A stretch of 64,000 nt of DNA, taken from positions 64,001 to 128,000 of the forward strand of contig OZ241863.1 of NCBI GenBank assembly GCA_965203055.1. Direction: 5' to 3'. Positions 1 through 64,000 of the stretch are shown here, piece by piece (the first letter of the stretch is position 1; every line of letters starts with the position of its first letter). Under the pieces are notes generated by a model. The model was not told the origin of the DNA. It ran no database searches and worked only from the letters and a program-made list of their open reading frames with translations. Made by a program: the position numbers and the translations under genes. The DNA is from Spirochaetia bacterium. GTDB lineage: Bacteria; Spirochaetota; Spirochaetia; SZUA-6; Bin103.

Positions 1-2
1 GC

Positions 3-1502
3 TCGTTTCGGCTGATGATCGTAGACCGTCACCCCGACGGCGCCTGGGACGTGGTGGACCGGGCCGTGAAGCCGGTGCCGCTGGGCCGCGACGTGTTCTC
101 CTCCGGGCGCATCGGGCGCGCTACGCTGACCCGCGGGCTGCAGGTGCTGGGCGGCTTCTGCGAGCTGCTCGCCGGCTGGCGCATCGCGCCGGCGGACACC
201 CTGGTGATCGGTACCAGCGCCCTCCGCGAAGCGCGCAACGGCGACACCTTCGTCGACCGGGTGGCGTTGCGCACCGGGCTGCGGATCGACGTGGTCGGCG
301 AAGTGGAGGAAAGCCAACTCACCTATCTCGCGGTACGCCGCGCGGTGGGCACCGAGCTGCCGGCGCTGCTGCGCGCCACCGCCCTGATCGTCGAGGTGGG
401 CGGCGGGCATACCACGCTGATCCTGGTGAAACGCGGCCACATCTCGGCCCTGCGCACGCTCAAGGTGGGCACCGTACGCATGGGGCGGCCGCTGCAACTC
501 GCCAGCGCCGATACCCCGCCCCGGCAGATCGTCGAAGAGTCGCTGCGGCCCACGCTGGCCGCGGTGCAGAAGGATCTGCGGCTCGCGCGGGTCGGCACCT
601 TCATCGCCATCGGCAGCGACGTCAGCCTCCCCGCCGAGGCCGCGGAGAGCCCCGGCGCCAGCCCGATCGCGCGCCTCAGCCGGGCCGACTTCGACCGGTT
701 CATCGAGGACTCCATTACCAAGCCGGAGGCGGACGTGGCGCGTGATCTGCAGCTCTCCTACAGCGACGCCGAGCTGTTGGTCCCGGGATTGCTGATGTAC
801 CGTTCGTTCCTGGATCTGACCGCGGCCGAGGAGATGTTCGTCGCCCGGGTAAGCATCCGCGAAGGGGTTCTGCTGCGCCACGGCGCCGCGCCGAGCAGCC
901 GGACGCCGGGCGAGCTGCGCGCCCAGGTGACCGCCAACGCCATCAGCCTGGGCCGGCGCTACCGCTTCGACGAACGCCACGCCCGGCAGGCGGCGCGGCT
1001 GGCCTGCCGGCTGTTCGACGCCCTGCAGGAGGAGCACGGTCTCGACGCCGACTGCCGCCTGCTGCTCAAAGTGAGCGCCATTCTGCACGACATCGGCATG
1101 GTGATTCGCGCCAGCGGCCATCACAAGCATGGCCACTACATCGTCAACAACTCGGAGATCTTCGGCCTCGACGGCCGCGACCGGGCGATCGTGGCCAACG
1201 TCGTCCGCTACCATCGCCGCGCCCTGCCGTCCCCTTCCCACGCCTCCTACGTGAACCTCACCCGCAGCGACCGCATCGTGGTGAGCAAGTTGGCGGCGCT
1301 GCTGCGGGTGGCGGACGCCCTGGACAGCAGCCACGAGGCGCGCGTCAGCGACCTGCAGGTGGAGAAGACCGAAGCGGAGGTGACCATCGGCTGCCGCGGC
1401 GCCGGCAGCCTGGAGCTCACGACGCTGGCCCTGGAGCGCAAGGCGGATCTGTTTCAGGAGGTATTCGGCCTGCGCGTGCGGCTGGAGCGGATGGCGCCGT
1501 GA
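3..1502 (+). CDS. ppx: Ppx/GppA family exopolyphosphatase with C-terminal HD domain (5' partial)
   Basis: Motifs GTSALREARN, EESQL, EVGGG, IREG and LHDIG...HHKH. The frame is open to the left edge (SFRLMIVD), so the true start lies outside the window. Confidence 0.9.
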   Translation, partial: SFRLMIVDRHPDGAWDVVDRAVKPVPLGRDVFSSGRIGRATLTRGLQVLGGFCELLAGWRIAPADTLVIGTSALREARNGDTFVDRVALRTGLRIDVVGEVEESQLTYLAVRRAVGTELPALLRATALIVEVGGGHTTLILVKRGHISALRTLKVGTVRMGRPLQLASADTPPRQIVEESLRPTLAAVQKDLRLARVGTFIAIGSDVSLPAEAAESPGASPIARLSRADFDRFIEDSITKPEADVARDLQLSYSDAELLVPGLLMYRSFLDLTAAEEMFVARVSIREGVLLRHGAAPSSRTPGELRAQVTANAISLGRRYRFDERHARQAARLACRLFDALQEEHGLDADCRLLLKVSAILHDIGMVIRASGHHKHGHYIVNNSEIFGLDGRDRAIVANVVRYHRRALPSPSHASYVNLTRSDRIVVSKLAALLRVADALDSSHEARVSDLQVEKTEAEVTIGCRGAGSLELTTLALERKADLFQEVFGLRVRLERMAP

Positions 1503-1511
1503 CTCGATTGG

Positions 1512-1538
1512 CTTGATCGACTTGATCGACTTGATCGA
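1512..1538. repeat. Tandem repeat (CTTGATCGA)x3 between convergent genes
   Basis: Three exact 9-bp copies read directly at 1512, 1521 and 1530. Confidence 0.9.
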
Positions 1539-1541
1539 GCG

Positions 1542-3224
1542 TTACAGCGCGACCGCCACCCATACCCCGAACAAGTGGTTGGTGGCGCTCTCGCCCTGCT
1601 TGAGGCCGCGGTTGTCGATCCGTTCGATGGCGTAGCTGACCCGCGCCTGCAGCTCCAGGGGCGACGACACCGGAACTCGCGCGCCGGCGGCGACCTCAAG
1701 TTGATAGACGTGCTCCAGCACCCCGGCCAGGAACGGGATCGGTCCCACGAAGGTGGCGCGGCCGGCCGCGTCGTAGCCGTCGTCCCAGATCGAGCCGTCG
1801 TCGTAGGGGCCGGGTTGCGGCAGCCGCGCCGAGGCGTTCCCGTGGCGGATGGCGCGGGCGGTCAGCTCCAGGTCGAGGCCGACCGCCGGCGTCACCAGCG
1901 CCGCCAGGGTCCACTGATCGGAGTTGGGCTGCAGGCCGTTGGCCAACGGCAGCGCGCGATGGGTGTAGGTGAGGTAGTTGATCGGCTGGTGACTGGAGTG
2001 GGTGTACACGTAGGGCGCCGCGTACAGGTAATCGAGGGTCACCGCTCCCACCACGCCGCTCGCCGCCGGGAGGGTCCAGGAGAGCGCCGCCTGCCCGGCG
2101 GTCTTGTTGGCGAACGGGCTGGGATTGAAGGTATCGCCGGCGAACAGCTGGTAGTCGTCGATATACAGGGAAAGCGCCGTACTCAGCCCCCACGGCAGCC
2201 GCGCCCGGGCCGCGACTCCGGCCAGCGTGTTGTCGTAGTCGCCGGTGAACGGCTCGGTAACGAACGCCGTCGGGAGCAGCGAATAGAGGCTCAACCGCGC
2301 CCCGAACAGCGTGCCGGAGAACGCCTCCAGGCCAAGCCAGGGCAGGGCCTGCCACTGCAGCGCATGCAGCATCAGATACTTGGAGGGAAACCCGGCATGC
2401 GCCGGCGGCGGCCGTACGCCGGGCGCGGTGTCGCAGCTGCGGTCCGCGGTGGCGCCCTTGAGGCGGTAGCGCTCCCCGTCGGGGCAGGCCGCCTGTTCGG
2501 CGACCAGATTCAGGAAGGCGGCGGTGTAGGTAACGCGGCTGCCGCGGAACACCGCGGCCACGTGCGCCGCGGGCGGGGCGCCGGCGCCCAGCACCACGCT
2601 GTCGTACAGCGGCGCGCCGAACGCTCCCTGCGCGAAGCCGCCCTGCACGAAGAACCGCCCGGCGGCGAACGCCGCCGTCGCCCGCAGGTCTTCCTTGCCC
2701 TCGAAGCGGGCGCCGCCGAGGGGGAAGTCGGGTCCCGCCCGGGGGAACACCGGCTGCTCCGCCGGGCGGTAGCGCAGCCCGGGCGCGGGCGCGCTCTCCC
2801 ACCAGTAGCGGAACGCGGCGGAATAGGCGAACCGCCCGAACGACGAGGTGGACTCCAGGCCGGCGCCGAACAGCGCCTGCTGATCCGCGCCGGCGGGCAG
2901 CCGGGCGCTGAGGCCGCCGTAGACGGAGGCCGTGAACGGCGGCAGGCCGAGGCCGCCGCCGCCGCCCTCCGGCAGCAGCTCGCGCAGATACGCGGCGGCC
3001 AACTCGCGCTCCGGTCCGGTCGCCGCGGCCTCTACCTGACGCAGCAACTCCACGACCAGTTGCGGCGCGTAGGGCCGCAACGCCGGCAACGGCGCCAGGT
3101 AGCCGCGCTGCTCCCAGATCGCCAGGTGGCGGTAGATGCGGTCCGCCGGGTCGTACAGGGACTGGGCCGCGGCCGGCGCCGCCGCGGCGGCCAACGCCAG
3201 CAGTCCGCTCACTACCCGCGCCAT
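1542..3224 (-). CDS. Secreted or outer-membrane beta-barrel protein, Wzi-like
   Basis: Signal peptide (MARVVSGLLALAAAAAPAAAQ), LRPY motif, PYVYTH and PNSD motifs, alternating hydrophobic C-terminal strand. Alternative TTG start at 3296. Confidence 0.55.
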   Translation of the reverse strand: MARVVSGLLALAAAAAPAAAQSLYDPADRIYRHLAIWEQRGYLAPLPALRPYAPQLVVELLRQVEAAATGPERELAAAYLRELLPEGGGGGLGLPPFTASVYGGLSARLPAGADQQALFGAGLESTSSFGRFAYSAAFRYWWESAPAPGLRYRPAEQPVFPRAGPDFPLGGARFEGKEDLRATAAFAAGRFFVQGGFAQGAFGAPLYDSVVLGAGAPPAAHVAAVFRGSRVTYTAAFLNLVAEQAACPDGERYRLKGATADRSCDTAPGVRPPPAHAGFPSKYLMLHALQWQALPWLGLEAFSGTLFGARLSLYSLLPTAFVTEPFTGDYDNTLAGVAARARLPWGLSTALSLYIDDYQLFAGDTFNPSPFANKTAGQAALSWTLPAASGVVGAVTLDYLYAAPYVYTHSSHQPINYLTYTHRALPLANGLQPNSDQWTLAALVTPAVGLDLELTARAIRHGNASARLPQPGPYDDGSIWDDGYDAAGRATFVGPIPFLAGVLEHVYQLEVAAGARVPVSSPLELQARVSYAIERIDNRGLKQGESATNHLFGVWVAVAL

Positions 3225-3292
3225 GGGCCGCAGCCGGCAGGCACGGCGCGCCGGCAGCGGGATACCTTCAGATTCCGGTGAACCTGCCGGTT

Positions 3293-3895
3293 TCAAGCGG
3301 TGGCAACCGCCGGTCTGCTATCTCGTTCCAGGTGTTTCACCAGACCAGGGAATTCGCGGCTCTTGAATAACGCCGTCACGGGCACGTCGTACTTGCTGCG
3401 AAGATTGTCGATCCCGCCCTGCCCGCGATCGATCAACCCCACGATGCCGGCGATCTCGTTGCCGGCGTCCGTCAGCCGGTCACAGGCAAGGAGCGTCGAG
3501 CTTCCGGTCGTGAATACGTCTTCTACGACCATCACTCTGGTCCCGGCGGGCTGTTCGTTTTCGATGTAGTTCCGCGTACCGTGTTGCTTGCGTTCCTTGC
3601 GAACGACGCATCCGTTGACCATCGGGTGACCCCGCTGCGCGGCAAGCTGAATGACGGCGGCAACCAGAAAGTCGGCGCCAATCGAGAGCCCCCCGACCGC
3701 GGTGGGCTGCCGCGGCAGACGATCCGCTGCGCGAAGCAGAAATTCGGCGATCGCCCTGAGCACGCTGCCTTGGAGCACGGCGCGCTTGCAGTCGAAGTAG
3801 AAGCTGGACTGCTGGCCCGTACTCAGGATGAACGGGCCGCCGGTCTGCAGGAGGCATAGCTCCTCGATACGGGTGCGCAGCTCATCCTTGTCCAT
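3293..3895 (-). CDS. pyrE: Orotate phosphoribosyltransferase
   Basis: F-x-LS-x-G...S-x-FYFD, RKERKQHG loop and PRPP-binding motif VVEDVFTTGSS. Confidence 0.92.
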   Translation of the reverse strand: MDKDELRTRIEELCLLQTGGPFILSTGQQSSFYFDCKRAVLQGSVLRAIAEFLLRAADRLPRQPTAVGGLSIGADFLVAAVIQLAAQRGHPMVNGCVVRKERKQHGTRNYIENEQPAGTRVMVVEDVFTTGSSTLLACDRLTDAGNEIAGIVGLIDRGQGGIDNLRSKYDVPVTALFKSREFPGLVKHLERDSRPAVATA

Positions 3896-3965
3896 CGTCA
3901 CGGCGGTGTCGCTCCTCCCTGGGGTGCCATCGGCAATTCTTGTAGCACGCATGCCGCCGGCGGCG

Positions 3966-4952
3966 CTACAGGGCGTCGCTCAGGGGCGGTACCCCGACCG
4001 CGTCGACGATGCCGGCTATGAACTCCTCCTCGCTGACCCGCTGCGCCTGGCCCTCGGCCTGCAGGATGATGCGCTTGCGCAACACCGGACCGGCGACTTC
4101 CTGAATGTCCTCGGGGGTGACGTAATCGCGGTCGCGCAGCGCGGCCAGCGCCTGCGCCGCCTTGTACAGGGCCAGGGAGCCGCGCGGCGACACGCCCAGG
4201 GCCAGGCGGCGGTCGCGGCGGGTGGCGCCCACCAGCGCCAGAACGTAGGCGCGCAACGACTCGTCGACGTGCACCTGCAGCACCCGCTGCTGCATCTCCC
4301 GCAAGGTGTCGAGGTCCGCCACCGGGCGGATGCGGGTCAACGGGTGGCGCGGCTGGCGGCCAATCCCCATCACCGCCCGCTCCGCCTCGCGGTCGGGGTA
4401 GCCGATCGACACCGTCATGAAGAAGCGGTCCTTCTGCACTTCCGGCAGCGGAAACGTGCCCTCGGCATCGCCGGGACTCTCGGTGGCGATCAGGAAGAAC
4501 GGATCGGGCAGCGGCCGGCTGGTGCCCTCCACGCTGACCTGCCCCTCGGCCATCGCCTCCAGCAGCGCCGATTGCGTGCGCGGCGTGGCGCGGTTGATTT
4601 CGTCCACCAGCAGGATGTTGGTGATGATCGGTCCCTCCCGGAAGGTGAACTCCCCGCTTTGGGGATTGTAGATCGACACCCCCAGCACGTCCGCCGGCAG
4701 CAGGTCGGGGGTGCACTGCACCTGCTTGAACATGCCGCCGACGGTGTTGGCCAAGGCCCGGGCCAGCACCGTCTTGCCTACCCCCGGAACGTCCTCGATC
4801 AGCACGTGGCCGCGGCACAGGAGCGCGACCAGCACCTTCTCGGTGACCTCGTCCTTGCCGTAGAACGCCGCGCGCACCGCCTGCGACACCTGCTGCGCCC
4901 ACTGCGCCACCGGCCCGCGGCGGCGCTCGCCGCCGCCGTTCGCCGGCGTCAT
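3966..4952 (-). CDS. MoxR family AAA+ ATPase (copy 1)
   Basis: HVLIEDVPGVGKT, QCTPDLLPAD, DEINRATPRTQSALLEAM and GTFPLPE. ATGA overlap with the upstream gene. Confidence 0.93.
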   Translation of the reverse strand: MTPANGGGERRRGPVAQWAQQVSQAVRAAFYGKDEVTEKVLVALLCRGHVLIEDVPGVGKTVLARALANTVGGMFKQVQCTPDLLPADVLGVSIYNPQSGEFTFREGPIITNILLVDEINRATPRTQSALLEAMAEGQVSVEGTSRPLPDPFFLIATESPGDAEGTFPLPEVQKDRFFMTVSIGYPDREAERAVMGIGRQPRHPLTRIRPVADLDTLREMQQRVLQVHVDESLRAYVLALVGATRRDRRLALGVSPRGSLALYKAAQALAALRDRDYVTPEDIQEVAGPVLRKRIILQAEGQAQRVSEEEFIAGIVDAVGVPPLSDAL

Positions 4953-6508
4953 TGGCCCGCTCCCCGCCGGCGCAGCAGGCCGCGCACCAGCCCCTGGAAA
5001 CGGGCGCTGCGCTCGCCGCTGGCGCCGTGCGCCGAATACACCAGCTCCTCGAACAGCACCCCCGCGGCCTCCAACTCGGCGCGCCGCTCCGGCAGCCGCG
5101 CACCCAGCGCGCGCACGTAGGCGAGGGGCGCCGCGCTGCGCCGAAACGGCACCCCGGAGCGCTCCCCCCAGCGGATCAGGCGCACGAACCCGCGCACCGC
5201 GGCGCCGTGGGCGCCGCGCCGCAGACGCAGGCGCACCGCGCGCCGCGCCTGCGTCTGCCGGCGGCGCTCGCGCGCCGCCCCGGCAACCGTTGCGGCCAGC
5301 CGCTGCGCGGCGCCGCGCGGCGCCGCCAACATGCGCCGCGCCACCGCCCGGGCGGCGGCGGCGGCGTGCCGCAGCCCGCGCGCAATGCCGCCCACCAAGG
5401 CGGCCAGCGAGAACCCGCGCAACAGCTCGCCCAGGTCGCGGGAGAACAGCGGCCGCACCAGAAATACGATCAGCCCGAGGCCCAGGGCGATCAGCAGCGT
5501 GACCAGCAGCGCCTGGAACAGGCGCGCCGCCAGATCGGACTGCTCCCCCGGTTCGCCCGGCAGCGCCATCGACTCGAACCCGCGCTCCTCCCCCGGCGAC
5601 TCCGAACCGGCGCTGCGCACCTGCGGCCGGCGCGTCTCCAGCGGCCCGTCCGGGGTCAGCAGGTCGTTCAACCAGGCGAAGAACGCTTCCAGGTAGCTGG
5701 CCGGCAGCGGCGGTTCGGCGCCCACCAGCGGCCAGGTGACCAGCGCCGCCAGCGCCGCGAACAGCAGCGCCGCGCCGACCCGCCGGCGCCGCAGGGAGGG
5801 AGGCAGTACGAAGCCGCCCCCGAAGTAGCCCTGTTCCTCCAGATAGCCGTTCAGCACCGCGGTGCAGGTGATCCCCAGGGCCAGGTGCAGCAGCACCAGC
5901 AGCAGCACGCCGGCCGGGATCCCGCGCCCGCCGAGCAGCGCCGCGAACACTGCCAGCAGGATCAGGGTCTGGAACCAGATGGCGACCCGCTTCACCTGCC
6001 GCATGCGGGCCACCGACTCGCCCGCCTCCGCCGAGTAGGAGCGCACCGCGGTGCGCAGCTCCCGGCCCTGCTTGCCGATGAGGAGGCGCAGGAAGATCTC
6101 GCGCTCGCGGAAGGCGCGGTGCAGCCCGAAGCTGGTGAACCACATGACCAGCACCAGCGCCAGGGCGTAGATCACCTCTGCCTTGGGCGGCAGCAGGTCA
6201 CCCGCGAACAGGTAGCCGCCGGCGGCCAGGAAGATCGCCGCGGCCAGGATCAGGATCACCAACAGCTCGCGCAGGCGCGGCAGCGCGCTGCCCAGCTTTT
6301 CCCTGTGCAGGGCGTTGGCCACCGCCGCCTGCGCGCCGCCGGTCAACAGCAGCACCAACACCGTGCCGGGCGGATTGGGCGGCAGCGCCAGATCCAGCAC
6401 CAACCGGCGCAGCAGCAGATCCAGCAGCACCAGAAACAGAAACGGGATGGCCGCCGCCAGCGCGGGGTGGATGGCGGCGCGGTACACCGCCAGCCGGCGT
6501 TCATCCAC
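4949..6508 (-). CDS. Multi-pass membrane protein, DUF4129-like C-terminus
   Basis: Several hydrophobic segments and a C-terminal 'LFEELVYS' motif. Lies in the MoxR/DUF58 operon. Confidence 0.6.
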   Translation of the reverse strand: MDERRLAVYRAAIHPALAAAIPFLFLVLLDLLLRRLVLDLALPPNPPGTVLVLLLTGGAQAAVANALHREKLGSALPRLRELLVILILAAAIFLAAGGYLFAGDLLPPKAEVIYALALVLVMWFTSFGLHRAFREREIFLRLLIGKQGRELRTAVRSYSAEAGESVARMRQVKRVAIWFQTLILLAVFAALLGGRGIPAGVLLLVLLHLALGITCTAVLNGYLEEQGYFGGGFVLPPSLRRRRVGAALLFAALAALVTWPLVGAEPPLPASYLEAFFAWLNDLLTPDGPLETRRPQVRSAGSESPGEERGFESMALPGEPGEQSDLAARLFQALLVTLLIALGLGLIVFLVRPLFSRDLGELLRGFSLAALVGGIARGLRHAAAAARAVARRMLAAPRGAAQRLAATVAGAARERRRQTQARRAVRLRLRRGAHGAAVRGFVRLIRWGERSGVPFRRSAAPLAYVRALGARLPERRAELEAAGVLFEELVYSAHGASGERSARFQGLVRGLLRRRGAGQ

Positions 6509-7727
6509 GGACCAGCTCCCGGCTGTAGCCGCTGACGGTGTGGCTGGTCAAGCCCGGCACCGCCAGCTCCTCCTGCCGCGCCTGATGGGTGCTGACCAGG
6601 AACACCTCCACGTCGTAGCCGCGCCGTCTCAGCGCCAGCAGCCGGGCGCGCTGCGCCTCCCGCAGCGGCGGCGTTACCACCGCGACGCGGGTACCGTTGG
6701 CGCTCACGCCGCCGCGCTGCGCCAGCTCCACGAAGCCGGCGGCCTGCTCGCCGGGTACCGCGTTGAGGCGCGCCAACTGCTCCAGCAGGTGGGCGGCGTG
6801 GGCGAAGCCGGCGCGCACCGGCTCTACGGTGCAATCGCCGGCGCCCGCCGCGGCGCCCGCGGCGGCGGCCGGACCGGCGGCCGGGCCGACCCGCCCGGTG
6901 GCGGCCAGCCCCACCTCCTGGCCGATCCCGACGAAGTGGAACACCAGCGAGGCGGCCGTCTCGATGGCCCGTTCGATCAGGTGGGCGCGCTGCGCCAGCG
7001 GGTAGTCGTCGGCGGTCAGATTGAGCAGCACCAGCACCGGGAAGTAGATCGAGGGCACGTACTCCATCGAGTACAACGCCCCCAGACGCGCGCTGGCCTT
7101 CCAGTTGATCCGCTTCGGCTCGTCGCCGGGCTGATAGTCGCGCAGCGAGCGGTAGCGGGTAACGTCCTCGTAGAGCTTGTTGAGCACCTTGAGACTGCCG
7201 GAGGGCAGCCCGCGCTTGTGCTGCAGATCGAGGGCGAAGATATTGGGATAGACGATCACCCGCTGATGGCACGGGAGCTGGGCGCGCCAGGGGAAGAAGC
7301 CGAAGGCGTCGGTCCCTGACAGGTCCACCGGACCCAACTGAAACTCGCCCCGTTCGCGCCCCTCCAGCTCGTAGCTGAAGCTGCGTTCCTCCCACGGTCC
7401 GAGCCCGACCACGAACTGCGCCGGCTGGCGCGCCGCGAAGCTGCCGATGCGGTCGGCGACGGTGACGAAGTGGATCGGCAGCGGGGTGCGGTTGCGCACC
7501 GTCAGGGTGCAGGTGAAGGGCGCGTAGCGGTTGGCATGCAGCAGCGGTTCGCCGCGCCGCGCCGTAACGCCGGCGCGCACCACCAGGGTGTACCCCAGCG
7601 CCAGGGCGCGGATCGCCAGCAGCGCCGCGGCCAGAATGCGCATCAGCGGCGGCGGGGCAAACAGCACGACCAGCAGCAGCAGCAGCGGCACCAGGACGTC
7701 GGGGCCCCAGCGCAGGCGGAGCGTCAC
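6501..7727 (-). CDS. DUF58 domain protein
   Basis: LRDYQPGDEPKRINWKASAR signature, RGEFQLGP...DAFG. GTG start overlaps the upstream stop (GTGA). Confidence 0.88.
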   Translation of the reverse strand: MTLRLRWGPDVLVPLLLLLVVLFAPPPLMRILAAALLAIRALALGYTLVVRAGVTARRGEPLLHANRYAPFTCTLTVRNRTPLPIHFVTVADRIGSFAARQPAQFVVGLGPWEERSFSYELEGRERGEFQLGPVDLSGTDAFGFFPWRAQLPCHQRVIVYPNIFALDLQHKRGLPSGSLKVLNKLYEDVTRYRSLRDYQPGDEPKRINWKASARLGALYSMEYVPSIYFPVLVLLNLTADDYPLAQRAHLIERAIETAASLVFHFVGIGQEVGLAATGRVGPAAGPAAAAGAAAGAGDCTVEPVRAGFAHAAHLLEQLARLNAVPGEQAAGFVELAQRGGVSANGTRVAVVTPPLREAQRARLLALRRRGYDVEVFLVSTHQARQEELAVPGLTSHTVSGYSRELVRG

Positions 7728-8689
7728 CCGGCGGCCTCGCCGCTCGGCGCCAGGGAGTGGGCGGCCAGCACTTCGTTGACGATGCCGTCGATCACCGCCT
7801 CCGGCTGCACGCTGCGCAGGAGCTGCTCCGGCTTCACGCCGATCCGCTTGAGCAGGATCGGCGGCGCCAGTTCGCACACCTCCGCCGCCCCGCCGGCCTC
7901 CTTGCCGCGGATCGCGGCCAACGCCTGGGCGCCCTGGTACAGCGCCATCGAGGCGCGCGGCGAGGCGCCGTACGCCAGCCGGGCGTCGTGCCGGGTACGC
8001 TCCACCAGGTCCAGGATCAGGTCCTCGATGGCCGCCGCCACCGGCAGCGCGGCCACCTCGCGCTGCAGCCGGCGCACCGTCTCCAGATCGGTGGCCGCCG
8101 CCAGGTCGGTGACCGGGTGGGTCAGCCGCCGCTGCGCGCTCAGCATCTCCTGCTCCGCCTCCGGCGTCGGGTAGCCCATGCGCAGGGTAAGGAAGAAGCG
8201 GTCGCGCTGCGCCTCGGGCAGCGGAAAGGTGCCTTCGAATTCCACCGGATTTTCGGTAGCCAGCATGAAGAACGGGTCGGGCAGCGGCGTGGTCTCGCCT
8301 TCGACGCTGATCCGGCCCTCGGCCATCGCCTCCAGCAGCGCCGACTGGGTACGCGGCGTGGCGCGGTTGATCTCGTCCACCAGCAGGATGTTGGTCACGA
8401 TCGGCCCCTGCCGGAACTCGAACTGGCCGGTCCGGGCGTGGTACACCGAGCCGCCCAGCACGTCGCCGGGCAACAGGTCGGGCGTGCACTGGATGCGCCG
8501 GAACTCACCTCCCAGGCAGGTGGAGAGCGCCCGCGCCAGTACCGTCTTGCCGACCCCCGGCACGTCCTCCAGCAACGCGTGCCCGCGGCACAGCAGGGTC
8601 ACCAGCAGCTTCTCGACGACCTGCTCCTTGCCGTAGATCACCGTACCCGCGGCATCGATGAGAGTCCGGGCCCAGACCTGCGCCTCCAT
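7724..8689 (-). CDS. MoxR family AAA+ ATPase (copy 2)
   Basis: HALLEDVPGVGKT, DEINRATPRTQSALLEAM and ATENPVEFEGTFPLPEAQRDRF. Confidence 0.93.
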   Translation of the reverse strand: MEAQVWARTLIDAAGTVIYGKEQVVEKLLVTLLCRGHALLEDVPGVGKTVLARALSTCLGGEFRRIQCTPDLLPGDVLGGSVYHARTGQFEFRQGPIVTNILLVDEINRATPRTQSALLEAMAEGRISVEGETTPLPDPFFMLATENPVEFEGTFPLPEAQRDRFFLTLRMGYPTPEAEQEMLSAQRRLTHPVTDLAAATDLETVRRLQREVAALPVAAAIEDLILDLVERTRHDARLAYGASPRASMALYQGAQALAAIRGKEAGGAAEVCELAPPILLKRIGVKPEQLLRSVQPEAVIDGIVNEVLAAHSLAPSGEAAG

Positions 8690-8755
8690 CCCCGCGCCTG
8701 TTGTACCACAGTCGCGGCCCGCGCGTGCGCCGGTACGAGCCGCCTTCCAGTACAT

Positions 8756-8793
8756 CCATGAAAAAACGATGGTCGGGTTATCTATTTTCATGG
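8756..8793. promoter_or_regulatory. AT-rich inverted repeat CCATGAAAA-N20-TTTTCATGG, probable operator
   Basis: Perfect 9-bp arms at 8756-8764 and 8785-8793, just upstream of the ATG at 8807. Confidence 0.55.
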
Positions 8794-8806
8794 TAGAACA
8801 GAGGGC

Positions 8807-9949
8807 ATGATCCCGCGCGTCGCCCTTGGTGAAGTCAGGGACCGGCTCCGGCGCAGCCCGGTCGTCGCCATCGTCGGGCCGCGCCAGTGCGGCAAGACCA
8901 CGCTCGCCCGGCAGTTCGTTCCCGCCGGGTCGGCCGGCTACTTCGACCTGGAGGATCCGGTAAGCCTCGCGCGCCTCGATCAGCCGCACACCGCGTTGCG
9001 GGACCTTGCCGGCACGGTCGTCATCGACGAGGTGCAGCGCCGGCCCGAGCTGTTCCCGATCCTGCGGGTACTGGTGGATCGTGACGAACCGCGCGCGCGG
9101 TTCCTGGTCCTGGGCAGCGCCGGTCCCGAGCTGTTGCGCCAGTCCGCGGAATCGCTGGCCGGGCGCATCGAGTACCTGGAACTGACCGGCTTGCAGGCGG
9201 CCGAGGTCGGCGGCGCCGGCCATGACCGGCTCTGGCTCCGGGGAGGCTTCCCGCGCTCCTACCTGGCGGCCAGCGACCGCGACAGCATGGCGTGGCGGCA
9301 GGCGTTCGCGCGAACGTTCGTGGAGCGCGACCTGCCGCAGTTCGGCGCCAATCTCCCATCCCGCACCGTCACGCGTCTCCTGGTGATGCTGGCCCACTAC
9401 CACGGCCAGCTCATGAACGTTGGCGAAATCGCCTCGGCGCTGCAGATCGGTCAGGCGACGGTGCGGCGCTACCTGGACCTGTTCGAGCAGCTCTTCATGA
9501 TCCGGCAGTTGCGCCCGTGGCACGAGAACCTGGGCAAGCGGCAGGTGAAGCGCCCCAAGCTCTACCTCCGAGACTCCGGCCTCTACCATCACCTGATCGG
9601 CGTCGCGACGCAGGACGAGCTCCACACCCATCCGCGCATCGGAGCGTCATGGGAGGGGCTCATGCTCGAGAAGATCCTCTTCGAGGCGGCGCCGGAACAA
9701 GCGTACTTCTGGGCAACGCATAACGGCGCCGAACTCGATCTGTTGTTGCTGGCGCGCGGCAAGCGGGTGGGCGTGGAGATCAAGCTGGTCGATGCGCCGC
9801 GGCGCACGCGGTCCATGGTTTCGGCGCTAAGCGACTTGTCGCTGGACGCGCTCTTCGTGGTATATCCCGGCCGCACGCGGTACGCGCTCGATGACCGCAT
9901 CACCGCGCTGCCGGCGCACGAACCGTTCCCGGCGGTCCCGGCACCCTGA
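8807..9949 (+). CDS. ATP-binding protein, AAA_14 plus DUF4143 type
   Basis: Walker A GPRQCGKTT, Walker B IDEVQ, ESLAGRI, RGGFP, KRPKLYLRDSG and C-terminal ELDL...GVEIK. Confidence 0.9.
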   Translation: MIPRVALGEVRDRLRRSPVVAIVGPRQCGKTTLARQFVPAGSAGYFDLEDPVSLARLDQPHTALRDLAGTVVIDEVQRRPELFPILRVLVDRDEPRARFLVLGSAGPELLRQSAESLAGRIEYLELTGLQAAEVGGAGHDRLWLRGGFPRSYLAASDRDSMAWRQAFARTFVERDLPQFGANLPSRTVTRLLVMLAHYHGQLMNVGEIASALQIGQATVRRYLDLFEQLFMIRQLRPWHENLGKRQVKRPKLYLRDSGLYHHLIGVATQDELHTHPRIGASWEGLMLEKILFEAAPEQAYFWATHNGAELDLLLLARGKRVGVEIKLVDAPRRTRSMVSALSDLSLDALFVVYPGRTRYALDDRITALPAHEPFPAVPAP

Positions 9950-9997
9950 CGTAGACGGCAGCGAAGCGGAGGGATACGGTGAAGAACGTGAGGGCAA

Positions 9998-10381
9998 ATG
10001 GCTGTCGATAGCGCCGCCGCGGCTCGTTGGGTCGCCGCCCGGCAGGCCCGGCGGCGCGCTGCGCTACGCCGCCGGCTGCAGTCGGCGCAACGGGACGCGG
10101 CCCGCATCATCGCCATGATCGCCGCGCACTACCGGCCGCGGCGCATCTACCAGTGGGGATCGCTGGTCCATACCGAGCGGTTCGCCGAGATCTCGGACAT
10201 CGACATAGCGGTCGAAGGGATGAACTGCGACGAGCGCCTCCTCGCGGCGATCCGGTCGCGGGCGGAAGAGATGACCGACCTGCACGTCGATCTGGTCGTG
10301 ATGGAGCGTCTCGACCCGGGGCGGGCAGACCTCATTCGCCGCTTCGGCGCGGTCGCATGGCCGGCCGGCGAGCATGCCTGA
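9998..10381 (+). CDS. Minimal nucleotidyltransferase (MNT), putative antitoxin
   Basis: WGS...SDIDIAVEG and VDLV motifs. Overlaps the downstream HEPN-like gene. Confidence 0.85.
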   Translation: MAVDSAAAARWVAARQARRRAALRRRLQSAQRDAARIIAMIAAHYRPRRIYQWGSLVHTERFAEISDIDIAVEGMNCDERLLAAIRSRAEEMTDLHVDLVVMERLDPGRADLIRRFGAVAWPAGEHA

Positions 10382-10865
10382 ACGCGGCCTCGATGAGCTG
10401 ATCGCCGAGCTCGCGCAGGCCCGGCAGCGCCTGCAGGCGGTCTACGCCAAGCTCGGCAACGCGCGGGAGACCGCGCTGCCGCGCCTCGGGCGCACCGATG
10501 ACAGCGCGCTGATCGTGGCCGGCTACCTGGAAACCTACTACACCGTCCTGGAGACCTTCTTCGTCCGCGTATCCGGTTACTTCGAAAACAATCTGCCGCC
10601 GGCGCGTTGGCACACCGCTCTGTTGGAGAACATGACCCTCGAAATCGAAGGGCTGCGCGCCCGCGTCGTCGGCGATCTCAATCTGGTTCGCCTGCGCGAG
10701 CTGCTCCGATTTCGCCACTTCCGCCGCTACTACGTGGAGATGGAATACGACTGGGCGCGCATCGACTTCCTGCTCGCGACTCTGGACGCCGCCCACCCGA
10801 CCGTGCTGCGCGAGCTCGACGCGTTCGACGCGTTTCTCCGTGAGGTCCGCGGCCGCACCGCTTAG
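10374..10865 (+). CDS. HEPN/HepT-like ribonuclease, putative toxin
   Basis: Helical 163 aa protein with YT-x-LE, WH-x-x-LL and FRHFRRYY motifs. Paired with the MNT gene. Confidence 0.75.
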   Translation: MPERGLDELIAELAQARQRLQAVYAKLGNARETALPRLGRTDDSALIVAGYLETYYTVLETFFVRVSGYFENNLPPARWHTALLENMTLEIEGLRARVVGDLNLVRLRELLRFRHFRRYYVEMEYDWARIDFLLATLDAAHPTVLRELDAFDAFLREVRGRTA

Positions 10866-10886
10866 TTGGTTTGTTTGCGCCTTCGT

Positions 10887-10915
10887 TTGACACGCGGCCG
10901 ATGCGCGGCGACACT
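10887..10915 (+). promoter_or_regulatory. Sigma70-like promoter for the GH31 gene
   Basis: TTGACA (10887-10892), 17-bp spacer, GACACT (10910-10915), then 8 nt to the ATG. Confidence 0.55.
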
Positions 10916-10923
10916 GCTGCGCC

Positions 10924-13005
10924 ATGACGCCGCTGGGGCAGCGCGTCGAACGCGCCGGCGGCGGGCTGATCCACACCCGCGAGCCGTGGAACGTCAGCGC
11001 CTTCGCCGCGCCGCAGGTCGAACTCCTCTCCATCGTGCCGTGGGGACCGGACGCCTTGCGGGTCCGGGTGACCGTCGGGCCGCGCATCCTCGACACCGCC
11101 TGGGCGCTGACCGAGCCGGTAGCCGGCAACGCGGCCGCGGTCACGGTCGGCGCCGCCGAAGCGACCGTGCGCAACGGCCGGATCTCGGCGCGGCTGACCG
11201 ACCGGGCTGCCGGGCGCGCGGACGCGCGCCTGGAGTTCTTCCGCCATCCCGGCGGCGGCGCCGAGGCCGTTCCGATTCTGGCCGAGCATGACTACGTGGT
11301 CGGGTGCCACGATCCGGGCAGCCGCATCTTCCAGCCGCGCAGCGCCGCGGGCGAAGCGGGGCTGTACTACGCCGAGCATCACTTCGCGGCGCGCGCCGGG
11401 GAGCGGCTGTACGGCATGGGGCTCAACGCTACCGGCGGGGTCGACCTGAAGGGGTGCGTCATCGACCTGTACCAGCGCCACTGCAAGCACGTCGTGCCGT
11501 TCGTGGTATCGAGCGAGGGCTACGGCCTGCTGTGGAACAACCCGTCGCTGGGGCGGGTCGAGTTCGGCAACAACATGACCCGCTGGGTGTCGCGCGGCTG
11601 CCGCCAGCTCGACTACTACGTCACCGCCGGTGACAGCTACGCCGACATCCTGGGCAACTACGCCGGGGTGACCGGCCACGCGCCGCTGCTCCCGGAGTGG
11701 GCGGCCGGCTTCTGGCAATGCAAGCTGCGCTATCGGACCCAGGAGGAGTTCCTCGCCGCGGCGCGGGAATTCAAGCGCCGCGGCCTGCCGGTAGCGGTGC
11801 TGGTGATCGACTTCCGGCACTGGCGCCACTGGGGCGACTGGAAGCTCGACCCGGAGTTCTGGCCCGACCCGGCGGCCATGGTGCGCGAGCTCGACGACCT
11901 GGGCGCGCGAATCATGATCTCCCCCTGGGTGATGATGGAAGAAAACAGCGAAAACTTCGCCGAGTTCCACCGCCGGGGCATCTACGTGCGCGGGCCTGAC
12001 GGTGCGGAAACGTGGTGGCCGGGCGATCCGCCGGGAACGACGGCGACACATCCGGCCGACCGGCCGCGCGCGCGCACGCTGCAGTACGATCCGACGCACC
12101 CCGACGCCGGACCCTTTCTGTGGGAGCGTTGGAAGCGCAACTACGTGGACCTGGGCATCAAGACGTTCTGGCTGGACCCGTGCGACGACGTCAGCCGGAT
12201 GGCCGACTACGACAAGGTGCGCTATCATGTCGGCCCCGGCATCGAGGCCAACTGCTTCTATCCGGTGGCGCATCAGAAGAACGTGTACGACGGCCTGCGC
12301 GCGGCCGGCGAGCACGAGGTGGTCACCATCTGCCGCAGCTCCTGGGCCGGTTCGCAGCGTTACGGCGCCGCGCCGGCGGCGCATGACATCCAGTCATCGT
12401 TCGCCCATCTGCGCGAGTACCTGATGGCGGGGCTGAACCTGGCCATGGCGGGGATTCCGTGGGGCGCGGCGGAAATCGGCGGCTTCGTGACGCCGCAGGC
12501 GCAGGACGACGAATTCCGCGAGCTGGTGGTGCGCTGGTACCAGTACGGCGTGTTCACGCCGATCTTCCGCACCCACGGCCACCGCGCCAACAACGAGCCG
12601 TGGAGCATCGGCGGCGGCACCTACCGCCACATCCGCGCCGCCATCATGCTGCGCGAACGGCTCCGCCCCTACGTCATGGCGCAAATGAAGGTCGCCGCCG
12701 AGCGCGGCATCCCGCCGATGCGGCCGCTGTTCTTCGACTTCCAGGACGACGCCCGCGCCGCGCGCGTCGAGGATCAATTCCTGTTCGGGCCGGACCTGCT
12801 GGTGGCGCCGATCGTCGAGTACCGGGCGCGGCAACGCCGGGTCTACCTGCCGGCGGGAGCCGAGTGGATCGACGCCGCCGGCGGCGGACGGTACGAAGGC
12901 GGCGTCACCATCGACGCGCCGGCGCCGCTCGAGCGCATCCCGGTCTTCGTGCGCGCGCCGAACCGGGAACTCGCCGACCAGTTTCAGGGCCTGAACGACC
13001 TATGA
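10924..13005 (+). CDS. Glycoside hydrolase family 31 (alpha-xylosidase/glucosidase-like)
   Basis: LYGMG, GFWQCKLRY, FWLD nucleophile region, WAGSQRYGA, RWYQYG, PPMRPLFFDF and DQFLFGPDLLVAP. Confidence 0.9.
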   Translation: MTPLGQRVERAGGGLIHTREPWNVSAFAAPQVELLSIVPWGPDALRVRVTVGPRILDTAWALTEPVAGNAAAVTVGAAEATVRNGRISARLTDRAAGRADARLEFFRHPGGGAEAVPILAEHDYVVGCHDPGSRIFQPRSAAGEAGLYYAEHHFAARAGERLYGMGLNATGGVDLKGCVIDLYQRHCKHVVPFVVSSEGYGLLWNNPSLGRVEFGNNMTRWVSRGCRQLDYYVTAGDSYADILGNYAGVTGHAPLLPEWAAGFWQCKLRYRTQEEFLAAAREFKRRGLPVAVLVIDFRHWRHWGDWKLDPEFWPDPAAMVRELDDLGARIMISPWVMMEENSENFAEFHRRGIYVRGPDGAETWWPGDPPGTTATHPADRPRARTLQYDPTHPDAGPFLWERWKRNYVDLGIKTFWLDPCDDVSRMADYDKVRYHVGPGIEANCFYPVAHQKNVYDGLRAAGEHEVVTICRSSWAGSQRYGAAPAAHDIQSSFAHLREYLMAGLNLAMAGIPWGAAEIGGFVTPQAQDDEFRELVVRWYQYGVFTPIFRTHGHRANNEPWSIGGGTYRHIRAAIMLRERLRPYVMAQMKVAAERGIPPMRPLFFDFQDDARAARVEDQFLFGPDLLVAPIVEYRARQRRVYLPAGAEWIDAAGGGRYEGGVTIDAPAPLERIPVFVRAPNRELADQFQGLNDL

Positions 13006-13220
13006 CGCGCGCTGAGCCGGCTCTGTGGGCGGAATTCGATGCCGCGGCGCGCCGCCCGCTTGCCGTACGGTGGCGTTACTCCTTCATCCGAACCTACAAG
13101 CCGATGTTGGACGATGAGAACTACCGCTCCTTCGATTCCATGGAGGAATATCGCCAGTGGTGCGAGCGAGAGCTGCCCGACTGGCTAGGCTATGGCCGCG
13201 TTCGAGTACCGGCAAGCTGA
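13002..13220 (+). CDS. Small hypothetical protein (72 aa), possible TA partner
   Basis: ATG overlaps the GH31 stop (ATGA). Protein-like sequence YKPMLDD...SFDSMEEYRQWCERELPDWLGY. Overlaps the next gene. Confidence 0.6.
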   Translation: MTRAEPALWAEFDAAARRPLAVRWRYSFIRTYKPMLDDENYRSFDSMEEYRQWCERELPDWLGYGRVRVPAS

Positions 13221-13668
13221 GGAGATACGGGACGCCCTGGAACGCCATGGCGTCCGCTACCTCTTCATAGGCAAGTCGGGCGCAATCCTTCTCGGATACC
13301 CCGACACGACTCAAGATGCCGATCTGTTCGTCGAGAAGGCCGCCGCCAACAGCCAGGCCCTGGTAACGGCTCTGCGAGAACTCGGGTTCGCGTTGACCGG
13401 CCGCCAAGCCGCGGAGATCGTCCGCGGTAAGGACTTCGTCCAACTCAAGAACGGTCCGTTCGATTTGGATCTCGTGTTCGCGCCCGACGGCATCGAGAGC
13501 TTCCAGGATGCGTTCCGGCGGCGCGTCGACGTCGAGGGGTTTCCGGTCTGCTCGCTGGACGACATCATCGCCAGCAAGGAAGCATCGAACCGGGCAAAGG
13601 ATCGCGAGACGCTGCCGCGCCTTCGATCATTCCGCGACTACCGGAGTGCCCGCTCGCGCGGAGGATAG
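13192..13668 (+). CDS. Nucleotidyltransferase-fold protein
   Basis: YLFIG-x-x-x-A...G-x-P-x-x-T-x-D-x-D, and C-terminal DIIASK...R-x-KD. Confidence 0.7.
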   Translation: MAAFEYRQAEEIRDALERHGVRYLFIGKSGAILLGYPDTTQDADLFVEKAAANSQALVTALRELGFALTGRQAAEIVRGKDFVQLKNGPFDLDLVFAPDGIESFQDAFRRRVDVEGFPVCSLDDIIASKEASNRAKDRETLPRLRSFRDYRSARSRGG

Positions 13669-13688
13669 TTGCGCCGGCTTGACCGCGG

Positions 13689-14442
13689 TCAGGCCCAGCC
13701 GCGCAGGCGGTAGACCAGGAGACCGAGATATTCGCGGCACACCCGCGAGCTGCGCTGGAGGGCGGTCGCGAGGGGGAGCAGACTGGGGAGCCTGGTAGTG
13801 GCCCGCAGCCGGGCATAGTCGGCCGGAGCGGGGACGACCTCGAATCCGACCCGCCTGAAGGCGGCCTCGGCGCGCGCCATGTGCCAGGCCGAAGTGACCA
13901 GCAGCACCTGCTCGATGCCGTTCGCGGCGGCGATGGGCGCGGTGTAGGCGGCGTTTTCGCGCGTGCTGCGGCTGTTCGCTTCGAGGATGACGTCCGCGTC
14001 CGGCACGCCGAGGGCGGCGAGCAGGAGGCGGGTGGCGGACGCGGGCGATTGCCCGTGCGGAGCGCCCCGCGTGCTGCCGGCCGAAACGACGATAAACGGC
14101 GCCTTGCCGGCGTGATACAACCGCGCCGCGTGCCACACCCGATCGGCGGCGTCGTTCAACTCGGGATAGCCCCATGCCTCCGCCGCCGGGTCGAAGGAGC
14201 CGCCGAGCAGGACGATCGCGTCCGCCGCCGGAAACAATTCCACGGGCCGCGGCCGGTACGCCGCGGACACCTGGTCGAGGAGCGCGTCGGAGGTGATCGG
14301 CATCGACCAGCCCCACAGCCACGCGACGCTGAACGCCATGAGGCAGGCGGCGCGGCCGCGCCAGCCGAGCGCGAGCGCCAACAGGGCAAGCAATCCGCAT
14401 GCCACCGCCACCCCGAGCGGACTGGCCGCCTGGCCGAGAATC

Positions 14443-14459
<17 letters not shown>
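13689..14459 (-). CDS. YdcF/DUF218 family membrane protein
   Basis: AIVLLGG, E-x-x-SRSTRENA, LLVTSAWHMARA and REYLG motifs. Confidence 0.9.
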
Positions 14460-15248
<789 letters not shown>

Positions 15249-15255
<7 letters not shown>

Positions 15256-16283
15256 CCGGGGCGGGCGCTCGCCTTGACGCCGGGCAGAACGCAGCGGTGA
15301 AGGAGGGGAGCAGGGCCGGGAGGGGCGGCGCCGCGCTCCTGCGCCAGCGGCGGCACCGCTTGCGTGCAGCGCGCTTCCGCCTGCGCGCAGCGCGGCGCAA
15401 ACGGGCAGCCCGGCTCCGGGCGCAGCGGATCCGGCACCGCGCCCGGAATCGCGCGCAGCGGCTGCTCGGTATAGTGCGCGCCCAACTCCAGGTGGGCGTC
15501 CAGCAGCGCCCGCAGGTAAGGGTGGCGCGGTTCCGCCAACAGCGCCGCGGCCGGGCCCTGCTCCATCACCAGGCCGCCGTACATCACCACGATGCGGTCC
15601 GCGAGCTGACCGATCAGGGCAAGATCGTGGCTGATGAACAGAATCGCCAACCGGCGCGCGGCCCGCAGCCGCCGCAGCAGCTCCACCACCTGCGCCTGCA
15701 CCGTAACGTCCAGCGCGGTGGTGGGCTCATCGGCGATCAGCACCTCCGGATCTCCCGCCAGCGCATGGGCGATCAGCACCCGCTGCAGCATGCCGCCGGA
15801 GAACTGGTGGGGAAAGCTGGCCAGGCGCCGCGCCGCCTCCGGGATGCCCACCTCTTCCAGCAGCGCCACGCAGCGCGCGCGCCGCGCCGCGCGCTCCAGC
15901 TCGGGGTGATGCGCGCGCAAGGTCTCGTTCAGCGAGCGCTCGATGGAGTAGATCGGATCGAAGGAGAGCGCCGGCTCCTGGAACACGATCCCCACCTGGC
16001 CGCCGCGCAGGCGCCGCAACGCCGCGCTGCGCATGGTCACCAAGTCCTCGCCGCGAAAGCGCAGCCGCCGCGCCGTGATCCGGGCATGCGGCGGCAGCAG
16101 CCGCAGCAGCGCCAGCGCGGTGACGCTCTTGCCCGAGCCGCTCTCGCCGACCAGTCCCACCACCTCCCCGGCGTGGAGCTCCAGATCGACGCCGCGCACC
16201 GCCTGCAGCAGCCCGCGGTCGGTGGCGAAGCTCACCGTCAGTTGCGCCGCCTGGTACAGCGGCCGGGCGCCGCGCTCAGCCAC
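15249..16283 (-). CDS. Oligopeptide/dipeptide ABC transporter ATP-binding subunit (OppD-like)
   Basis: GESGSGKS, FSGGMLQR, DEPTTALDV, HPY and C-terminal GCPFAPRC. Confidence 0.92.
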
Positions 16284-17421
16284 GCACCGGCTCCCGGCGA
16301 TGCGGGTCGAGCACGTCGCGCAGCAGGTCCCCGAGGAAGCTGAACGCCAACGTCACCAGCAGCAGCGCCAGGCCGGGATAGAGGAACCACGGAAAGCTGC
16401 GCAGATTGCTCAGCGAGATCACGTCCCGCCGCAGCATCGAGCCCCAGCTCACCGCCGGGTCCGCGATTCCCAGGCCGAGGAAGGAAAGCGCGGTCTCCGC
16501 CAGGATGAAGCCCGGAATGCCCAGCGCGGCGTTGACGATCAGGATCGAGGCCATCTGCGGCACGATCTGGGTGAAGATGATCACCAGCGGCGGGATCCCC
16601 TGCAGTTGCGCGGCGGCGACGAAGTCCTCGGTCTTGATGCTGTGCACCATCCCCCGGATCAGCCGCGCGGTCCCGGGCCAGCCCACGACCGACAGAATGA
16701 CGGTGATGAGGAAGAACGACCGGGCGGGGTCCCACTCGTAGGACAGGATGGAACGCAGGAACAGGATCATGTAGAGGCTGGGAATGAGGATGAAGAACTC
16801 GGCGACGCGCATGATGGTCCAGTCGACGGCGCCGCCGTAGTAGCCGGCCAAGCCGCCCAGGATGATCGCCAGGGTCAGCGAGATCGCTATGGCAATGAAG
16901 CCGATCGTCAGCGAGATGCGCGAGCCGTACAGGATGCGCGACAGGATGTCGCGTCCCAGGTGGTCGGACCCCAACAGGAACACCGGGTAGGCTTGGCCGC
17001 CGCCGCGCCACGGGTCCGCGTCCGCCGCGGTCGCCGCGCCGGCGGCAGCGCCCTCCTCCGCGGCGCGGTACGGCGCCTCGGTCCCGAACAGATGCGCCCG
17101 CATCGGCACCAGCCCCCACAGCCGGTACTCCGGCCCCGGCGCCAGCAACCGCACCCGATAGTGCTGGCCGCGGATGCGCGCGTAGCGCCGCGTCACCTCG
17201 TCCACCAGCACCCGGCGCTGCACCTGCGGTCCGAATCCCAACTCGGCCGAGTAGAAGCTCAGGGAGGGTGGTTGGTGGGTATGGAAGCGGAACGCGGTGG
17301 TCGGGAGGTAGGGCGCCAGGAACTCCGCCAGCAGCATCGCGCCGTAGAGCAGCGCCAGCACCAGCGCCGAGGCGGCCGCCACCGGCCGCTGGCGCAGCCG
17401 GCGCCACAACGCGGCCCTCAC
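16276..17421 (-). CDS. ABC transporter permease (OppC-like)
   Basis: LGSDHLGRDILSRILYGSRISL, ETALSFLGLG and GDLLRDVLDP. Confidence 0.92.
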   Translation of the reverse strand: MRAALWRRLRQRPVAAASALVLALLYGAMLLAEFLAPYLPTTAFRFHTHQPPSLSFYSAELGFGPQVQRRVLVDEVTRRYARIRGQHYRVRLLAPGPEYRLWGLVPMRAHLFGTEAPYRAAEEGAAAGAATAADADPWRGGGQAYPVFLLGSDHLGRDILSRILYGSRISLTIGFIAIAISLTLAIILGGLAGYYGGAVDWTIMRVAEFFILIPSLYMILFLRSILSYEWDPARSFFLITVILSVVGWPGTARLIRGMVHSIKTEDFVAAAQLQGIPPLVIIFTQIVPQMASILIVNAALGIPGFILAETALSFLGLGIADPAVSWGSMLRRDVISLSNLRSFPWFLYPGLALLLVTLAFSFLGDLLRDVLDPHRREPVRG

Positions 17422-17451
17422 CGGCGTCCGGCGGGCGGCTCTGCCTTGCTA

Positions 17452-18561
17452 TCAGTCATTGCCGCGCCGGGAATAGCGGATGCGGGGATCGACTACCGCC
17501 AGCAGCACGTCGGCAGCGATCATACCCAACAGGATCAGGACGCTGATGAACATGATGTTGGCCAGCACCAGGTTGATGTCCTCCTCCCGCACCGCCTCGT
17601 ACATCAGCCGCCCGATGCCGGGATAGGCGAAGATGATCTCCATGATCAACGAGCCCGAAAACAGCCCCGCGAACAGATCGGCGCTGCTGGTGATATAGGG
17701 GTTGAGGGTGTTGCGGAAGGCGTGCACCACGTGCACGCGCCGCTCGTCGATGCCGCGCGCGCGCAGCGCGGTCACGTAGGGTTGGCCAAGCTGATCCAGC
17801 ATGGTGGCGCGGATGTAGCGCATGGTGGCGCCGACCCCGCCCAGGAACGCGCCGAGCAGCGGCAGCGCGACGTGGTGCAGGTAGCTGAAGGAGAAGCGCA
17901 GCGGCGCCTCCCGATACGGGAAGTCGGGATAGGCGGTGATCGGAAACCAGCCGCTGGCGGCGGCGAACAACTGCAGCAGGATCAGCAGCAGGATGCCGGG
18001 GAAGGCGTGCAGCAGCAGCGCAATGAAGGTCGCCTCCAGGTCTACCCGGGTACCCACCTTGGAGGAGAAGTAGAGGCCGGCGGCGAACGCCAACAGGGTC
18101 AGAAACAGCAGCGAGATCAGGTTCAGCACCAGCGAGTTGACCATCCGCGAGCGGATCAGGAACAGGATCGGCGCGCGAGAGATCAGCGACCGGCCCAGGT
18201 CGCGCTCCACCACCACCTGGTAGAGCCAACGCCCGTACTGGGCGTAGAACGGCAGGTCGAGGCCGAGGCGCGCCTTGGCCGCGGCGATCTGTTCTTCGCT
18301 GTAGACGTTGTCCGCCTGGCGGTCGCCGGAAATCAGCATCTGGCTCTTGACGTAGTTGTCGACCATGTCGCTCGGCGCCAGCTTCATCAGGCCGAACACC
18401 GCCAGCCCAAGCACCAGCAGCATGGCAACCAGCGACGCCAGCCGGGCCGCCAGAAAGTGCAGCAGCGGGAAGCGGCGGCCGCCCGCGCCGCGCCCTGCGC
18501 GCTCCGGCTCGTCGCGTCCCGGCGCGGCGGCGCCGTCACGTTGCCGCGCGGCCATCCTCAC
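17452..18561 (-). CDS. ABC transporter permease (OppB-like)
   Basis: LGLDLP...QY, DLGRS, HAFRN, EIIFAYPGIG and C-terminal DPRIR. Confidence 0.92.
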   Translation of the reverse strand: MRMAARQRDGAAAPGRDEPERAGRGAGGRRFPLLHFLAARLASLVAMLLVLGLAVFGLMKLAPSDMVDNYVKSQMLISGDRQADNVYSEEQIAAAKARLGLDLPFYAQYGRWLYQVVVERDLGRSLISRAPILFLIRSRMVNSLVLNLISLLFLTLLAFAAGLYFSSKVGTRVDLEATFIALLLHAFPGILLLILLQLFAAASGWFPITAYPDFPYREAPLRFSFSYLHHVALPLLGAFLGGVGATMRYIRATMLDQLGQPYVTALRARGIDERRVHVVHAFRNTLNPYITSSADLFAGLFSGSLIMEIIFAYPGIGRLMYEAVREEDINLVLANIMFISVLILLGMIAADVLLAVVDPRIRYSRRGND

Positions 18562-18588
18562 CGGCGCCGCGCCGCGGCGGCGCCGGCG

Positions 18589-20484
18589 TCACTCGGCGGC
18601 GCGCAGGTAGAGGTAGTCGGAGTCGAGTCCGCCAAGGGTGTCATAGAACACGTTGCCCCACTTGTCGCGCACCGCCAGGAACGCCAGCGGGTGGACCAGG
18701 TAGGTCAATGGCGCCTGGTCGAGGAGCAGGCGCTGGTACTCGTCGTAGATCGCCTTCGCGCGCTCCCGGTCGATGGTGAAGCGCCCCTCATTGTAGAGAT
18801 GGTCGACGCGCGCCTCCCACTCGGTGGCCGGTTCTTCCTGTAGCGGATGCCACAGGTGGAAGTTGCCCTTCGACTGCCACACGTTGCTGCCCCCCTCCGG
18901 CCAGTAGTTGGCGCCCAGGGAGGCGGTCGCCACGTGCCAGTCGTAGGTGCTGGTCAGCATTTCCACCAGCTTCTGGAAATCTATCGGGCGCACGTTGCCG
19001 GTGATACCGGCCGCCTTCAGCTCATCGGCGAAGATGGTCATCACGTCGATGCCGACGTTGTTCTCGGCGCCGACGTGGATGTTGAACTCGACGTGGTTGC
19101 CGGCGGCGTCCTCCATCAGACCCTCCGCGTTGGGGCGGATGCCGATCTCCGCCAGCAGCGCGCGCGCCCGCTCCGGGTCATAGGAGAACTCCTGCCGAAT
19201 CGACTCGTCGAAGTAGGGATTGGCGCGGGCGAAGAAGTGCAGCGCCGGCTCGGCCAGGCCGCGGTACACCTGGCTGGCGATGCGGTCGCGGTCCAGCAGC
19301 GAGCTCATCGCCTGGCGGAACCTGGTCTGGCTGAACCAGCTATGGACCAGCTCGTCCATGGTGTCGGGGTTCTGGTTGAAGGCGACGAAGGCGGCCCCCA
19401 GGGAGGCGCCGCCCTGGTATACCGTGAAGTCGGGATCCTCGACGTTCAGCAGATCATCCAGGTCTTCGGGCCGCAGCGAGTAGGCGTCCTTGTTGCCCTC
19501 CTTGAACTTCAGCAGCTCGGTGTTCCGGTCGGGCACGATCTGGTAGATGACGCGCTCCAGGTAGGGCAGCGTGACGCCGGCGGCGTCCTTCTTCCAGTAG
19601 TCGGGGTTGCGTACCACGACCACGCGCACGCCCGGCTCGTACTCGGCGATGTGGTAGGGGCCGACGGAGGGGATGGTCGCCGGGTCGGTGTCGATGCTGA
19701 ACAGGTTGAGCACCGCTTCGGCGCCGCCCTCCCGCTTGGCCGGCTCGTAGAGGTGGCGCGGGCCGAAGTCCATGTTGGTGGAGAGGATCGGATTGGCGAC
19801 GATGCGCGGGAAGTGGAACGCCACCGTGCGCTCGTCGATCCTGGTCGCCTCGACGCGCGCCTCCGAGCCGTCCGGCAGCTCGATGAACTGGCCGGCGTAG
19901 CCCGGCTGCTGCAGCTCCTGGTCGCCCTCGATCTCCTCGTACCAGAAGATGACGTCGTCCGCGGTCACCGGGACGCGGGCGGCGGGATCGGCAAGGGTGG
20001 TCCAGTAGAGGTCATCGCGCAGGGTGTAGATCACCGTCAGGGAGTCGGCCTCCTCGTCGACCTCCACCTCGAAGCTGGCCAGATTGGGAACGAACTCGCG
20101 CCGGTAGGGATCGTAGTCGGCCAGATAGTCGAACAACACGTCCACCACGGCGCGGGTGTCTGCGTCGCGCGCGGTCATGGTGTTGAAGGTCTTGGGGTCA
20201 TTGTTGATCGAGCTGAGCCAGGTACCGCCAACGGCGCCGAGCTCCCACTCCTGACCGCCGGGGCGGGACACGGTCTTGGCGAGGATCTCGGCGCGCGCCT
20301 GCTCGCGCTGCGACGTCGCCTCGCCTTCCGACAGCTCCTCGTCCGCGACTCCCGCGGCGGCGGCGACGGCCGGCAGCAGGGCGCCGGCGGCGGCGGCGAA
20401 CAGCGCCGCCCGGCAGGTCCGCAAGAAGGTCGCGGCGCGCCGGCCCTGGCGGCGGCAGCGTGGAAGAAGCATCATCATGCCCAC
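18589..20484 (-). CDS. Peptide ABC transporter substrate-binding protein (family 5, OppA-like)
   Basis: DPKTFN, LRDDLYW, VTADDVIF, GPY and RNPDYW motifs. Heads the Opp operon; exact start uncertain. Confidence 0.9.
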   Translation of the reverse strand: MGMMMLLPRCRRQGRRAATFLRTCRAALFAAAAGALLPAVAAAAGVADEELSEGEATSQREQARAEILAKTVSRPGGQEWELGAVGGTWLSSINNDPKTFNTMTARDADTRAVVDVLFDYLADYDPYRREFVPNLASFEVEVDEEADSLTVIYTLRDDLYWTTLADPAARVPVTADDVIFWYEEIEGDQELQQPGYAGQFIELPDGSEARVEATRIDERTVAFHFPRIVANPILSTNMDFGPRHLYEPAKREGGAEAVLNLFSIDTDPATIPSVGPYHIAEYEPGVRVVVVRNPDYWKKDAAGVTLPYLERVIYQIVPDRNTELLKFKEGNKDAYSLRPEDLDDLLNVEDPDFTVYQGGASLGAAFVAFNQNPDTMDELVHSWFSQTRFRQAMSSLLDRDRIASQVYRGLAEPALHFFARANPYFDESIRQEFSYDPERARALLAEIGIRPNAEGLMEDAAGNHVEFNIHVGAENNVGIDVMTIFADELKAAGITGNVRPIDFQKLVEMLTSTYDWHVATASLGANYWPEGGSNVWQSKGNFHLWHPLQEEPATEWEARVDHLYNEGRFTIDRERAKAIYDEYQRLLLDQAPLTYLVHPLAFLAVRDKWGNVFYDTLGGLDSDYLYLRAAE

Positions 20485-20509
20485 AGTGTACCGCAGATGG
20501 CGCTCGTAT

Positions 20510-21646
20510 TTACCTCCGCGGTACGCCCAGGCGGGCGTAGCCCAACTGGTCCAGGATGCGGTACACGCTGGCGGCGATCAGATCCACCTGCAGGTCGCGG
20601 AGCTGATCGAGCAGCGGGCCGAAGAACACGTTGGCGTCGGCGCGCCCGGCGGCGTCGGGGTAGCGCGGCTCGCCGGCTTCGGTGAAGCCGATGGGGTAGC
20701 CGCGTTGCGGGTCGCGGGCGGCGTGCAGCGCCGCGGCTTCCTGCAGCAGCCGCCGGCCGATCTCCTGCGGGATGTAGCTGAAGGCGTTCATCGCCACCAC
20801 GCCCAGCTCGCCCAGGCGCCGCTGCTCGGCCGGCGCCAGCTTGCGCACCGAGCTGAAGCCGTGCACCACCAGGCGCTGCCCCACGCCGCGCGCGGCCAGC
20901 TCCTCCAGCACCGGCCACTGCACGCCCACCTGGCGGTTGGTGACCGACTCGGTGCCGATGTTGGGCACCACCAGCTCGAAGCCGGTGCGCGCCAGGTACT
21001 CCTCGATCTGGCCGGGATCGGAGCTGGAGCTGGCGCCGGCGGCCAGCCCCTGGCCGCCGGCGGCCACCTCCTCCAGACAGCCTTCCATCACCTTCTTGCG
21101 GCCCGAGGCTTCGACGAAGCGGCGATACTCGATGGAGTTGGCGACGTTGGCGGCGAACGGCGAGTGGGTATCGTCGAACATCACGCTGGAGAACAGGTCG
21201 AGGAACTCCGGGTCGCGCAGCAACTCGTTCTGCGAGCGCACCCCGCCGGGCAGCGTGTGATGGCCGTGATCGTAGTGGTGGATCACGTGGACGGCGCCGT
21301 AATCGGAGTCGCCGGCGCGGGTGAGGGTGGCCAGGAAGCCGGTTGCCAGCCGCGCGTTGCGGTGCAGACGGCGGCGGTAGGCCGCCGGGTCGCCGCCGGC
21401 CGCCGGCAGCGCGTGGCCGGCATGCAGGTAGCGCGGCAGCATCTGCAGGACGTAATGGCCGACGGTGCTGAAGATGCCCAGCGGCAGCTCGGCGACGGCA
21501 TGGTCGCGGGCGAAGCGCGCGGCCCCTTCCACGATGCCGAGCAGGTGGTGCTGGTCGCTGTAGCCGATCCGCGCCATGGTGAGCCGCGCCTCGCCGCAAC
21601 GCCGGTAGAGGGCGGCGGTCGGCTCATAGTCGAGGATCAGCGGCAT
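20510..21646 (-). CDS. Divergent class II aldolase-like TIM-barrel protein
   Basis: HYDHG, S-x-MFD, E-x-x-LE, PNIGT and LVVHG resemble class II FBP/TBP aldolase motifs. Confidence 0.5.
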   Translation of the reverse strand: MPLILDYEPTAALYRRCGEARLTMARIGYSDQHHLLGIVEGAARFARDHAVAELPLGIFSTVGHYVLQMLPRYLHAGHALPAAGGDPAAYRRRLHRNARLATGFLATLTRAGDSDYGAVHVIHHYDHGHHTLPGGVRSQNELLRDPEFLDLFSSVMFDDTHSPFAANVANSIEYRRFVEASGRKKVMEGCLEEVAAGGQGLAAGASSSSDPGQIEEYLARTGFELVVPNIGTESVTNRQVGVQWPVLEELAARGVGQRLVVHGFSSVRKLAPAEQRRLGELGVVAMNAFSYIPQEIGRRLLQEAAALHAARDPQRGYPIGFTEAGEPRYPDAAGRADANVFFGPLLDQLRDLQVDLIAASVYRILDQLGYARLGVPRR

Positions 21647-21652
21647 GGCGGG

Positions 21653-22189
21653 TCAGGCCGCCGCGGGCAGCAGCTTGCGCAGGTAGCCGGCCTGGCCGGC
21701 GTGCCACGCGACGTCGAGCAGGAAGTGGTCGAGAAACCACCACCCGGAACACTCCCGGTCGGACCAATTGAAATAGCGCTGCGCCGACCACTCGGCGTAG
21801 TGGTCGGTGAGGAACCGGCGCAGCGTCTGCCAGGCGCGGTCCAGGTAGGCGGCGTGGTCGGCGCCGGTCGGACCGGGCCCGGCCGCGTCACGGTCGAAGT
21901 CGAAGCTGAGCACGCCCCAGCGCGCGGGGCGGCCGGCGGCGGTGCGAAACCCCGCCGCCGGCACCGGGAACCCGGACTGGTTCAGGTTGGCCGGGACGCG
22001 CGCCCCGGAGAGCTGGCCGTAGCAGAACCAGAACTCATCGGCGCAGTGGCGCACCAGCCAGCCGATGCCGTTGCTGATGCCCGGAGGGGTCCACTGCAGT
22101 TGCGCGGCGTCCAGATCGGCCGCAAACCTGTTCAGCCGCTTCCGGTACGACTCCGCTTCCTGCAGGTACCGGGTGACACGCTCATCCAT
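21653..22189 (-). CDS. DinB/DUF664-like four-helix-bundle protein
   Basis: QLQW-x-P...N-x-IGWLVRH and H-x-x-x-D-x-x-x-HAGQ...LRK. Confidence 0.75.
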   Translation of the reverse strand: MDERVTRYLQEAESYRKRLNRFAADLDAAQLQWTPPGISNGIGWLVRHCADEFWFCYGQLSGARVPANLNQSGFPVPAAGFRTAAGRPARWGVLSFDFDRDAAGPGPTGADHAAYLDRAWQTLRRFLTDHYAEWSAQRYFNWSDRECSGWWFLDHFLLDVAWHAGQAGYLRKLLPAAA

Positions 22190-22350
22190 GGCGCCACAGT
22201 AGCGCGCCCCGGCGGCCGGCGTCACCCCGTAGCGCGGCGCCGTGCGCCGCCGGCCGCCCGCCTCCCGCCGCCGGCGGCATAACCTTGCTTTGTTGCGTCC
22301 GTGACCGCGGCGCCGGCCTGTGGCATGCTGGGCGGCGAAACAGGCAAACC

Positions 22351-23289
22351 ATGCAACGCTTTCTGATCACCGGCGCCGGCGGCAACCTGGCGCGCCACCT
22401 CGTGGCCGAGCTGCGCGCCCTGGGCAAGGAAACGCTCGGCATCGACCTGACGCCGCCGCCGCCGGCGCAGCGCGCGGGCGCGTGGCGGCAGGCCGACGTC
22501 ACCGACCGCTCCGGCATGGCGCGGCTGCTGGCGGAGTTTCGCCCGCAGTGCATCCTGCACATGGCATCGCTGCTGTCGATCTCCTCGGCGGCCGATCCGC
22601 GGCGCGCCTGGCAGGTCAACGCCGGTGCCGCCGTCGAACTGCTGGAGCTCGCCGCGGAGCACGGGGTGCAGCGCTTCTTCTTTCCCAGCACCTCGGCAAC
22701 CTACGGCGGGCGGCTGCCCGACCCGCTGCCGGAGGACCACCCCCAGTGGCCGGACAACATCTACGGCGCCACCAAGGTGGCGGTGGAGCGCGTCGGCGCC
22801 TGCTTCGCCCTGAGCCGCGGCCTGGACTTCCGCTCGGTGCGCCTGCCGATCGTGGTATCGCCGTACGCGCCGCCGGCCGCGGTGAGCGCCTACGCCTCCC
22901 ACCTCTTCACCGCCGCGGCGCGCGGCGAATCGTTCACCGTTCCGGTGGCGCCCGAGGTGGCGGTGGCGGCGATCTACGTCCGCGACGTGACCCGCGGCAT
23001 TCTGCGCCTTGTGGCCGCGGCCGAGGAACGGCTGACGCGGCGCGTCTACAACCTGCACGGGTTTGCCGCCAGCGCCGGGGCCTTGGCGCAGGCCGCGGCG
23101 CGCCGGGCGCCGGGGTTCGCGTATCGCTTCGCGCCGGAGGAACTGGCCACCCGCATCCTCGGCGGGCAGCCATCCGTCTACGTTGACGCCAGCGCCCGCC
23201 GCGACTGGGGCTGGGAACCGCAGTTCGACCTCGCCGCCACCGCCGACGACATGCTCGCCTCCCTCAGCGCCGGCGGCAACGAACTCTGA
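22351..23289 (+). CDS. NAD-dependent epimerase/dehydratase (SDR, threonine 3-dehydrogenase-like)
   Basis: ITGAGGNLA, HMASLLS, FFPST, YGATK and ARRDWGW. Confidence 0.85.
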   Translation: MQRFLITGAGGNLARHLVAELRALGKETLGIDLTPPPPAQRAGAWRQADVTDRSGMARLLAEFRPQCILHMASLLSISSAADPRRAWQVNAGAAVELLELAAEHGVQRFFFPSTSATYGGRLPDPLPEDHPQWPDNIYGATKVAVERVGACFALSRGLDFRSVRLPIVVSPYAPPAAVSAYASHLFTAAARGESFTVPVAPEVAVAAIYVRDVTRGILRLVAAAEERLTRRVYNLHGFAASAGALAQAAARRAPGFAYRFAPEELATRILGGQPSVYVDASARRDWGWEPQFDLAATADDMLASLSAGGNEL

Positions 23290-23295
23290 CCTTCT

Positions 23296-24294
23296 TCAAC
23301 TTGACTCGCTGCCCGGCGCTGCCGGCGCTTCGCGCAGCCCCGGCACGCCTGCCGCGGTCGCGGCGCGCCGCACCGCGTTCCGTATCGCGCCGCCGACGCA
23401 CTCCACCGCCAGCCCCGCCACCAGCTCGAACGGCGCCGCGCGGACCCCGGCCGCCAGCGCGTAGGCGGTGTCTCCGTCGTGCGTGGTGTGCGCCGGCAGC
23501 ACCGCGCGGGCAATGCCGTCATGGGCGCGCTGCGCCAGGCGCCCCGCCTCGGGCTTGCTCATGACGGCGTCGGTGAGCACCGCTGCCAGCGTAGTGTTGG
23601 TGCCGGAGCCGGCGAACTGCGCCGCGCCCGGCAGCCAGCGCTCCGGGACGCGGCGCGCCAGCCAGCCGCCGGCCGCAGCGCGCGCGCCGGCCAGCACCTC
23701 GCCGTGCTCATCCAGCACGTCGCCGACCGCGTTCACCACCGCCAGCGCCGCCACCACGGTGCCGCCGGCGCAGCGCTCGGCGTAGCCGACGCCGCCCTTC
23801 ATCTTCGCCTCAGGCCCGCCCCACTTGCCGACGCTGGCGCCCGCGCCCGCTCCGGCGTTGCCCTGAGCGGCCGCGGGGAGCGGCAGCGGCCGCGCCGCCA
23901 GGCAGGCGGCGTAGCCCAGCTCCGCGTCCGGGTACGCGCGGCCCGCGCTCAGCGACAGATCGTAGATCACGCTGGCGGCTACCAATGGAATCGGCTTGAC
24001 CGGCGTGGGATAACCGGCCCCGCGCTCCGCCAGGTAGCGCATCACGCCATCGGCGGCGGCCAGTCCGAAGGCGCTGCCGCCGGTAAGCAGCAGGGCGTCC
24101 AGCCGCGCGATCGGCTTGTCCGCGGCGAGCAGCGCGGTTTCGCGCGAGCCGGGCGCCGGACCGCGCGCGTCCACCCCGGCAACGGTCCCTTCGGGACAGA
24201 GGATCACGGTGCAGCCGGTAAGGTGCCGGGAATGTACGGCGTGGCCGACCCGGAAGCCGGCGCGCGCCCTCTCCGTTGACCTTGAGTCTGTCAC
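23296..24294 (-). CDS. P1 (DmpA/S58) family peptidase
   Basis: VGH, TGCTVI, PGSRET, LTGGSAFGL, GNAGAGAG, NTTL and HT-x-x-DGD. Confidence 0.9.
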   Translation of the reverse strand: MTDSRSTERARAGFRVGHAVHSRHLTGCTVILCPEGTVAGVDARGPAPGSRETALLAADKPIARLDALLLTGGSAFGLAAADGVMRYLAERGAGYPTPVKPIPLVAASVIYDLSLSAGRAYPDAELGYAACLAARPLPLPAAAQGNAGAGAGASVGKWGGPEAKMKGGVGYAERCAGGTVVAALAVVNAVGDVLDEHGEVLAGARAAAGGWLARRVPERWLPGAAQFAGSGTNTTLAAVLTDAVMSKPEAGRLAQRAHDGIARAVLPAHTTHDGDTAYALAAGVRAAPFELVAGLAVECVGGAIRNAVRRAATAAGVPGLREAPAAPGSESS

Positions 24295-24312
24295 GCCGTC
24301 AACCGCCGCGGA

Positions 24313-26061
24313 CTACTCCACGGCGTCGCAGAACACCAGTTCCCAGCCGTGGAACACCAAGGTCAGGCCGGTGAAGCGCACGCCGGGATACTGCCGCGCC
24401 AGCCGCTGGTCCGCCAGATAGCGCCGGAGCTGCGCCGCTGCCTCCGCGGCCGCCGCCGCCACGCCGGCCGCGGCCGCCGACTCGCCGCGCTTGAGGTACT
24501 TGAGCTCGATCAGGTAGCCGTAGCGGAGGTGCGGAAAGGCGGCTACCAGCGGCTCCAGCGCGATGTCCGCGTGCCCCTTGCCCAGCTCCGCCTCCGAGCG
24601 GAACTCGTAGAAGTCGGTCACGCTCAGGTAGGCTGCCAGAAATCCCTGGATCACCTTCTCCCCGGCGATGTAGTCCCGAATCCCCGTCTGCCGCGCAATC
24701 GCCTCGCTCAGAAACTCGAACACCGGCCGCCACTCTCCCTCGTTCGCCATCCGCATCAACAACTGCTCGAAGCGAAACAGGTTCACTGAAAAGACCTTCA
24801 CGTCGCGGTAGCCGTCGCGCAGGAAGCCGTACATCAGCCGCTTTACGGTCTGGTTGGGGATCGCCAGCCGAGGCAGGCCGCCAGGCGCACCGCGGATGCT
24901 CAACAAGCCGAAGAAGTGCAGCAGCGAGAGGAAGTTTTCCGGTTCGGCAAGCCGTTCCAGCGGGAAGCCGGGCTGGATGCGGGCGGCTGCCTGCTCCTCG
25001 CCAATGACGTCCCGCAGCAGATCGAAGTTGCCGTTCAACTGCCGGCCGACCACCAGCAGGTGGCGCAGCTTGCCGTAGTCGATGCGCACGTTGGTGTCGA
25101 TCAGGTACTTGGGTACCCGGCGGTTGGGGATGGAGTACTTGAGATAATAGAGCACCATGTCGGAGTTGTAGAGGTCGGTCGATGCCTCTTCGGAGAAGCG
25201 GTAGCCATTGTACCACTCGCCCATGATGCCCAGCGCGGTGTCGGCGTCCTGGTTGAAGACGCCCAGGTCGCGGTACGTCTCGACCAGGCGCCGCACCTCC
25301 GCCGCGGTGAAGCCGACCATCTCGTTGAAGTCCGGTTCCAGGCTGATGTTGGCGCCGATGTTGAAGCCGCTGGTGACGTCGTCCATGGTGACCGGCGACA
25401 CGCCGGTGATGAACAGGCGCTCCAGGCCTCCCCCGATGCGGTCGGCGCCGCCCTTGAGGGCGGCGAAGAAGTTGCGGTAGAAGCCGCCGCCGTGGGTGAA
25501 GGAATGGTACGCCTCGGCGCCGTGCCAGGCCAGCACGGTGTTGGCGAAGTTGTCGTACTCGTCGATCAGCACGTACAGCGGGATGTCGTGGTCGCCCGCG
25601 TACCGGAACAGCGCGGAAAGCCTGGTGGCGATGGACGGCCGGGCGAGGATGTCGCGTACCGCCTCTGCGGGAAACAGGTCAGGGTGCCTCCGCAGCGTCC
25701 CCTGGAGTTCGACGTCGCAGTAACTTTCGAACTCCCGCTCCAAGGTTTCGAGCTTGTCGTTGACCATAGAGAAGTTGAAGCGCAGGGTGACGTAGCGGCT
25801 GCGTTCCTCGGTCGGGCTGCGCCCGATGTCGGTGCCGGCGTACGTGGCGTCGAAGCGGTCGGCCCAGAAGCGGTCGTAGTAGCTCTCCAGCAGCGCCACC
25901 CACAGTGACTTGCCGAAGCGCCGCGGGCGAATCAGGAAGGCGTAGCGCTCCTGTTCCAGGCGGCGCAGGAAGCGGGTCTTGTCGACGTACAGCCACCGGT
26001 TCAGGCGGATGCGGCTGAATGACGCCTCACCGTAGGGAATGCGCGGATAAGCAGGTACCAT
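24313..26061 (-). CDS. AAA-ATPase-like domain plus C-terminal PD-(D/E)XK nuclease
   Basis: IPYG, YVDKT, RPRRFGKS, LIDEYD, ITGVSP...TSGFN, WYNGY and IPN. C-terminal SE...G-x-AD...IELK. Confidence 0.9.
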   Translation of the reverse strand: MVPAYPRIPYGEASFSRIRLNRWLYVDKTRFLRRLEQERYAFLIRPRRFGKSLWVALLESYYDRFWADRFDATYAGTDIGRSPTEERSRYVTLRFNFSMVNDKLETLEREFESYCDVELQGTLRRHPDLFPAEAVRDILARPSIATRLSALFRYAGDHDIPLYVLIDEYDNFANTVLAWHGAEAYHSFTHGGGFYRNFFAALKGGADRIGGGLERLFITGVSPVTMDDVTSGFNIGANISLEPDFNEMVGFTAAEVRRLVETYRDLGVFNQDADTALGIMGEWYNGYRFSEEASTDLYNSDMVLYYLKYSIPNRRVPKYLIDTNVRIDYGKLRHLLVVGRQLNGNFDLLRDVIGEEQAAARIQPGFPLERLAEPENFLSLLHFFGLLSIRGAPGGLPRLAIPNQTVKRLMYGFLRDGYRDVKVFSVNLFRFEQLLMRMANEGEWRPVFEFLSEAIARQTGIRDYIAGEKVIQGFLAAYLSVTDFYEFRSEAELGKGHADIALEPLVAAFPHLRYGYLIELKYLKRGESAAAAGVAAAAAEAAAQLRRYLADQRLARQYPGVRFTGLTLVFHGWELVFCDAVE

Positions 26062-26069
26062 GACTGCGG

Positions 26070-27689
26070 TCAGACCGACGGGGCGACGATCCGGGCGATG
26101 GCGGCGCGCATCCAGCCGGTAGCGGCCAGATCGGCCGGCCGCAGATCGAAGCCGGTCAAGTAGCTGGGCCGATGGGACTTCATGCTCAGAAACTGGTAGA
26201 ACCGCTCGAAGTCATCGGCAGCGGTCGCCACCGTAATCTCCTCGATAGCCCGCGCCTTTAGCTCTTTGGAGAACGTCTTGATGATCTCGTAGCTGTTGCG
26301 ATTCTTCTCCAGGCTGACCAGCAGGCGGTCCCGCACCGTGCGCATGGTCATGGCGATCGCGCTCAGATAGCGCGACCGGTCGAAACCGGCCGGAGCGAGC
26401 TCCGCTACGTTGTCAGGATGATAGAGATAGTTCTCGATACAATAGTGGCGCAGCACCAGCAAACGCGGACGGTTGCGGCGTATCTCGTCGAGCTCCTCGG
26501 TGCCCAGAAAGTCACGGTCGATCAGGCCGTGAAACCCGTCCGTTCCTGCCGTCTGGATAGAGATCGAATTCTTGTCCTGTGCGGAAATGAACAATGTGTC
26601 CTGCAGGCCGATCGCATTGTAGAGCAAGGCGTCCTTATTCTCGCACAGGATCAGACGCTTGTTTGGAAACACCTTGAGCGCCGAGCTGCGCGGTACGGCG
26701 ATATCGAATACGCGCTCGGTCTTCGGGGCAGGCCGCAGCACCTGCGGCCGATCGAAGTCCAAATCGTCGAAGTCGACGATCGCGGTGTCGCTGCTGGAGC
26801 TTCCGTAGTCGATGAACCCGAGCGAGTGGCTGGCCGTCCACAGTTGCGAGTGTTCGGGAATCCAGCGCTCCACGATCTCCTGCAGCAGAGCGTACTGCAG
26901 CCGGGTATGCAGGTGCACGTCCAGCTCGTCGATGAAGTAGATGGCATTGGCGAAGTGCTCGCGTCGCACGAACAGGTTGAGCAGGATATTGAAGACCTCC
27001 TTCTCGCCGCTGCTGAGCAGGTCGTAGTGGACCTCGGAATGCCCTTTGCTGAATCGAATGTCCGGCGGCTTTCGATCCAGCGCCGGAATCATACCGGTCA
27101 GGCGCAGAGTGGTGGCGTCACCATTGCCGAATACCCTGGCCATCGCGTCGTTGATCGGCTCGAGGAAGCGCGCCTTCATCTGCTCGGAGTCGAATCGCTC
27201 TCCCCACACCTCGCGCAGGATGCGCGCGGTGACGTGCGAGATGTCGGCCTCGAAGCGAGTGTCCCACTCTATCGACCGCTGCGGGCGGTCGTCGTCCGCC
27301 GGCAGGTCGACGGTGCGGCCATTTCGGTGCCGGAGCTCCGGGACCGTTCGGAGCGAACTTCTGCCGTAGAACGCGTCCTTGAGATTCAGGTTGGGAGGTG
27401 TAGGGGCGACCGATCCGTTCGTCCTGCGGAGGGATGCTCCACCACCGAACGAGCAGGAGACCGCTACCTCCTCGTCCCAGTCCTTCTTGAAGTAGCTCAA
27501 GTAATCGTTACGACCGACTCCCTTGGAGGGACCGGAAAGAAACTCGAACGCATCGAATACGGATGACTTTCCGCTCCCGTTCGCGCCGATCAGCAGCACC
27601 AGCTTTGGCGCCGAGGCGCACGCTGACAGATCAATCTCAAGATCGGTAAACCGCTTGAAGTTCGTGAGATGGAGGTTGCTGATGTTCAT
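26070..27689 (-). CDS. ABC/SMC-type ATPase fused to a TOPRIM-like (OLD/DUF4435-like) domain
   Basis: NFKRF, GANGSGKSS, LSSGEKE, IDELDVHLH and ASHS. C-terminal LCE-x-x-D, IDRD and CIENY motifs. Confidence 0.75.
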   Translation of the reverse strand: MNISNLHLTNFKRFTDLEIDLSACASAPKLVLLIGANGSGKSSVFDAFEFLSGPSKGVGRNDYLSYFKKDWDEEVAVSCSFGGGASLRRTNGSVAPTPPNLNLKDAFYGRSSLRTVPELRHRNGRTVDLPADDDRPQRSIEWDTRFEADISHVTARILREVWGERFDSEQMKARFLEPINDAMARVFGNGDATTLRLTGMIPALDRKPPDIRFSKGHSEVHYDLLSSGEKEVFNILLNLFVRREHFANAIYFIDELDVHLHTRLQYALLQEIVERWIPEHSQLWTASHSLGFIDYGSSSSDTAIVDFDDLDFDRPQVLRPAPKTERVFDIAVPRSSALKVFPNKRLILCENKDALLYNAIGLQDTLFISAQDKNSISIQTAGTDGFHGLIDRDFLGTEELDEIRRNRPRLLVLRHYCIENYLYHPDNVAELAPAGFDRSRYLSAIAMTMRTVRDRLLVSLEKNRNSYEIIKTFSKELKARAIEEITVATAADDFERFYQFLSMKSHRPSYLTGFDLRPADLAATGWMRAAIARIVAPSV

Positions 27690-27869
27690 CTTTTACGCCG
27701 CGCATCATACGCGAACGATCGTGATTCGGCAAACAGGCGCAGGATCGGCACGGATCGGCACTGTGGGAAGCAACTGCCGGGGCCGACGGCGACTCCGCCT
27801 TGCGCCGGTGTGGCGCAAGCGGCGGGTGACGACCGAACGCCTCGACCGGGCACGTGATACGATGTCGGG

Positions 27870-28601
27870 GTGATGATCGATGCCATCTTCTTCGATTGGG
27901 ACGGTACGCTGATGGACGACGACGCGAGTTGGCGTCGATGCGTGTCGGCCGCGGCCGGCGCGGTCGCGCACCGCTGCCACGTCGATCCCGGCGAGCTGAC
28001 CGCCGCGTACCATGCGGCCGCGCAGCGCCTCTGGGAGGAAGTCAAGAACGTCAGCGGGCCGCCGTGGGGGAACACGGACGACCGCTGCCTCGTACGGCGG
28101 ACGTGGAACGCGGCCCTGCGCCGGCCGCACGCCTCCGGCGAGGCCGAGGCCGCGGCTGCGCAGGCGGTCGAAATCTACCTCCGGCTCAGATCGAAGGAGA
28201 CGCCGATCTACGATGACGTCGTCGATTGCCTGAGCGCCCTGCGCGGCCGCTATCGGCTTGGCGTGATTACCAACGGCTCGAACGCGACCCATCTTCCGAA
28301 GGTCGAAGCCTCCGGCCTGGGCCGCTACTTCGGTTCCGTGACCACCACCGACGTCGGTTCCGGCAAGCCGTTCCGGCCGATCTTCGCTCATGCGCTGGCC
28401 TCCCTGGATGCCGTACCGGCGCGCGCGCTCTACGTCGGCGACTGGCCGTTCGCGGACGTCGGCGGCGCCAATGGCGCCGGGATGTTTTCCGTGTGGATCA
28501 ACCGGACCGGCGCCGCGCTCCGTCCCGACGACCCGGTCCCGGACGCGCAGATCACCTCCCTGCGCGACCTGCCGCGCGTACTCGCCCGCCTGCAGGCATA
28601 G
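27870..28601 (+). CDS. HAD superfamily hydrolase
   Basis: FDWDGTL, ITNG, GKP and VGD-x-x-x-x-DV-x-GA. Confidence 0.92.
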   Translation: MMIDAIFFDWDGTLMDDDASWRRCVSAAAGAVAHRCHVDPGELTAAYHAAAQRLWEEVKNVSGPPWGNTDDRCLVRRTWNAALRRPHASGEAEAAAAQAVEIYLRLRSKETPIYDDVVDCLSALRGRYRLGVITNGSNATHLPKVEASGLGRYFGSVTTTDVGSGKPFRPIFAHALASLDAVPARALYVGDWPFADVGGANGAGMFSVWINRTGAALRPDDPVPDAQITSLRDLPRVLARLQA

Positions 28602-28623
28602 CCGCCGCGGCGGCATTCTTCGG

Positions 28624-29985
28624 TCAGTCCACCGCCGGCAGCTCCGCCAACGCCTCGGCGATGCGCTCCTGCGGATACTCGTAGTTGACGAGCTGGCCGT
28701 CGAGGAACGAGCGGTACGCCTGCATGTCGAAGTGCCCGTGGCCGCACAGGTTGAAGGCGATCACCCGCGACTCGCCGGCCTCCTTGCAGCGCAGCGCTTC
28801 CTCGATGGCGACGTGAACGGCGTGCGCGGGCTCCGGCGCGGGCACGATCCCCTCGGTGCGCGCGAACAGCCGGGCCGCCTCGAACACCGGCACCTGCGGC
28901 ACGGCGCGCGCTTCGATCACGCCCAGGTCGTGCAGATGGCAGACCAGCGGCGCCATCCCGTGGTAGCGCAGGCCGCCGGCGTGAATCGGGGCCGGCACGA
29001 AGGAATGGCCCAGCGTGTACATCTTGAGCAGCGGCGTGGTGGCCGCCGCGTCGCCGAAGTCGTAGCGGTACTGTCCGCCGGTCAGGCTGGGCGCCGCCTG
29101 CGGCTCGACCGCCACGAAGCGCGTGGCGCGCGCGCCGCTCAGATTGGCGGGCACGAACGGGAAGATGAACCCGCCGAACGAGGAGCCGCCGCCGGTGCAG
29201 CCGACCATGACGTCGGGGTAGACGCCGGCGCGCTCGAACTGCGCCTGCGCCTCCAGGCCGATCACGGTCTGATGCAACAGCACGTGATTGAGCACCGATC
29301 CCAGGCAGTACTTCTTGCTGCCGCCGCTGGCGGCCGCCGCTTCCACCGCCTCCGAGATGGCGATGCCGAGCGATCCCGGCGAATCGGGCTGCCGCTCCAG
29401 CACCTGCCGGCCGGCGTTGGTGGCGGGCGACGGACTGGCGGTGACGCCGGCGCCGTAGGCCTCCATCATCGAACGGCGGTACGGCTTGCCGTCGTAGGAG
29501 ACGCGCACCATGTACACCTCGCAGTCGACGCCCAGGAACGCGCCGGCCATCGCCAGCGCGCTGCCCCACTGTCCGGCGCCGGTCTCGGTGGTGAGCTGCG
29601 TCACCCCTTCCTCGCGGTTGTAGAACGCCTGCGCCACCGCCGTGTTGGGCTTGTGCGAGCCGACCGGCGAGACGCCCTCGTACTTGTAGTAGAGGCGCGC
29701 GGGGGTATCGAGCTCCCGTTCCAGGCGCCGCGCCCGGAACAGCGGCGTCGGGCGCCACAGCCGGTAGATCTCGCGGATCGGCTCCGGAATCGGTATCTCC
29801 CGCTCCCGGCTGACCTCCTGCTCGATCAGCGCCAGTGCGAACAGCGGCGCCAGGTCATCGGGACCGATCGGGTCCATCCGGCCCGGATGGATCACCGGCG
29901 GCAACGGTTCCGGCAGGTCGGCCTGGATGTTGTACCAGGAGGCGGGAATCTCGGACTGCGGCAGATCGAAGCGAATCGTCTCCAT
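28624..29985 (-). CDS. trpB2: TrpB2 (tryptophan synthase beta-like PLP enzyme)
   Basis: [43 protein letters not shown] and GHGHFD. AGGAG RBS present. Confidence 0.93.
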
Positions 29986-30065
29986 CGTTTCTCCTCATCG
30001 TATTATCATAGCGCTGCTGCGGGCCATGATACCGCAAGCGACCGGAAAGGGAGCGACAGGCACAC

Positions 30066-30176
30066 GTGACGCGCAAGAAGCCGGCCAAGCGCCCGGACAA
30101 CTACCGGCACCCGGAAGCCGGGGCGCTGCTGCGCCCGGACATCGGCACCCAGCCGCGCGCGGTATCTGACCCGTGA
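30066..30176 (+). pseudogene. 36-codon remnant resembling the N-terminus of a site-specific DNA methyltransferase (type III Mod-like)
   Basis: GTG...TRKKPAKRPDNYRHPEAGALLRPDIGTQ, with the stop overlapping the next start (GTGA). The family resemblance is from recall and needs a search. Confidence 0.45.
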
Positions 30177-31108
30177 TCCGGTCGGTTCGCATCCGCGGCT
30201 TCAAGCGGTTCGGCGAGGTCGAGTTCCGGCTGCCGGGGCACGTCGTGCTGGCCGGGCCCAACGACACCGGCAAGACCACGCTGCTGCAGGCGGTCGCGGC
30301 ATGGGCGCTCGCCCTGCGGCGCTGGCGGGAGCTCAACGACTTCAATCGCCGCAACGGCTACCGGCGGGCGCCGCTTGCCCGCCAGGCGTTCGCGGCGGTG
30401 CCGGTGCGCAACTTCGACCTGCTGTGGACCGACTGCCGCTACCGCGGGCAGATCGAGATCGAGCTGCGTCACGACGCCGGCTGGGCGGTGACGATGGAGT
30501 TGATCCCCGACAGCAGCGAACAGATCTACGTGCGACCGGCGAGTTCCTCGTCCGGCGACCTGCGCCGGATCGATCCGCAGGTGGTGTTCGTGCCGCCGAT
30601 GACCGGCCTCGGCACCGACGAACCGGTGCTGCAAGCCCCCAAGATCGAACAGCTTCTCGGCATCGGGCGGCCGGGTGAGGTGCTCCGCAACCTGCTGGCC
30701 GAGGCGAACCGCGACGCGGCGGCATGGGACGCGCTGCAGGCAACGATCGGCAAGCTGTTCGGCTATCGGCTGCTGCCGCCCGACGCCAGCGGCGCGCACA
30801 TCCGCGCGGAATACACCGTGACCGATCAGGGGCCGCCGTTCGACGTGGCCAGCGCCGGCAGCGGATTCCAACAGGTCCTGATGCTGCTGGCGTTTCTCAC
30901 CACCCGTCGCCGCGCCGTCCTGCTGCTGGACGAACCCGACGCCCATCTGCACGTGATCCTGCAAGACGCGATCTACCATGAGTTGCGCAGCGCCGCCGCC
31001 CGCCGCGGCTCGCAGCTCATCGTGGCCACCCATTCGGAAGTGGTCATCAACGCCGTCGAGCCGCGCGAACTCATTCGAGTCGACGCCCCTGGCACTAAGT
31101 ATCACTAA
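30173..31108 (+). CDS. ABC-type (AAA_15/AAA_21-like) ATPase, probably C-terminally truncated
   Basis: GFKRF, GPNDTGKTT, AGSGFQQ, LLDEPDAHLH and ATHSE. Ends just after the H-loop where base composition shifts. Confidence 0.75.
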   Translation: MIRSVRIRGFKRFGEVEFRLPGHVVLAGPNDTGKTTLLQAVAAWALALRRWRELNDFNRRNGYRRAPLARQAFAAVPVRNFDLLWTDCRYRGQIEIELRHDAGWAVTMELIPDSSEQIYVRPASSSSGDLRRIDPQVVFVPPMTGLGTDEPVLQAPKIEQLLGIGRPGEVLRNLLAEANRDAAAWDALQATIGKLFGYRLLPPDASGAHIRAEYTVTDQGPPFDVASAGSGFQQVLMLLAFLTTRRRAVLLLDEPDAHLHVILQDAIYHELRSAAARRGSQLIVATHSEVVINAVEPRELIRVDAPGTKYH

Positions 31109-31159
31109 GATTGTCGGGTATGTAAGTTTGGTCACCCATTATGGGATACATAGAAGCCG

Positions 31160-32044
31160 ATGGACTCACCGAAGACACCGATTGACTTGTTCGGGCGCCC
31201 GGCGTACGTCCGGCCAAACGGGTCGCTGCTCAAGTGGATCGGCAACAAGTATAAGGTCGCAGAGGAGATTACCTCCTATTTCCCGGCCGAGATGCGGGCC
31301 TTCTACGACGTGTTTGTCGGCGGCGGTTCAATCCTGGCCACGGTAGCGCCGGCTCGCGGCGTGGGGTCGGACTCATTCGCGCCCTTGATCGAAATATGGA
31401 GCATGATTCGGTCCGATCCCGCTGTGGTCAAAGGGTGGTACGAGCAGCGCTGGCGGTATGCCATGTCGGGGGACCGCCGGGAGCGGTATGAAGAGATCAA
31501 GGCTTCATACAACGCCCGGTCGAATGGAGCCGACTTCCTGTATCTCACCCGCGCTTGCTACGGCGGCGTCATCAGGTTCAGGAAGCATGACGGTTATATG
31601 TCCACGCCGGTGGGCATTCATCGGCCCATCGAGCCCCGCAACTTCGCCAAGCGGGTGGACGAATGGCACGTGAGAGTACAAGGCACCGAGTTTATTCGTG
31701 CCGATTATGCCGACGTAATGGAACGCTGTGAGGCCGGAGATATGGTCTATTGCGACCCTCCGTATACCCACAGTCAAGCTATTTTGTATGGCGCCCAGGA
31801 CTTCAGCATCGTTCAGTTGTTCGAGTCGATCGAACGCTGCAAGACGCGAGGTGTTCGCGTCGCCCTGAGCATCGATGGTACCAAGAAGTCCGGGAGTGAG
31901 AACTGCCATGTTCCCATACCGGAAGGGTTGTTCGAGCGGCAGATCCTGGTCAAGACCGGGAGATCGATGCTGCGGCGCTTTCAGATGGATGGCCAGACCC
32001 TGGAGTCGGAGGTCGTGGCGGATCGCCTATTGCTGACGTACTAA
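31160..32044 (+). CDS. Dam/D12-class DNA adenine methyltransferase (orphan)
   Basis: LLKWIGNK, motif I DVFVGGGS and motif IV VYCDPPY in alpha-class order. Confidence 0.9.
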   Translation: MDSPKTPIDLFGRPAYVRPNGSLLKWIGNKYKVAEEITSYFPAEMRAFYDVFVGGGSILATVAPARGVGSDSFAPLIEIWSMIRSDPAVVKGWYEQRWRYAMSGDRRERYEEIKASYNARSNGADFLYLTRACYGGVIRFRKHDGYMSTPVGIHRPIEPRNFAKRVDEWHVRVQGTEFIRADYADVMERCEAGDMVYCDPPYTHSQAILYGAQDFSIVQLFESIERCKTRGVRVALSIDGTKKSGSENCHVPIPEGLFERQILVKTGRSMLRRFQMDGQTLESEVVADRLLLTY

Positions 32045-32062
32045 GCTCCTGATGGCGATCAG

Positions 32063-34357
32063 TCAGATGGAGGAAGCTTCAAGGGCATCCCAAAATCGCC
32101 GTATCTGTGGCGGCACGTCGCTTGCTTTGTTTGCTCCTGACATGATCTTTTCCGGCGGAAACTGTCTGCGCAAGAACTCCTTGGCTGGCCCTGAAGCTGA
32201 TTTTCGATCGATCGTCACTATACCGTGCTCAAGGAGAAGCCTGCGTAACCTGCGCCAGCGCCAGGAATCATGAAACAGACGACCCCCATCATCAACGTCG
32301 TAGATCGGATTCGCTCGCTCGTATGCGCGCATCAGCCATTCGAGCAATTCCATTGATCGATCCGACACGTTCCGCCTATCTTGATCTGAATCAGTATCTA
32401 CCGATGTTCCACAATCGGACAGCACACGCATGATCTTATCGGGAATACGTATTGTCTCCTTTCCCTTATCGATCAGACTCTGAACTCCAGCGACATCACG
32501 TGGAACCCGGAGTCCATTCAGTTCCAGCCGGGTGCTCCCGACCTCCACCATTGGCTCCTCGAGCAAGATGTTGTGTGCGTAACACTCTACAAACTTCGTG
32601 GCTCCCAAATTCGTCCGTCGTACTGTAACGCCGTCCAGCGTACAATTTCGCAAAGTGACGCCGGAAAGATCACCGCCGGGAAAGATTACGTTACTTATCT
32701 TGAGCCCTGCTATGTCAGCCTCGTTGTTCGACCCGAATGCCTTCAACAAGGCCAAGACGATCAGTCCGGCATTTTCCCGAACCTGAGACGCTCGTCGCCA
32801 TTCGTCACGTCCCGCCATCGCCAGACGGTTCAGCATTACTTGAAGATCATCAAGAGTTGACAAGGTGTCGTTTGTCATCACCTCTGCTGCAAATCGTTCA
32901 GCGACCAACTCGGGCAACGCAGCGCGACTCAGGATCGCACGCAGGTCTGAATTCGAACCGTACTGCTCGGCAATAACACGGGCAAGGAAGTAGAAGAAAT
33001 AGACCTCATGCTCGAACCCGATCGTCTCATGCTTCTCACTGTGGGTGAGAAATGCAAGTGTCGGCATCCGTTCAATGATGATCTGTCTCTCAGACTCGTC
33101 AATTTCATCGTGAAGAAAAAACTCTGCGACTTCCCTTACGGATACACCATCGAGCTCGCGGGTCTCCTGGTTCCACATCTCTTCGGCAAGTTCTCGTACG
33201 ATCATTTCAAGCTGATCTTCGGACAACAGCGGTCGCTGTTGGCGATCGAGGATCTTCTCCGCCTGTTCCCGCTTCAGGAAGCTATGGATCAAGGTGTCAA
33301 GCAAGTTGCCATCTTCAGAAAATTCGCTACCCGTTAGTACCAAATCGACAGTCTTGGCAAAGAACAGCGGCTTATCCATGAGATGACTATCTTGTTGGAA
33401 CGCCGCGCGGACTTTTTTTCGTAACTCATTCTTCCTTTCCGTCGGCAGCGAGTATTGACGCGCGATCTCATTCAGGTAGTCTGACCGGTGGGCGTCGTCC
33501 CACGGCGCTATCTCCACGGGTATGTGCGACCATCGCTGTTTCCCCGTCGCAGCGGCTCGGTCGGCGCGCCGGAGGAACTCTTCCTCGTAATAAGTTGATC
33601 TAGCTGAGGTAATTATTCTACCGTAGCCATCCAGTTGTTCCAGAAAAGTCGCCAGAGTACTGAAGGCGTCATCATACCCACTGACCCCTAGAAGCTCGTC
33701 GAATCCGTCTATCACGGGCACCAACAGTCCTACGCGGACCAGGGTTGCAACGGAATGGTAAGTCAGGTTGACCCTCAGATCCTGCAGTTCCGTAGCAAGC
33801 GCTTCGTGCAGCCGCGCCAGGGCGCGGCCTTGCGCATTCACATATAGCAGCAACTTTCCCGTACTGCCGCGCAGGTACCGGTCGGCCTGTTGCCAGACCA
33901 GCTCCTGTAGCACCCGCGTCTTGCCGGCGCCGGCGCCGCCGGTGGCCATGATGACCTCGGTCACATCAGGCTCGTCATCTTCCATGAGTTCAGTGAGCAA
34001 CTCCGTGGCGGGTTGGGGTCCTTTCAGCACCCCGCCCCCATCCGGGCAGCGAGCTCCGGTAGGAACGAATATTTTGTCTTGTCTGGACCGATAGATCATG
34101 CGAGCGACATGCTTCAGATCTGCCATCCGTGTATCCGCAAGAAAAACGGTATACGGCAGGGTCGTACCGTTGGCGCTTGCGGTAACCTCGTGGTCTCGCG
34201 AAACCGTAAAATTAGCTTCCCGAGGTTCGCCGCGCATTTGCCACTCGGCCTGGAGTCTCCTCCCCGTTGCAGAGATCACGTGGATACCACCCGGGTCTGC
34301 AAATGACGTCAGGTCGCTTTCGATGCGCTCGAGGTCTGCGTCGTATGTCTCGCGCAC
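32063..34357 (-). CDS. NACHT/STAND-like P-loop NTPase with pentapeptide-like repeats
   Basis: Walker A GGAGAGKT, Walker B VIDGFDEL, ITSAR sensor, KPLF and F-x-HE motifs. Repeat-like VIFPGGDLSGVTLRNCTLDGVTVRRTNL. GTG start with GGGGAG 8 nt upstream. Confidence 0.8.
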   Translation of the reverse strand: MRETYDADLERIESDLTSFADPGGIHVISATGRRLQAEWQMRGEPREANFTVSRDHEVTASANGTTLPYTVFLADTRMADLKHVARMIYRSRQDKIFVPTGARCPDGGGVLKGPQPATELLTELMEDDEPDVTEVIMATGGAGAGKTRVLQELVWQQADRYLRGSTGKLLLYVNAQGRALARLHEALATELQDLRVNLTYHSVATLVRVGLLVPVIDGFDELLGVSGYDDAFSTLATFLEQLDGYGRIITSARSTYYEEEFLRRADRAAATGKQRWSHIPVEIAPWDDAHRSDYLNEIARQYSLPTERKNELRKKVRAAFQQDSHLMDKPLFFAKTVDLVLTGSEFSEDGNLLDTLIHSFLKREQAEKILDRQQRPLLSEDQLEMIVRELAEEMWNQETRELDGVSVREVAEFFLHDEIDESERQIIIERMPTLAFLTHSEKHETIGFEHEVYFFYFLARVIAEQYGSNSDLRAILSRAALPELVAERFAAEVMTNDTLSTLDDLQVMLNRLAMAGRDEWRRASQVRENAGLIVLALLKAFGSNNEADIAGLKISNVIFPGGDLSGVTLRNCTLDGVTVRRTNLGATKFVECYAHNILLEEPMVEVGSTRLELNGLRVPRDVAGVQSLIDKGKETIRIPDKIMRVLSDCGTSVDTDSDQDRRNVSDRSMELLEWLMRAYERANPIYDVDDGGRLFHDSWRWRRLRRLLLEHGIVTIDRKSASGPAKEFLRRQFPPEKIMSGANKASDVPPQIRRFWDALEASSI

Positions 34358-34361
34358 TTGA

Positions 34362-34961
34362 TCAGCTCCCCAGTTGATGGACGGTAAGCCCCTCGCTGAC
34401 CAGCGCAGCGTCATTCATCGCTGAACCGACCTCTCTGGTACGCATCCATACGACCGCATCGGGGTGGCCTGCGTGCGCTGAGAGCGCGCCCGGGAGAAGA
34501 TCGTCATCGTCTGTCACAATGCCAACACAGGTCCGCGCCTGCGCCGCGGCATATAGCGCATCGCAGGCCAGCATGCCGTCTACCATTTTCTGTACGTAGC
34601 GGCGGTCGGTGCCGCTCCCGGTGGGAGGCCGCATCCGGCGCCGCACCGTGCCTCGCGGGTGAAACATCGGGAATTGGATCATCGAGGTGGCAAGCGCCGG
34701 ACGGACGATCAGGCCATTGCGCCGGCCGCGCAGCACCGGCAGCAACTCATGCAGCCATGACGCATGGCGGCTCGGCCATCCCTGCTCAGTGATCCATCCT
34801 CCGTACAGCCGGAGATCGAGCTCGCGCGCGTCCGGGAACAGGGTTGCGAACGCGCGAGACACCTGCTCCACGATGGTCAGAGTAACGAGTTCCAGATCAG
34901 CTTTCGAGTTCTGGTCACGGCGGCGAAAATTGTACCAGTCGACAAGAGCCAGCCCTTGCAT
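34362..34961 (-). CDS. NYN/PIN-fold putative ribonuclease
   Basis: LVDWYN, QKMVD-x-x-L-x-x-D and IVTDDDDLLP match the acidic-residue pattern of NYN/LabA-DUF88 PIN-like domains. Confidence 0.75.
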   Translation of the reverse strand: MQGLALVDWYNFRRRDQNSKADLELVTLTIVEQVSRAFATLFPDARELDLRLYGGWITEQGWPSRHASWLHELLPVLRGRRNGLIVRPALATSMIQFPMFHPRGTVRRRMRPPTGSGTDRRYVQKMVDGMLACDALYAAAQARTCVGIVTDDDDLLPGALSAHAGHPDAVVWMRTREVGSAMNDAALVSEGLTVHQLGS

Positions 34962-35105
34962 GAGTTACTACCCAACCCAATATACGACCTGGAGCGGGGG
35001 GTCAGCTTTGGGAAGCGGCCGGCCCGCCCGGTAGTGGTACGCGACGGGCCGGCTGCCGGTAATGGTGACGGAGGCGCTCCGGTTGCCGTTAGCCCACCCG
35101 CCTGA

Positions 35106-35189
35106 TGCCCGGAAGAGGACTCGAACCTCCACAGCCGTACGGCCACCAGACCCTGAACCTGGCGTGTCTACCAATTTCACCATCCGGGC
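35106..35189 (-). tRNA. tRNA-Leu(CAG)
   Basis: GCCCGGA acceptor stem, TGGTAGAC D-loop, CCAGG-TT-CAG-GG-TCTGG anticodon arm, long variable arm and GGTTCGAGTCC. CCA not encoded. Confidence 0.96.
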
Positions 35190-35203
35190 AGGATGACGGT
35201 AAC

Positions 35204-35232
35204 AACCTACCCCTGCCCGGCACTCCTGTCAA
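35204..35232 (-). promoter_or_regulatory. Sigma70-like promoter of tRNA-Leu
   Basis: Minus strand TTGACA, 17-bp spacer, TAGGTT, 14 nt upstream of the tRNA 5' end. Confidence 0.65.
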
Positions 35233-35283
35233 GACCTTGAGACGAGACGAGACGAGATCTGCGCCGCGCGGCGGGAGCGCCGG

Positions 35284-36951
35284 TCAGGCGGGGGCGGCGG
35301 CCCCCTGGCCGACGGTATCGGTCGGGCCGGTGAAGCCGGGACCGCCGGCCGCCACGTAGCCGCGGCTGGCGCCGGAGCGGTCCGGGCTCACCCAGAAGGA
35401 GTACAGCGCCGCGTCGCGCAGGTGGAAGCGCAGCCGCACCGGCCGGCCCGCGAGTTCCGCCAGGCCGCCGGCATTGCCCCAGGTGACCGCCTGCCGGGTG
35501 GCATCGCCGGTCACCGGCGCGCAGCGCTCGCGTGAGCAATGGCCGAGCGGGTTGCCGGCGGCGTCCAGCGCCTCCACCCGCAGCTCGCCGCCCGCCGCGG
35601 CGGCGTTGACGAACAGGTGGCGGCCGCTGAAGCGCAGCGGGCGGGTGGTCAACGTGCCGCCGTCGGCGCCGGCCGCATGGGACACGAAGCCGTCGCGGCG
35701 CAGGGTCGCCAGGCCGGTGCTGCCGCCGGCGTACATGTGCGCGCCGAGCTTCGGCGAGACGCCGGAGAAGGCGCCGAAGTAGAGGTAGAGCCGGTCGCCG
35801 ACGATCAGACAGCACCCGCCGCAGGAGTGGATGTAGTCGCGGTTCCAGTCGCCCGGCTGGTGGGTGCCGGCCACGATCGGCAGGCGGTCGCGGCGGTCGA
35901 AGTGGAACCCGTCCCGGCTGTAGCCCACCAGCAGCTCGGTGATCTTGGGAAACCCGCCGGCCTCGCAGATCTCGTTGGGCGGCCCGCGGTGGATCATGAA
36001 GAAACCCAGCATGAGACTCTCGTAGCCCACGGCATCGATGTTGTAGAGCTGGGTCGGGTAACCGTGTTCCGGGGCCGGCGGGTCCAGATCGTCGGCGCCG
36101 GCCCAGTGGGCGACTTGCTCCGGTTCCCAGGCGGCGCCGGCGAACAGGTCCGGGTGCTCGTGGTAGCCGCGCAGGCGCCCGACCGCCGGAGCGCTGGTGC
36201 GGATGCTGTATACCCAGCGCTTGCGGAACGGGTTGTAGAAGATGGTGGTATTGTCGCCGCCGCGGCCGGTGGCGGCGCGTTCGCGCCAGTGGATGCCGTC
36301 CGCCGAGGAATAGACGTGGCCGCCCACCCACTCGTTGGCGGTGCCGGGGCCGCCCAGCTCGCCGTAGCGGAAGCCGGCGCCGCGCCGGCGGTGGTAGGCG
36401 AACATCTTGAAGCGTTCCGCGGCGCGCGCGGCCTCCTGATCGAGCCATACTCCGACGCCGTCCCGCTGATAGCTGGGCCGTAGCGGCAGCACCCGGTTGG
36501 TACCCGGCTCCACGTCCAACTCCGGGCGCTCCCAATGCACGCCGTCGCGGCTGGTGGCCAACGCCACTCCGTCGAACCAGCCGGCGTGGTACCACAGCTT
36601 GAACAGCCCGTCCGCCGGATCGTAGAAGGCGCCGTCCTTGAATGGGCAGGCCGTGGGACACAGCCCGAAGTTCATTTCCAACGGGGTCTCCGGCACCAGC
36701 ACCGGGCTTGCCTCGTGCAGCACCGGGGTATGGAACTCGCGCCGCAGGGAACTCTCGGCGATCAGAAACTCATCCACCAGGAGTTGCCGCCCCACGTCGA
36801 TGGGGATCACCGCCGGCGGCCGCTCCAGGTAGGGGACCGGCCCCGGCTCCCGCGCCTCGCGCGCCAGCCCGCGCGGCGGCCACTCCGCAGGTTGCTCGAT
36901 CCCGTTGTAGCTCACCGCGCCTGTTTCTCCCGTGCCTTCGCCGTTGCCCAT
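35284..36951 (-). CDS. Beta-propeller glycoside hydrolase-like protein (GH32/GH43 clan-like)
   Basis: IDVGRQLLVD, FKLWY, Asp-box repeats SRDGVHW / SADGIHW / SRDGFHF, and LRRDGF. Confidence 0.7.
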   Translation of the reverse strand: MGNGEGTGETGAVSYNGIEQPAEWPPRGLAREAREPGPVPYLERPPAVIPIDVGRQLLVDEFLIAESSLRREFHTPVLHEASPVLVPETPLEMNFGLCPTACPFKDGAFYDPADGLFKLWYHAGWFDGVALATSRDGVHWERPELDVEPGTNRVLPLRPSYQRDGVGVWLDQEAARAAERFKMFAYHRRRGAGFRYGELGGPGTANEWVGGHVYSSADGIHWRERAATGRGGDNTTIFYNPFRKRWVYSIRTSAPAVGRLRGYHEHPDLFAGAAWEPEQVAHWAGADDLDPPAPEHGYPTQLYNIDAVGYESLMLGFFMIHRGPPNEICEAGGFPKITELLVGYSRDGFHFDRRDRLPIVAGTHQPGDWNRDYIHSCGGCCLIVGDRLYLYFGAFSGVSPKLGAHMYAGGSTGLATLRRDGFVSHAAGADGGTLTTRPLRFSGRHLFVNAAAAGGELRVEALDAAGNPLGHCSRERCAPVTGDATRQAVTWGNAGGLAELAGRPVRLRFHLRDAALYSFWVSPDRSGASRGYVAAGGPGFTGPTDTVGQGAAAPA

Positions 36952-37298
36952 ATCCGCTTCGCTTCCTCCTCGGTGACTTCGGTGCCGTCGAACACGAACG
37001 GCTTGCGCCGCTGCATCTTGGCCACCACCTGATCCAGCACTTCATGCGCCGCGAAGTAGCCGCTACGTTCCGCCAACAGCGCGCAGACTACGACGTCCCA
37101 CAGCAGATCGCCAAGTTCCTCGCGGAGATTCTCGTGGTCGCGGTTGGCGACCGCGAGCAGTACCTCGTCGGCTTCGGCGCGCAGCTCCGCCGCGTACTGC
37201 TCCACGGTGCGCGTCGTGGTCCACGGGCAGCGGGCCAGCACCTTGCGCGCCGCGGCCGCCAGTTCCACAAAGCTCTCCGTCACGAGTCGTTCGCTCAT
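36912..37298 (-). CDS. MazG-like nucleotide pyrophosphohydrolase (single domain)
   Basis: CPW, E-x-x-E, REELGDLL, K-x-x-RR-x-P-x-VF and W-x-x-x-K. Confidence 0.88.
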   Translation of the reverse strand: MSERLVTESFVELAAAARKVLARCPWTTTRTVEQYAAELRAEADEVLLAVANRDHENLREELGDLLWDVVVCALLAERSGYFAAHEVLDQVVAKMQRRKPFVFDGTEVTEEEAKRIWATAKAREKQAR

Positions 37299-37428
37299 CT
37301 GGAATCTCATCATCATTATATGCTGCGGCTGCCGGCTCCGCATCGGAGCCGCTGCCCGCCGCCGGCGGTGAATGAATGGACCCGGTCGATTCGGCCGTGG
37401 TATGACCCACGGCGTGGAGCAGCTCCCA

Positions 37429-37893
37429 ATGATCTCCCTGCGCGTCAACGGCGCGGCGCGCCGCGTGCCGGCGCCGCCCGACACCCCGTTGCTGCTGGTG
37501 CTGCGCAACGACCTGCAGCTCGGCAGCCCCAAGTACGGCTGCGGCGCGGAGCAGTGCGGGGCCTGCATGGTGCTGATCGACGGCAACGCGGCGCCCACCT
37601 GCCGGCTGCCGGTGAGCGCCGCCGCGGGGCGCGAGATCGTCACCGTCGAAGGGCTGGCGCCGGGCAGCGCCCTGCACCCGGTTCAGCAGGCGTTCATCGA
37701 CGGCAACGCAGTGCAGTGCGGCTACTGCGCGAGCGGCGTAATGATTGCGGGCGCGGCGCTGCTGGCGCGCAACCCGACGCCCACGCGGGCCGAGATCCAG
37801 GCGGCCCTGGACCGCAACATCTGCCGGTGCGGGGCGCACAACCGCATGATCGCCGCGCTCCGGCGGGCCGCGGCCGCCGCGGCCGCGGACTGA
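37429..37893 (+). CDS. (2Fe-2S)-binding small subunit of a molybdenum hydroxylase
   Basis: KYGCGAEQCGAC, QCGYC and NICRCG. Confidence 0.92.
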   Translation: MISLRVNGAARRVPAPPDTPLLLVLRNDLQLGSPKYGCGAEQCGACMVLIDGNAAPTCRLPVSAAAGREIVTVEGLAPGSALHPVQQAFIDGNAVQCGYCASGVMIAGAALLARNPTPTRAEIQAALDRNICRCGAHNRMIAALRRAAAAAAAD

Positions 37894-37901
37894 CCCGGCG
37901 C

Positions 37902-40004
37902 ATGACCGCCGAGGTCAGCGCCCGCCTGCGCTTCGCGCCCGACGGCACGCTCACCGTGCTCAGCGGCAAGGTAGAGCTGGGCCAGGGCCTGCGCGACGCC
38001 CTGACCCTGATCTGCAGCACCGAACTGTCGCTCGACGCGCGCCGCATCCGCGTGCGCTGCGGCGACACCGGGCTGACCCCGGACGACGGCCTTACCGCGG
38101 GCAGCAACTCGATGGAGCAGACCGGCGCCGCGGTGCGCGCCGCGGCCGTTGCGGCCCGCGACGAGTTGCTGCGCCGGGCGGCGGCGCGCTGGCAGGCGCC
38201 GCCCGGCGAGCTCGTAGCGCGCGCCGGCCGCGTCCGGCGGCGGGACGGGGAGGGCGCCGCGCTCGACTACTGGGAGCTCCTCGACGCCGGCGAGATGGAG
38301 GATCTGCCTCCCGCGCCGCGGGAAGAGCGCGCGCCGGCGGGGCGGGTGGCGGCGCTGGTGAGTGGGTGCGACACCTTCGTGCATGATCTGCGGCTGCCCG
38401 GCATGGCGCATGGCCGCGTGCTGCGGCCGCCGGGCTACGGCCGGCGGCTGACGCGCCTCGATGACCGCGCCGCCGGCGCCATGCGCGGCGTCCTGGCGGT
38501 GGTGGTCGACGGCAGCTTCGCCGGCGTGGTGGCGGAGCGCGAGGAGCAGGCGATCGCCGCCCGCGACGTGCTGGCCGGCGGCGCTCGCTGGCAGGCGCCC
38601 GCCGATGCCGCGCTGCCGGCCTCCGGCCGCGCCGCCCTGGCCGAGGCCGCGGCCCACGCTACGCCGATCCTCGACCGCGGGACGGCGCCGGCGCAGGCCG
38701 TGGCGGCAACGCTCAGCGCCACCTACTCGCGGCCGTTTCTGCTGCACGCGGCGTTGGGCCCCTCGGCCGCGGCGGCGCGCCTGGACGCCGCGGGGCGGCT
38801 CACCGTCTGGTCGCACACCCAGGGGCCGTTTCAACTGCGCGCCGCGCTGGCCGACGCGCTGGCGCGGGAGCCGGCCGGCATCCGGGTAATCCACGTCGAC
38901 GGGGCCGGCTGCTACGGCCACAACGGCGCCGACGACGCGGCGTTGGACGCGGCGCTGCTGGCCCTGGCGGTGCCCGGGCGGCCGGTGCTGGTCAAGTGGA
39001 CGCGAACCGACGAGAACCGGTGGGAGCCGTTCGGCAGCGCGATGATCGTCACCTGCGCCGCCGACCTGGACGCCGCCGGCAGCGTGCTGCATTGGCGCCA
39101 TGAGGTGCGCAGCTACCCCCACGGCGCCCGCCCGCGCGCCGCGCCGGGACACTCGGCGCTGCTGGCCGCCTGGCACCGGCGCCGCGCGCTGGCGCCGCCG
39201 CCGGTGCGCAACAGCCGCGGCCTGACCGCCGGTCCGCAGCGCAACGCCGAGCCGCCGTACCGGTTCCCGCGGGTAAGCGTGGTTACCCACTTCGTACCCG
39301 AGGCCCCGGTGCGAGTCTCCGCCCTGCGCAGCCTCGGCGCCTACGCCAACGTGTTCGCCGCCGAGTCGTTCATGGATGAGCTGGCAGCCTGCGCCGGCGC
39401 CGATCCGGTGTCCTATCGGCTGCGCCACTTGCGCGACCACCGCGCGCGTGACGTGCTGGCCGCGGCGGTCGCCGCGGCGCCGGCCGCCGGAGGCGGGAGG
39501 TATCGCGGGCGCGGCGTCGGGCTGGCGCGCTACAAGAACCTGCAGAGCTACGTCGCCGTGGTGTGCGACGCGGCGGTGGATCCCGGCAGCGGGCGCATCC
39601 GCCTCGAACACGCCGCCATTGCCGCCGACGCCGGCCGCATCATCGATCGCGACGGTCTTGCCAACCAGCTCGAAGGGGGCTTCCTGCAGGCCGCGAGCTG
39701 GACGCTGAAGGAAGCGGTACGCTGGGACCACGCGGGAATGACCGGTACCGACTGGGATTCCTATCCGGTGCTGCGCTTCAGCGAGGTGCCGCCGGTTGCG
39801 CTGCGCCTGCTCGACCGGCCGGAACTGCCCAGCCTGGGCGCCGGCGAAGCCGCCCACGGTCCGGCCGCGGCGGCCATCGCCAACGCCGCGGCGGCCGCGG
39901 CCGGAGTGCGCCTGCGGCACACCCCGTTCACGCCGGCGCGGGTAATGGCGGCCCTCACTGCCGGCCCGGACGCGCGCACACCTCGGCCAGCGCCGCCACG
40001 GTAG
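37902..40004 (+). CDS. Molybdopterin-binding large subunit (isoquinoline/nicotinate dehydrogenase beta-like)
   Basis: GKVELGQG, TAGSNS, GAGCYGHNGADD, ALRSLGAYANVFAAESFMDELA, NQLEGG and GAGE. Confidence 0.88.
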   Translation: MTAEVSARLRFAPDGTLTVLSGKVELGQGLRDALTLICSTELSLDARRIRVRCGDTGLTPDDGLTAGSNSMEQTGAAVRAAAVAARDELLRRAAARWQAPPGELVARAGRVRRRDGEGAALDYWELLDAGEMEDLPPAPREERAPAGRVAALVSGCDTFVHDLRLPGMAHGRVLRPPGYGRRLTRLDDRAAGAMRGVLAVVVDGSFAGVVAEREEQAIAARDVLAGGARWQAPADAALPASGRAALAEAAAHATPILDRGTAPAQAVAATLSATYSRPFLLHAALGPSAAAARLDAAGRLTVWSHTQGPFQLRAALADALAREPAGIRVIHVDGAGCYGHNGADDAALDAALLALAVPGRPVLVKWTRTDENRWEPFGSAMIVTCAADLDAAGSVLHWRHEVRSYPHGARPRAAPGHSALLAAWHRRRALAPPPVRNSRGLTAGPQRNAEPPYRFPRVSVVTHFVPEAPVRVSALRSLGAYANVFAAESFMDELAACAGADPVSYRLRHLRDHRARDVLAAAVAAAPAAGGGRYRGRGVGLARYKNLQSYVAVVCDAAVDPGSGRIRLEHAAIAADAGRIIDRDGLANQLEGGFLQAASWTLKEAVRWDHAGMTGTDWDSYPVLRFSEVPPVALRLLDRPELPSLGAGEAAHGPAAAAIANAAAAAAGVRLRHTPFTPARVMAALTAGPDARTPRPAPPR

Positions 40005-40875
40005 TCTCCAGGCTGCGCGAGGTGTCCACCGCCTCCTCCGGTTCCGCCGCAAAGGGAGTGGCGCTGAGCAGCTCGTAGAGCGCCGCGGCGCCGTGGAGGA
40101 ACTGGCCGGGGACTCCCACCGACTCGAAGGTCGCCGCGATCTGGCGCATCTCCTCGATCCAGCGCGGCGCCTTGGCGGGCAGCGCCGGCAACGCGCGGCG
40201 CCGCGCCGCCCAGGCCGCGCCCTGGCTCTCCGCCAGCTCCGCGGCAAGCGCCTGGTCCACCCCCAACCGGCTGGCGGCGGCGAGTTGGGCCAACTGCAGC
40301 GCCGCGCTGCCCTTGGTGACCGCCGCATAGCACATCTTGAGGGCGGACGCGCGCCCGACCGCGCCGCCGAGGTCGCGCACCACCAGGCCGCCGCCTTGCA
40401 GCGGCGCCAGCAGGTGGGCGGCCGGTCCCGAGGCGTAGAAGCGCGGCCCGGAGCCGTTGGCGGGCGGCCCGCCGATGATGCCGGCGTCGACGTAGGCCGC
40501 GCCGGCGCCGCGGATCATGTCGGCGATGCGGGCCGTGGTAGCGGGCGCAATTGCGTTGCAGTCGGCGTAGGGCGGGATGGCTCCGGTTGCGATCATGGCA
40601 TTTGCGGCCGCCCGCGCGGCCGCGACCGCAGCCGCCGGCGGGAGAATCGACAACACCAGATCGGCGGCCCCGACCACGGTCTTGATCCCGCCCAGGTTGC
40701 GGATCCCGGCCTGCGTCGCCAGCCTGCGGGTACGCGGCGAACGGCCCGCCAAGGCGGTAACGACGGTGAAGCCGCGGCTGCCGAGCAGCCGGCCTACGGC
40801 ATGCCCCATGTTGCCGGGGCTGATGATGGCGATGATCTTCAAACGTTGACCTCCTCTCTTCGAAAACGTCTTCAT
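39955..40875 (-). CDS. NAD(P)-dependent oxidoreductase with DUF1932-like C-terminus
   Basis: IISPGNMG, DCNAIAP, VDAGIIGGPP, ASALKMCYA and RWIEEM. Confidence 0.85.
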   Translation of the reverse strand: MKTFSKRGGQRLKIIAIISPGNMGHAVGRLLGSRGFTVVTALAGRSPRTRRLATQAGIRNLGGIKTVVGAADLVLSILPPAAAVAAARAAANAMIATGAIPPYADCNAIAPATTARIADMIRGAGAAYVDAGIIGGPPANGSGPRFYASGPAAHLLAPLQGGGLVVRDLGGAVGRASALKMCYAAVTKGSAALQLAQLAAASRLGVDQALAAELAESQGAAWAARRRALPALPAKAPRWIEEMRQIAATFESVGVPGQFLHGAAALYELLSATPFAAEPEEAVDTSRSLETTVAALAEVCARPGRQ

Positions 40876-41303
40876 TCTTCGGCCGCGGGCTCGGTCCGCT
40901 GGCGCTTGACCGCCGCGCGGCGCGTCTTGTCCTGCAGGCGCCGCTCGCGGGCGGCGCGGGAGGGCCGCGTCGCCCGCCGCGGCCGCGGCGTCTCGAGGGC
41001 GCGCGCAATGGCGGCCGCCAGCCGCGCCCGCGCGTCACGGCGATTGGCCTCCCGGGTACGAAAGCGGCGCGCGGTGATGATCAAGGCCCCGCCGGCGGTG
41101 ACGCGCGCGCCAAGGCTGCTCAGCAACCGCTCCCGCACCTCGGGCGGCAGGGCCGGCGAGCCGGCCACGTCGAAGCGGAGCTGCACCGCGGTGGCGACCT
41201 TGTTCACGTTCTGTCCGCCCGGCCCGCGGCTGAGGATGAAGCGCTCGGCGAGCTCATCCTCCGGAATGGCCAGACCGGATGTGACCTGCACCATGGCGGT
41301 CAT
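40872..41303 (-). CDS. arfB: Alternative ribosome rescue peptidyl-tRNA hydrolase ArfB
   Basis: GPGGQNVNKVATAV, followed by a basic C-terminal tail (RRATRPSRAARERRL). Confidence 0.93.
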   Translation of the reverse strand: MTAMVQVTSGLAIPEDELAERFILSRGPGGQNVNKVATAVQLRFDVAGSPALPPEVRERLLSSLGARVTAGGALIITARRFRTREANRRDARARLAAAIARALETPRPRRATRPSRAARERRLQDKTRRAAVKRQRTEPAAEE

Positions 41304-41372
41304 TTGACCGCGATACCGCCGGCTGCTGCAAGCGAACGTTCGTTCCGCCCGCAGAGGCAGTATATTCAGCGG

Positions 41373-42383
41373 GTGAAGTCCACGAATTCGGCGCCGGCTC
41401 GCGCGCGGGGCGCCCCGCCGCCTCCCGTCGAAGCTGCCGGCCTGGTGAAGCGGTACGGGCAGGTGACCGCGCTGGACGGTCTCGACCTGAGCGTGTCCGA
41501 GGGAACCGTGCTCGGCCTGCTTGGTCCGAACGGCGCGGGCAAGACCACCGCGGTGTCGATTCTGGCCACGCTGATCACGCCGGACGCCGGCAGCGCGCGG
41601 ATCACCGGCGTCGACGTGGTGGCGAAGCCGCGCTCGGTGCGGCGCCGCATTGGTCTGTCAGGACAGTTCGCCGCGGTGGACGAGCACCTCACCGGGTTCG
41701 AAAACCTCGACATGATCGGGCGCCTCTACCATCTGGGCCGCGCGCGCGCCCGGGCCCGCGCCGCCGAGCTGCTCGACCTGTTCGATCTGACAGCCGCCGG
41801 CGGGCGCCCGGTAAAGACCTACTCGGGCGGGATGCGGCGGCGCCTCGACCTGGCCGGCGCCCTGGTGGCGGCGCCGCCGGTGCTGTTTCTGGACGAGCCC
41901 ACTACCGGCCTCGACCCGCACAGCCGACGCCAACTCTGGGAGGTGATCCGGCGCATGGTCGGCGGCGGCACCACGGTGCTGCTCACTACCCAGTACCTGG
42001 AGGAGGCGGACCAGCTCGCCGACCGCATCCTGGTGATCGACCACGGCAAGGCGATTGCCGAGGGCACCCCCGACGAGTTGAAGAGTCTGGTGGGCGCGGA
42101 GCGGATCGAGGTCACGGTGACCGCCGGCGAGGACGGAACCGGCGGCGGCGCGCTGCAGCGCGCGCAACGGTTGCTGGCCCGCTTCGCGGTTGGCGAGCAG
42201 CAGGTGGACCGGCGCGCGCGGTCGCTGATCATGCCGGTCGAAGGAGGGCCGGGAGTGCTTGCCCAGGCGCTGCGCGAGCTGGACCGGGCGCAGATTGCGG
42301 TGCAGGACGTCGGGCTGCGCCGCCCGACGCTGGATGACGTGTTCCTGACCCTGACCGGACATGCCACCGAGGAGGAGCAATGA
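41373..42383 (+). CDS. DrrA-like ABC exporter ATP-binding protein
   Basis: GPNGAGKTT, YSGGMRRRLDLA, DEPTTGLDP, TTQYLEEAD and PTLDDVFL-x-LTG. Confidence 0.92.
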   Translation: MKSTNSAPARARGAPPPPVEAAGLVKRYGQVTALDGLDLSVSEGTVLGLLGPNGAGKTTAVSILATLITPDAGSARITGVDVVAKPRSVRRRIGLSGQFAAVDEHLTGFENLDMIGRLYHLGRARARARAAELLDLFDLTAAGGRPVKTYSGGMRRRLDLAGALVAAPPVLFLDEPTTGLDPHSRRQLWEVIRRMVGGGTTVLLTTQYLEEADQLADRILVIDHGKAIAEGTPDELKSLVGAERIEVTVTAGEDGTGGGALQRAQRLLARFAVGEQQVDRRARSLIMPVEGGPGVLAQALRELDRAQIAVQDVGLRRPTLDDVFLTLTGHATEEEQ

Positions 42384-43186
42384 CGGCGCTGCTGCACGCT
42401 CTCGCTGACGCCGCGGTCATCGCCAAGCGCAACGTGATCAAGATCAAGCGGGTGCCGGAGGTGCTGGTCTTCGTGCTGCTGTCGCCGATCATGTTCGTGC
42501 TGCTGTTCGCGTTCGTGTTCGGCGGTTCCATCAACATCCCCGGCGGCTCCTACCGGGAGTTCCTGATCGCCGGGATCTTCGCCCAGACCGTGGTGTTCGG
42601 CGCGACGTTCACCGGCGCGGGCCTGGCGGAGGACATCCAGAAGGGAATCATCAACCGCTTCCGCGCGCTGCCGATGTCGCGCAGCGCGCTGCTGGTGGGG
42701 CGTACGGTGAGCGACGTGGTGTACAACGCCCTGTCCCTCATGATCATGGCCCTGACCGGCCTGGTCGTGGGGTGGGGAATCAGCACCAGCGTGCCGGAAG
42801 CCGCGGCCGGATTCGGCCTGCTGCTGGCGTTCGCCTACGCGTTCTCCTGGGTGATGGCCTACGTGGGCCTGCTGGTACCCAGCGTGGAGGTGATCAACAA
42901 CGCCTCGTTCATGGTGACCATGCCGCTCACCTTCGTCGCCAACACCTTCGTGCCGGCCGAGAACCTGCCGCCGGCGTTGCGCGTCTTTGCCCTGTGGAAT
43001 CCGATTTCGGCCGTCACCCAGGCGACCCGCGAGCTGTTCGGCAACATTCCCCCCGGCACGCCGCCGCCTGCCGCCTGGCCGCTGCAGCACCCGGTGCTCT
43101 ACACGCTGCTCTGGGCGGTGGTCATCATCGCCGTGTTCGCGCCGCTGGCCGTGCACCGCTACCGCACCATCGGACAGCGCTCCTGA
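42380..43186 (+). CDS. DrrB-like ABC-2 permease
   Basis: About six TM segments, RFRALPM and WNP motifs. ATGA overlap with the ATPase gene. Confidence 0.9.
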   Translation: MTALLHALADAAVIAKRNVIKIKRVPEVLVFVLLSPIMFVLLFAFVFGGSINIPGGSYREFLIAGIFAQTVVFGATFTGAGLAEDIQKGIINRFRALPMSRSALLVGRTVSDVVYNALSLMIMALTGLVVGWGISTSVPEAAAGFGLLLAFAYAFSWVMAYVGLLVPSVEVINNASFMVTMPLTFVANTFVPAENLPPALRVFALWNPISAVTQATRELFGNIPPGTPPPAAWPLQHPVLYTLLWAVVIIAVFAPLAVHRYRTIGQRS

Positions 43187-43192
43187 AGGCGC

Positions 43193-44410
43193 CTACAGCG
43201 CACTGAGAGCGGGGCCGGCCGCCGCTCCGATCAGTACCACCAGCCAGGGCGGCAGCTTCCACCACGCCAGCAGGCCGAACGCCGCCAGCGCCAGCGCCAA
43301 GTCGCCCGGCGCATGGATCGCCGTGACCCACACCGGATCGTACAGCGCCGCCAGCAGCAGGCCCACCACCGCGGCGTTGACCCCCGCGACGGCGGCGCGG
43401 AAGCGGCCGGCCGAGCGCAGCCGGTCCCAGAGCGGCAGGATGCCGATCAGCAGCAGAAACGAGGGCAGATAGATGGCGCCGAGGGCCACCGCTCCGCCGC
43501 GCCAGCCGCCCGCCGGTCCCGCCATCACCGTCCCCAGATAGGCGGAGAAGGTGAACAGCGGCCCCGGAACCGCCTGCGCCGCCCCGTAGCCGGCGATGAA
43601 CTGGTCGCCGGTCACCCAGCCGGCCGGCTCCACCTCGGCCTGCAGCAGCGGCAGCACCACGTGCCCGCCGCCGAATACCAGTGCGCCCGAACGGTAGAAC
43701 CCGTCGATCAGCGCCAGCCAGGCGTGGTCCGTAAACTGCCGGGCAACCGGCAGCCCGGCCAGCAGGATCAGAAACAGGGCCAGGCAGATGACCGTCCGGT
43801 GGACGGCGGTTCCCGCACCGGCGCGCACCGGCGCCCGCGGAGACGCGGCCTCGTCTCGCAGCAGCAGCCACCCGGCCGCCCCGGCAAGGGCAATGACCAG
43901 CACCTGGGCCAGCGGCGTCCGCCAGAACAGCATGCCGACGGCGGCCAGCGCGGCGATGGTAGCGCGGCGGCGGTCGGGCGCCAAGTTGTGCGCCATACCG
44001 TAGAGCGCGTATGCGACCACCGCCGCCGCCACTGCCTTGAGGCCCCGCAGCCAGCCCGCGGCGATCAGTTGCTCGAAGGTCGCCACCCCGTAGCCGAACA
44101 GGATCAGCGCCGCCGCGGAGGGCAGCGTGAAGCCGAGCCACGCCGCCACCCCGCCGCCGATTCCGGCGCGCGTCATGCCCACCGCGATGCCGACCTGACT
44201 GCTGGCGGGACCGGGCAGCAACTGGCACAGGGCCACCAGATCGGCATAGGAGCGGTCGTCCAGCCACCGGCGCCGGGTAACGTACTCGGCGCGGAAGTAG
44301 CCGAGGTGGGCGACCGGCCCGCCAAATGAGGTGACGCCCAGCTTCAGCGCCGCGAGCAGCACTTCGAGAATCCGAGACCGCACGACCTGCCGTTGCCCGC
44401 CGTCCGTCAC
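43193..44410 (-). CDS. chrA: Chromate efflux transporter (long-chain CHR)
   Basis: SFGGPVAH, LPGPASSQ, VFGGGHVVLP and AQAVPGPLFTF. Confidence 0.93.
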   Translation of the reverse strand: MTDGGQRQVVRSRILEVLLAALKLGVTSFGGPVAHLGYFRAEYVTRRRWLDDRSYADLVALCQLLPGPASSQVGIAVGMTRAGIGGGVAAWLGFTLPSAAALILFGYGVATFEQLIAAGWLRGLKAVAAAVVAYALYGMAHNLAPDRRRATIAALAAVGMLFWRTPLAQVLVIALAGAAGWLLLRDEAASPRAPVRAGAGTAVHRTVICLALFLILLAGLPVARQFTDHAWLALIDGFYRSGALVFGGGHVVLPLLQAEVEPAGWVTGDQFIAGYGAAQAVPGPLFTFSAYLGTVMAGPAGGWRGGAVALGAIYLPSFLLLIGILPLWDRLRSAGRFRAAVAGVNAAVVGLLLAALYDPVWVTAIHAPGDLALALAAFGLLAWWKLPPWLVVLIGAAAGPALSAL

Positions 44411-44413
44411 ACG

Positions 44414-44706
44414 TCACCAACGGGCGGCGTCGAGGCCGGGCACGCGGGAGAACTCGCCCAGGTTGCGGGTCGCCAACCTGATGGAATGCGCCAAGGCGAT
44501 GGCGGCGATCATCAGATCGTTCGCCCCGAGCGGACGGCCCTCACGCCGTAGCTGGGCTCTGATCATTCCGTAGCGCATGGCTGCCTCGTCGTCGAAGGGC
44601 AGCGACGGAAACGCTTGGCAGAAGGTCTCCACCCGCTGCAGGTTCTCGGCTACCCGCGCCGAGTTATACGCGGTATGCAGACGCTGGTGTCCAGCAGCCA
44701 GATCAG
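44414..44706 (-). pseudogene. vapC: VapC/PIN toxin with an internal deletion and frameshift
   Basis: N-terminal IWLLDTSVCI is in one frame. AYNSARVAENL...LPFDD...NDLMIAAIAL...TRN-x-x-EF is in another. The middle catalytic segment is missing. Confidence 0.8.
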
Positions 44707-44924
44707 CGGATCGCCTCGACGTCCTCCGGCGGAGGATCATCCGGTTCGACCAGATCGCCGCGCCCGTGACGGAGCAGGTCGACCAGGCTCCGCGGCCACT
44801 CGGTGAGGCTCTCCCGCCGGATCAACGCGCTGATCCACGCCGACAGGCTGCGGTGCTGCTGCCCGGCCTGCTTGCGCGCCGCTTCCAGCACCTCCGCAGG
44901 CAGATACACGGTAACTTGCGCCAT
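44703..44924 (-). CDS. Ribbon-helix-helix antitoxin (VapB-like)
   Basis: MAQVTVYLP...SLSAWI with an acidic C-terminus. Its stop overlaps the start of the PIN remnant. Confidence 0.75.
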   Translation of the reverse strand: MAQVTVYLPAEVLEAARKQAGQQHRSLSAWISALIRRESLTEWPRSLVDLLRHGRGDLVEPDDPPPEDVEAIR

Positions 44925-45078
44925 GTCCGCCGCACTATACGCGCCCAAGTATACGACCCGCAAGCTCCTTGTCAGGGCCGCGCGCGGCGCGCGGCCGGCG
45001 TGCATTCGCCGCACTCAACTGGCTCGCGTTGCTTGCGGAGTCGCATTGGGAGAGGCGGCTCTGCTATGGTGGCATGGA

Positions 45079-46095
45079 ATGCGCATCCTGTTCATTGGCG
45101 AAGTCGTCGGGGGAGCCGGCGTGTACTGCGTCAAGACGCTGCTGCCCGGTCTCAAGCGCGAGTTCGACATCGACCTCACCATCGCCGCCGCGGAGGGTGC
45201 TACCGGCGGCTTCGGCCTGGGCAAGGGACACTCCGTATACCTGCACAAGCTGGGAGTCGACGTCATCACTACCGGCGACTTCGCGTACTTCAAGCGCGAC
45301 ATGGTGGGCCACATCGCCCAGGCGCGCTACCTCCTGCGCCCGGCGAACTATCCCTACGGCAACCCCGGACGAGGGTGGCTGGTAGCGCGCCCGGCTCCCG
45401 GCGCGCGCCGGAAACCGCGGCGCGGCGAACCGCAACCGGACGCCGCCGGCGCCGCTCCGGGCGCCGCCCCGGCGGAATCAGGCGCCGCCAGCTCCCCGGC
45501 GCCGGAAGCCGCCGCGGCGCCGGAAGCCGCCGCGGCGCCGGCAACCGCCATTCGGCCTCCCGCTCCGGGCGCAGGGGTGATCTCGCTGCTGGGCCAGGCC
45601 GGATTCAGCCGCGTGCACCTGCGCAATCCGTTCGAAGTCGCCGGCGGGTTGATCGACCGCGTGCGGCAGCAGACCCCCATCGTGCTGGTGGACTTCCACG
45701 CCACCACCACGGCCGAGAAGGTGGCCATGAGCCTGTTCCTCGACGGCAAGGTGAGCGCGGTGCTCGGCACCCACGTGCGGACCCTGGCGGCGGACGCGCG
45801 CCTGCTCCCGGGCGGCACCGCGGCCATCACCCACAGCGGCCGTACCGGCAGCCTGAACTCGGTAGGCGGCCTCGATCCCGCGGTCGAGACGCGCAAGTTC
45901 CTCACCCAGGTGCACGAGCAGTCGCGCGATGCCTGGGGCCTGCTGGAGCTGCAAGGCGTGGTGCTGGAAATAGCCTCCGACGGCCGCGCGCAAAGCATCA
46001 CCGCGTTGCGCCGCCAGACCACGGCGCCGGAAGGCGCCCAGGCAACGCCGGCGGCGCAGCAGCAGCGCGGCCGCCGCGCGGGCAGACGCCGCTGA
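45079..46095 (+). CDS. YmdB/TIGR00282-like metallophosphoesterase with an Ala/Pro-rich insertion
   Basis: MRILFIGEVVG, GVDVITTG, LLRPANYP, PGRG, VDFHA...EK and GTH. Confidence 0.85.
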   Translation: MRILFIGEVVGGAGVYCVKTLLPGLKREFDIDLTIAAAEGATGGFGLGKGHSVYLHKLGVDVITTGDFAYFKRDMVGHIAQARYLLRPANYPYGNPGRGWLVARPAPGARRKPRRGEPQPDAAGAAPGAAPAESGAASSPAPEAAAAPEAAAAPATAIRPPAPGAGVISLLGQAGFSRVHLRNPFEVAGGLIDRVRQQTPIVLVDFHATTTAEKVAMSLFLDGKVSAVLGTHVRTLAADARLLPGGTAAITHSGRTGSLNSVGGLDPAVETRKFLTQVHEQSRDAWGLLELQGVVLEIASDGRAQSITALRRQTTAPEGAQATPAAQQQRGRRAGRRR

Positions 46096-46188
46096 CGCCG
46101 CTGACGCCGGCCCGGCCGCGCTCCGGCGCCCCCGGCGTCCGATTCTCGTTGACAAACGGGGTCCCCTCGCCCACCATGCGGCCACGCC

Positions 46189-47571
46189 ATGTTGTCGCAA
46201 CAGCCCGTTCTGCGCCAGGAGCAGCGTCTCAAGATGACCCCGCAGCTCTACCAGGCGATTCGCATCATGGCGCTGCCCCTGCACGATCTGCAGTCCACCA
46301 TCCAGCAAGAGCTGGAGCGCAATCCGGCGCTCGAGGTGGTCGAGGACAACACCACTACCTCGTTGGACGAAGCCGGCGCGGCGCGTAACGAGGAGGAGAG
46401 CGTATTCGCCGAGTCGTCCGACCCCGGCTACCTGAACGGCAGCCGCGGCACCGACGAAGACGCCAAGCGCCGGTTCCTGGAGGGAGCTCTGGCGCGGCCG
46501 GAAACGCTGCAGGAACATCTGTCGTGGCAACTTCGCCTGCAGCCCCTCACCGCGCAGGAGTACCGCCTCGGCGAGCTGCTGATTCGCAACCTGGACCACA
46601 ACGGGTTTACGCTGGAGGAGCCCGAGACTCTGGACCGGGACGCTCCGCCGGAGCGGCTGGGCAAGCTGATCGAGATGATCCAGGGATTCGACCCGCCCGG
46701 CTGCTGTACCAGCGACTTCACCGCTTCGCTGCTGGCCCAGATCCGCGTGCACCCACATTCCGAACCGGGCAGCGCGGAGCTGGTGCGCAACTACATGGGA
46801 CTGGCCGAGCGCGGCAAGATCGCGGAGATCGCGCGCCGCATGGCGGTTTCGGAGGAGGAGGTGCGCGCCATCCTCGACTTCGTGCGCGAGCTGGATCCGA
46901 TTCCCGGGCGCAACTACAGCGCCGAGCAGGTGCGTTACGTGAGCCCCGACGTTATCGTCAAGCAGCTCGACGGCGAGCTTGGCCTGCTGCTCAATGACGA
47001 ACAGCTGCCGGTGTTGGGAGTCAATCGGTTCTTCGAGCAACTGAGCCGCGACGACTCTGACCGCGAGCTGCGCAAGTTCGTCAATCACAATCTGCAGGAT
47101 GCGCGCTGGTTCATGCGCAGCCTCGCCGAACGCAACCGTTCCCTGCGCAAGGTCACCGAGGCGGTAGTGAACGCGCAACGCGAATTCTTTCGCCGCGGGC
47201 CCAAGTACCTGGTACCCCTCACCCTCAAGGACGTCGCCGCCGAGGTCGGGGTCAGCGAGGCGACCGTATCGCGGCTGGCCAACGGCAAGTACGTGCAGAC
47301 CGAGTTCGGTATCTTCGAGTTGCGCTACTTCTTTACCAACTCGATCTCCGGGGCGGGTTCCAAAGGTTCCCGCTTTTCGAAAGCCGGCGTCAAGGAGATG
47401 ATCCGCGAGATCGTCACCGGCGCGGGCCCGACGGACGGGGCGGCCGGCAAGCCACTGTCCGACAGCCGTATCGCCGAGATACTCGCCGGTCGAGGAGCGA
47501 AGATCGCCCGGCGTACGGTGGCAAAGTATCGCAAGGAGCTGGATATCGACAGCTCCTATCGACGTACCTGA
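46189..47571 (+). CDS. rpoN: RNA polymerase sigma-54 factor
   Basis: Q-rich Region I, ELERNPALE, PLTLKDVA...SEATVSR and RpoN box ARRTVAKYR. Confidence 0.97.
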   Translation: MLSQQPVLRQEQRLKMTPQLYQAIRIMALPLHDLQSTIQQELERNPALEVVEDNTTTSLDEAGAARNEEESVFAESSDPGYLNGSRGTDEDAKRRFLEGALARPETLQEHLSWQLRLQPLTAQEYRLGELLIRNLDHNGFTLEEPETLDRDAPPERLGKLIEMIQGFDPPGCCTSDFTASLLAQIRVHPHSEPGSAELVRNYMGLAERGKIAEIARRMAVSEEEVRAILDFVRELDPIPGRNYSAEQVRYVSPDVIVKQLDGELGLLLNDEQLPVLGVNRFFEQLSRDDSDRELRKFVNHNLQDARWFMRSLAERNRSLRKVTEAVVNAQREFFRRGPKYLVPLTLKDVAAEVGVSEATVSRLANGKYVQTEFGIFELRYFFTNSISGAGSKGSRFSKAGVKEMIREIVTGAGPTDGAAGKPLSDSRIAEILAGRGAKIARRTVAKYRKELDIDSSYRRT

Positions 47572-47597
47572 AATTCGACGACCAGGAGCAACGAACG

Positions 47598-47918
47598 ATG
47601 CAGCTTCAGGTAAAAGCGGTTCACTTCGAGCTGGCAGAGCGGCAACGACAACACGTCCACCGCCGGGTGCAGCGGTTCACCTTTGCGCACGAGTACCTGG
47701 TGGACCTGGCAGTGACCCTCACCCGGGAACGCAACCTGTTCCACGCCGAGGCCTCGCTGCACTTCCGGTGGGGCGCGATCACCCACCTCAAGGTGAGTGG
47801 CTATGATCTGATCGAGGCAGTCGACAGGCTGTTCGACAAGGTGCAGGCCAAAGTAACCAAGGAAAAGAGCCGGATCACTTCGCACGGCGACCCGCACCGC
47901 GCCGCGCCGCGCGGCTGA
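47598..47918 (+). CDS. hpf: Ribosome hibernation promoting factor (short HPF/RaiA)
   Basis: Follows rpoN, about 106 aa, DLIEAVD...K-x-x-K-x-K motif. AGGAG RBS present. Confidence 0.85.
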   Translation: MQLQVKAVHFELAERQRQHVHRRVQRFTFAHEYLVDLAVTLTRERNLFHAEASLHFRWGAITHLKVSGYDLIEAVDRLFDKVQAKVTKEKSRITSHGDPHRAAPRG

Positions 47919-47940
47919 CGCCGGCGCCGGCCGCCATCGG

Positions 47941-48897
47941 ATGACTGTTCTCGACCTGCTGCAGCTCGACCCGAAGGAGCACGAGCCGCTGGACCTGCGC
48001 TGCGTCGGCGGGCGCCGCGGGCTGACGGCGCAGCTCCACGGACCGGAGCTGAACCGGCCCGGCCTCGCCCTGGGCGGCTTCTTCGACAGCTTCGCCTGGC
48101 AGCGCATCCAGGTGTTCGGCCGGGGCGAGAGCGCCTACTTGCAGAAGCTGGCCGCGGAAGGGGTCACCGCGCCGCTGCGTGAGATGGTCTCGTATGAGCT
48201 TCCCTGCAGTGTATTTACCCACGGCATCGATCCCACCGAAGACTTTTTGCGCCTGGCGGAGGAGGCCGGACGGGCGGTGCTGCAAACGCCGCTGTCCACC
48301 GCCGACTTCACGTCGCGCGTGGTCCGCATTCTGGCCCTCATGTTCGCGCCGTCCACGCAGGTGCACGGCGTGATGCTGGAGGTGTTCGGGATGGGGGTGC
48401 TGCTTCAGGGGCCCAGCGGCGTCGGCAAGAGCGAAGCTGCGCTGGCACTGGTGGAGCGCGGCCACCGGCTGGTGGCCGACGACAAGGTCGATCTGCGCCT
48501 GGTCGGCAACGTGCTGCACGGCAGCGGGCCCCACGCCAGTCATCACATGGAGATCCGCGGCTTGGGCATCATCAACATCTCATACCTGTTCGGCGTGGGC
48601 GCGGTCCTCGATTCCAAGAGCGTGCAGCTCGTGGTGCGGCTGGAGGATTGGGAGCCGGGCAAAAGCTACGACCGGGTGGGACTCGATAAGAGTACCGTCG
48701 AGTTTCTCGACGTCGGCGTCCGTGAGGTGCTGATTCCGGTGCGCCCCGGGCGTCCCATCTGGATCCTCATCGAGACGGCGGCGATGAACGAACGTCTCAA
48801 ACACATGGGCTACTACTCGGCGGCAGAGTTCAACCGCAACGTCCCGCACTGGATGGACGGCAGTCGCCCGCGGACCGTCACGATCGAGGAGTGGTGA
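47941..48897 (+). CDS. hprK: HPr kinase/phosphorylase
   Basis: NRPGLAL, VHGV, G-x-SGVGKSE, LVADD, HMEIRGLGII and PVRPGR. Confidence 0.96.
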   Translation: MTVLDLLQLDPKEHEPLDLRCVGGRRGLTAQLHGPELNRPGLALGGFFDSFAWQRIQVFGRGESAYLQKLAAEGVTAPLREMVSYELPCSVFTHGIDPTEDFLRLAEEAGRAVLQTPLSTADFTSRVVRILALMFAPSTQVHGVMLEVFGMGVLLQGPSGVGKSEAALALVERGHRLVADDKVDLRLVGNVLHGSGPHASHHMEIRGLGIINISYLFGVGAVLDSKSVQLVVRLEDWEPGKSYDRVGLDKSTVEFLDVGVREVLIPVRPGRPIWILIETAAMNERLKHMGYYSAAEFNRNVPHWMDGSRPRTVTIEEW

Positions 48898-48900
48898 GCG

Positions 48901-49173
48901 TTGATCGAACGTGAAGTTCTCATCATCAACCGGGCGGGCATCCATGCCCGCCCGGCCGCCAAGCTGGTGCAGACCGCCAGCGCGTTCTCGTGCGACATCT
49001 TTCTCGAGAGCGGGGGCGAACGGGTCAACGGAAAGTCCATCATGGGCATCATAACGTTGGGGGCCACCTATCAGACCAGGGTCAGAATCATTGCCGACGG
49101 CGCCGATGAACAGGCCGCGGTGGCCGCTCTGGCCGAGCTGTTCGCGCGCCGCTTCGAAGATCCGGAGTCGTGA
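48901..49173 (+). CDS. ptsH: Phosphocarrier protein HPr
   Basis: GIHARPA (His15) and NGKSIMG (Ser46). Confidence 0.95.
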   Translation: MIEREVLIINRAGIHARPAAKLVQTASAFSCDIFLESGGERVNGKSIMGIITLGATYQTRVRIIADGADEQAAVAALAELFARRFEDPES

Positions 49174-49243
49174 TCGGAGCCGGGGCGCCGGCCGGCGCCC
49201 TTGGCGCGGCGCGGCGCAATCTTCATAATGCCGGAGAGCGGCG

Positions 49244-49855
49244 ATGAAGGGGTTGACGATCCGCCAGCGCGAGGTGTATGAGTTCATCGAAGGGTTCATC
49301 CGGCACAAGTACCCGCCGACGGTGCGCGAGCTCGCCGGCCACTTCGCCATTTCCGTCAGAGCGGCGCACGATCATCTCAAGGCACTGAAGAAGAAGGGCT
49401 TCATCCGCTGGGACGAGGGCCGGTCGCGGTCCATCGAGTTGCTTGACGCCGTCAGTCCCGCGCCGCCCCCGGAGCTGATAACGCGCGTTCCCTTGCTGGG
49501 CATCGTGGCGGCCGGGGTTCCGGTATTTGCCGACGAGAACTTCGAGGGCAGCGTGGTAATAGCCAGCGAGCTGCTCGGTTCCGGCGATCACTTCGCGTTG
49601 CGCGTGCAGGGGGACAGCATGAACGACGCCGGCATCCTCGACGGCGACATCGCCGTCATCCACCGCCAGCAGCATGCCGACAACGGCGACATCGTGGGAG
49701 TGATGATCGATCAGAAGGCGACCCTGAAGCGGTTCTTCCTGGAAGCCAACCGGGCCCGCCTGGAGCCGGCGAGTCGCAACCGCAGCCACCGGACGATATT
49801 CACCCGCGAACTCAGAATCCTCGGCAAGCTCCGGGTGGTGCAGCGGGTCTATTGA
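49244..49855 (+). CDS. lexA: SOS repressor LexA
   Basis: LT-x-RQ, PPTVRE, Ala-Gly cleavage site VAAG, GDSM (Ser) and ATLKR (Lys). Confidence 0.95.
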   Translation: MKGLTIRQREVYEFIEGFIRHKYPPTVRELAGHFAISVRAAHDHLKALKKKGFIRWDEGRSRSIELLDAVSPAPPPELITRVPLLGIVAAGVPVFADENFEGSVVIASELLGSGDHFALRVQGDSMNDAGILDGDIAVIHRQQHADNGDIVGVMIDQKATLKRFFLEANRARLEPASRNRSHRTIFTRELRILGKLRVVQRVY

Positions 49856-50928
49856 TGCCGTCCGGGACGAAGCGTACGCGGCGCGGCGCCAGCTCGCGCC
49901 GCGCCGCGCCGGCGCGCCGGGACGGCAGCCTGAGCGGCGGCGTACATCTCCTGCTCGGCCCGGAGGCGGGCCGCAAACGCGCCTTCGTGGAGCAGATCGC
50001 GGCGGCCGCCCAAGCGCGCCACGGCAACGTCGAGGTGCGGCGCGCCTTCCCCTACGACAACGACCTGATCGATCTGGTCGCCACCCTGCGCACGCCGGGA
50101 TTGTTCGCCGCCCATCAAGTCGTAGTGCTGCAGGAGGCGCAGGATCTGCGCGCCGGCAACCAGCTTGCCGCGCTGGCGGCGTACTGCCAGGAGCCGGCCG
50201 CGGCCAGCACGCTGGTCATGACGGCCAACGGCATGGCGCGCGACCTGCCGGCCGCCCTGACCCGCGCCGTGGGCAAGGAACGCACCAGAGTCTTCTGGGA
50301 AATGTTCGACAACGAGAAGCAGGGCTGGCTGCTGCACTTCTTCCGCAGCCGGGACATTCGCATCGACGCCGCCGCCTGCGCCCTGATCCTGGAACTGGTG
50401 CCGGCCGACGTTGCCTCGCTCGACGCGCTGTGCGGCAACCTGGCCAGCTTCTTCGGCGCCGGCGCCGCCATCTCGGCGCCGGACATCGAACAGTTCCTCT
50501 ACCACAGCAAGGAAGAGACCGTGTTCTCGCTGTTCGACCGGGTAGCGGAACGCGACCTGCAGGGCTGCCTGGAGACGGTGACGACGCTGCTCCTGTCGCG
50601 CCGCGGCGATGCGGTGCAGATCATCGGCGTGCTGCTGAGTCAGTTCCAGCGTCTGACCCAGCTCAAGGAGCTGCTGGCGGAGCGTACTTCCGAGGCGGCC
50701 GCGCTGCAGAAGTTGCGCATCACCGGCAAGCGCCTGCAACACACCTACCAGGAGGCTCATCGCCGCTACCCGGACGCGGCGATGGAGCCGATCTACCGCC
50801 TGCTGGTCGAGTTCGACACGCGCGCCCGCCTCCTCAGCCAGGAGTTGTCCGAGCCGCTGCTGCAGCTCCTGCTGTATCATGTTGTCGCGCGAGGCGGGCA
50901 AGGAGTGTGGCGGCCGTTTCGCGTGTAA
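49852..50928 (+). CDS. holA: DNA polymerase III subunit delta
   Basis: LLLGPE-x-G, L-x-x-x-GLF, VFWEMF and HSKEE-x-x-F-x-LF. Position after lexA fits. Confidence 0.8.
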   Translation: MMPSGTKRTRRGASSRRAAPARRDGSLSGGVHLLLGPEAGRKRAFVEQIAAAAQARHGNVEVRRAFPYDNDLIDLVATLRTPGLFAAHQVVVLQEAQDLRAGNQLAALAAYCQEPAAASTLVMTANGMARDLPAALTRAVGKERTRVFWEMFDNEKQGWLLHFFRSRDIRIDAAACALILELVPADVASLDALCGNLASFFGAGAAISAPDIEQFLYHSKEETVFSLFDRVAERDLQGCLETVTTLLLSRRGDAVQIIGVLLSQFQRLTQLKELLAERTSEAAALQKLRITGKRLQHTYQEAHRRYPDAAMEPIYRLLVEFDTRARLLSQELSEPLLQLLLYHVVARGGQGVWRPFRV

Positions 50929-52777
50929 TCCCGGCGCGGGAGGCGATCGTCTCCGGCGACTCGGCCAGGAGCGCCTCCACCGAGCCGAACACCTCCAGCA
51001 GGCGGCGGCTGCGGGCGCGGCCGATGCCGTGCACCGATTCCAGCAGCGACAGACCGACGCGCTTGCTGCGCAAGCGGCGGTTGAAGCCGGTGGCGAAGCG
51101 GTGGGACTCGTCCCGGGCGCTCTGCAGCACGCGCAACGCCGGCGAAGTGGCGGGCAGGAGCACCGGATGGGAGCGGCCCGGCAGGAAGATCTCTTCGTTG
51201 CGCTTGGCCAGTCCGGCGACCGGCAGGTGGTCCAGTTCGAGGGCGCGCAGGATGCGCACCGCGGCGCTTACCTGCCCCTTGCCGCCGTCTACCAGCACCA
51301 GGTCGGGCAATGGGCGGTTGTCGTTGACCAGGCGGGTGTAGCGCCGCGCCACTACCTCGCGCATGGCCGCGAAGTCGTCCACCTGGTCGCCCAGGGTGCG
51401 CAGTTTGAAATGCCGGTAGGACTGCTTTTCCGGGCTGCCGTCCACGAACACCACCAGCGAGGCCACCGTGTCGCGACCCTGCAGGTGGGAGATGTCGAAC
51501 GCCTCGATGCGGCGCGGCGTGGCATCCAGTTGCAGCGCGTCACGCAACGCTTCGAGGGCGCTGAGCTTCGCGTCGCGGTCGGCGCGCTGCTGTTCACCGG
51601 TCTCCCAATCCACGCGCGCGTTGTGCTCCGCAAGGCGCAGGAAGCGGGCGTGCTTGCCGCGTTGCGGCACCTTCACGTGCAGCCGCGCCGGCCGCCGCCC
51701 GGCGGCAGGAGCGGCCGCATCGCCGCGGTCCGCGCCGCCGCCGGGCGCAGGGCCAAGCACGGTACGGTCGAGAGCGCGCTGCAACAGCTCCGCGGCCGCC
51801 GCCGGCAGGCGCAGGAACACGCTGCGCGGGCGGGTCTGGATGCCGGCGTAGTACTGGAGCAGAAAGCTAGGCAGCACCTCCTCAGGCGGCGCCGTATCCA
51901 GCAGCCGGAAGCGCTCCTTGCCGAGTAGCTGGCCGTGGCGGACCGGCAACAGGGTGACGGTGTAGTGGGCGCCGTCCTGGTGGCAGCCCACGTAGTCGCG
52001 CGCCTCCCGCGAGAAGTCGACCACGTCCTGTTCGCTGTCGACCACCTCGCCGATCGCGCGGATCCGGTCGCGCAGCTCGGCGGCGCGCTCGAAGCGCAGC
52101 GCCGCGGCTTCCTGCTGCATCAGGGCGCGCAGCTCGCGGATCAGCTCGGCGCTGTTGCCGGTAAGCAACTTGCGCACCGCGGCCACCCGCCGCTGGTACG
52201 CCGGGGCGTCGATGTGGCCGACGCAGGGCGCCGCGCAACGCCCGATATGGTAGTTCAGACAAGGCTGGTCGCGGCGCTTGAACACCTCGCCGCGCTTGCG
52301 CAGGGGAAACAGCTTGTCGATCAAGGTAAGGTAGACGTCGATCCGGTTGACCTTGGGAAAGGGACCGAAGTACTCGGAGCCGTCGAGCACGATGGTGCGG
52401 GTGCGGAACACCTTCGGGTATTCCTCATTGGTCAAGCGGATGACGGGGTAGGACTTGCCGTCCTTGAGATTGATGTTGTAGCGCGGGGCGCGGTCCTTGA
52501 TGAGCGAGTTCTCCAACAGCAGCGCCTCGAACTCGCTGTGGGTGACGATCACCTCGAAGTCCGCCACCCGGCTGACCAGCACGAGGGTCTTGAGATCGCG
52601 CGCCGCGCCCGCCCCCCCGGCATTGAAGTAGGTCCCGACCCGAGCCCGCAGGTTCTTGGACTTGCCCACGTACAGCACCTGACCGCGGCGGTCCTTGAGC
52701 AGGTAGACGCCGGGCGCGCGCGGCAGCTCCCGCGCCATCCGCGGCAGATCGGCCGTTGCCGTGTCGCCAACACCCAT
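50834..52777 (-). CDS. uvrC: Excinuclease ABC subunit C
   Basis: GIY-YIG domain (PGVY, YVGKSKNLR), FERAA, RIEAFDIS, DGGKGQ, RDESHRFA and HhH. Confidence 0.97.
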   Translation of the reverse strand: MGVGDTATADLPRMARELPRAPGVYLLKDRRGQVLYVGKSKNLRARVGTYFNAGGAGAARDLKTLVLVSRVADFEVIVTHSEFEALLLENSLIKDRAPRYNINLKDGKSYPVIRLTNEEYPKVFRTRTIVLDGSEYFGPFPKVNRIDVYLTLIDKLFPLRKRGEVFKRRDQPCLNYHIGRCAAPCVGHIDAPAYQRRVAAVRKLLTGNSAELIRELRALMQQEAAALRFERAAELRDRIRAIGEVVDSEQDVVDFSREARDYVGCHQDGAHYTVTLLPVRHGQLLGKERFRLLDTAPPEEVLPSFLLQYYAGIQTRPRSVFLRLPAAAAELLQRALDRTVLGPAPGGGADRGDAAAPAAGRRPARLHVKVPQRGKHARFLRLAEHNARVDWETGEQQRADRDAKLSALEALRDALQLDATPRRIEAFDISHLQGRDTVASLVVFVDGSPEKQSYRHFKLRTLGDQVDDFAAMREVVARRYTRLVNDNRPLPDLVLVDGGKGQVSAAVRILRALELDHLPVAGLAKRNEEIFLPGRSHPVLLPATSPALRVLQSARDESHRFATGFNRRLRSKRVGLSLLESVHGIGRARSRRLLEVFGSVEALLAESPETIASRAGITRETAATLLARLARQHDTAGAAAAARTTPG

Positions 52778-52868
52778 TGGGTAGTAGTATAGTATGGCGG
52801 GTGCGCGCGATCTGTGGCATACTGGTTTGACGGGACGTGGCGGCGGCTTGGCGCGCGGTCCCGGCCGC

Positions 52869-52941
52869 GGGGGATTAGCTCAGGTGGTAGAGCGATTGGT
52901 TCGCAATCAATAGGTCAGGGGTTCGAGTCCCCTATCCTCCA
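52869..52941 (+). tRNA. tRNA-Ala(CGC)
   Basis: Acceptor GGGGGAT/ATCCTCC with G3:U70, anticodon arm ATTGG-TT-CGC-AA-TCAAT and GGTTCGAGTCC. CCA not encoded. Confidence 0.96.
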
Positions 52942-52956
52942 AGGAGGCCCCACGCC

Positions 52957-53508
52957 GTGATCGTCTCCCAGGAGACGTTGCGGGAGCTCATGGCCAGCGG
53001 CGCGGTAGTCGTCGCGCCGCTGGCGCCGGATCAGTTGCAGCCCGCCTCCATCGACCTCACCTTGGGCGACCACTTCCTCAAGGTAGACGAGAACGCCGTC
53101 GACCGCATCACCCTGGACGCAGAGTTGCGCTACGTCCCGCTGCACACCGAGGAGATCGTGATTCCCCCGCTCTCGTTCCTGCTCGCCGTCACCCGCGAGC
53201 GGATCAAGCTGCCGCACGACATTACGGCGTTCGTCGAGGGCCGCAGCTCCATCGGGCGGCTGGGACTGTTCATTCAGAATGCCGGCTGGGTGGATCCCGG
53301 CTTCGACGGCACCCTTACCCTGGAGCTGTTCAACGCCAACCGGCTCCCCATTCGACTGCGCGCCGGCCGGCGCATCTGCCAGATCGTATTCGCCCAACTG
53401 GACCGCAGCACCGGTCATCCCTACCGCGGCAAGTACCAGCATCAATCGAGCGCCGTCGGCAGCCGCATCCACCTCGACCGGCAAGCGCCGGCGCCGGCCG
53501 ACGCCTGA
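52957..53508 (+). CDS. dcd: dCTP deaminase
   Basis: QPASIDLTL, EGRSSIGRLG, VDPGF-x-G-x-LTLE and Y-x-GKYQ. Confidence 0.95.
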   Translation: MIVSQETLRELMASGAVVVAPLAPDQLQPASIDLTLGDHFLKVDENAVDRITLDAELRYVPLHTEEIVIPPLSFLLAVTRERIKLPHDITAFVEGRSSIGRLGLFIQNAGWVDPGFDGTLTLELFNANRLPIRLRAGRRICQIVFAQLDRSTGHPYRGKYQHQSSAVGSRIHLDRQAPAPADA

Positions 53509-53538
53509 CGCGGCCGCCGGCCACTCCCGCCGCGGCCG

Positions 53539-54834
<1,296 letters not shown>

Positions 54835-54922
54835 TGATGATATGGCCTGCTACAAAGTATAGGGTACCCGGAAACCGCGCCGCAACGGCGCTGCCGGAGG
54901 GCGGGCGGGCAGGCGCTTGCTG

Positions 54923-56341
54923 CTACGAGGCCGGCAGGCGCAGGGTGAAGGTGCTGCCGCGGCCTGGGCTGCTGCGGACGTTCACCTCGCCGGCGTGCGC
55001 CTGGGCGATGTGCTTGACGATGGCGAGGCCGAGGCCGGTGCCGCCGTAGGCGCTGCTGCGGGCGCGGTCTACGCGGTAGAAGCGCTCGAAGATGCGCTCC
55101 TGGTGCTCGGGCGCGATGCCGCTGCCGGCGTCGGTCACGTCTATCAGCACGCTGCCGGCGGCGCGCCGGGCGCGGACCTCGACCGGCGCGCCGCGGCGGC
55201 TGTAATTGATGGCGTTGTCGAGCAGGTTGGTGACCGCCTGCTCCACGAGCTGCGCGTTCATGCGGCAGGTAAGGTCGGGATCGCAGCTTGACTGCAATGC
55301 CACGCCGCGCGCCGCGGCGGCCTGCCCGCACGACACCATGGCGGAGGAAATGACCGGGGCGAGCGCCGTGTCGGTGAACCTGATGCTGCTGCGCTCCTCA
55401 CCCAACTCGATGTCGGCCAGACTCAGCAGATCGTCGATGATCGCGCCCAGGCGTAGCGCCTGCCGGTGAGTGATCCGCAGAAAGCGACGCGCCTCCGGGC
55501 CGGCGCACATCTCGTTGTCCAGCAGGGTCTCTACGAAGCCGCTGATGGAGGTGACGGGGGTGCGCAGTTCGTGGGAAACGTTGGCCACGAAGTCGCGCCG
55601 CACCTGCTCCAGATGGCGCAGGCGGGTCACGTCGCGCACCACCACCAAGGCGCCGCGTTCGCCGCCGGCGCCGGCGAACGGCTGGCTCTGCGCCTGCAGC
55701 CAACGCGGTTCGCGGCCGGGAATGCGAACGTCGGCGTCGGCGCACTCGTCGTGATACAAGGCCGGCTCCGCCACCTCGGCCACGCCGTGCTCCTGCAGCA
55801 GGCCGCGCGCCGCGCTGAGCCGCGCGCCGGCGCCAGCCGCGGGCTCCGCGCCACCGGCGCCCAACATGTCCGCCCCGGTGGGATTGATCTCCAGGAGCGT
55901 GCCGTCGCGGCCGAACACCAGCACCCCGTGCGGCAGGCCGTCGATCACCGCGCTCAGGCGCCGGTGGGCCTGCTCCAGGTCACGCATCCGTTCCTGCGCC
56001 GCGGCCGCGAGCGACTCCAGCGGCGCGTCCGGCCCGGCGCCATCCCCGCGCGCGGCGGCCAGCATCCGGCCGCTGCGCGCGGCCGGGCGCGCGTAGCAAC
56101 GCCACACCGCCAGCAGCGCCGCGCCAACCGCGACCGCCAGCAGCGCCGCGCCAACCGCGGCCGCCGGCGCGCGCCCGGGCAGGCCGGCGGCCAGACCGGT
56201 CGCCACTCCCAATGCGGCTACGGCCGCCAGGCTGCCGCCAACGGCCGCCAACCGCCGCCAACCGCCGGTGCCGCCGCGGCGCGGCGTCCCGAGTGGTGAG
56301 CCGCGCGCCTGGTCCGGTTGCGGCGTCGGCGGGTCGTTCAC
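54923..56341 (-). CDS. PhoR-like PAS sensor histidine kinase
   Basis: RRDFVANVSHELRTP, NLLDNAINY, RIFERFYRVD and GGTGLGLAIVKH. Confidence 0.9.
   Translation of the reverse strand: MNDPPTPQPDQARGSPLGTPRRGGTGGWRRLAAVGGSLAAVAALGVATGLAAGLPGRAPAAAVGAALLAVAVGAALLAVWRCYARPAARSGRMLAAARGDGAGPDAPLESLAAAAQERMRDLEQAHRRLSAVIDGLPHGVLVFGRDGTLLEINPTGADMLGAGGAEPAAGAGARLSAARGLLQEHGVAEVAEPALYHDECADADVRIPGREPRWLQAQSQPFAGAGGERGALVVVRDVTRLRHLEQVRRDFVANVSHELRTPVTSISGFVETLLDNEMCAGPEARRFLRITHRQALRLGAIIDDLLSLADIELGEERSSIRFTDTALAPVISSAMVSCGQAAAARGVALQSSCDPDLTCRMNAQLVEQAVTNLLDNAINYSRRGAPVEVRARRAAGSVLIDVTDAGSGIAPEHQERIFERFYRVDRARSSAYGGTGLGLAIVKHIAQAHAGEVNVRSSPGRGSTFTLRLPAS
56106..56159. repeat. Perfect 27-bp tandem duplication in the kinase TM region
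   Basis: ACCGCCAGCAGCGCCGCGCCAACCGCG at 56106 and again at 56133. Confidence 0.9.
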
Positions 56342-56343
56342 GC

Positions 56344-57048
56344 CTAGGGCGCCGGGTCGGAGAAGCGGTAGCCGACGCCGCGCACGGTCTCGATGAGCCG
56401 ATTGTTGGCGCCCAGCTTCTTGCGCACCCCGGCGATGAGCACGTCGATGGAGCGGTCGGTTACCGGGTAATCGGGCCCATGGACCGCGGCCACGAGCTGG
56501 TTGCGGGTAAACACCCAGCCGGGGCGGGCGGCGAGGAACTGCAGCACCGCGAACTCGGTGGCAGTCAGCGGCACCGCCCGCCCGCCGTACTTTACGTCGC
56601 GCTTGCCGGGGTGAATGGTCAGCTCGCCGATGGTCAGGGGCGCCTGCTCGTCATGCACCTCAGCGCCATGCCGGCGCAGCACCGCCTTGAGCCGCGCGAC
56701 CAGTACCCGCGGCCTGAACGGCTTGGTGACGTAGTCCTCGGCGCCCTGTTCCAGGCCGGCCACGATGTCGGCCTCGTCGCCCCTGGCGGAGATCATGATG
56801 ATCGGCACCCCGCGGGTCATGACGTTGGACTTCAGCGCCCGGCACAGCGCCAGACCGTCCATACCCGGCAGCATGATGTCTACCAGGATCAGCCCCAGGG
56901 AGACCTGCTCCACGATCCGCAGGGCCTTCTCGGCGGTGGCCGCGGCCAAGGTGACGAAGCCCTCCTTCTCGCAGTTGAAGCGGATCAGCTCCGTGATGTC
57001 GGCCTCATCCTCGACCACCAGGATGCGGTTGCTTGCGGAAGCCGCCAT
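56344..57048 (-). CDS. PhoB/OmpR family response regulator
   Basis: ILVVEDE, DIMLPGMDG, KPF, LTATEF and IETVRGVGY. Confidence 0.93.
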   Translation of the reverse strand: MAASASNRILVVEDEADITELIRFNCEKEGFVTLAAATAEKALRIVEQVSLGLILVDIMLPGMDGLALCRALKSNVMTRGVPIIMISARGDEADIVAGLEQGAEDYVTKPFRPRVLVARLKAVLRRHGAEVHDEQAPLTIGELTIHPGKRDVKYGGRAVPLTATEFAVLQFLAARPGWVFTRNQLVAAVHGPDYPVTDRSIDVLIAGVRKKLGANNRLIETVRGVGYRFSDPAP

Positions 57049-57053
57049 CCCGC

Positions 57054-58337
57054 CTACCCTGCGCCGGGGTCCGCGTTCGGCGTTATCGCGGCGCGCGTGG
57101 CCGCCAGCCGCGCTCCCTTCCATTCGGTGCGCACGCCGGCGATGGCCAACACCGTGATGTAGGCGTAGAAGCCCATGAAGAACAACGTATAGGGCACCAC
57201 CCGCGCCAGGGCGCGCCCGCGGCGCCGCCGGTACAGCACCGCTTCCAGGGTGGCCAGCGTGCCGATGCTGAGCAGCGAGGTGAGCGGCAGCGCCGCCAGC
57301 CACGGCGCCAGCAGCGTCCCCGGCGCGGCCGCCACGCTGGCAATCAGAAACAGCGTCACGTAGCGGTACCCCCAGGCCGCGGCGCGGTCGCCGCTGAAGA
57401 ACGCGCCGCCGTTCCAGCGTACGTGCTGGTTGATGAAGCGGCGCCAGCTCGGTTGCGGCTCGGTGGTGACCTGGGTGGCCGGCAAGGTAGCGGGCCGCAC
57501 CCTCCAGCCGCACCGGCTCGCCGCCCCGATCAGCGCCGCATCTTCCGTCAGGGTGTAACCCAGCGAGCGAAATCCGCCGATCCGGGCCAGCACCGGCGCG
57601 CGTAGCGCCAAGTTGTTGCCGAAGCATCCCGTGGGTCTGCCCAGGCCGGCGCTGCCGGTGGAATACTGATGCACCAGCGGCTGCTCGAACGCTTGGTAGC
57701 GGTCCAGAAAGCGGGGCCGCCGGCGGGCCCCCCTGGAACGCACTGCCAACTGCCCGAAGACCACGCCGACCGCGCCGCCGGGGTCGCCGGTGAAGTAGGC
57801 CGCCAGACCCGCCACCCAGGTGGGAGGCACGATGCAGTCGGCGTCGGTGAAGAACAGCAATTCGCCGCCGGCCGCCGCCACCCCCAGGTCCAGCGCCTGC
57901 TGCTTGCCGGTGCAGTCCACCGGCGGGCGCCGGTTGCGTACCACCCGCACCGGATAGGGCGCCGCGGCCCGATGCCGCTCCATGATCGCTGCGGTGGCGT
58001 CGCTCGAACGGTCATCCACCAGTACCAACTCGAAGGCGGTCGTGGTCTGAGCGGCCAGGGAAGCCAACAGATGCGGCAATGCGTCCTGCTCGTCCATCGC
58101 CGCGACCACCACCGACACCGCGGGCGGCGCGGGGGCGGGGCGCCCGCCGCGCGCGGCTCCGGCCCGGGCCGGATGCGCCGGAGCCCGCGCCGGGCGCGCC
58201 AGAGCCCGCGCCGGCAGAACGGAGCGACGGTCGTGGCCGCGGGCGCGCAGGATACCGGTCGCGAGCCCGCCGTGGGTGAGCAGCATCGACGCGCAGAGCG
58301 CCAACACTGCCCACTGCAGCGCGCCGCCGGCGGTCAT
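57054..58337 (-). CDS. Glycosyltransferase family 2, membrane-bound
   Basis: VDDRSSD, GK, FTDADC, TED and NQHVRW (QxxRW). Confidence 0.88.
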   Translation of the reverse strand: MTAGGALQWAVLALCASMLLTHGGLATGILRARGHDRRSVLPARALARPARAPAHPARAGAARGGRPAPAPPAVSVVVAAMDEQDALPHLLASLAAQTTTAFELVLVDDRSSDATAAIMERHRAAAPYPVRVVRNRRPPVDCTGKQQALDLGVAAAGGELLFFTDADCIVPPTWVAGLAAYFTGDPGGAVGVVFGQLAVRSRGARRRPRFLDRYQAFEQPLVHQYSTGSAGLGRPTGCFGNNLALRAPVLARIGGFRSLGYTLTEDAALIGAASRCGWRVRPATLPATQVTTEPQPSWRRFINQHVRWNGGAFFSGDRAAAWGYRYVTLFLIASVAAAPGTLLAPWLAALPLTSLLSIGTLATLEAVLYRRRRGRALARVVPYTLFFMGFYAYITVLAIAGVRTEWKGARLAATRAAITPNADPGAG

Positions 58338-60211
58338 GACAGCGCGCGCTCCAATGACCGGTTGAGGCGACCGGCGAAGGCGACCGGATCAGCGAGCTGC
58401 GCGCCCTCGATGAGCAACGCCTGCTCCAGCAGCAGGCGGCTGGCGTCCTCCAGCAGCCCCGCCTCCGCGCCGGCCGCCAGCAGCGCTTCCAGCCTAGTTA
58501 CGATGGCGTGGTCGGGATTGATCTCCAGCACCGGCTGGAGGCGATCCGCCTCCTGACCCAGCGCCCGCAGCACGCTCTGCATCGACAGCGTCGGATCGTT
58601 CTCGTCGGCCACGATGCAGCTCGGCGAATCGCTCAGCCGGGCGCTCGCCTTCACCTCTTTCACCTCGTCTCCGAGGACTTCCTTGATGCGCTTGAGCAAC
58701 GGTTCGACCTTCCTGGCGCGTTCCTTGGAAACGTCGTCGGTCTTGAGGTCGTCGGCGGTGTCGCTGCGATTGACCGACTTGAGTTCATGCTCCCGGTACT
58801 TGCCAATGGTGGGGATCACGAAGGCATCGATCTCGTCGTCCATCAGCAGCACTTCGAGGTTCTGCTCCCGGTACACCTCCAACAGAGGCGACCGGCGCAG
58901 GTTGGCGCCGCGCTCCCCGGTGAGGTAGTAGATCGCCTTCTGCTCCGGCTGCATGCGGCCGGCGTAATCGTTCAGGCTGGTCAGCTCGTCGTGGGCGGTG
59001 GTGCGAAAGCGGACCAGCTCCAGCAGCGTCTCGCGGTTGGCGTAATCCTGGTACAACCCTTCCTTGAGGGGGCGCCCGAACTCGGTCACGAACTTGGTAT
59101 ACCGCTCGGGGTTGCCGGTCAGGGACTGGAACTCGCTCAGCAGCTTCTTGACCGAAGCGTTGCGGATGCCGGTCAACACGCGATTCTGCTGCAGCAGCTC
59201 ACGGCTCACGTTGAGCGGCAGGTCTTCGGAGTCGATCACGCCGCGCACGAAGCGCAGCCAGGCGGGCAGCAACTCCTTGTCGTCGTCGGTAATGAACACC
59301 CGCTTCACGTACAGCTTCACCCCGGGCCGATAGTCGGCGTAATACAGGTCGGCAGGCGCCTTGTTCGGCACGAAGAACAGCGTGGTGTACTCCTGGGTGC
59401 CCTCGGCGTGGGTGTGGACGTAGTGCAGCGGGTCCTCGTCGTCATGCGTCAGGGAGCGGTAGAACTCGAAGTAGTCGCTGTCCGCCAACTCCGACTTGGG
59501 GCGCTTCCAGAGCGCGGACGCGGCGTTGATCTGCTCGCTGCGCGGCTCCGTCTTCTTGTCCTCCGTCTCCGTGTAGTGCAGATGGATCGGATAGGGGATG
59601 TGGTTGGAATACTTCTTGACCAGGGAGTCGATCTGCCAGCGCGCGGCGAACTCGGCGCCGCCGTCGTTGAGCTGCAGGGTGACCGTGGTGCCGGCGCCGG
59701 TGCGCTCCGCCGGAGTGATCTCGTAGGAGCCGCGCCCGTCGCTGACCCAGCGGTGGGCCTGGCTGTCGCCGGCGCGCAGGCTGAGCACCTCGACCCGGTC
59801 GGCCACCATGAAGCTGGAGTAGAACCCCACCCCGAACTGCCCGATCAGGTTGCTGTCGCCGGGCGCGCCCTCCTTGGCCTCCTGCTGCATCGCGTCGAGG
59901 AACCGTTTGGTCCCGGAGCGCGCAATGGTGCCCAGGTTGTCACGCAGCTCGTCGGCGCTCATGCCGATGCCGCGGTCCGCGACCGTCAGGGTCCGCGGCT
60001 TGGCTTCGGCGTCGAAGGAGATGTCGATGCGCGGCGTGAACGGCGCCCCCTTGAAGTCGGCGTCGGTGAGCGTCAGGTAGCGCAGCTTGTCCAGGGCGTC
60101 GGAGGCGTTGGAGACCAGCTCGCGCAGAAAGATCTCCTTGTGCGAGTACAGCGAGTGGATGATGAGGTCCAGCAGTTGGCTGACCTCGGTCTTGAAACGG
60201 TGTTTGGCCAT
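58334..60211 (-). CDS. htpG: Molecular chaperone HtpG (Hsp90)
   Basis: [28 protein letters not shown] and [12 protein letters not shown]. Confidence 0.98.
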
Positions 60212-60277
60212 CGTCTGCTTGCGGTTCCGTCCTTGTTCAGCGTAACTGGGTCGGCCCGGGCGGCCGGGCGTGGGCGC

Positions 60278-61363
<1,086 letters not shown>

Positions 61364-61483
61364 GACGCACCCTCAGAGTAACGATGCGGCGCCGCCGCGG
61401 TCAAACCCCGCCAGCCTCCCCCATCCCCACCGCCGCCGGTTCACCCCGCGCTTTGTGGGCACGAGCTGTACTCCCCGGATCCC

Positions 61484-61512
61484 TTGACCAAGTTGGCTCT
61501 ATTTCCTATCGT
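61484..61512 (+). promoter_or_regulatory. Sigma70-like promoter of higBA with overlapping palindrome CCAA-G-TTGG
   Basis: TTGACC, 17-bp spacer, TATCGT. Palindrome at 61488-61496. Confidence 0.5.
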
Positions 61513-61548
61513 GCTACTTGAGTTGATTTCGGGAGCGAAGTATATTGA

Positions 61549-61842
61549 ATGAGAATTATCGCCAAGAGGACGTTGCGGGAGTTCTGGGAGCGTCACCGGG
61601 ACTCGGAACCTCCGTTGCGCGCTTGGTATCAGGAAGTCGCGCGAGGGGATTGGGATACGCCGGCCAAGTTGAAGACGCGGTATCCGAGCGCCAGCATCGT
61701 CGCCGGCAACCGCGTGGTGTTCAACATCAAGGGCAATACCTACCGGCTGGTAACGAAGATCAACTATCGATACCGCGCCGTCTACGTGCGGTTCCTGGGA
61801 ACCCACGCCGAGTATGACGCCGTGAACGTGGAGGAGGTGTGA
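61549..61842 (+). CDS. higB: HigB family mRNA interferase toxin
   Basis: MRIIAKRTLREFW, RVVFNIKGN-x-YRL and GTHAEYD. Confidence 0.93.
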   Translation: MRIIAKRTLREFWERHRDSEPPLRAWYQEVARGDWDTPAKLKTRYPSASIVAGNRVVFNIKGNTYRLVTKINYRYRAVYVRFLGTHAEYDAVNVEEV

Positions 61843-61843
61843 G

Positions 61844-63058
61844 ATGGCCGAGGTCAAGCCGATCCGGACCGAGGCGGGCTATACGGCCGCGCTCGCCCGG
61901 GTCGACGAGCTGATGGACGCCGAGCCAGGGACCCCGGAAGGCGAGGAACTCGATGTGCTGGTTGACTTGGTGGAGTTGTACGAGAGCAAGCACGTGCCGA
62001 TGGAGTATCCGAGCCCCATCGCCGCGCTCGAGTTCCGCATGGAGCAGGCGGGGTTGGCACCGCGCGATCTGGTCCCTTACCTCGGCAGCCGCGCCAAAGT
62101 GGCGGAAGTGCTCTCCGGCAAGCGCGCAATCACCATGCCGATGGCGCGCGCCCTCCATCGGCATCTGGGAATACCGGCCGAGGTGCTGCTGCGCGAGCCA
62201 ACTGCAATCGCCGAGCAACCGTTGGCGAACATCGAATGGAGCCGCTTTCCTCTCAGGGAGATGGCCAAGCGGCAGTGGATTCCGGATCTCCCTGACCTCG
62301 CGCAGCGGGCGGAAGCGCTGGTCGGCGATTTGATCAAGCGCTCCGGCACCCGGCAGGTGGCTCCTGTCGGTCTGTACCGCAAGAACGACCGCCTCCGTAC
62401 CAACGCCAAGACCGATTGGTATGCGCTCCAGGCGTGGTGCTGGCAGGTGTTGGCGTCGGCGAATCGGAATCCGCCGACGACGAAGTACGCGCCGGGCACG
62501 GTCACCTTGGAGTTCCTCGGACAGGTCGCACGGCTGAGTCGTGAGGAGGAGGGCCCGCGTCTTGCCCACGAGTTCCTGGCAACCCACGGCATCCCGCTGG
62601 TCGTCGAACGGCATCTGCCGCGCACCTATCTCGACGGAGCGGCGCTCCGTCTCGGCGGCCGGCCGGTGGTCGCTCTGACCCTGCGCTACGACCGCATCGA
62701 CGGCTTCTGGTTCTGTCTGCTGCACGAGCTGGCGCACGTTGGCCGCCACCTGGACCACGATGTCGGCGCCGCCTTCGTCGACGACCTGTCACTGCGCAAG
62801 CCGGATGGGACAGCCGAAGACCGGCGCGAGGCGGAGGCGGACGAATGGGCCGCGGAGGCGCTCATCCCGGGCTCGGTCTGGGAAGCGAGCGCGGTGAGGA
62901 ATGAGCCGACACCGCTGGCGGTCATGGGCTTGGCCCAACGCCTGCAGATTCATCCGGCCACGATTGCCGGCAGGGTCCGGTACGAGCGCCGGAACTATCG
63001 GCTGCTGTCCCAATTCGTCGGCACCGGTAAGGTCCGCCGACAATTCGGCATTACATAA
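61844..63058 (+). CDS. higA: HigA-type HTH antitoxin fused to an ImmA/IrrE-like Zn metallopeptidase
   Basis: KPIRTE-x-x-Y...LVELYE and HTH (SRAKVAEVLSGKR). Also LDGAA, TLRYDRID-x-FWF, HELAH and E-x-EAD. Confidence 0.9.
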   Translation: MAEVKPIRTEAGYTAALARVDELMDAEPGTPEGEELDVLVDLVELYESKHVPMEYPSPIAALEFRMEQAGLAPRDLVPYLGSRAKVAEVLSGKRAITMPMARALHRHLGIPAEVLLREPTAIAEQPLANIEWSRFPLREMAKRQWIPDLPDLAQRAEALVGDLIKRSGTRQVAPVGLYRKNDRLRTNAKTDWYALQAWCWQVLASANRNPPTTKYAPGTVTLEFLGQVARLSREEEGPRLAHEFLATHGIPLVVERHLPRTYLDGAALRLGGRPVVALTLRYDRIDGFWFCLLHELAHVGRHLDHDVGAAFVDDLSLRKPDGTAEDRREAEADEWAAEALIPGSVWEASAVRNEPTPLAVMGLAQRLQIHPATIAGRVRYERRNYRLLSQFVGTGKVRRQFGIT

Positions 63059-63652
63059 ACGGTCTGAGGGCGGGCAGGCGCCGGTGGCCTGCAGTTGGCG
63101 TCGAGGGTAGTCGCTAGAGCTCAGCTCGCTGGGGGTGCGCCCGACTGCGGGCATGACGGCGCGGCGGAGGGCGGGGAGCAGCGCCTGCAGGTAGCGGGCC
63201 ACCGTGCGGTGGTCGGCCAGCACCCGGCCCACGCCGTCGTCGATGAGGGCGCGCACGGGGAGCGGCGCCGCGGCCGGTACTTCGTGCCGGTCGAGCACGC
63301 GCGGCGCGCCGTGCGGGGTGACCAGCACGTCCACCCACAGGTCGCGCCAGGCGAAGCGGCCGGCGGCCAGCGTCACTTGGTCGCAGATGTTGAAGTAGAG
63401 CGCGCGCGGAGCGGTCAAACCGGGCGCCATCCAGGCGTACAGGTTGTAGGGGCGGTCCTCCCAGAACAGGCCGAAGGTTACCGTGCCGCGCGGCAGATGG
63501 ATGCCGCCCGGATCGTAGGCGCGGTCGCTGACGAAGTGCAGAACGCCGTGGCCCGGGCGCAGCAGCAGCAGGCGGGCGCGGAACCGGTTGCGGCGCCCGT
63601 CGGGGTAGCGCTTCTCCTCGTAGCACCAGCGCGGGTAGCCGCGGCCGGTCAC
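62789..63652 (-). CDS. DUF402-like protein (3' end uncertain)
   Basis: YNLY, YFNI, DLWVDV and VLD motifs. GTG start overlaps the upstream stop; the frame runs on into higA antisense. Confidence 0.6.
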   Translation of the reverse strand: MTGRGYPRWCYEEKRYPDGRRNRFRARLLLLRPGHGVLHFVSDRAYDPGGIHLPRGTVTFGLFWEDRPYNLYAWMAPGLTAPRALYFNICDQVTLAAGRFAWRDLWVDVLVTPHGAPRVLDRHEVPAAAPLPVRALIDDGVGRVLADHRTVARYLQALLPALRRAVMPAVGRTPSELSSSDYPRRQLQATGACPPSDRLCNAELSADLTGADELGQQPIVPALVPDPAGNRGRMNLQALGQAHDRQRCRLIPHRARFPDRARDERLRGPFVRLRLAPVFGCPIRLAQ

Positions 63653-63999
63653 GGGCGCCATTGGCTGGCGGCCAGATCGAGGCGCCCCGCGCCGTCGACC
63701 GCAACCCCTTCGGCCAGCAGCAACGCGCGTTGCCGTTCCAGCCCGTTGCCCGGCGGCAGGCGAATGACGCCGCCGGCGCCGATCACGCGATGCCAGGGCA
63801 GCGCGCGGCCGGCGTAGACCCGCAACGCCCAGGCCACTTGGCGCGCCGCCCGCGGATTCCCGGCCTGCGCCGCTACCTGACCGTAGGTGGCAACCCGCCC
63901 GCACGGGATCGCCGCCACCACCCCGGCGATGCGCTGCAGCAGACCTTCCGCCGCCGCAGGCGCGGAGCGGCTCGGCGCGCCGGCGCCGGCAACGTGCGC
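63649..63999 (-). CDS. Alkyltransferase-like (ATL/MGMT family) protein, possibly 5' partial
   Basis: IP-x-GRVATYGQVA, ARQV and PWHRV (Trp in place of the catalytic Cys). The frame is open to the right edge. Confidence 0.88.
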   Translation of the reverse strand, partial: AHVAGAGAPSRSAPAAAEGLLQRIAGVVAAIPCGRVATYGQVAAQAGNPRAARQVAWALRVYAGRALPWHRVIGAGGVIRLPPGNGLERQRALLLAEGVAVDGAGRLDLAASQWRP

Positions 64000-64000
64000 C

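Follow-up and report, generated by a model that had tools for sequence, protein, structure and literature searches.

A Conserved Two-Gene Cassette Pairing a Divergent NYN/PIN-Like Protein With a NACHT-Clade NTPase, a Possible Two-Subunit NLR-Like Defence Module

Introduction

Among prokaryotic proteins, the bacterial relatives of NLRs come closest to the inflammasome sensors of animals. Avs/AVAST proteins, which bear some likeness to the locus described below, combine a STAND ATPase, a sensor at the C-terminus and a nuclease that acts as the effector after oligomerisation, while differing from it in that they form other STAND clades and have fused effectors. Pentapeptide-repeat proteins such as Qnr, MfpA and the McbG-like proteins are free-standing DNA mimics acting on gyrase. 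In bacterial NACHT (bNACHT) proteins, the effectors are described as fused, mostly N-terminal, domains, and the Walker B signature of the NACHT module is D[GAS]hDE (Kibby et al., bioRxiv 10.1101/2022.07.19.500537). According to the part of this preprint covered here, the sensor types include pentapeptide repeats, the effectors include RNases, with Schlafen and HEPN being named and the term "NYN" being absent from that text, and the proteins tested to date are anti-phage (bioRxiv 10.1101/2022.07.19.500537). Effectors encoded by a neighbouring gene can be found in the EAD-coupled STAND conflict systems, where, in the sections considered, coupling is ensured by an adaptor domain common to the STAND NTPase and its effector (Kaur et al., eLife 2021, PMC8195603).

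The two genes examined here lie in a window of 64,000 nucleotides (the whole stretch of DNA analysed) from a Spirochaetia bacterium. As judged from the covered part of the bNACHT preprint, they have in common with bNACHT proteins the D[GAS]hDE signature of the NACHT module (here DGFDE) and a division into three parts, an effector, the NACHT module and a C-terminal sensor, whereas the putative effector is here a separate, strictly co-conserved gene (24/24 loci). They also resemble the EAD-coupled systems, in which a STAND NTPase has its effector in a neighbouring gene; in contrast, no adaptor domain shared by the two proteins was detected when their family alignments were compared (hhalign A1 vs A2, probability 0.3%), and the predicted contact is made by the NACHT core. 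No model of PADLOC 2.0.0 or NCBIfam 20.0 names either protein, in agreement with the earlier note on this DNA, which could not match the pair to a named system: the sole PADLOC match to the pair is mad8 (E 0.016), the NCBIfam matches fall far below their cut-offs, and none of the PADLOC Avs models is matched at E≤0.1. A description of an NYN and NACHT pair was not found in the literature searched, subscription journals and bioRxiv supplements being outside its reach, and the NTPase clade may be included in the supplementary table of about 20,000 NACHT proteins of the bNACHT preprint.

Gene Organization and Genomic Context

Both genes are on the minus strand and form a single unit (Table 1). 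The stop codon TGA of the small gene (34364-34362) is followed by 4 nt (34361-34358) and then by the GTG codon at 34357. From its first ATG, the NTPase reading frame would span 32063..34414 (minus strand, 783 aa), but the GTG is taken as the start because the N-termini of 34 homologues agree with it (alignment A2). The arrangement claimed in the earlier note, with a 199-aa reading frame ending 4 nt before a 764-aa NTPase whose ribosome-binding site lies inside the first gene, can be read directly from the coordinates and the GGGGAG sequence. The position of this site and the short junctions inferred for the window as well as for 23 homologous loci, varying between 8 nt of overlap and 12 nt of spacing, suggest translational coupling of the NTPase to the small gene.

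Table 1. Coordinates of the two genes, of the NTPase domains and of the adjoining tRNA gene.
Feature	Positions	Strand	Basis or remark
Small gene, 199 aa	34362..34961	-	ORF; divergent stand-alone NYN/PIN-like predicted metallonuclease
NTPase gene, 764 aa from GTG	32063..34357	-	ORF
GGGGAG, ribosome-binding site for NTPase	34366..34371	-	Within 3' end of small gene, 8 nt before GTG
NTPase N-terminal alpha+beta domain, residues 1-115, no family match	34013..34357	-	AF2 secondary structure
NACHT module, residues ~116-545	32723..34012	-	Pfam, Foldseek, invariant residues
Pentapeptide-repeat beta-helix, residues ~546-636, presumed sensor surface	32450..32722	-	Profile, AF2
C-terminal alpha/beta domain, residues ~637-764 + stop codon, no family match	32063..32449	-	AF2
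tRNA-Leu(CAG)	35104..35190	-	ARAGORN; context, outside the module

The pair is found directly 3' of the tRNA-Leu(CAG) gene, the 3' end of which is 142 nt upstream of the start of the small gene. The GC content is 0.51-0.63 over 32000-34999, both genes being low, as compared with 0.72 over 35000-35499 and 0.69-0.71 over 30000-30999, which bears out the observation that the genes are lower in GC than their flanks and sit beside a tRNA. The tRNA-Leu site may be an integration hot spot. A search of 22000-35400 for direct repeats of the 3' end of this tRNA, as expected of att sites, gave no hit, so that no island boundary is marked by such a repeat. In the interval separating the tRNA from the small gene, a promoter and terminator scan revealed nothing promoter-like, the counts not exceeding the shuffle expectation. 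The pair adjoins a Dam-like methyltransferase and ABC-type ATPases matching PADLOC models.

A Divergent Member of the NYN/PIN-Like Superfamily

The small protein itself has no direct match in Pfam, PADLOC or NCBIfam; against Pfam, no family is reached at E≤0.1 or at E≤10, and the NYN model is unmatched. Among its close relatives, only one of 32 matches NYN (E 0.096). The protein has 168 relatives, and an exhaustive profile search (A1) extends the family to 896 clusters at 50% identity. When 95 aligned divergent relatives are considered, NYN (PF01936) is matched by 68 of them at E≤1, with a best value of 4.3e-8, the next most frequent Pfam family being found in 3/95. The AF2 model (pLDDT 86.4) shows alternating strands and helices, with a low-confidence loop around residues 105-125. 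Its most probable Foldseek matches in the PDB are VPA0982 (2qip, prob 0.98) and, at 0.97 and 0.91, the NYN domains of MARF1, with all E-values above 1e-3 (3e-3 or worse) and TM scores of 0.42-0.53 to NYN structures. A fold search of BFVD yielded no match at E≤1e-3, with an "NYN domain protein" at prob 0.91, and in the Atlas the top three clusters (score 0.90) carry NYN on 27-36% of their members.

Regarding individual residues, D8, Y53, G55, K125, D128, D134 and D152 are invariant in the wider family, and over the 95 sequences N11 and D154 reach a conservation of 90% or more. D8, D128, D134 and D152, invariant in the 95-sequence alignment, would be the conserved acidic residues expected of NYN metal binding. 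Together with K125 they fit what we take to be the canonical NYN motif pattern, in which strand 1 bears D..N, helix 3 bears K..D......D and D.D follows strand 4. LALVDWYNF, VQKMVDG and VTDDDDLLP can be read in the translation. Other motifs are specific to the family (RLYGGW, RGRR, and GTVR), and several invariant positions are rich in arginine (RGRR, R87, R107, R174, and R176). All motifs previously quoted for the two proteins (D-W-Y-N, QKMVD, TDDDD, GGAGAGKT, DGFDE, SAR, and FxHE) are present in the translations.

Through intermediate sequences and weak fold matches, the small protein is placed in the NYN/PIN-like superfamily. The assignment made in the earlier note is upheld by the 68/95 relatives matching NYN and by the invariant residues, but not by a Pfam match of the protein itself, and the fold matches are weak. 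Described NYN nucleases (PF01936; MARF1 NYN, 5yaa/6fdl; VPA0982, 2qip) resemble it weakly in fold and share its conserved residue pattern; unlike them, the window protein is too divergent for the Pfam NYN model and is bound to a NACHT protein in the prediction. Against PDB sequences, the family profiles gave only chance-level matches, including one to FliG (E 0.13). A nucleotidyltransferase was also considered, owing to a match to the CCA-adding enzyme 9ns4 via the GGW motif (E 0.15-0.36), and was rejected because this match extends over about 40 residues and both Pfam and the fold comparisons favour NYN.

A NACHT-Clade NTPase With Pentapeptide-Like Repeats

By sequence and modelled fold, the 764-aa protein is a NACHT-clade STAND protein with an NLR-like nucleotide-binding, helical and winged-helix architecture, the NACHT module being composed of a nucleotide-binding domain, a helical domain, a winged helix and a second helical domain. 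Its motifs are Walker A GGAGAGKT (K146), of the GxxxxGK[ST] type, Walker B VIDGFDE (D217-E221), SAR (R253) and FEHE (H450); VIDGFDELLG and GFEHE can be read in the translation, and GGAGAGKT and VIDGFDE are invariant in alignment A2. The family comprises at least 554 relatives. While Pfam NACHT scores 25.3 bits on the window NTPase, under the cut-off of 26.7, PF05729 (NACHT) is precomputed on 119 of the 120 homologues listed, the exception being P0239. Foldseek returned 371 matches with E≤1e-3 for the model, among them NLRC4 (E 2.8e-12) as well as NLRP3, NOD2, NLRP9, and NLRP14, all with prob 1.00.

The repeat region is likewise recognised at the level of the family. On the window NTPase, Pfam Pentapeptide reaches 18.4 bits (cut-off 20.2) and Pentapeptide_4 19.2 bits (cut-off 38), whereas, with the A2 profile, Qnr, MfpA, McbG-like and designed pentapeptide proteins are found over positions 533-609 (E 6e-5 to 3e-3), 13 such proteins of the PDB falling at E≤0.01. 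In the AF2 model, residues 553-636 form short strands stacked as a ladder, and PF13599 or PF00805 is precomputed on some homologues. The Foldseek match to NLRC4 and the A2 matches are in keeping with the initial description of a NACHT/STAND NTPase with pentapeptide-like repeats. In Qnr, MfpA and the McbG-like proteins the repeats are alike at the profile level, but here they span only about 90 residues and are inserted between the NACHT module and the C-terminal domain.

Neither end of the protein can be assigned to a family. Residues 1-115 and 640-764 have no Pfam match at E≤10 and contain no recognisable fused effector, and Atlas scores for residues 1-125 do not exceed 0.83, so that the earlier reading of the N-terminus, of which about 115 aa are concerned, as devoid of a recognisable effector holds. 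The C-terminal domain is made of helices followed by a beta-hairpin (714-731) in the AF2 model.

Conservation and Mobility of the Pair

The expected co-occurrence of the homologues was found in all 24 genome loci, where a homologue of the NTPase gene lies directly downstream of the small gene. These loci come from at least six phyla, the lineages being Latescibacterota, Spirochaetia, Binatia, several orders of Acidobacteriota, Gammaproteobacteria, Longimicrobium, and Methylobacteriaceae, and the pairing is kept down to 26% identity to the small protein of the window. The pairwise identities of the two proteins correlate (r = 0.956 over 21 intact pairs, a value reached by none of 2000 permutations), and the two genes are inherited as a unit. 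Besides them, no conserved neighbour was found across the 24 loci. The pair is inserted between hyuA and hyuB in one locus (L003) and between trpE and trpG in another (L021), and is bordered on either side by transposase genes in L002 and by integrase genes in L016. With no other conserved neighbour and such varied insertion sites, it fits a self-contained mobile cassette. Tandem or paralogous copies are present in L017 and L005. Frame breaks in L013, L022, L023 and one of the copies in L017 could be due to decay or assembly errors. Fused forms, in which the small protein is joined to the N-terminus of the NTPase, are rare (P0214, 971 aa, and the partial P0244) and could be sequencing or gene-calling artefacts.

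Most flanks of the pair consist of housekeeping genes, a mobile-element or defence-type gene being found within two genes of it in only 8/24 loci (a raw count with no baseline). Neither protein had a tblastn match in the plasmid and phage collections. Some apparent defence genes in the flanks were discarded: MzaA, called by PADLOC in L006, is a sigma-70 factor according to Pfam, and mad3/AriA in L005 is an ABC-transporter ATPase adjoining its permease. A cluster of ORFs from seven loci, to which 41304-42383 of the window belongs, was considered as a conserved partner and turned out to consist of ABC-transporter ATPases at varying positions.

Predicted Complex and Interface

Modelling of the small protein together with the NTPase, as proposed in the earlier note, predicts a complex with an ipSAE of 0.74, the best of three controls having 0.00. 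The score mark used is reached by 116/157 solved complexes and by 2/215 mismatched pairs, and is a rough guide here because the alignments were our own. Between prediction runs, at least 89% of the contacts are shared, and the pLDDT of the partner is at least 83. The model supports, rather than shows, binding of the small protein to the NTPase.

In this model, helix 65-77 and strand 84-90 of the small protein touch NTPase residues 178-201, 225-241 and 393-409. The contact spans three parts of the NACHT module, namely its nucleotide-binding domain (178-241), its winged-helix region (393-409) and its second helical domain (518-521), and the first helix of the N-terminal domain (residues 14, 18, and 22) also touches the small protein. 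The first two of these NACHT parts account for most of the predicted contact, which is not of the adaptor type. On the NTPase side, most of the interface consists of invariant stretches specific to the family (175-201, 224-242, and 393-409), and its conservation is 0.866 as compared with 0.662 for the rest of the protein (reached by 0/10000 random sets), which may simply reflect the ATPase core. On the side of the small protein, the values are 0.715 and 0.654 (reached by 1393/10000 random sets), with no difference in A3. No putative catalytic residue of the small protein is named in the predicted interface, so the model offers no mechanism for silencing the nuclease.

Proposed Function and Alternatives

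It seems about as probable as not that the pair constitutes a two-subunit NLR-like immune module with a non-covalently bound NYN effector. The 764-aa protein would act as sensor and switch, and the 199-aa protein as an NYN-type metal-dependent nuclease, most likely an RNase, filling the role of the N-terminal effector that is fused in other bacterial NACHT proteins. Co-produced through translational coupling, the two proteins would probably be held as a complex in the cell, the NYN protein resting, through its helix 2 and strand 3, on the nucleotide-binding and winged-helix regions of the NACHT module. Binding of a phage component to the pentapeptide/C-terminal region might then cause the module to swap its nucleotide, open and oligomerise, and the bound NYN subunits, clustered or rearranged, would cleave RNA, leading to growth arrest or cell death before the phage cycle ends. 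The choice of RNA as substrate is an inference, and the anti-phage, abortive-infection role is suggested by analogy. The natural fusions count in favour of an effector role because they place the small protein where the fused effectors of bNACHT proteins sit, as far as the covered part of the preprint describes them. On the other side stand the missing PADLOC and NCBIfam defence matches, the low count of mobile or defence-type neighbours, the absence of phage and plasmid matches, the failure of the window protein to match Pfam NYN, the interface of the small protein being no more conserved than its surroundings, and the frame breaks.

The tight gene coupling, the stable predicted contact and the mobile cassette would also suit a toxin-antitoxin-like sequestration, in which the resting NACHT protein holds an active NYN toxin and a trigger, or loss of the NTPase, frees the nuclease. 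The nucleotide-binding, winged-helix and second helical domains of NLRs shift relative to each other upon activation, and since the NYN contact spans these parts of the NTPase, release would be geometrically plausible. Sequestration is nevertheless judged unlikely: occlusion is not indicated because no putative catalytic residue is named in the interface, and in the natural fusions the nuclease stays covalently linked to the NTPase, as would suit clustering rather than release, and takes the place usual for an effector. Instead of the effector, the NYN-like protein could be a nucleic-acid sensor or adaptor, the killing falling to one of the two terminal domains of the NTPase or to a host factor. 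Two NTPase domains lack a recognisable family, and the arginine-rich invariant motifs could bind nucleic acid; yet what we take to be the NYN catalytic residue set is fully invariant over the 896-cluster family, which argues for retained catalysis, and the fusions put the small protein where effectors sit, making this role highly improbable.

A function outside immunity, as a STAND-regulated switch of RNA processing or stress response acting on the cell's own RNA, would accord with the mostly housekeeping flanks, the absence of matches in the defence libraries and the housekeeping roles of the NYN proteins Rae1/YacP and LabA. Such a switch is considered very unlikely in view of the patchy spread over at least six phyla, the insertions between operon partners, the transposase and integrase flanks, the tandem or paralogous copies, the GC content, which is low relative to the host, and the anti-phage activity of the bacterial NACHT proteins tested (bioRxiv 10.1101/2022.07.19.500537, in the part covered). 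Within the immune-module reading, a more elaborate version, rather improbable as a whole, would have the NYN protein bridge the nucleotide-binding domain, the winged helix and the second helical domain and be gated by the closed-to-open movement of the NACHT module, with neither adaptor nor covalent link, and the pentapeptide beta-helix, likened to the DNA-shaped surface of Qnr/MfpA, would mimic DNA and so act as bait for a DNA-binding protein of the phage.

Implications

In the present pair, the putative effector of the NACHT protein is a separate subunit predicted to sit on the ATPase core, as opposed to the fused domains described in the parts of the literature consulted. The pair would provide a simple system to study how a conformational change of NACHT reaches an enzyme, would extend the effector repertoire of NLR-like systems to NYN nucleases, and would give the 896 clusters of a family lacking annotation a probable role. 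Most members of the small-protein family come from little-studied soil and sediment phyla, an origin which suggests that defence catalogues built from cultured bacteria miss such modules.

Organization of the Gene Pair

A gene for a NYN-type candidate nuclease (the small protein), followed on the same strand by a gene for a NACHT/STAND NTPase, forms a genuine pair that lacks annotation and is widely distributed in little-studied phyla. Both ORFs lie where the earlier note had placed them, and all the motifs quoted there are found in the two translations. As also described in that note, the genes are 4 bases apart (TGA of the small gene at 34364-34362, GTG opening the NTPase frame at 34357) and the NTPase ribosome-binding site is located within the first gene, with GGGGAG at 34371-34366, 8 nt ahead of the GTG. 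An alternative ATG at 34414, upstream of this GTG, would make the NTPase 783 aa long; because 34 aligned homologues start at the GTG position, 764 aa is the better reading. The lower GC content of the pair (0.51-0.63 vs. 0.69-0.72 in the adjoining stretches) and the proximity of a tRNA gene are likewise as reported, and a search of 22000-35400 for an att repeat of this tRNA-Leu found none.

Features of the gene pair and its neighborhood in the window
Feature	Position	Strand	Basis or remark
Small ORF, 199 aa	34362-34961	-	ORF reading
NTPase ORF, 764 aa from GTG	32063-34357	-	ORF reading and homologue alignment
tRNA-Leu(CAG)	35104-35190	- (same as pair)	3' end faces the small gene
Dam-like D12 adenine methyltransferase	31160-32044	+	PADLOC MTase_II, E 2e-69
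AAA_21 ATPase and methyltransferase	30173-32044	+	ATPase first, with PADLOC NsnB 3e-23, AriA 1e-22, mad3 3e-19 for the ATPase
AAA_15/AAA_21 ABC-type ATPase, weak DUF4435 tail	26070-27689	-	PADLOC AriAB, E 3.4e-20; PARIS-like fused form
AAA-ATPase_like protein with PDDEXK_9 nuclease domain	24313-26061	-	Starts 9 nt after the 26070-27689 gene
MazG-type nucleotide pyrophosphohydrolase domain	36912-37643	-	E 7e-20; C-terminal part of ORF

Pairing and Surroundings in Other Genomes

When one genome per species was scanned, 24 loci with homologues of the small gene were obtained, spanning Latescibacterota, Spirochaetia, Binatia, Vicinamibacterales, Bryobacterales, Thermoanaerobaculia, other Acidobacteriota, Gammaproteobacteria, Longimicrobium, and Methylobacteriaceae. 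In 24/24 loci the NTPase-family profile matches the ORF directly downstream of the small gene, i.e., the homologues co-occur, a point that the earlier note had left to gene-neighborhood analysis. The pairing holds in Methylobacteriaceae (three loci), whose small proteins share only 26-28% identity with that of the window. When each NTPase is taken to begin at whichever start codon lies closest to profile position 1, the two genes overlap by up to 8 nt or are separated by up to 12 nt in 23 loci and in the window, and the remaining locus, L013, reads as a single fused frame. One-frame joins with the small protein N-terminal are found in the predicted proteins P0214 (971 aa) and P0244 (partial). 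Frame breaks occur in one or both genes at loci L013, L022, and L023, and at L017 (9935-15944, plus strand) there are two tandem copies of the entire pair, the first NTPase copy being split by a frame break. Over 21 intact pairs (L013, L017, L022, and L023 left out), the correlation between the pairwise identities of the small protein and those of the NTPase is r = 0.956, a value reached by 0/2000 permutations; this shows the two genes to travel together, short of proof of co-evolution. Of the 120 small-protein clusters listed, 30 have a longest contig identical in length to that of an NTPase cluster, of which 120 were likewise listed. A second, far more distant pair in the Vicinamibacterales genome of L005 (15473-18465, minus strand; profile E 7e-14 for the small protein and 2e-57 for the NTPase), on the opposite strand at a distance of 2.5 kb, suggests that pairs of this kind make up a wider superfamily.

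By ORF clustering over all loci, nothing besides the pair is conserved around it, with the exception of antisense shadows, synteny in three related Vicinamibacterales and a family of scattered ABC ATPases. The flanking genes, scanned two per side with PADLOC (96 proteins) and Pfam (88/96 proteins, 8 from L013 and L018 being left out as syntenic with L008), are mostly housekeeping. The pair is found between hyuA and hyuB at L003 (7502-14738) and between trpE and trpG at L021 (8084-14468); hyuA and hyuB are normally adjacent, as are trpE and trpG, and both positions look like clean cassette insertions. Transposase genes are present on both sides of the pair at L002, two integrase genes enclose it at L016, and an IS4/5 transposase adjoins it at L011, as do DarT and its NADAR partner at L015. 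A DruA-domain protein is encoded near the pair at L007, a locus in which a transposase ORF extends into the small gene (predicted protein P0242), and DNA methyltransferases are found nearby at L017, L023, and L019. A mobile-element or defense-type neighbor is present in 8/24 loci, a raw count with no baseline from which enrichment is not claimed. The picture is that of a compact cassette inserting at many places.

The Small Protein

While the small protein has no direct match in Pfam, PADLOC or NCBIfam, homology searches place it in a family that is large and well conserved. A word-indexed search gave 168 relatives of ~190 aa each, and an exhaustive profile search 896 clusters at 50% identity (E ≤ 1e-3), 339 of which reach 1e-10. 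The PIN/NYN assignment made in the earlier note is upheld through these relatives, since 68 of the 95 divergent members that were aligned and scanned singly match the NYN domain at E ≤ 1 (best E 4.3e-8) and the next commonest Pfam family matches 3/95. The AlphaFold model (pLDDT 86.4, pTM 0.83) has alternating strands and helices. A PDB fold search with this model gave nothing at E ≤ 1e-3; the top-probability matches, all with E above 1e-3, are the NYN-type VPA0982 (2qip; probability 0.98, TM 0.42/0.50) and the MARF1 NYN domains (5yaa, 0.97; 6fdl, 0.91). In the ESM Atlas, the three nearest clusters (score 0.90) have NYN on 27-36% of their members.

Over the 95 sequences, D8, Y53, G55, K125, D128, D134, and D152 are invariant, with conservation of 90% or more at N11, D154, N183, and D184. 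These positions reproduce what we take to be the NYN pattern (D..N in the first strand, K..D in the third helix, D.D after the fourth strand). The small protein is thus a divergent but probably active NYN-type nuclease, and by analogy with the family its substrate would be RNA. At residues 9-10, the clade of the window has W-Y and most of the family x-D (VDWYN vs. VDYDN); D8 and N11 are kept in this variant, and D10 falls outside the set with ≥90% conservation. A weak likeness to a CCA-adding enzyme (9ns4, E 0.15-0.36), between the invariant RLYGGW (residues 51-56) and a GGW motif region, was judged to be due to chance.

The NTPase

The NTPase of the window falls just under the Pfam NACHT cut-off (25.3 vs. 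26.7 bits), and 119/120 listed homologues carry a precomputed NACHT annotation. The alignment shows no variation in Walker A (GGAGAGKT) or Walker B (VIDGFDE), and the latter fits the D[GAS]hDE signature described as setting NACHT apart from other STAND clades (Kibby et al., bioRxiv 10.1101/2022.07.19.500537). The predicted model (pLDDT 82.1) matches NLRC4 at E 2.8e-12 as well as NLRP3, NOD2, NLRP9, and NLRP14, with 371 matches in total at E ≤ 1e-3, so that the NACHT/STAND reading of the earlier note stands. Its repeat-like stretch consists of pentapeptide repeats: profile positions 533-609 of the family match Qnr, MfpA, McbG-like and designed pentapeptide proteins (E 6e-5 to 3e-3), and strands at residues 553-636 of the model form a ladder. 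No Pfam family is found for residues 1-115 and 640-764 even at E ≤ 10, and the ESM Atlas gave nothing above 0.83 for the N-terminal part, in which no effector had been recognized before either. In the pentapeptide and C-terminal region, C572, C592, and C649 are invariant; a fourth cysteine at position 686 is nearly invariant in the family and is Tyr in the window protein.

Predicted Complex and Possible Mode of Action

No domain is common to the two families (hhalign probability 0.3%), and adaptor-type coupling is therefore unsupported. Complex modeling, a check suggested in the earlier note, was performed on both full-length proteins with their own alignments and gave a score of 0.74, the best of three controls reaching 0.00. 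This score is reached by 116/157 solved complexes and 2/215 mismatched pairs, counts that are only a rough guide because custom alignments were used. Agreement between runs is 89% of contacts or better, with a partner pLDDT of at least 83, and the model supports, short of showing it, binding of the small protein to the NTPase. The predicted NTPase contacts are residues 14, 18, 22, and 268, further residues within 178-201, 225-241, and 393-409, and 443, 518, 520, and 521. Invariant contacts in family-specific stretches include R178, R182, E185, Y200, H201, G227, Y228, D230, Q397, T399, and D403. This interface is more conserved than the rest of the NTPase (0.866 vs. 0.662; 0/10000 random sets equal). 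The small protein contributes E47, D49, R51, and residues of the 60-101 stretch, the RGRR motif among them; these contacts show no significant conservation difference from the rest of the protein, and none of the putative catalytic residues is among the named interface residues.

Among known kinds of system, the bNACHT family comes closest; its listed sensors include pentapeptide repeats and the listed fused effectors include the RNases Schlafen and HEPN, the tested genes being described as only rarely found in poorly conserved operons (Kibby et al., bioRxiv 10.1101/2022.07.19.500537). Neither protein is named by any PADLOC 2.0.0 or NCBIfam 20.0 model, and no description of a NYN plus NACHT pair was found in the literature searched; the earlier note had found no named system either. 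In its logic, the pair is what would be expected of an NLR-like system.

Of the readings considered, a two-subunit NLR-like module is the best supported; in it, the NYN protein would stand in for the effector that other bacterial NACHT proteins carry fused at the N-terminus. This protein would be made in step with the NTPase, held on the ATPase core of the latter, and switched on once the sensor region encounters a phage component and the NACHT module oligomerizes; the trigger, substrate, activation step, and defense phenotype are those that we infer. The main rival, a toxin-antitoxin-like release of the nuclease, fits an interface spanning parts that move on activation, but is less easily reconciled with the fusions of the two proteins. 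A non-immune regulatory role of the module and a NYN protein acting as a sensor are two less probable alternatives.

Other Genes in the Window

The methyltransferase gene is convergent with the pair, leaving 18 nt between its end and the stop codon of the NTPase gene, and has a lower GC content (0.57-0.60) than the AAA_21 ATPase gene, which is host-like (~0.70). The MazG-type ORF, whose true start is probably internal because the domain fills its C-terminal part, is placed between a glycoside-hydrolase-sized ORF (35284-36951) with no Pfam match and a 2Fe-2S subunit gene. The two minus-strand genes at 24313-27689 (GC 0.59-0.65) look like a second candidate defense pair.
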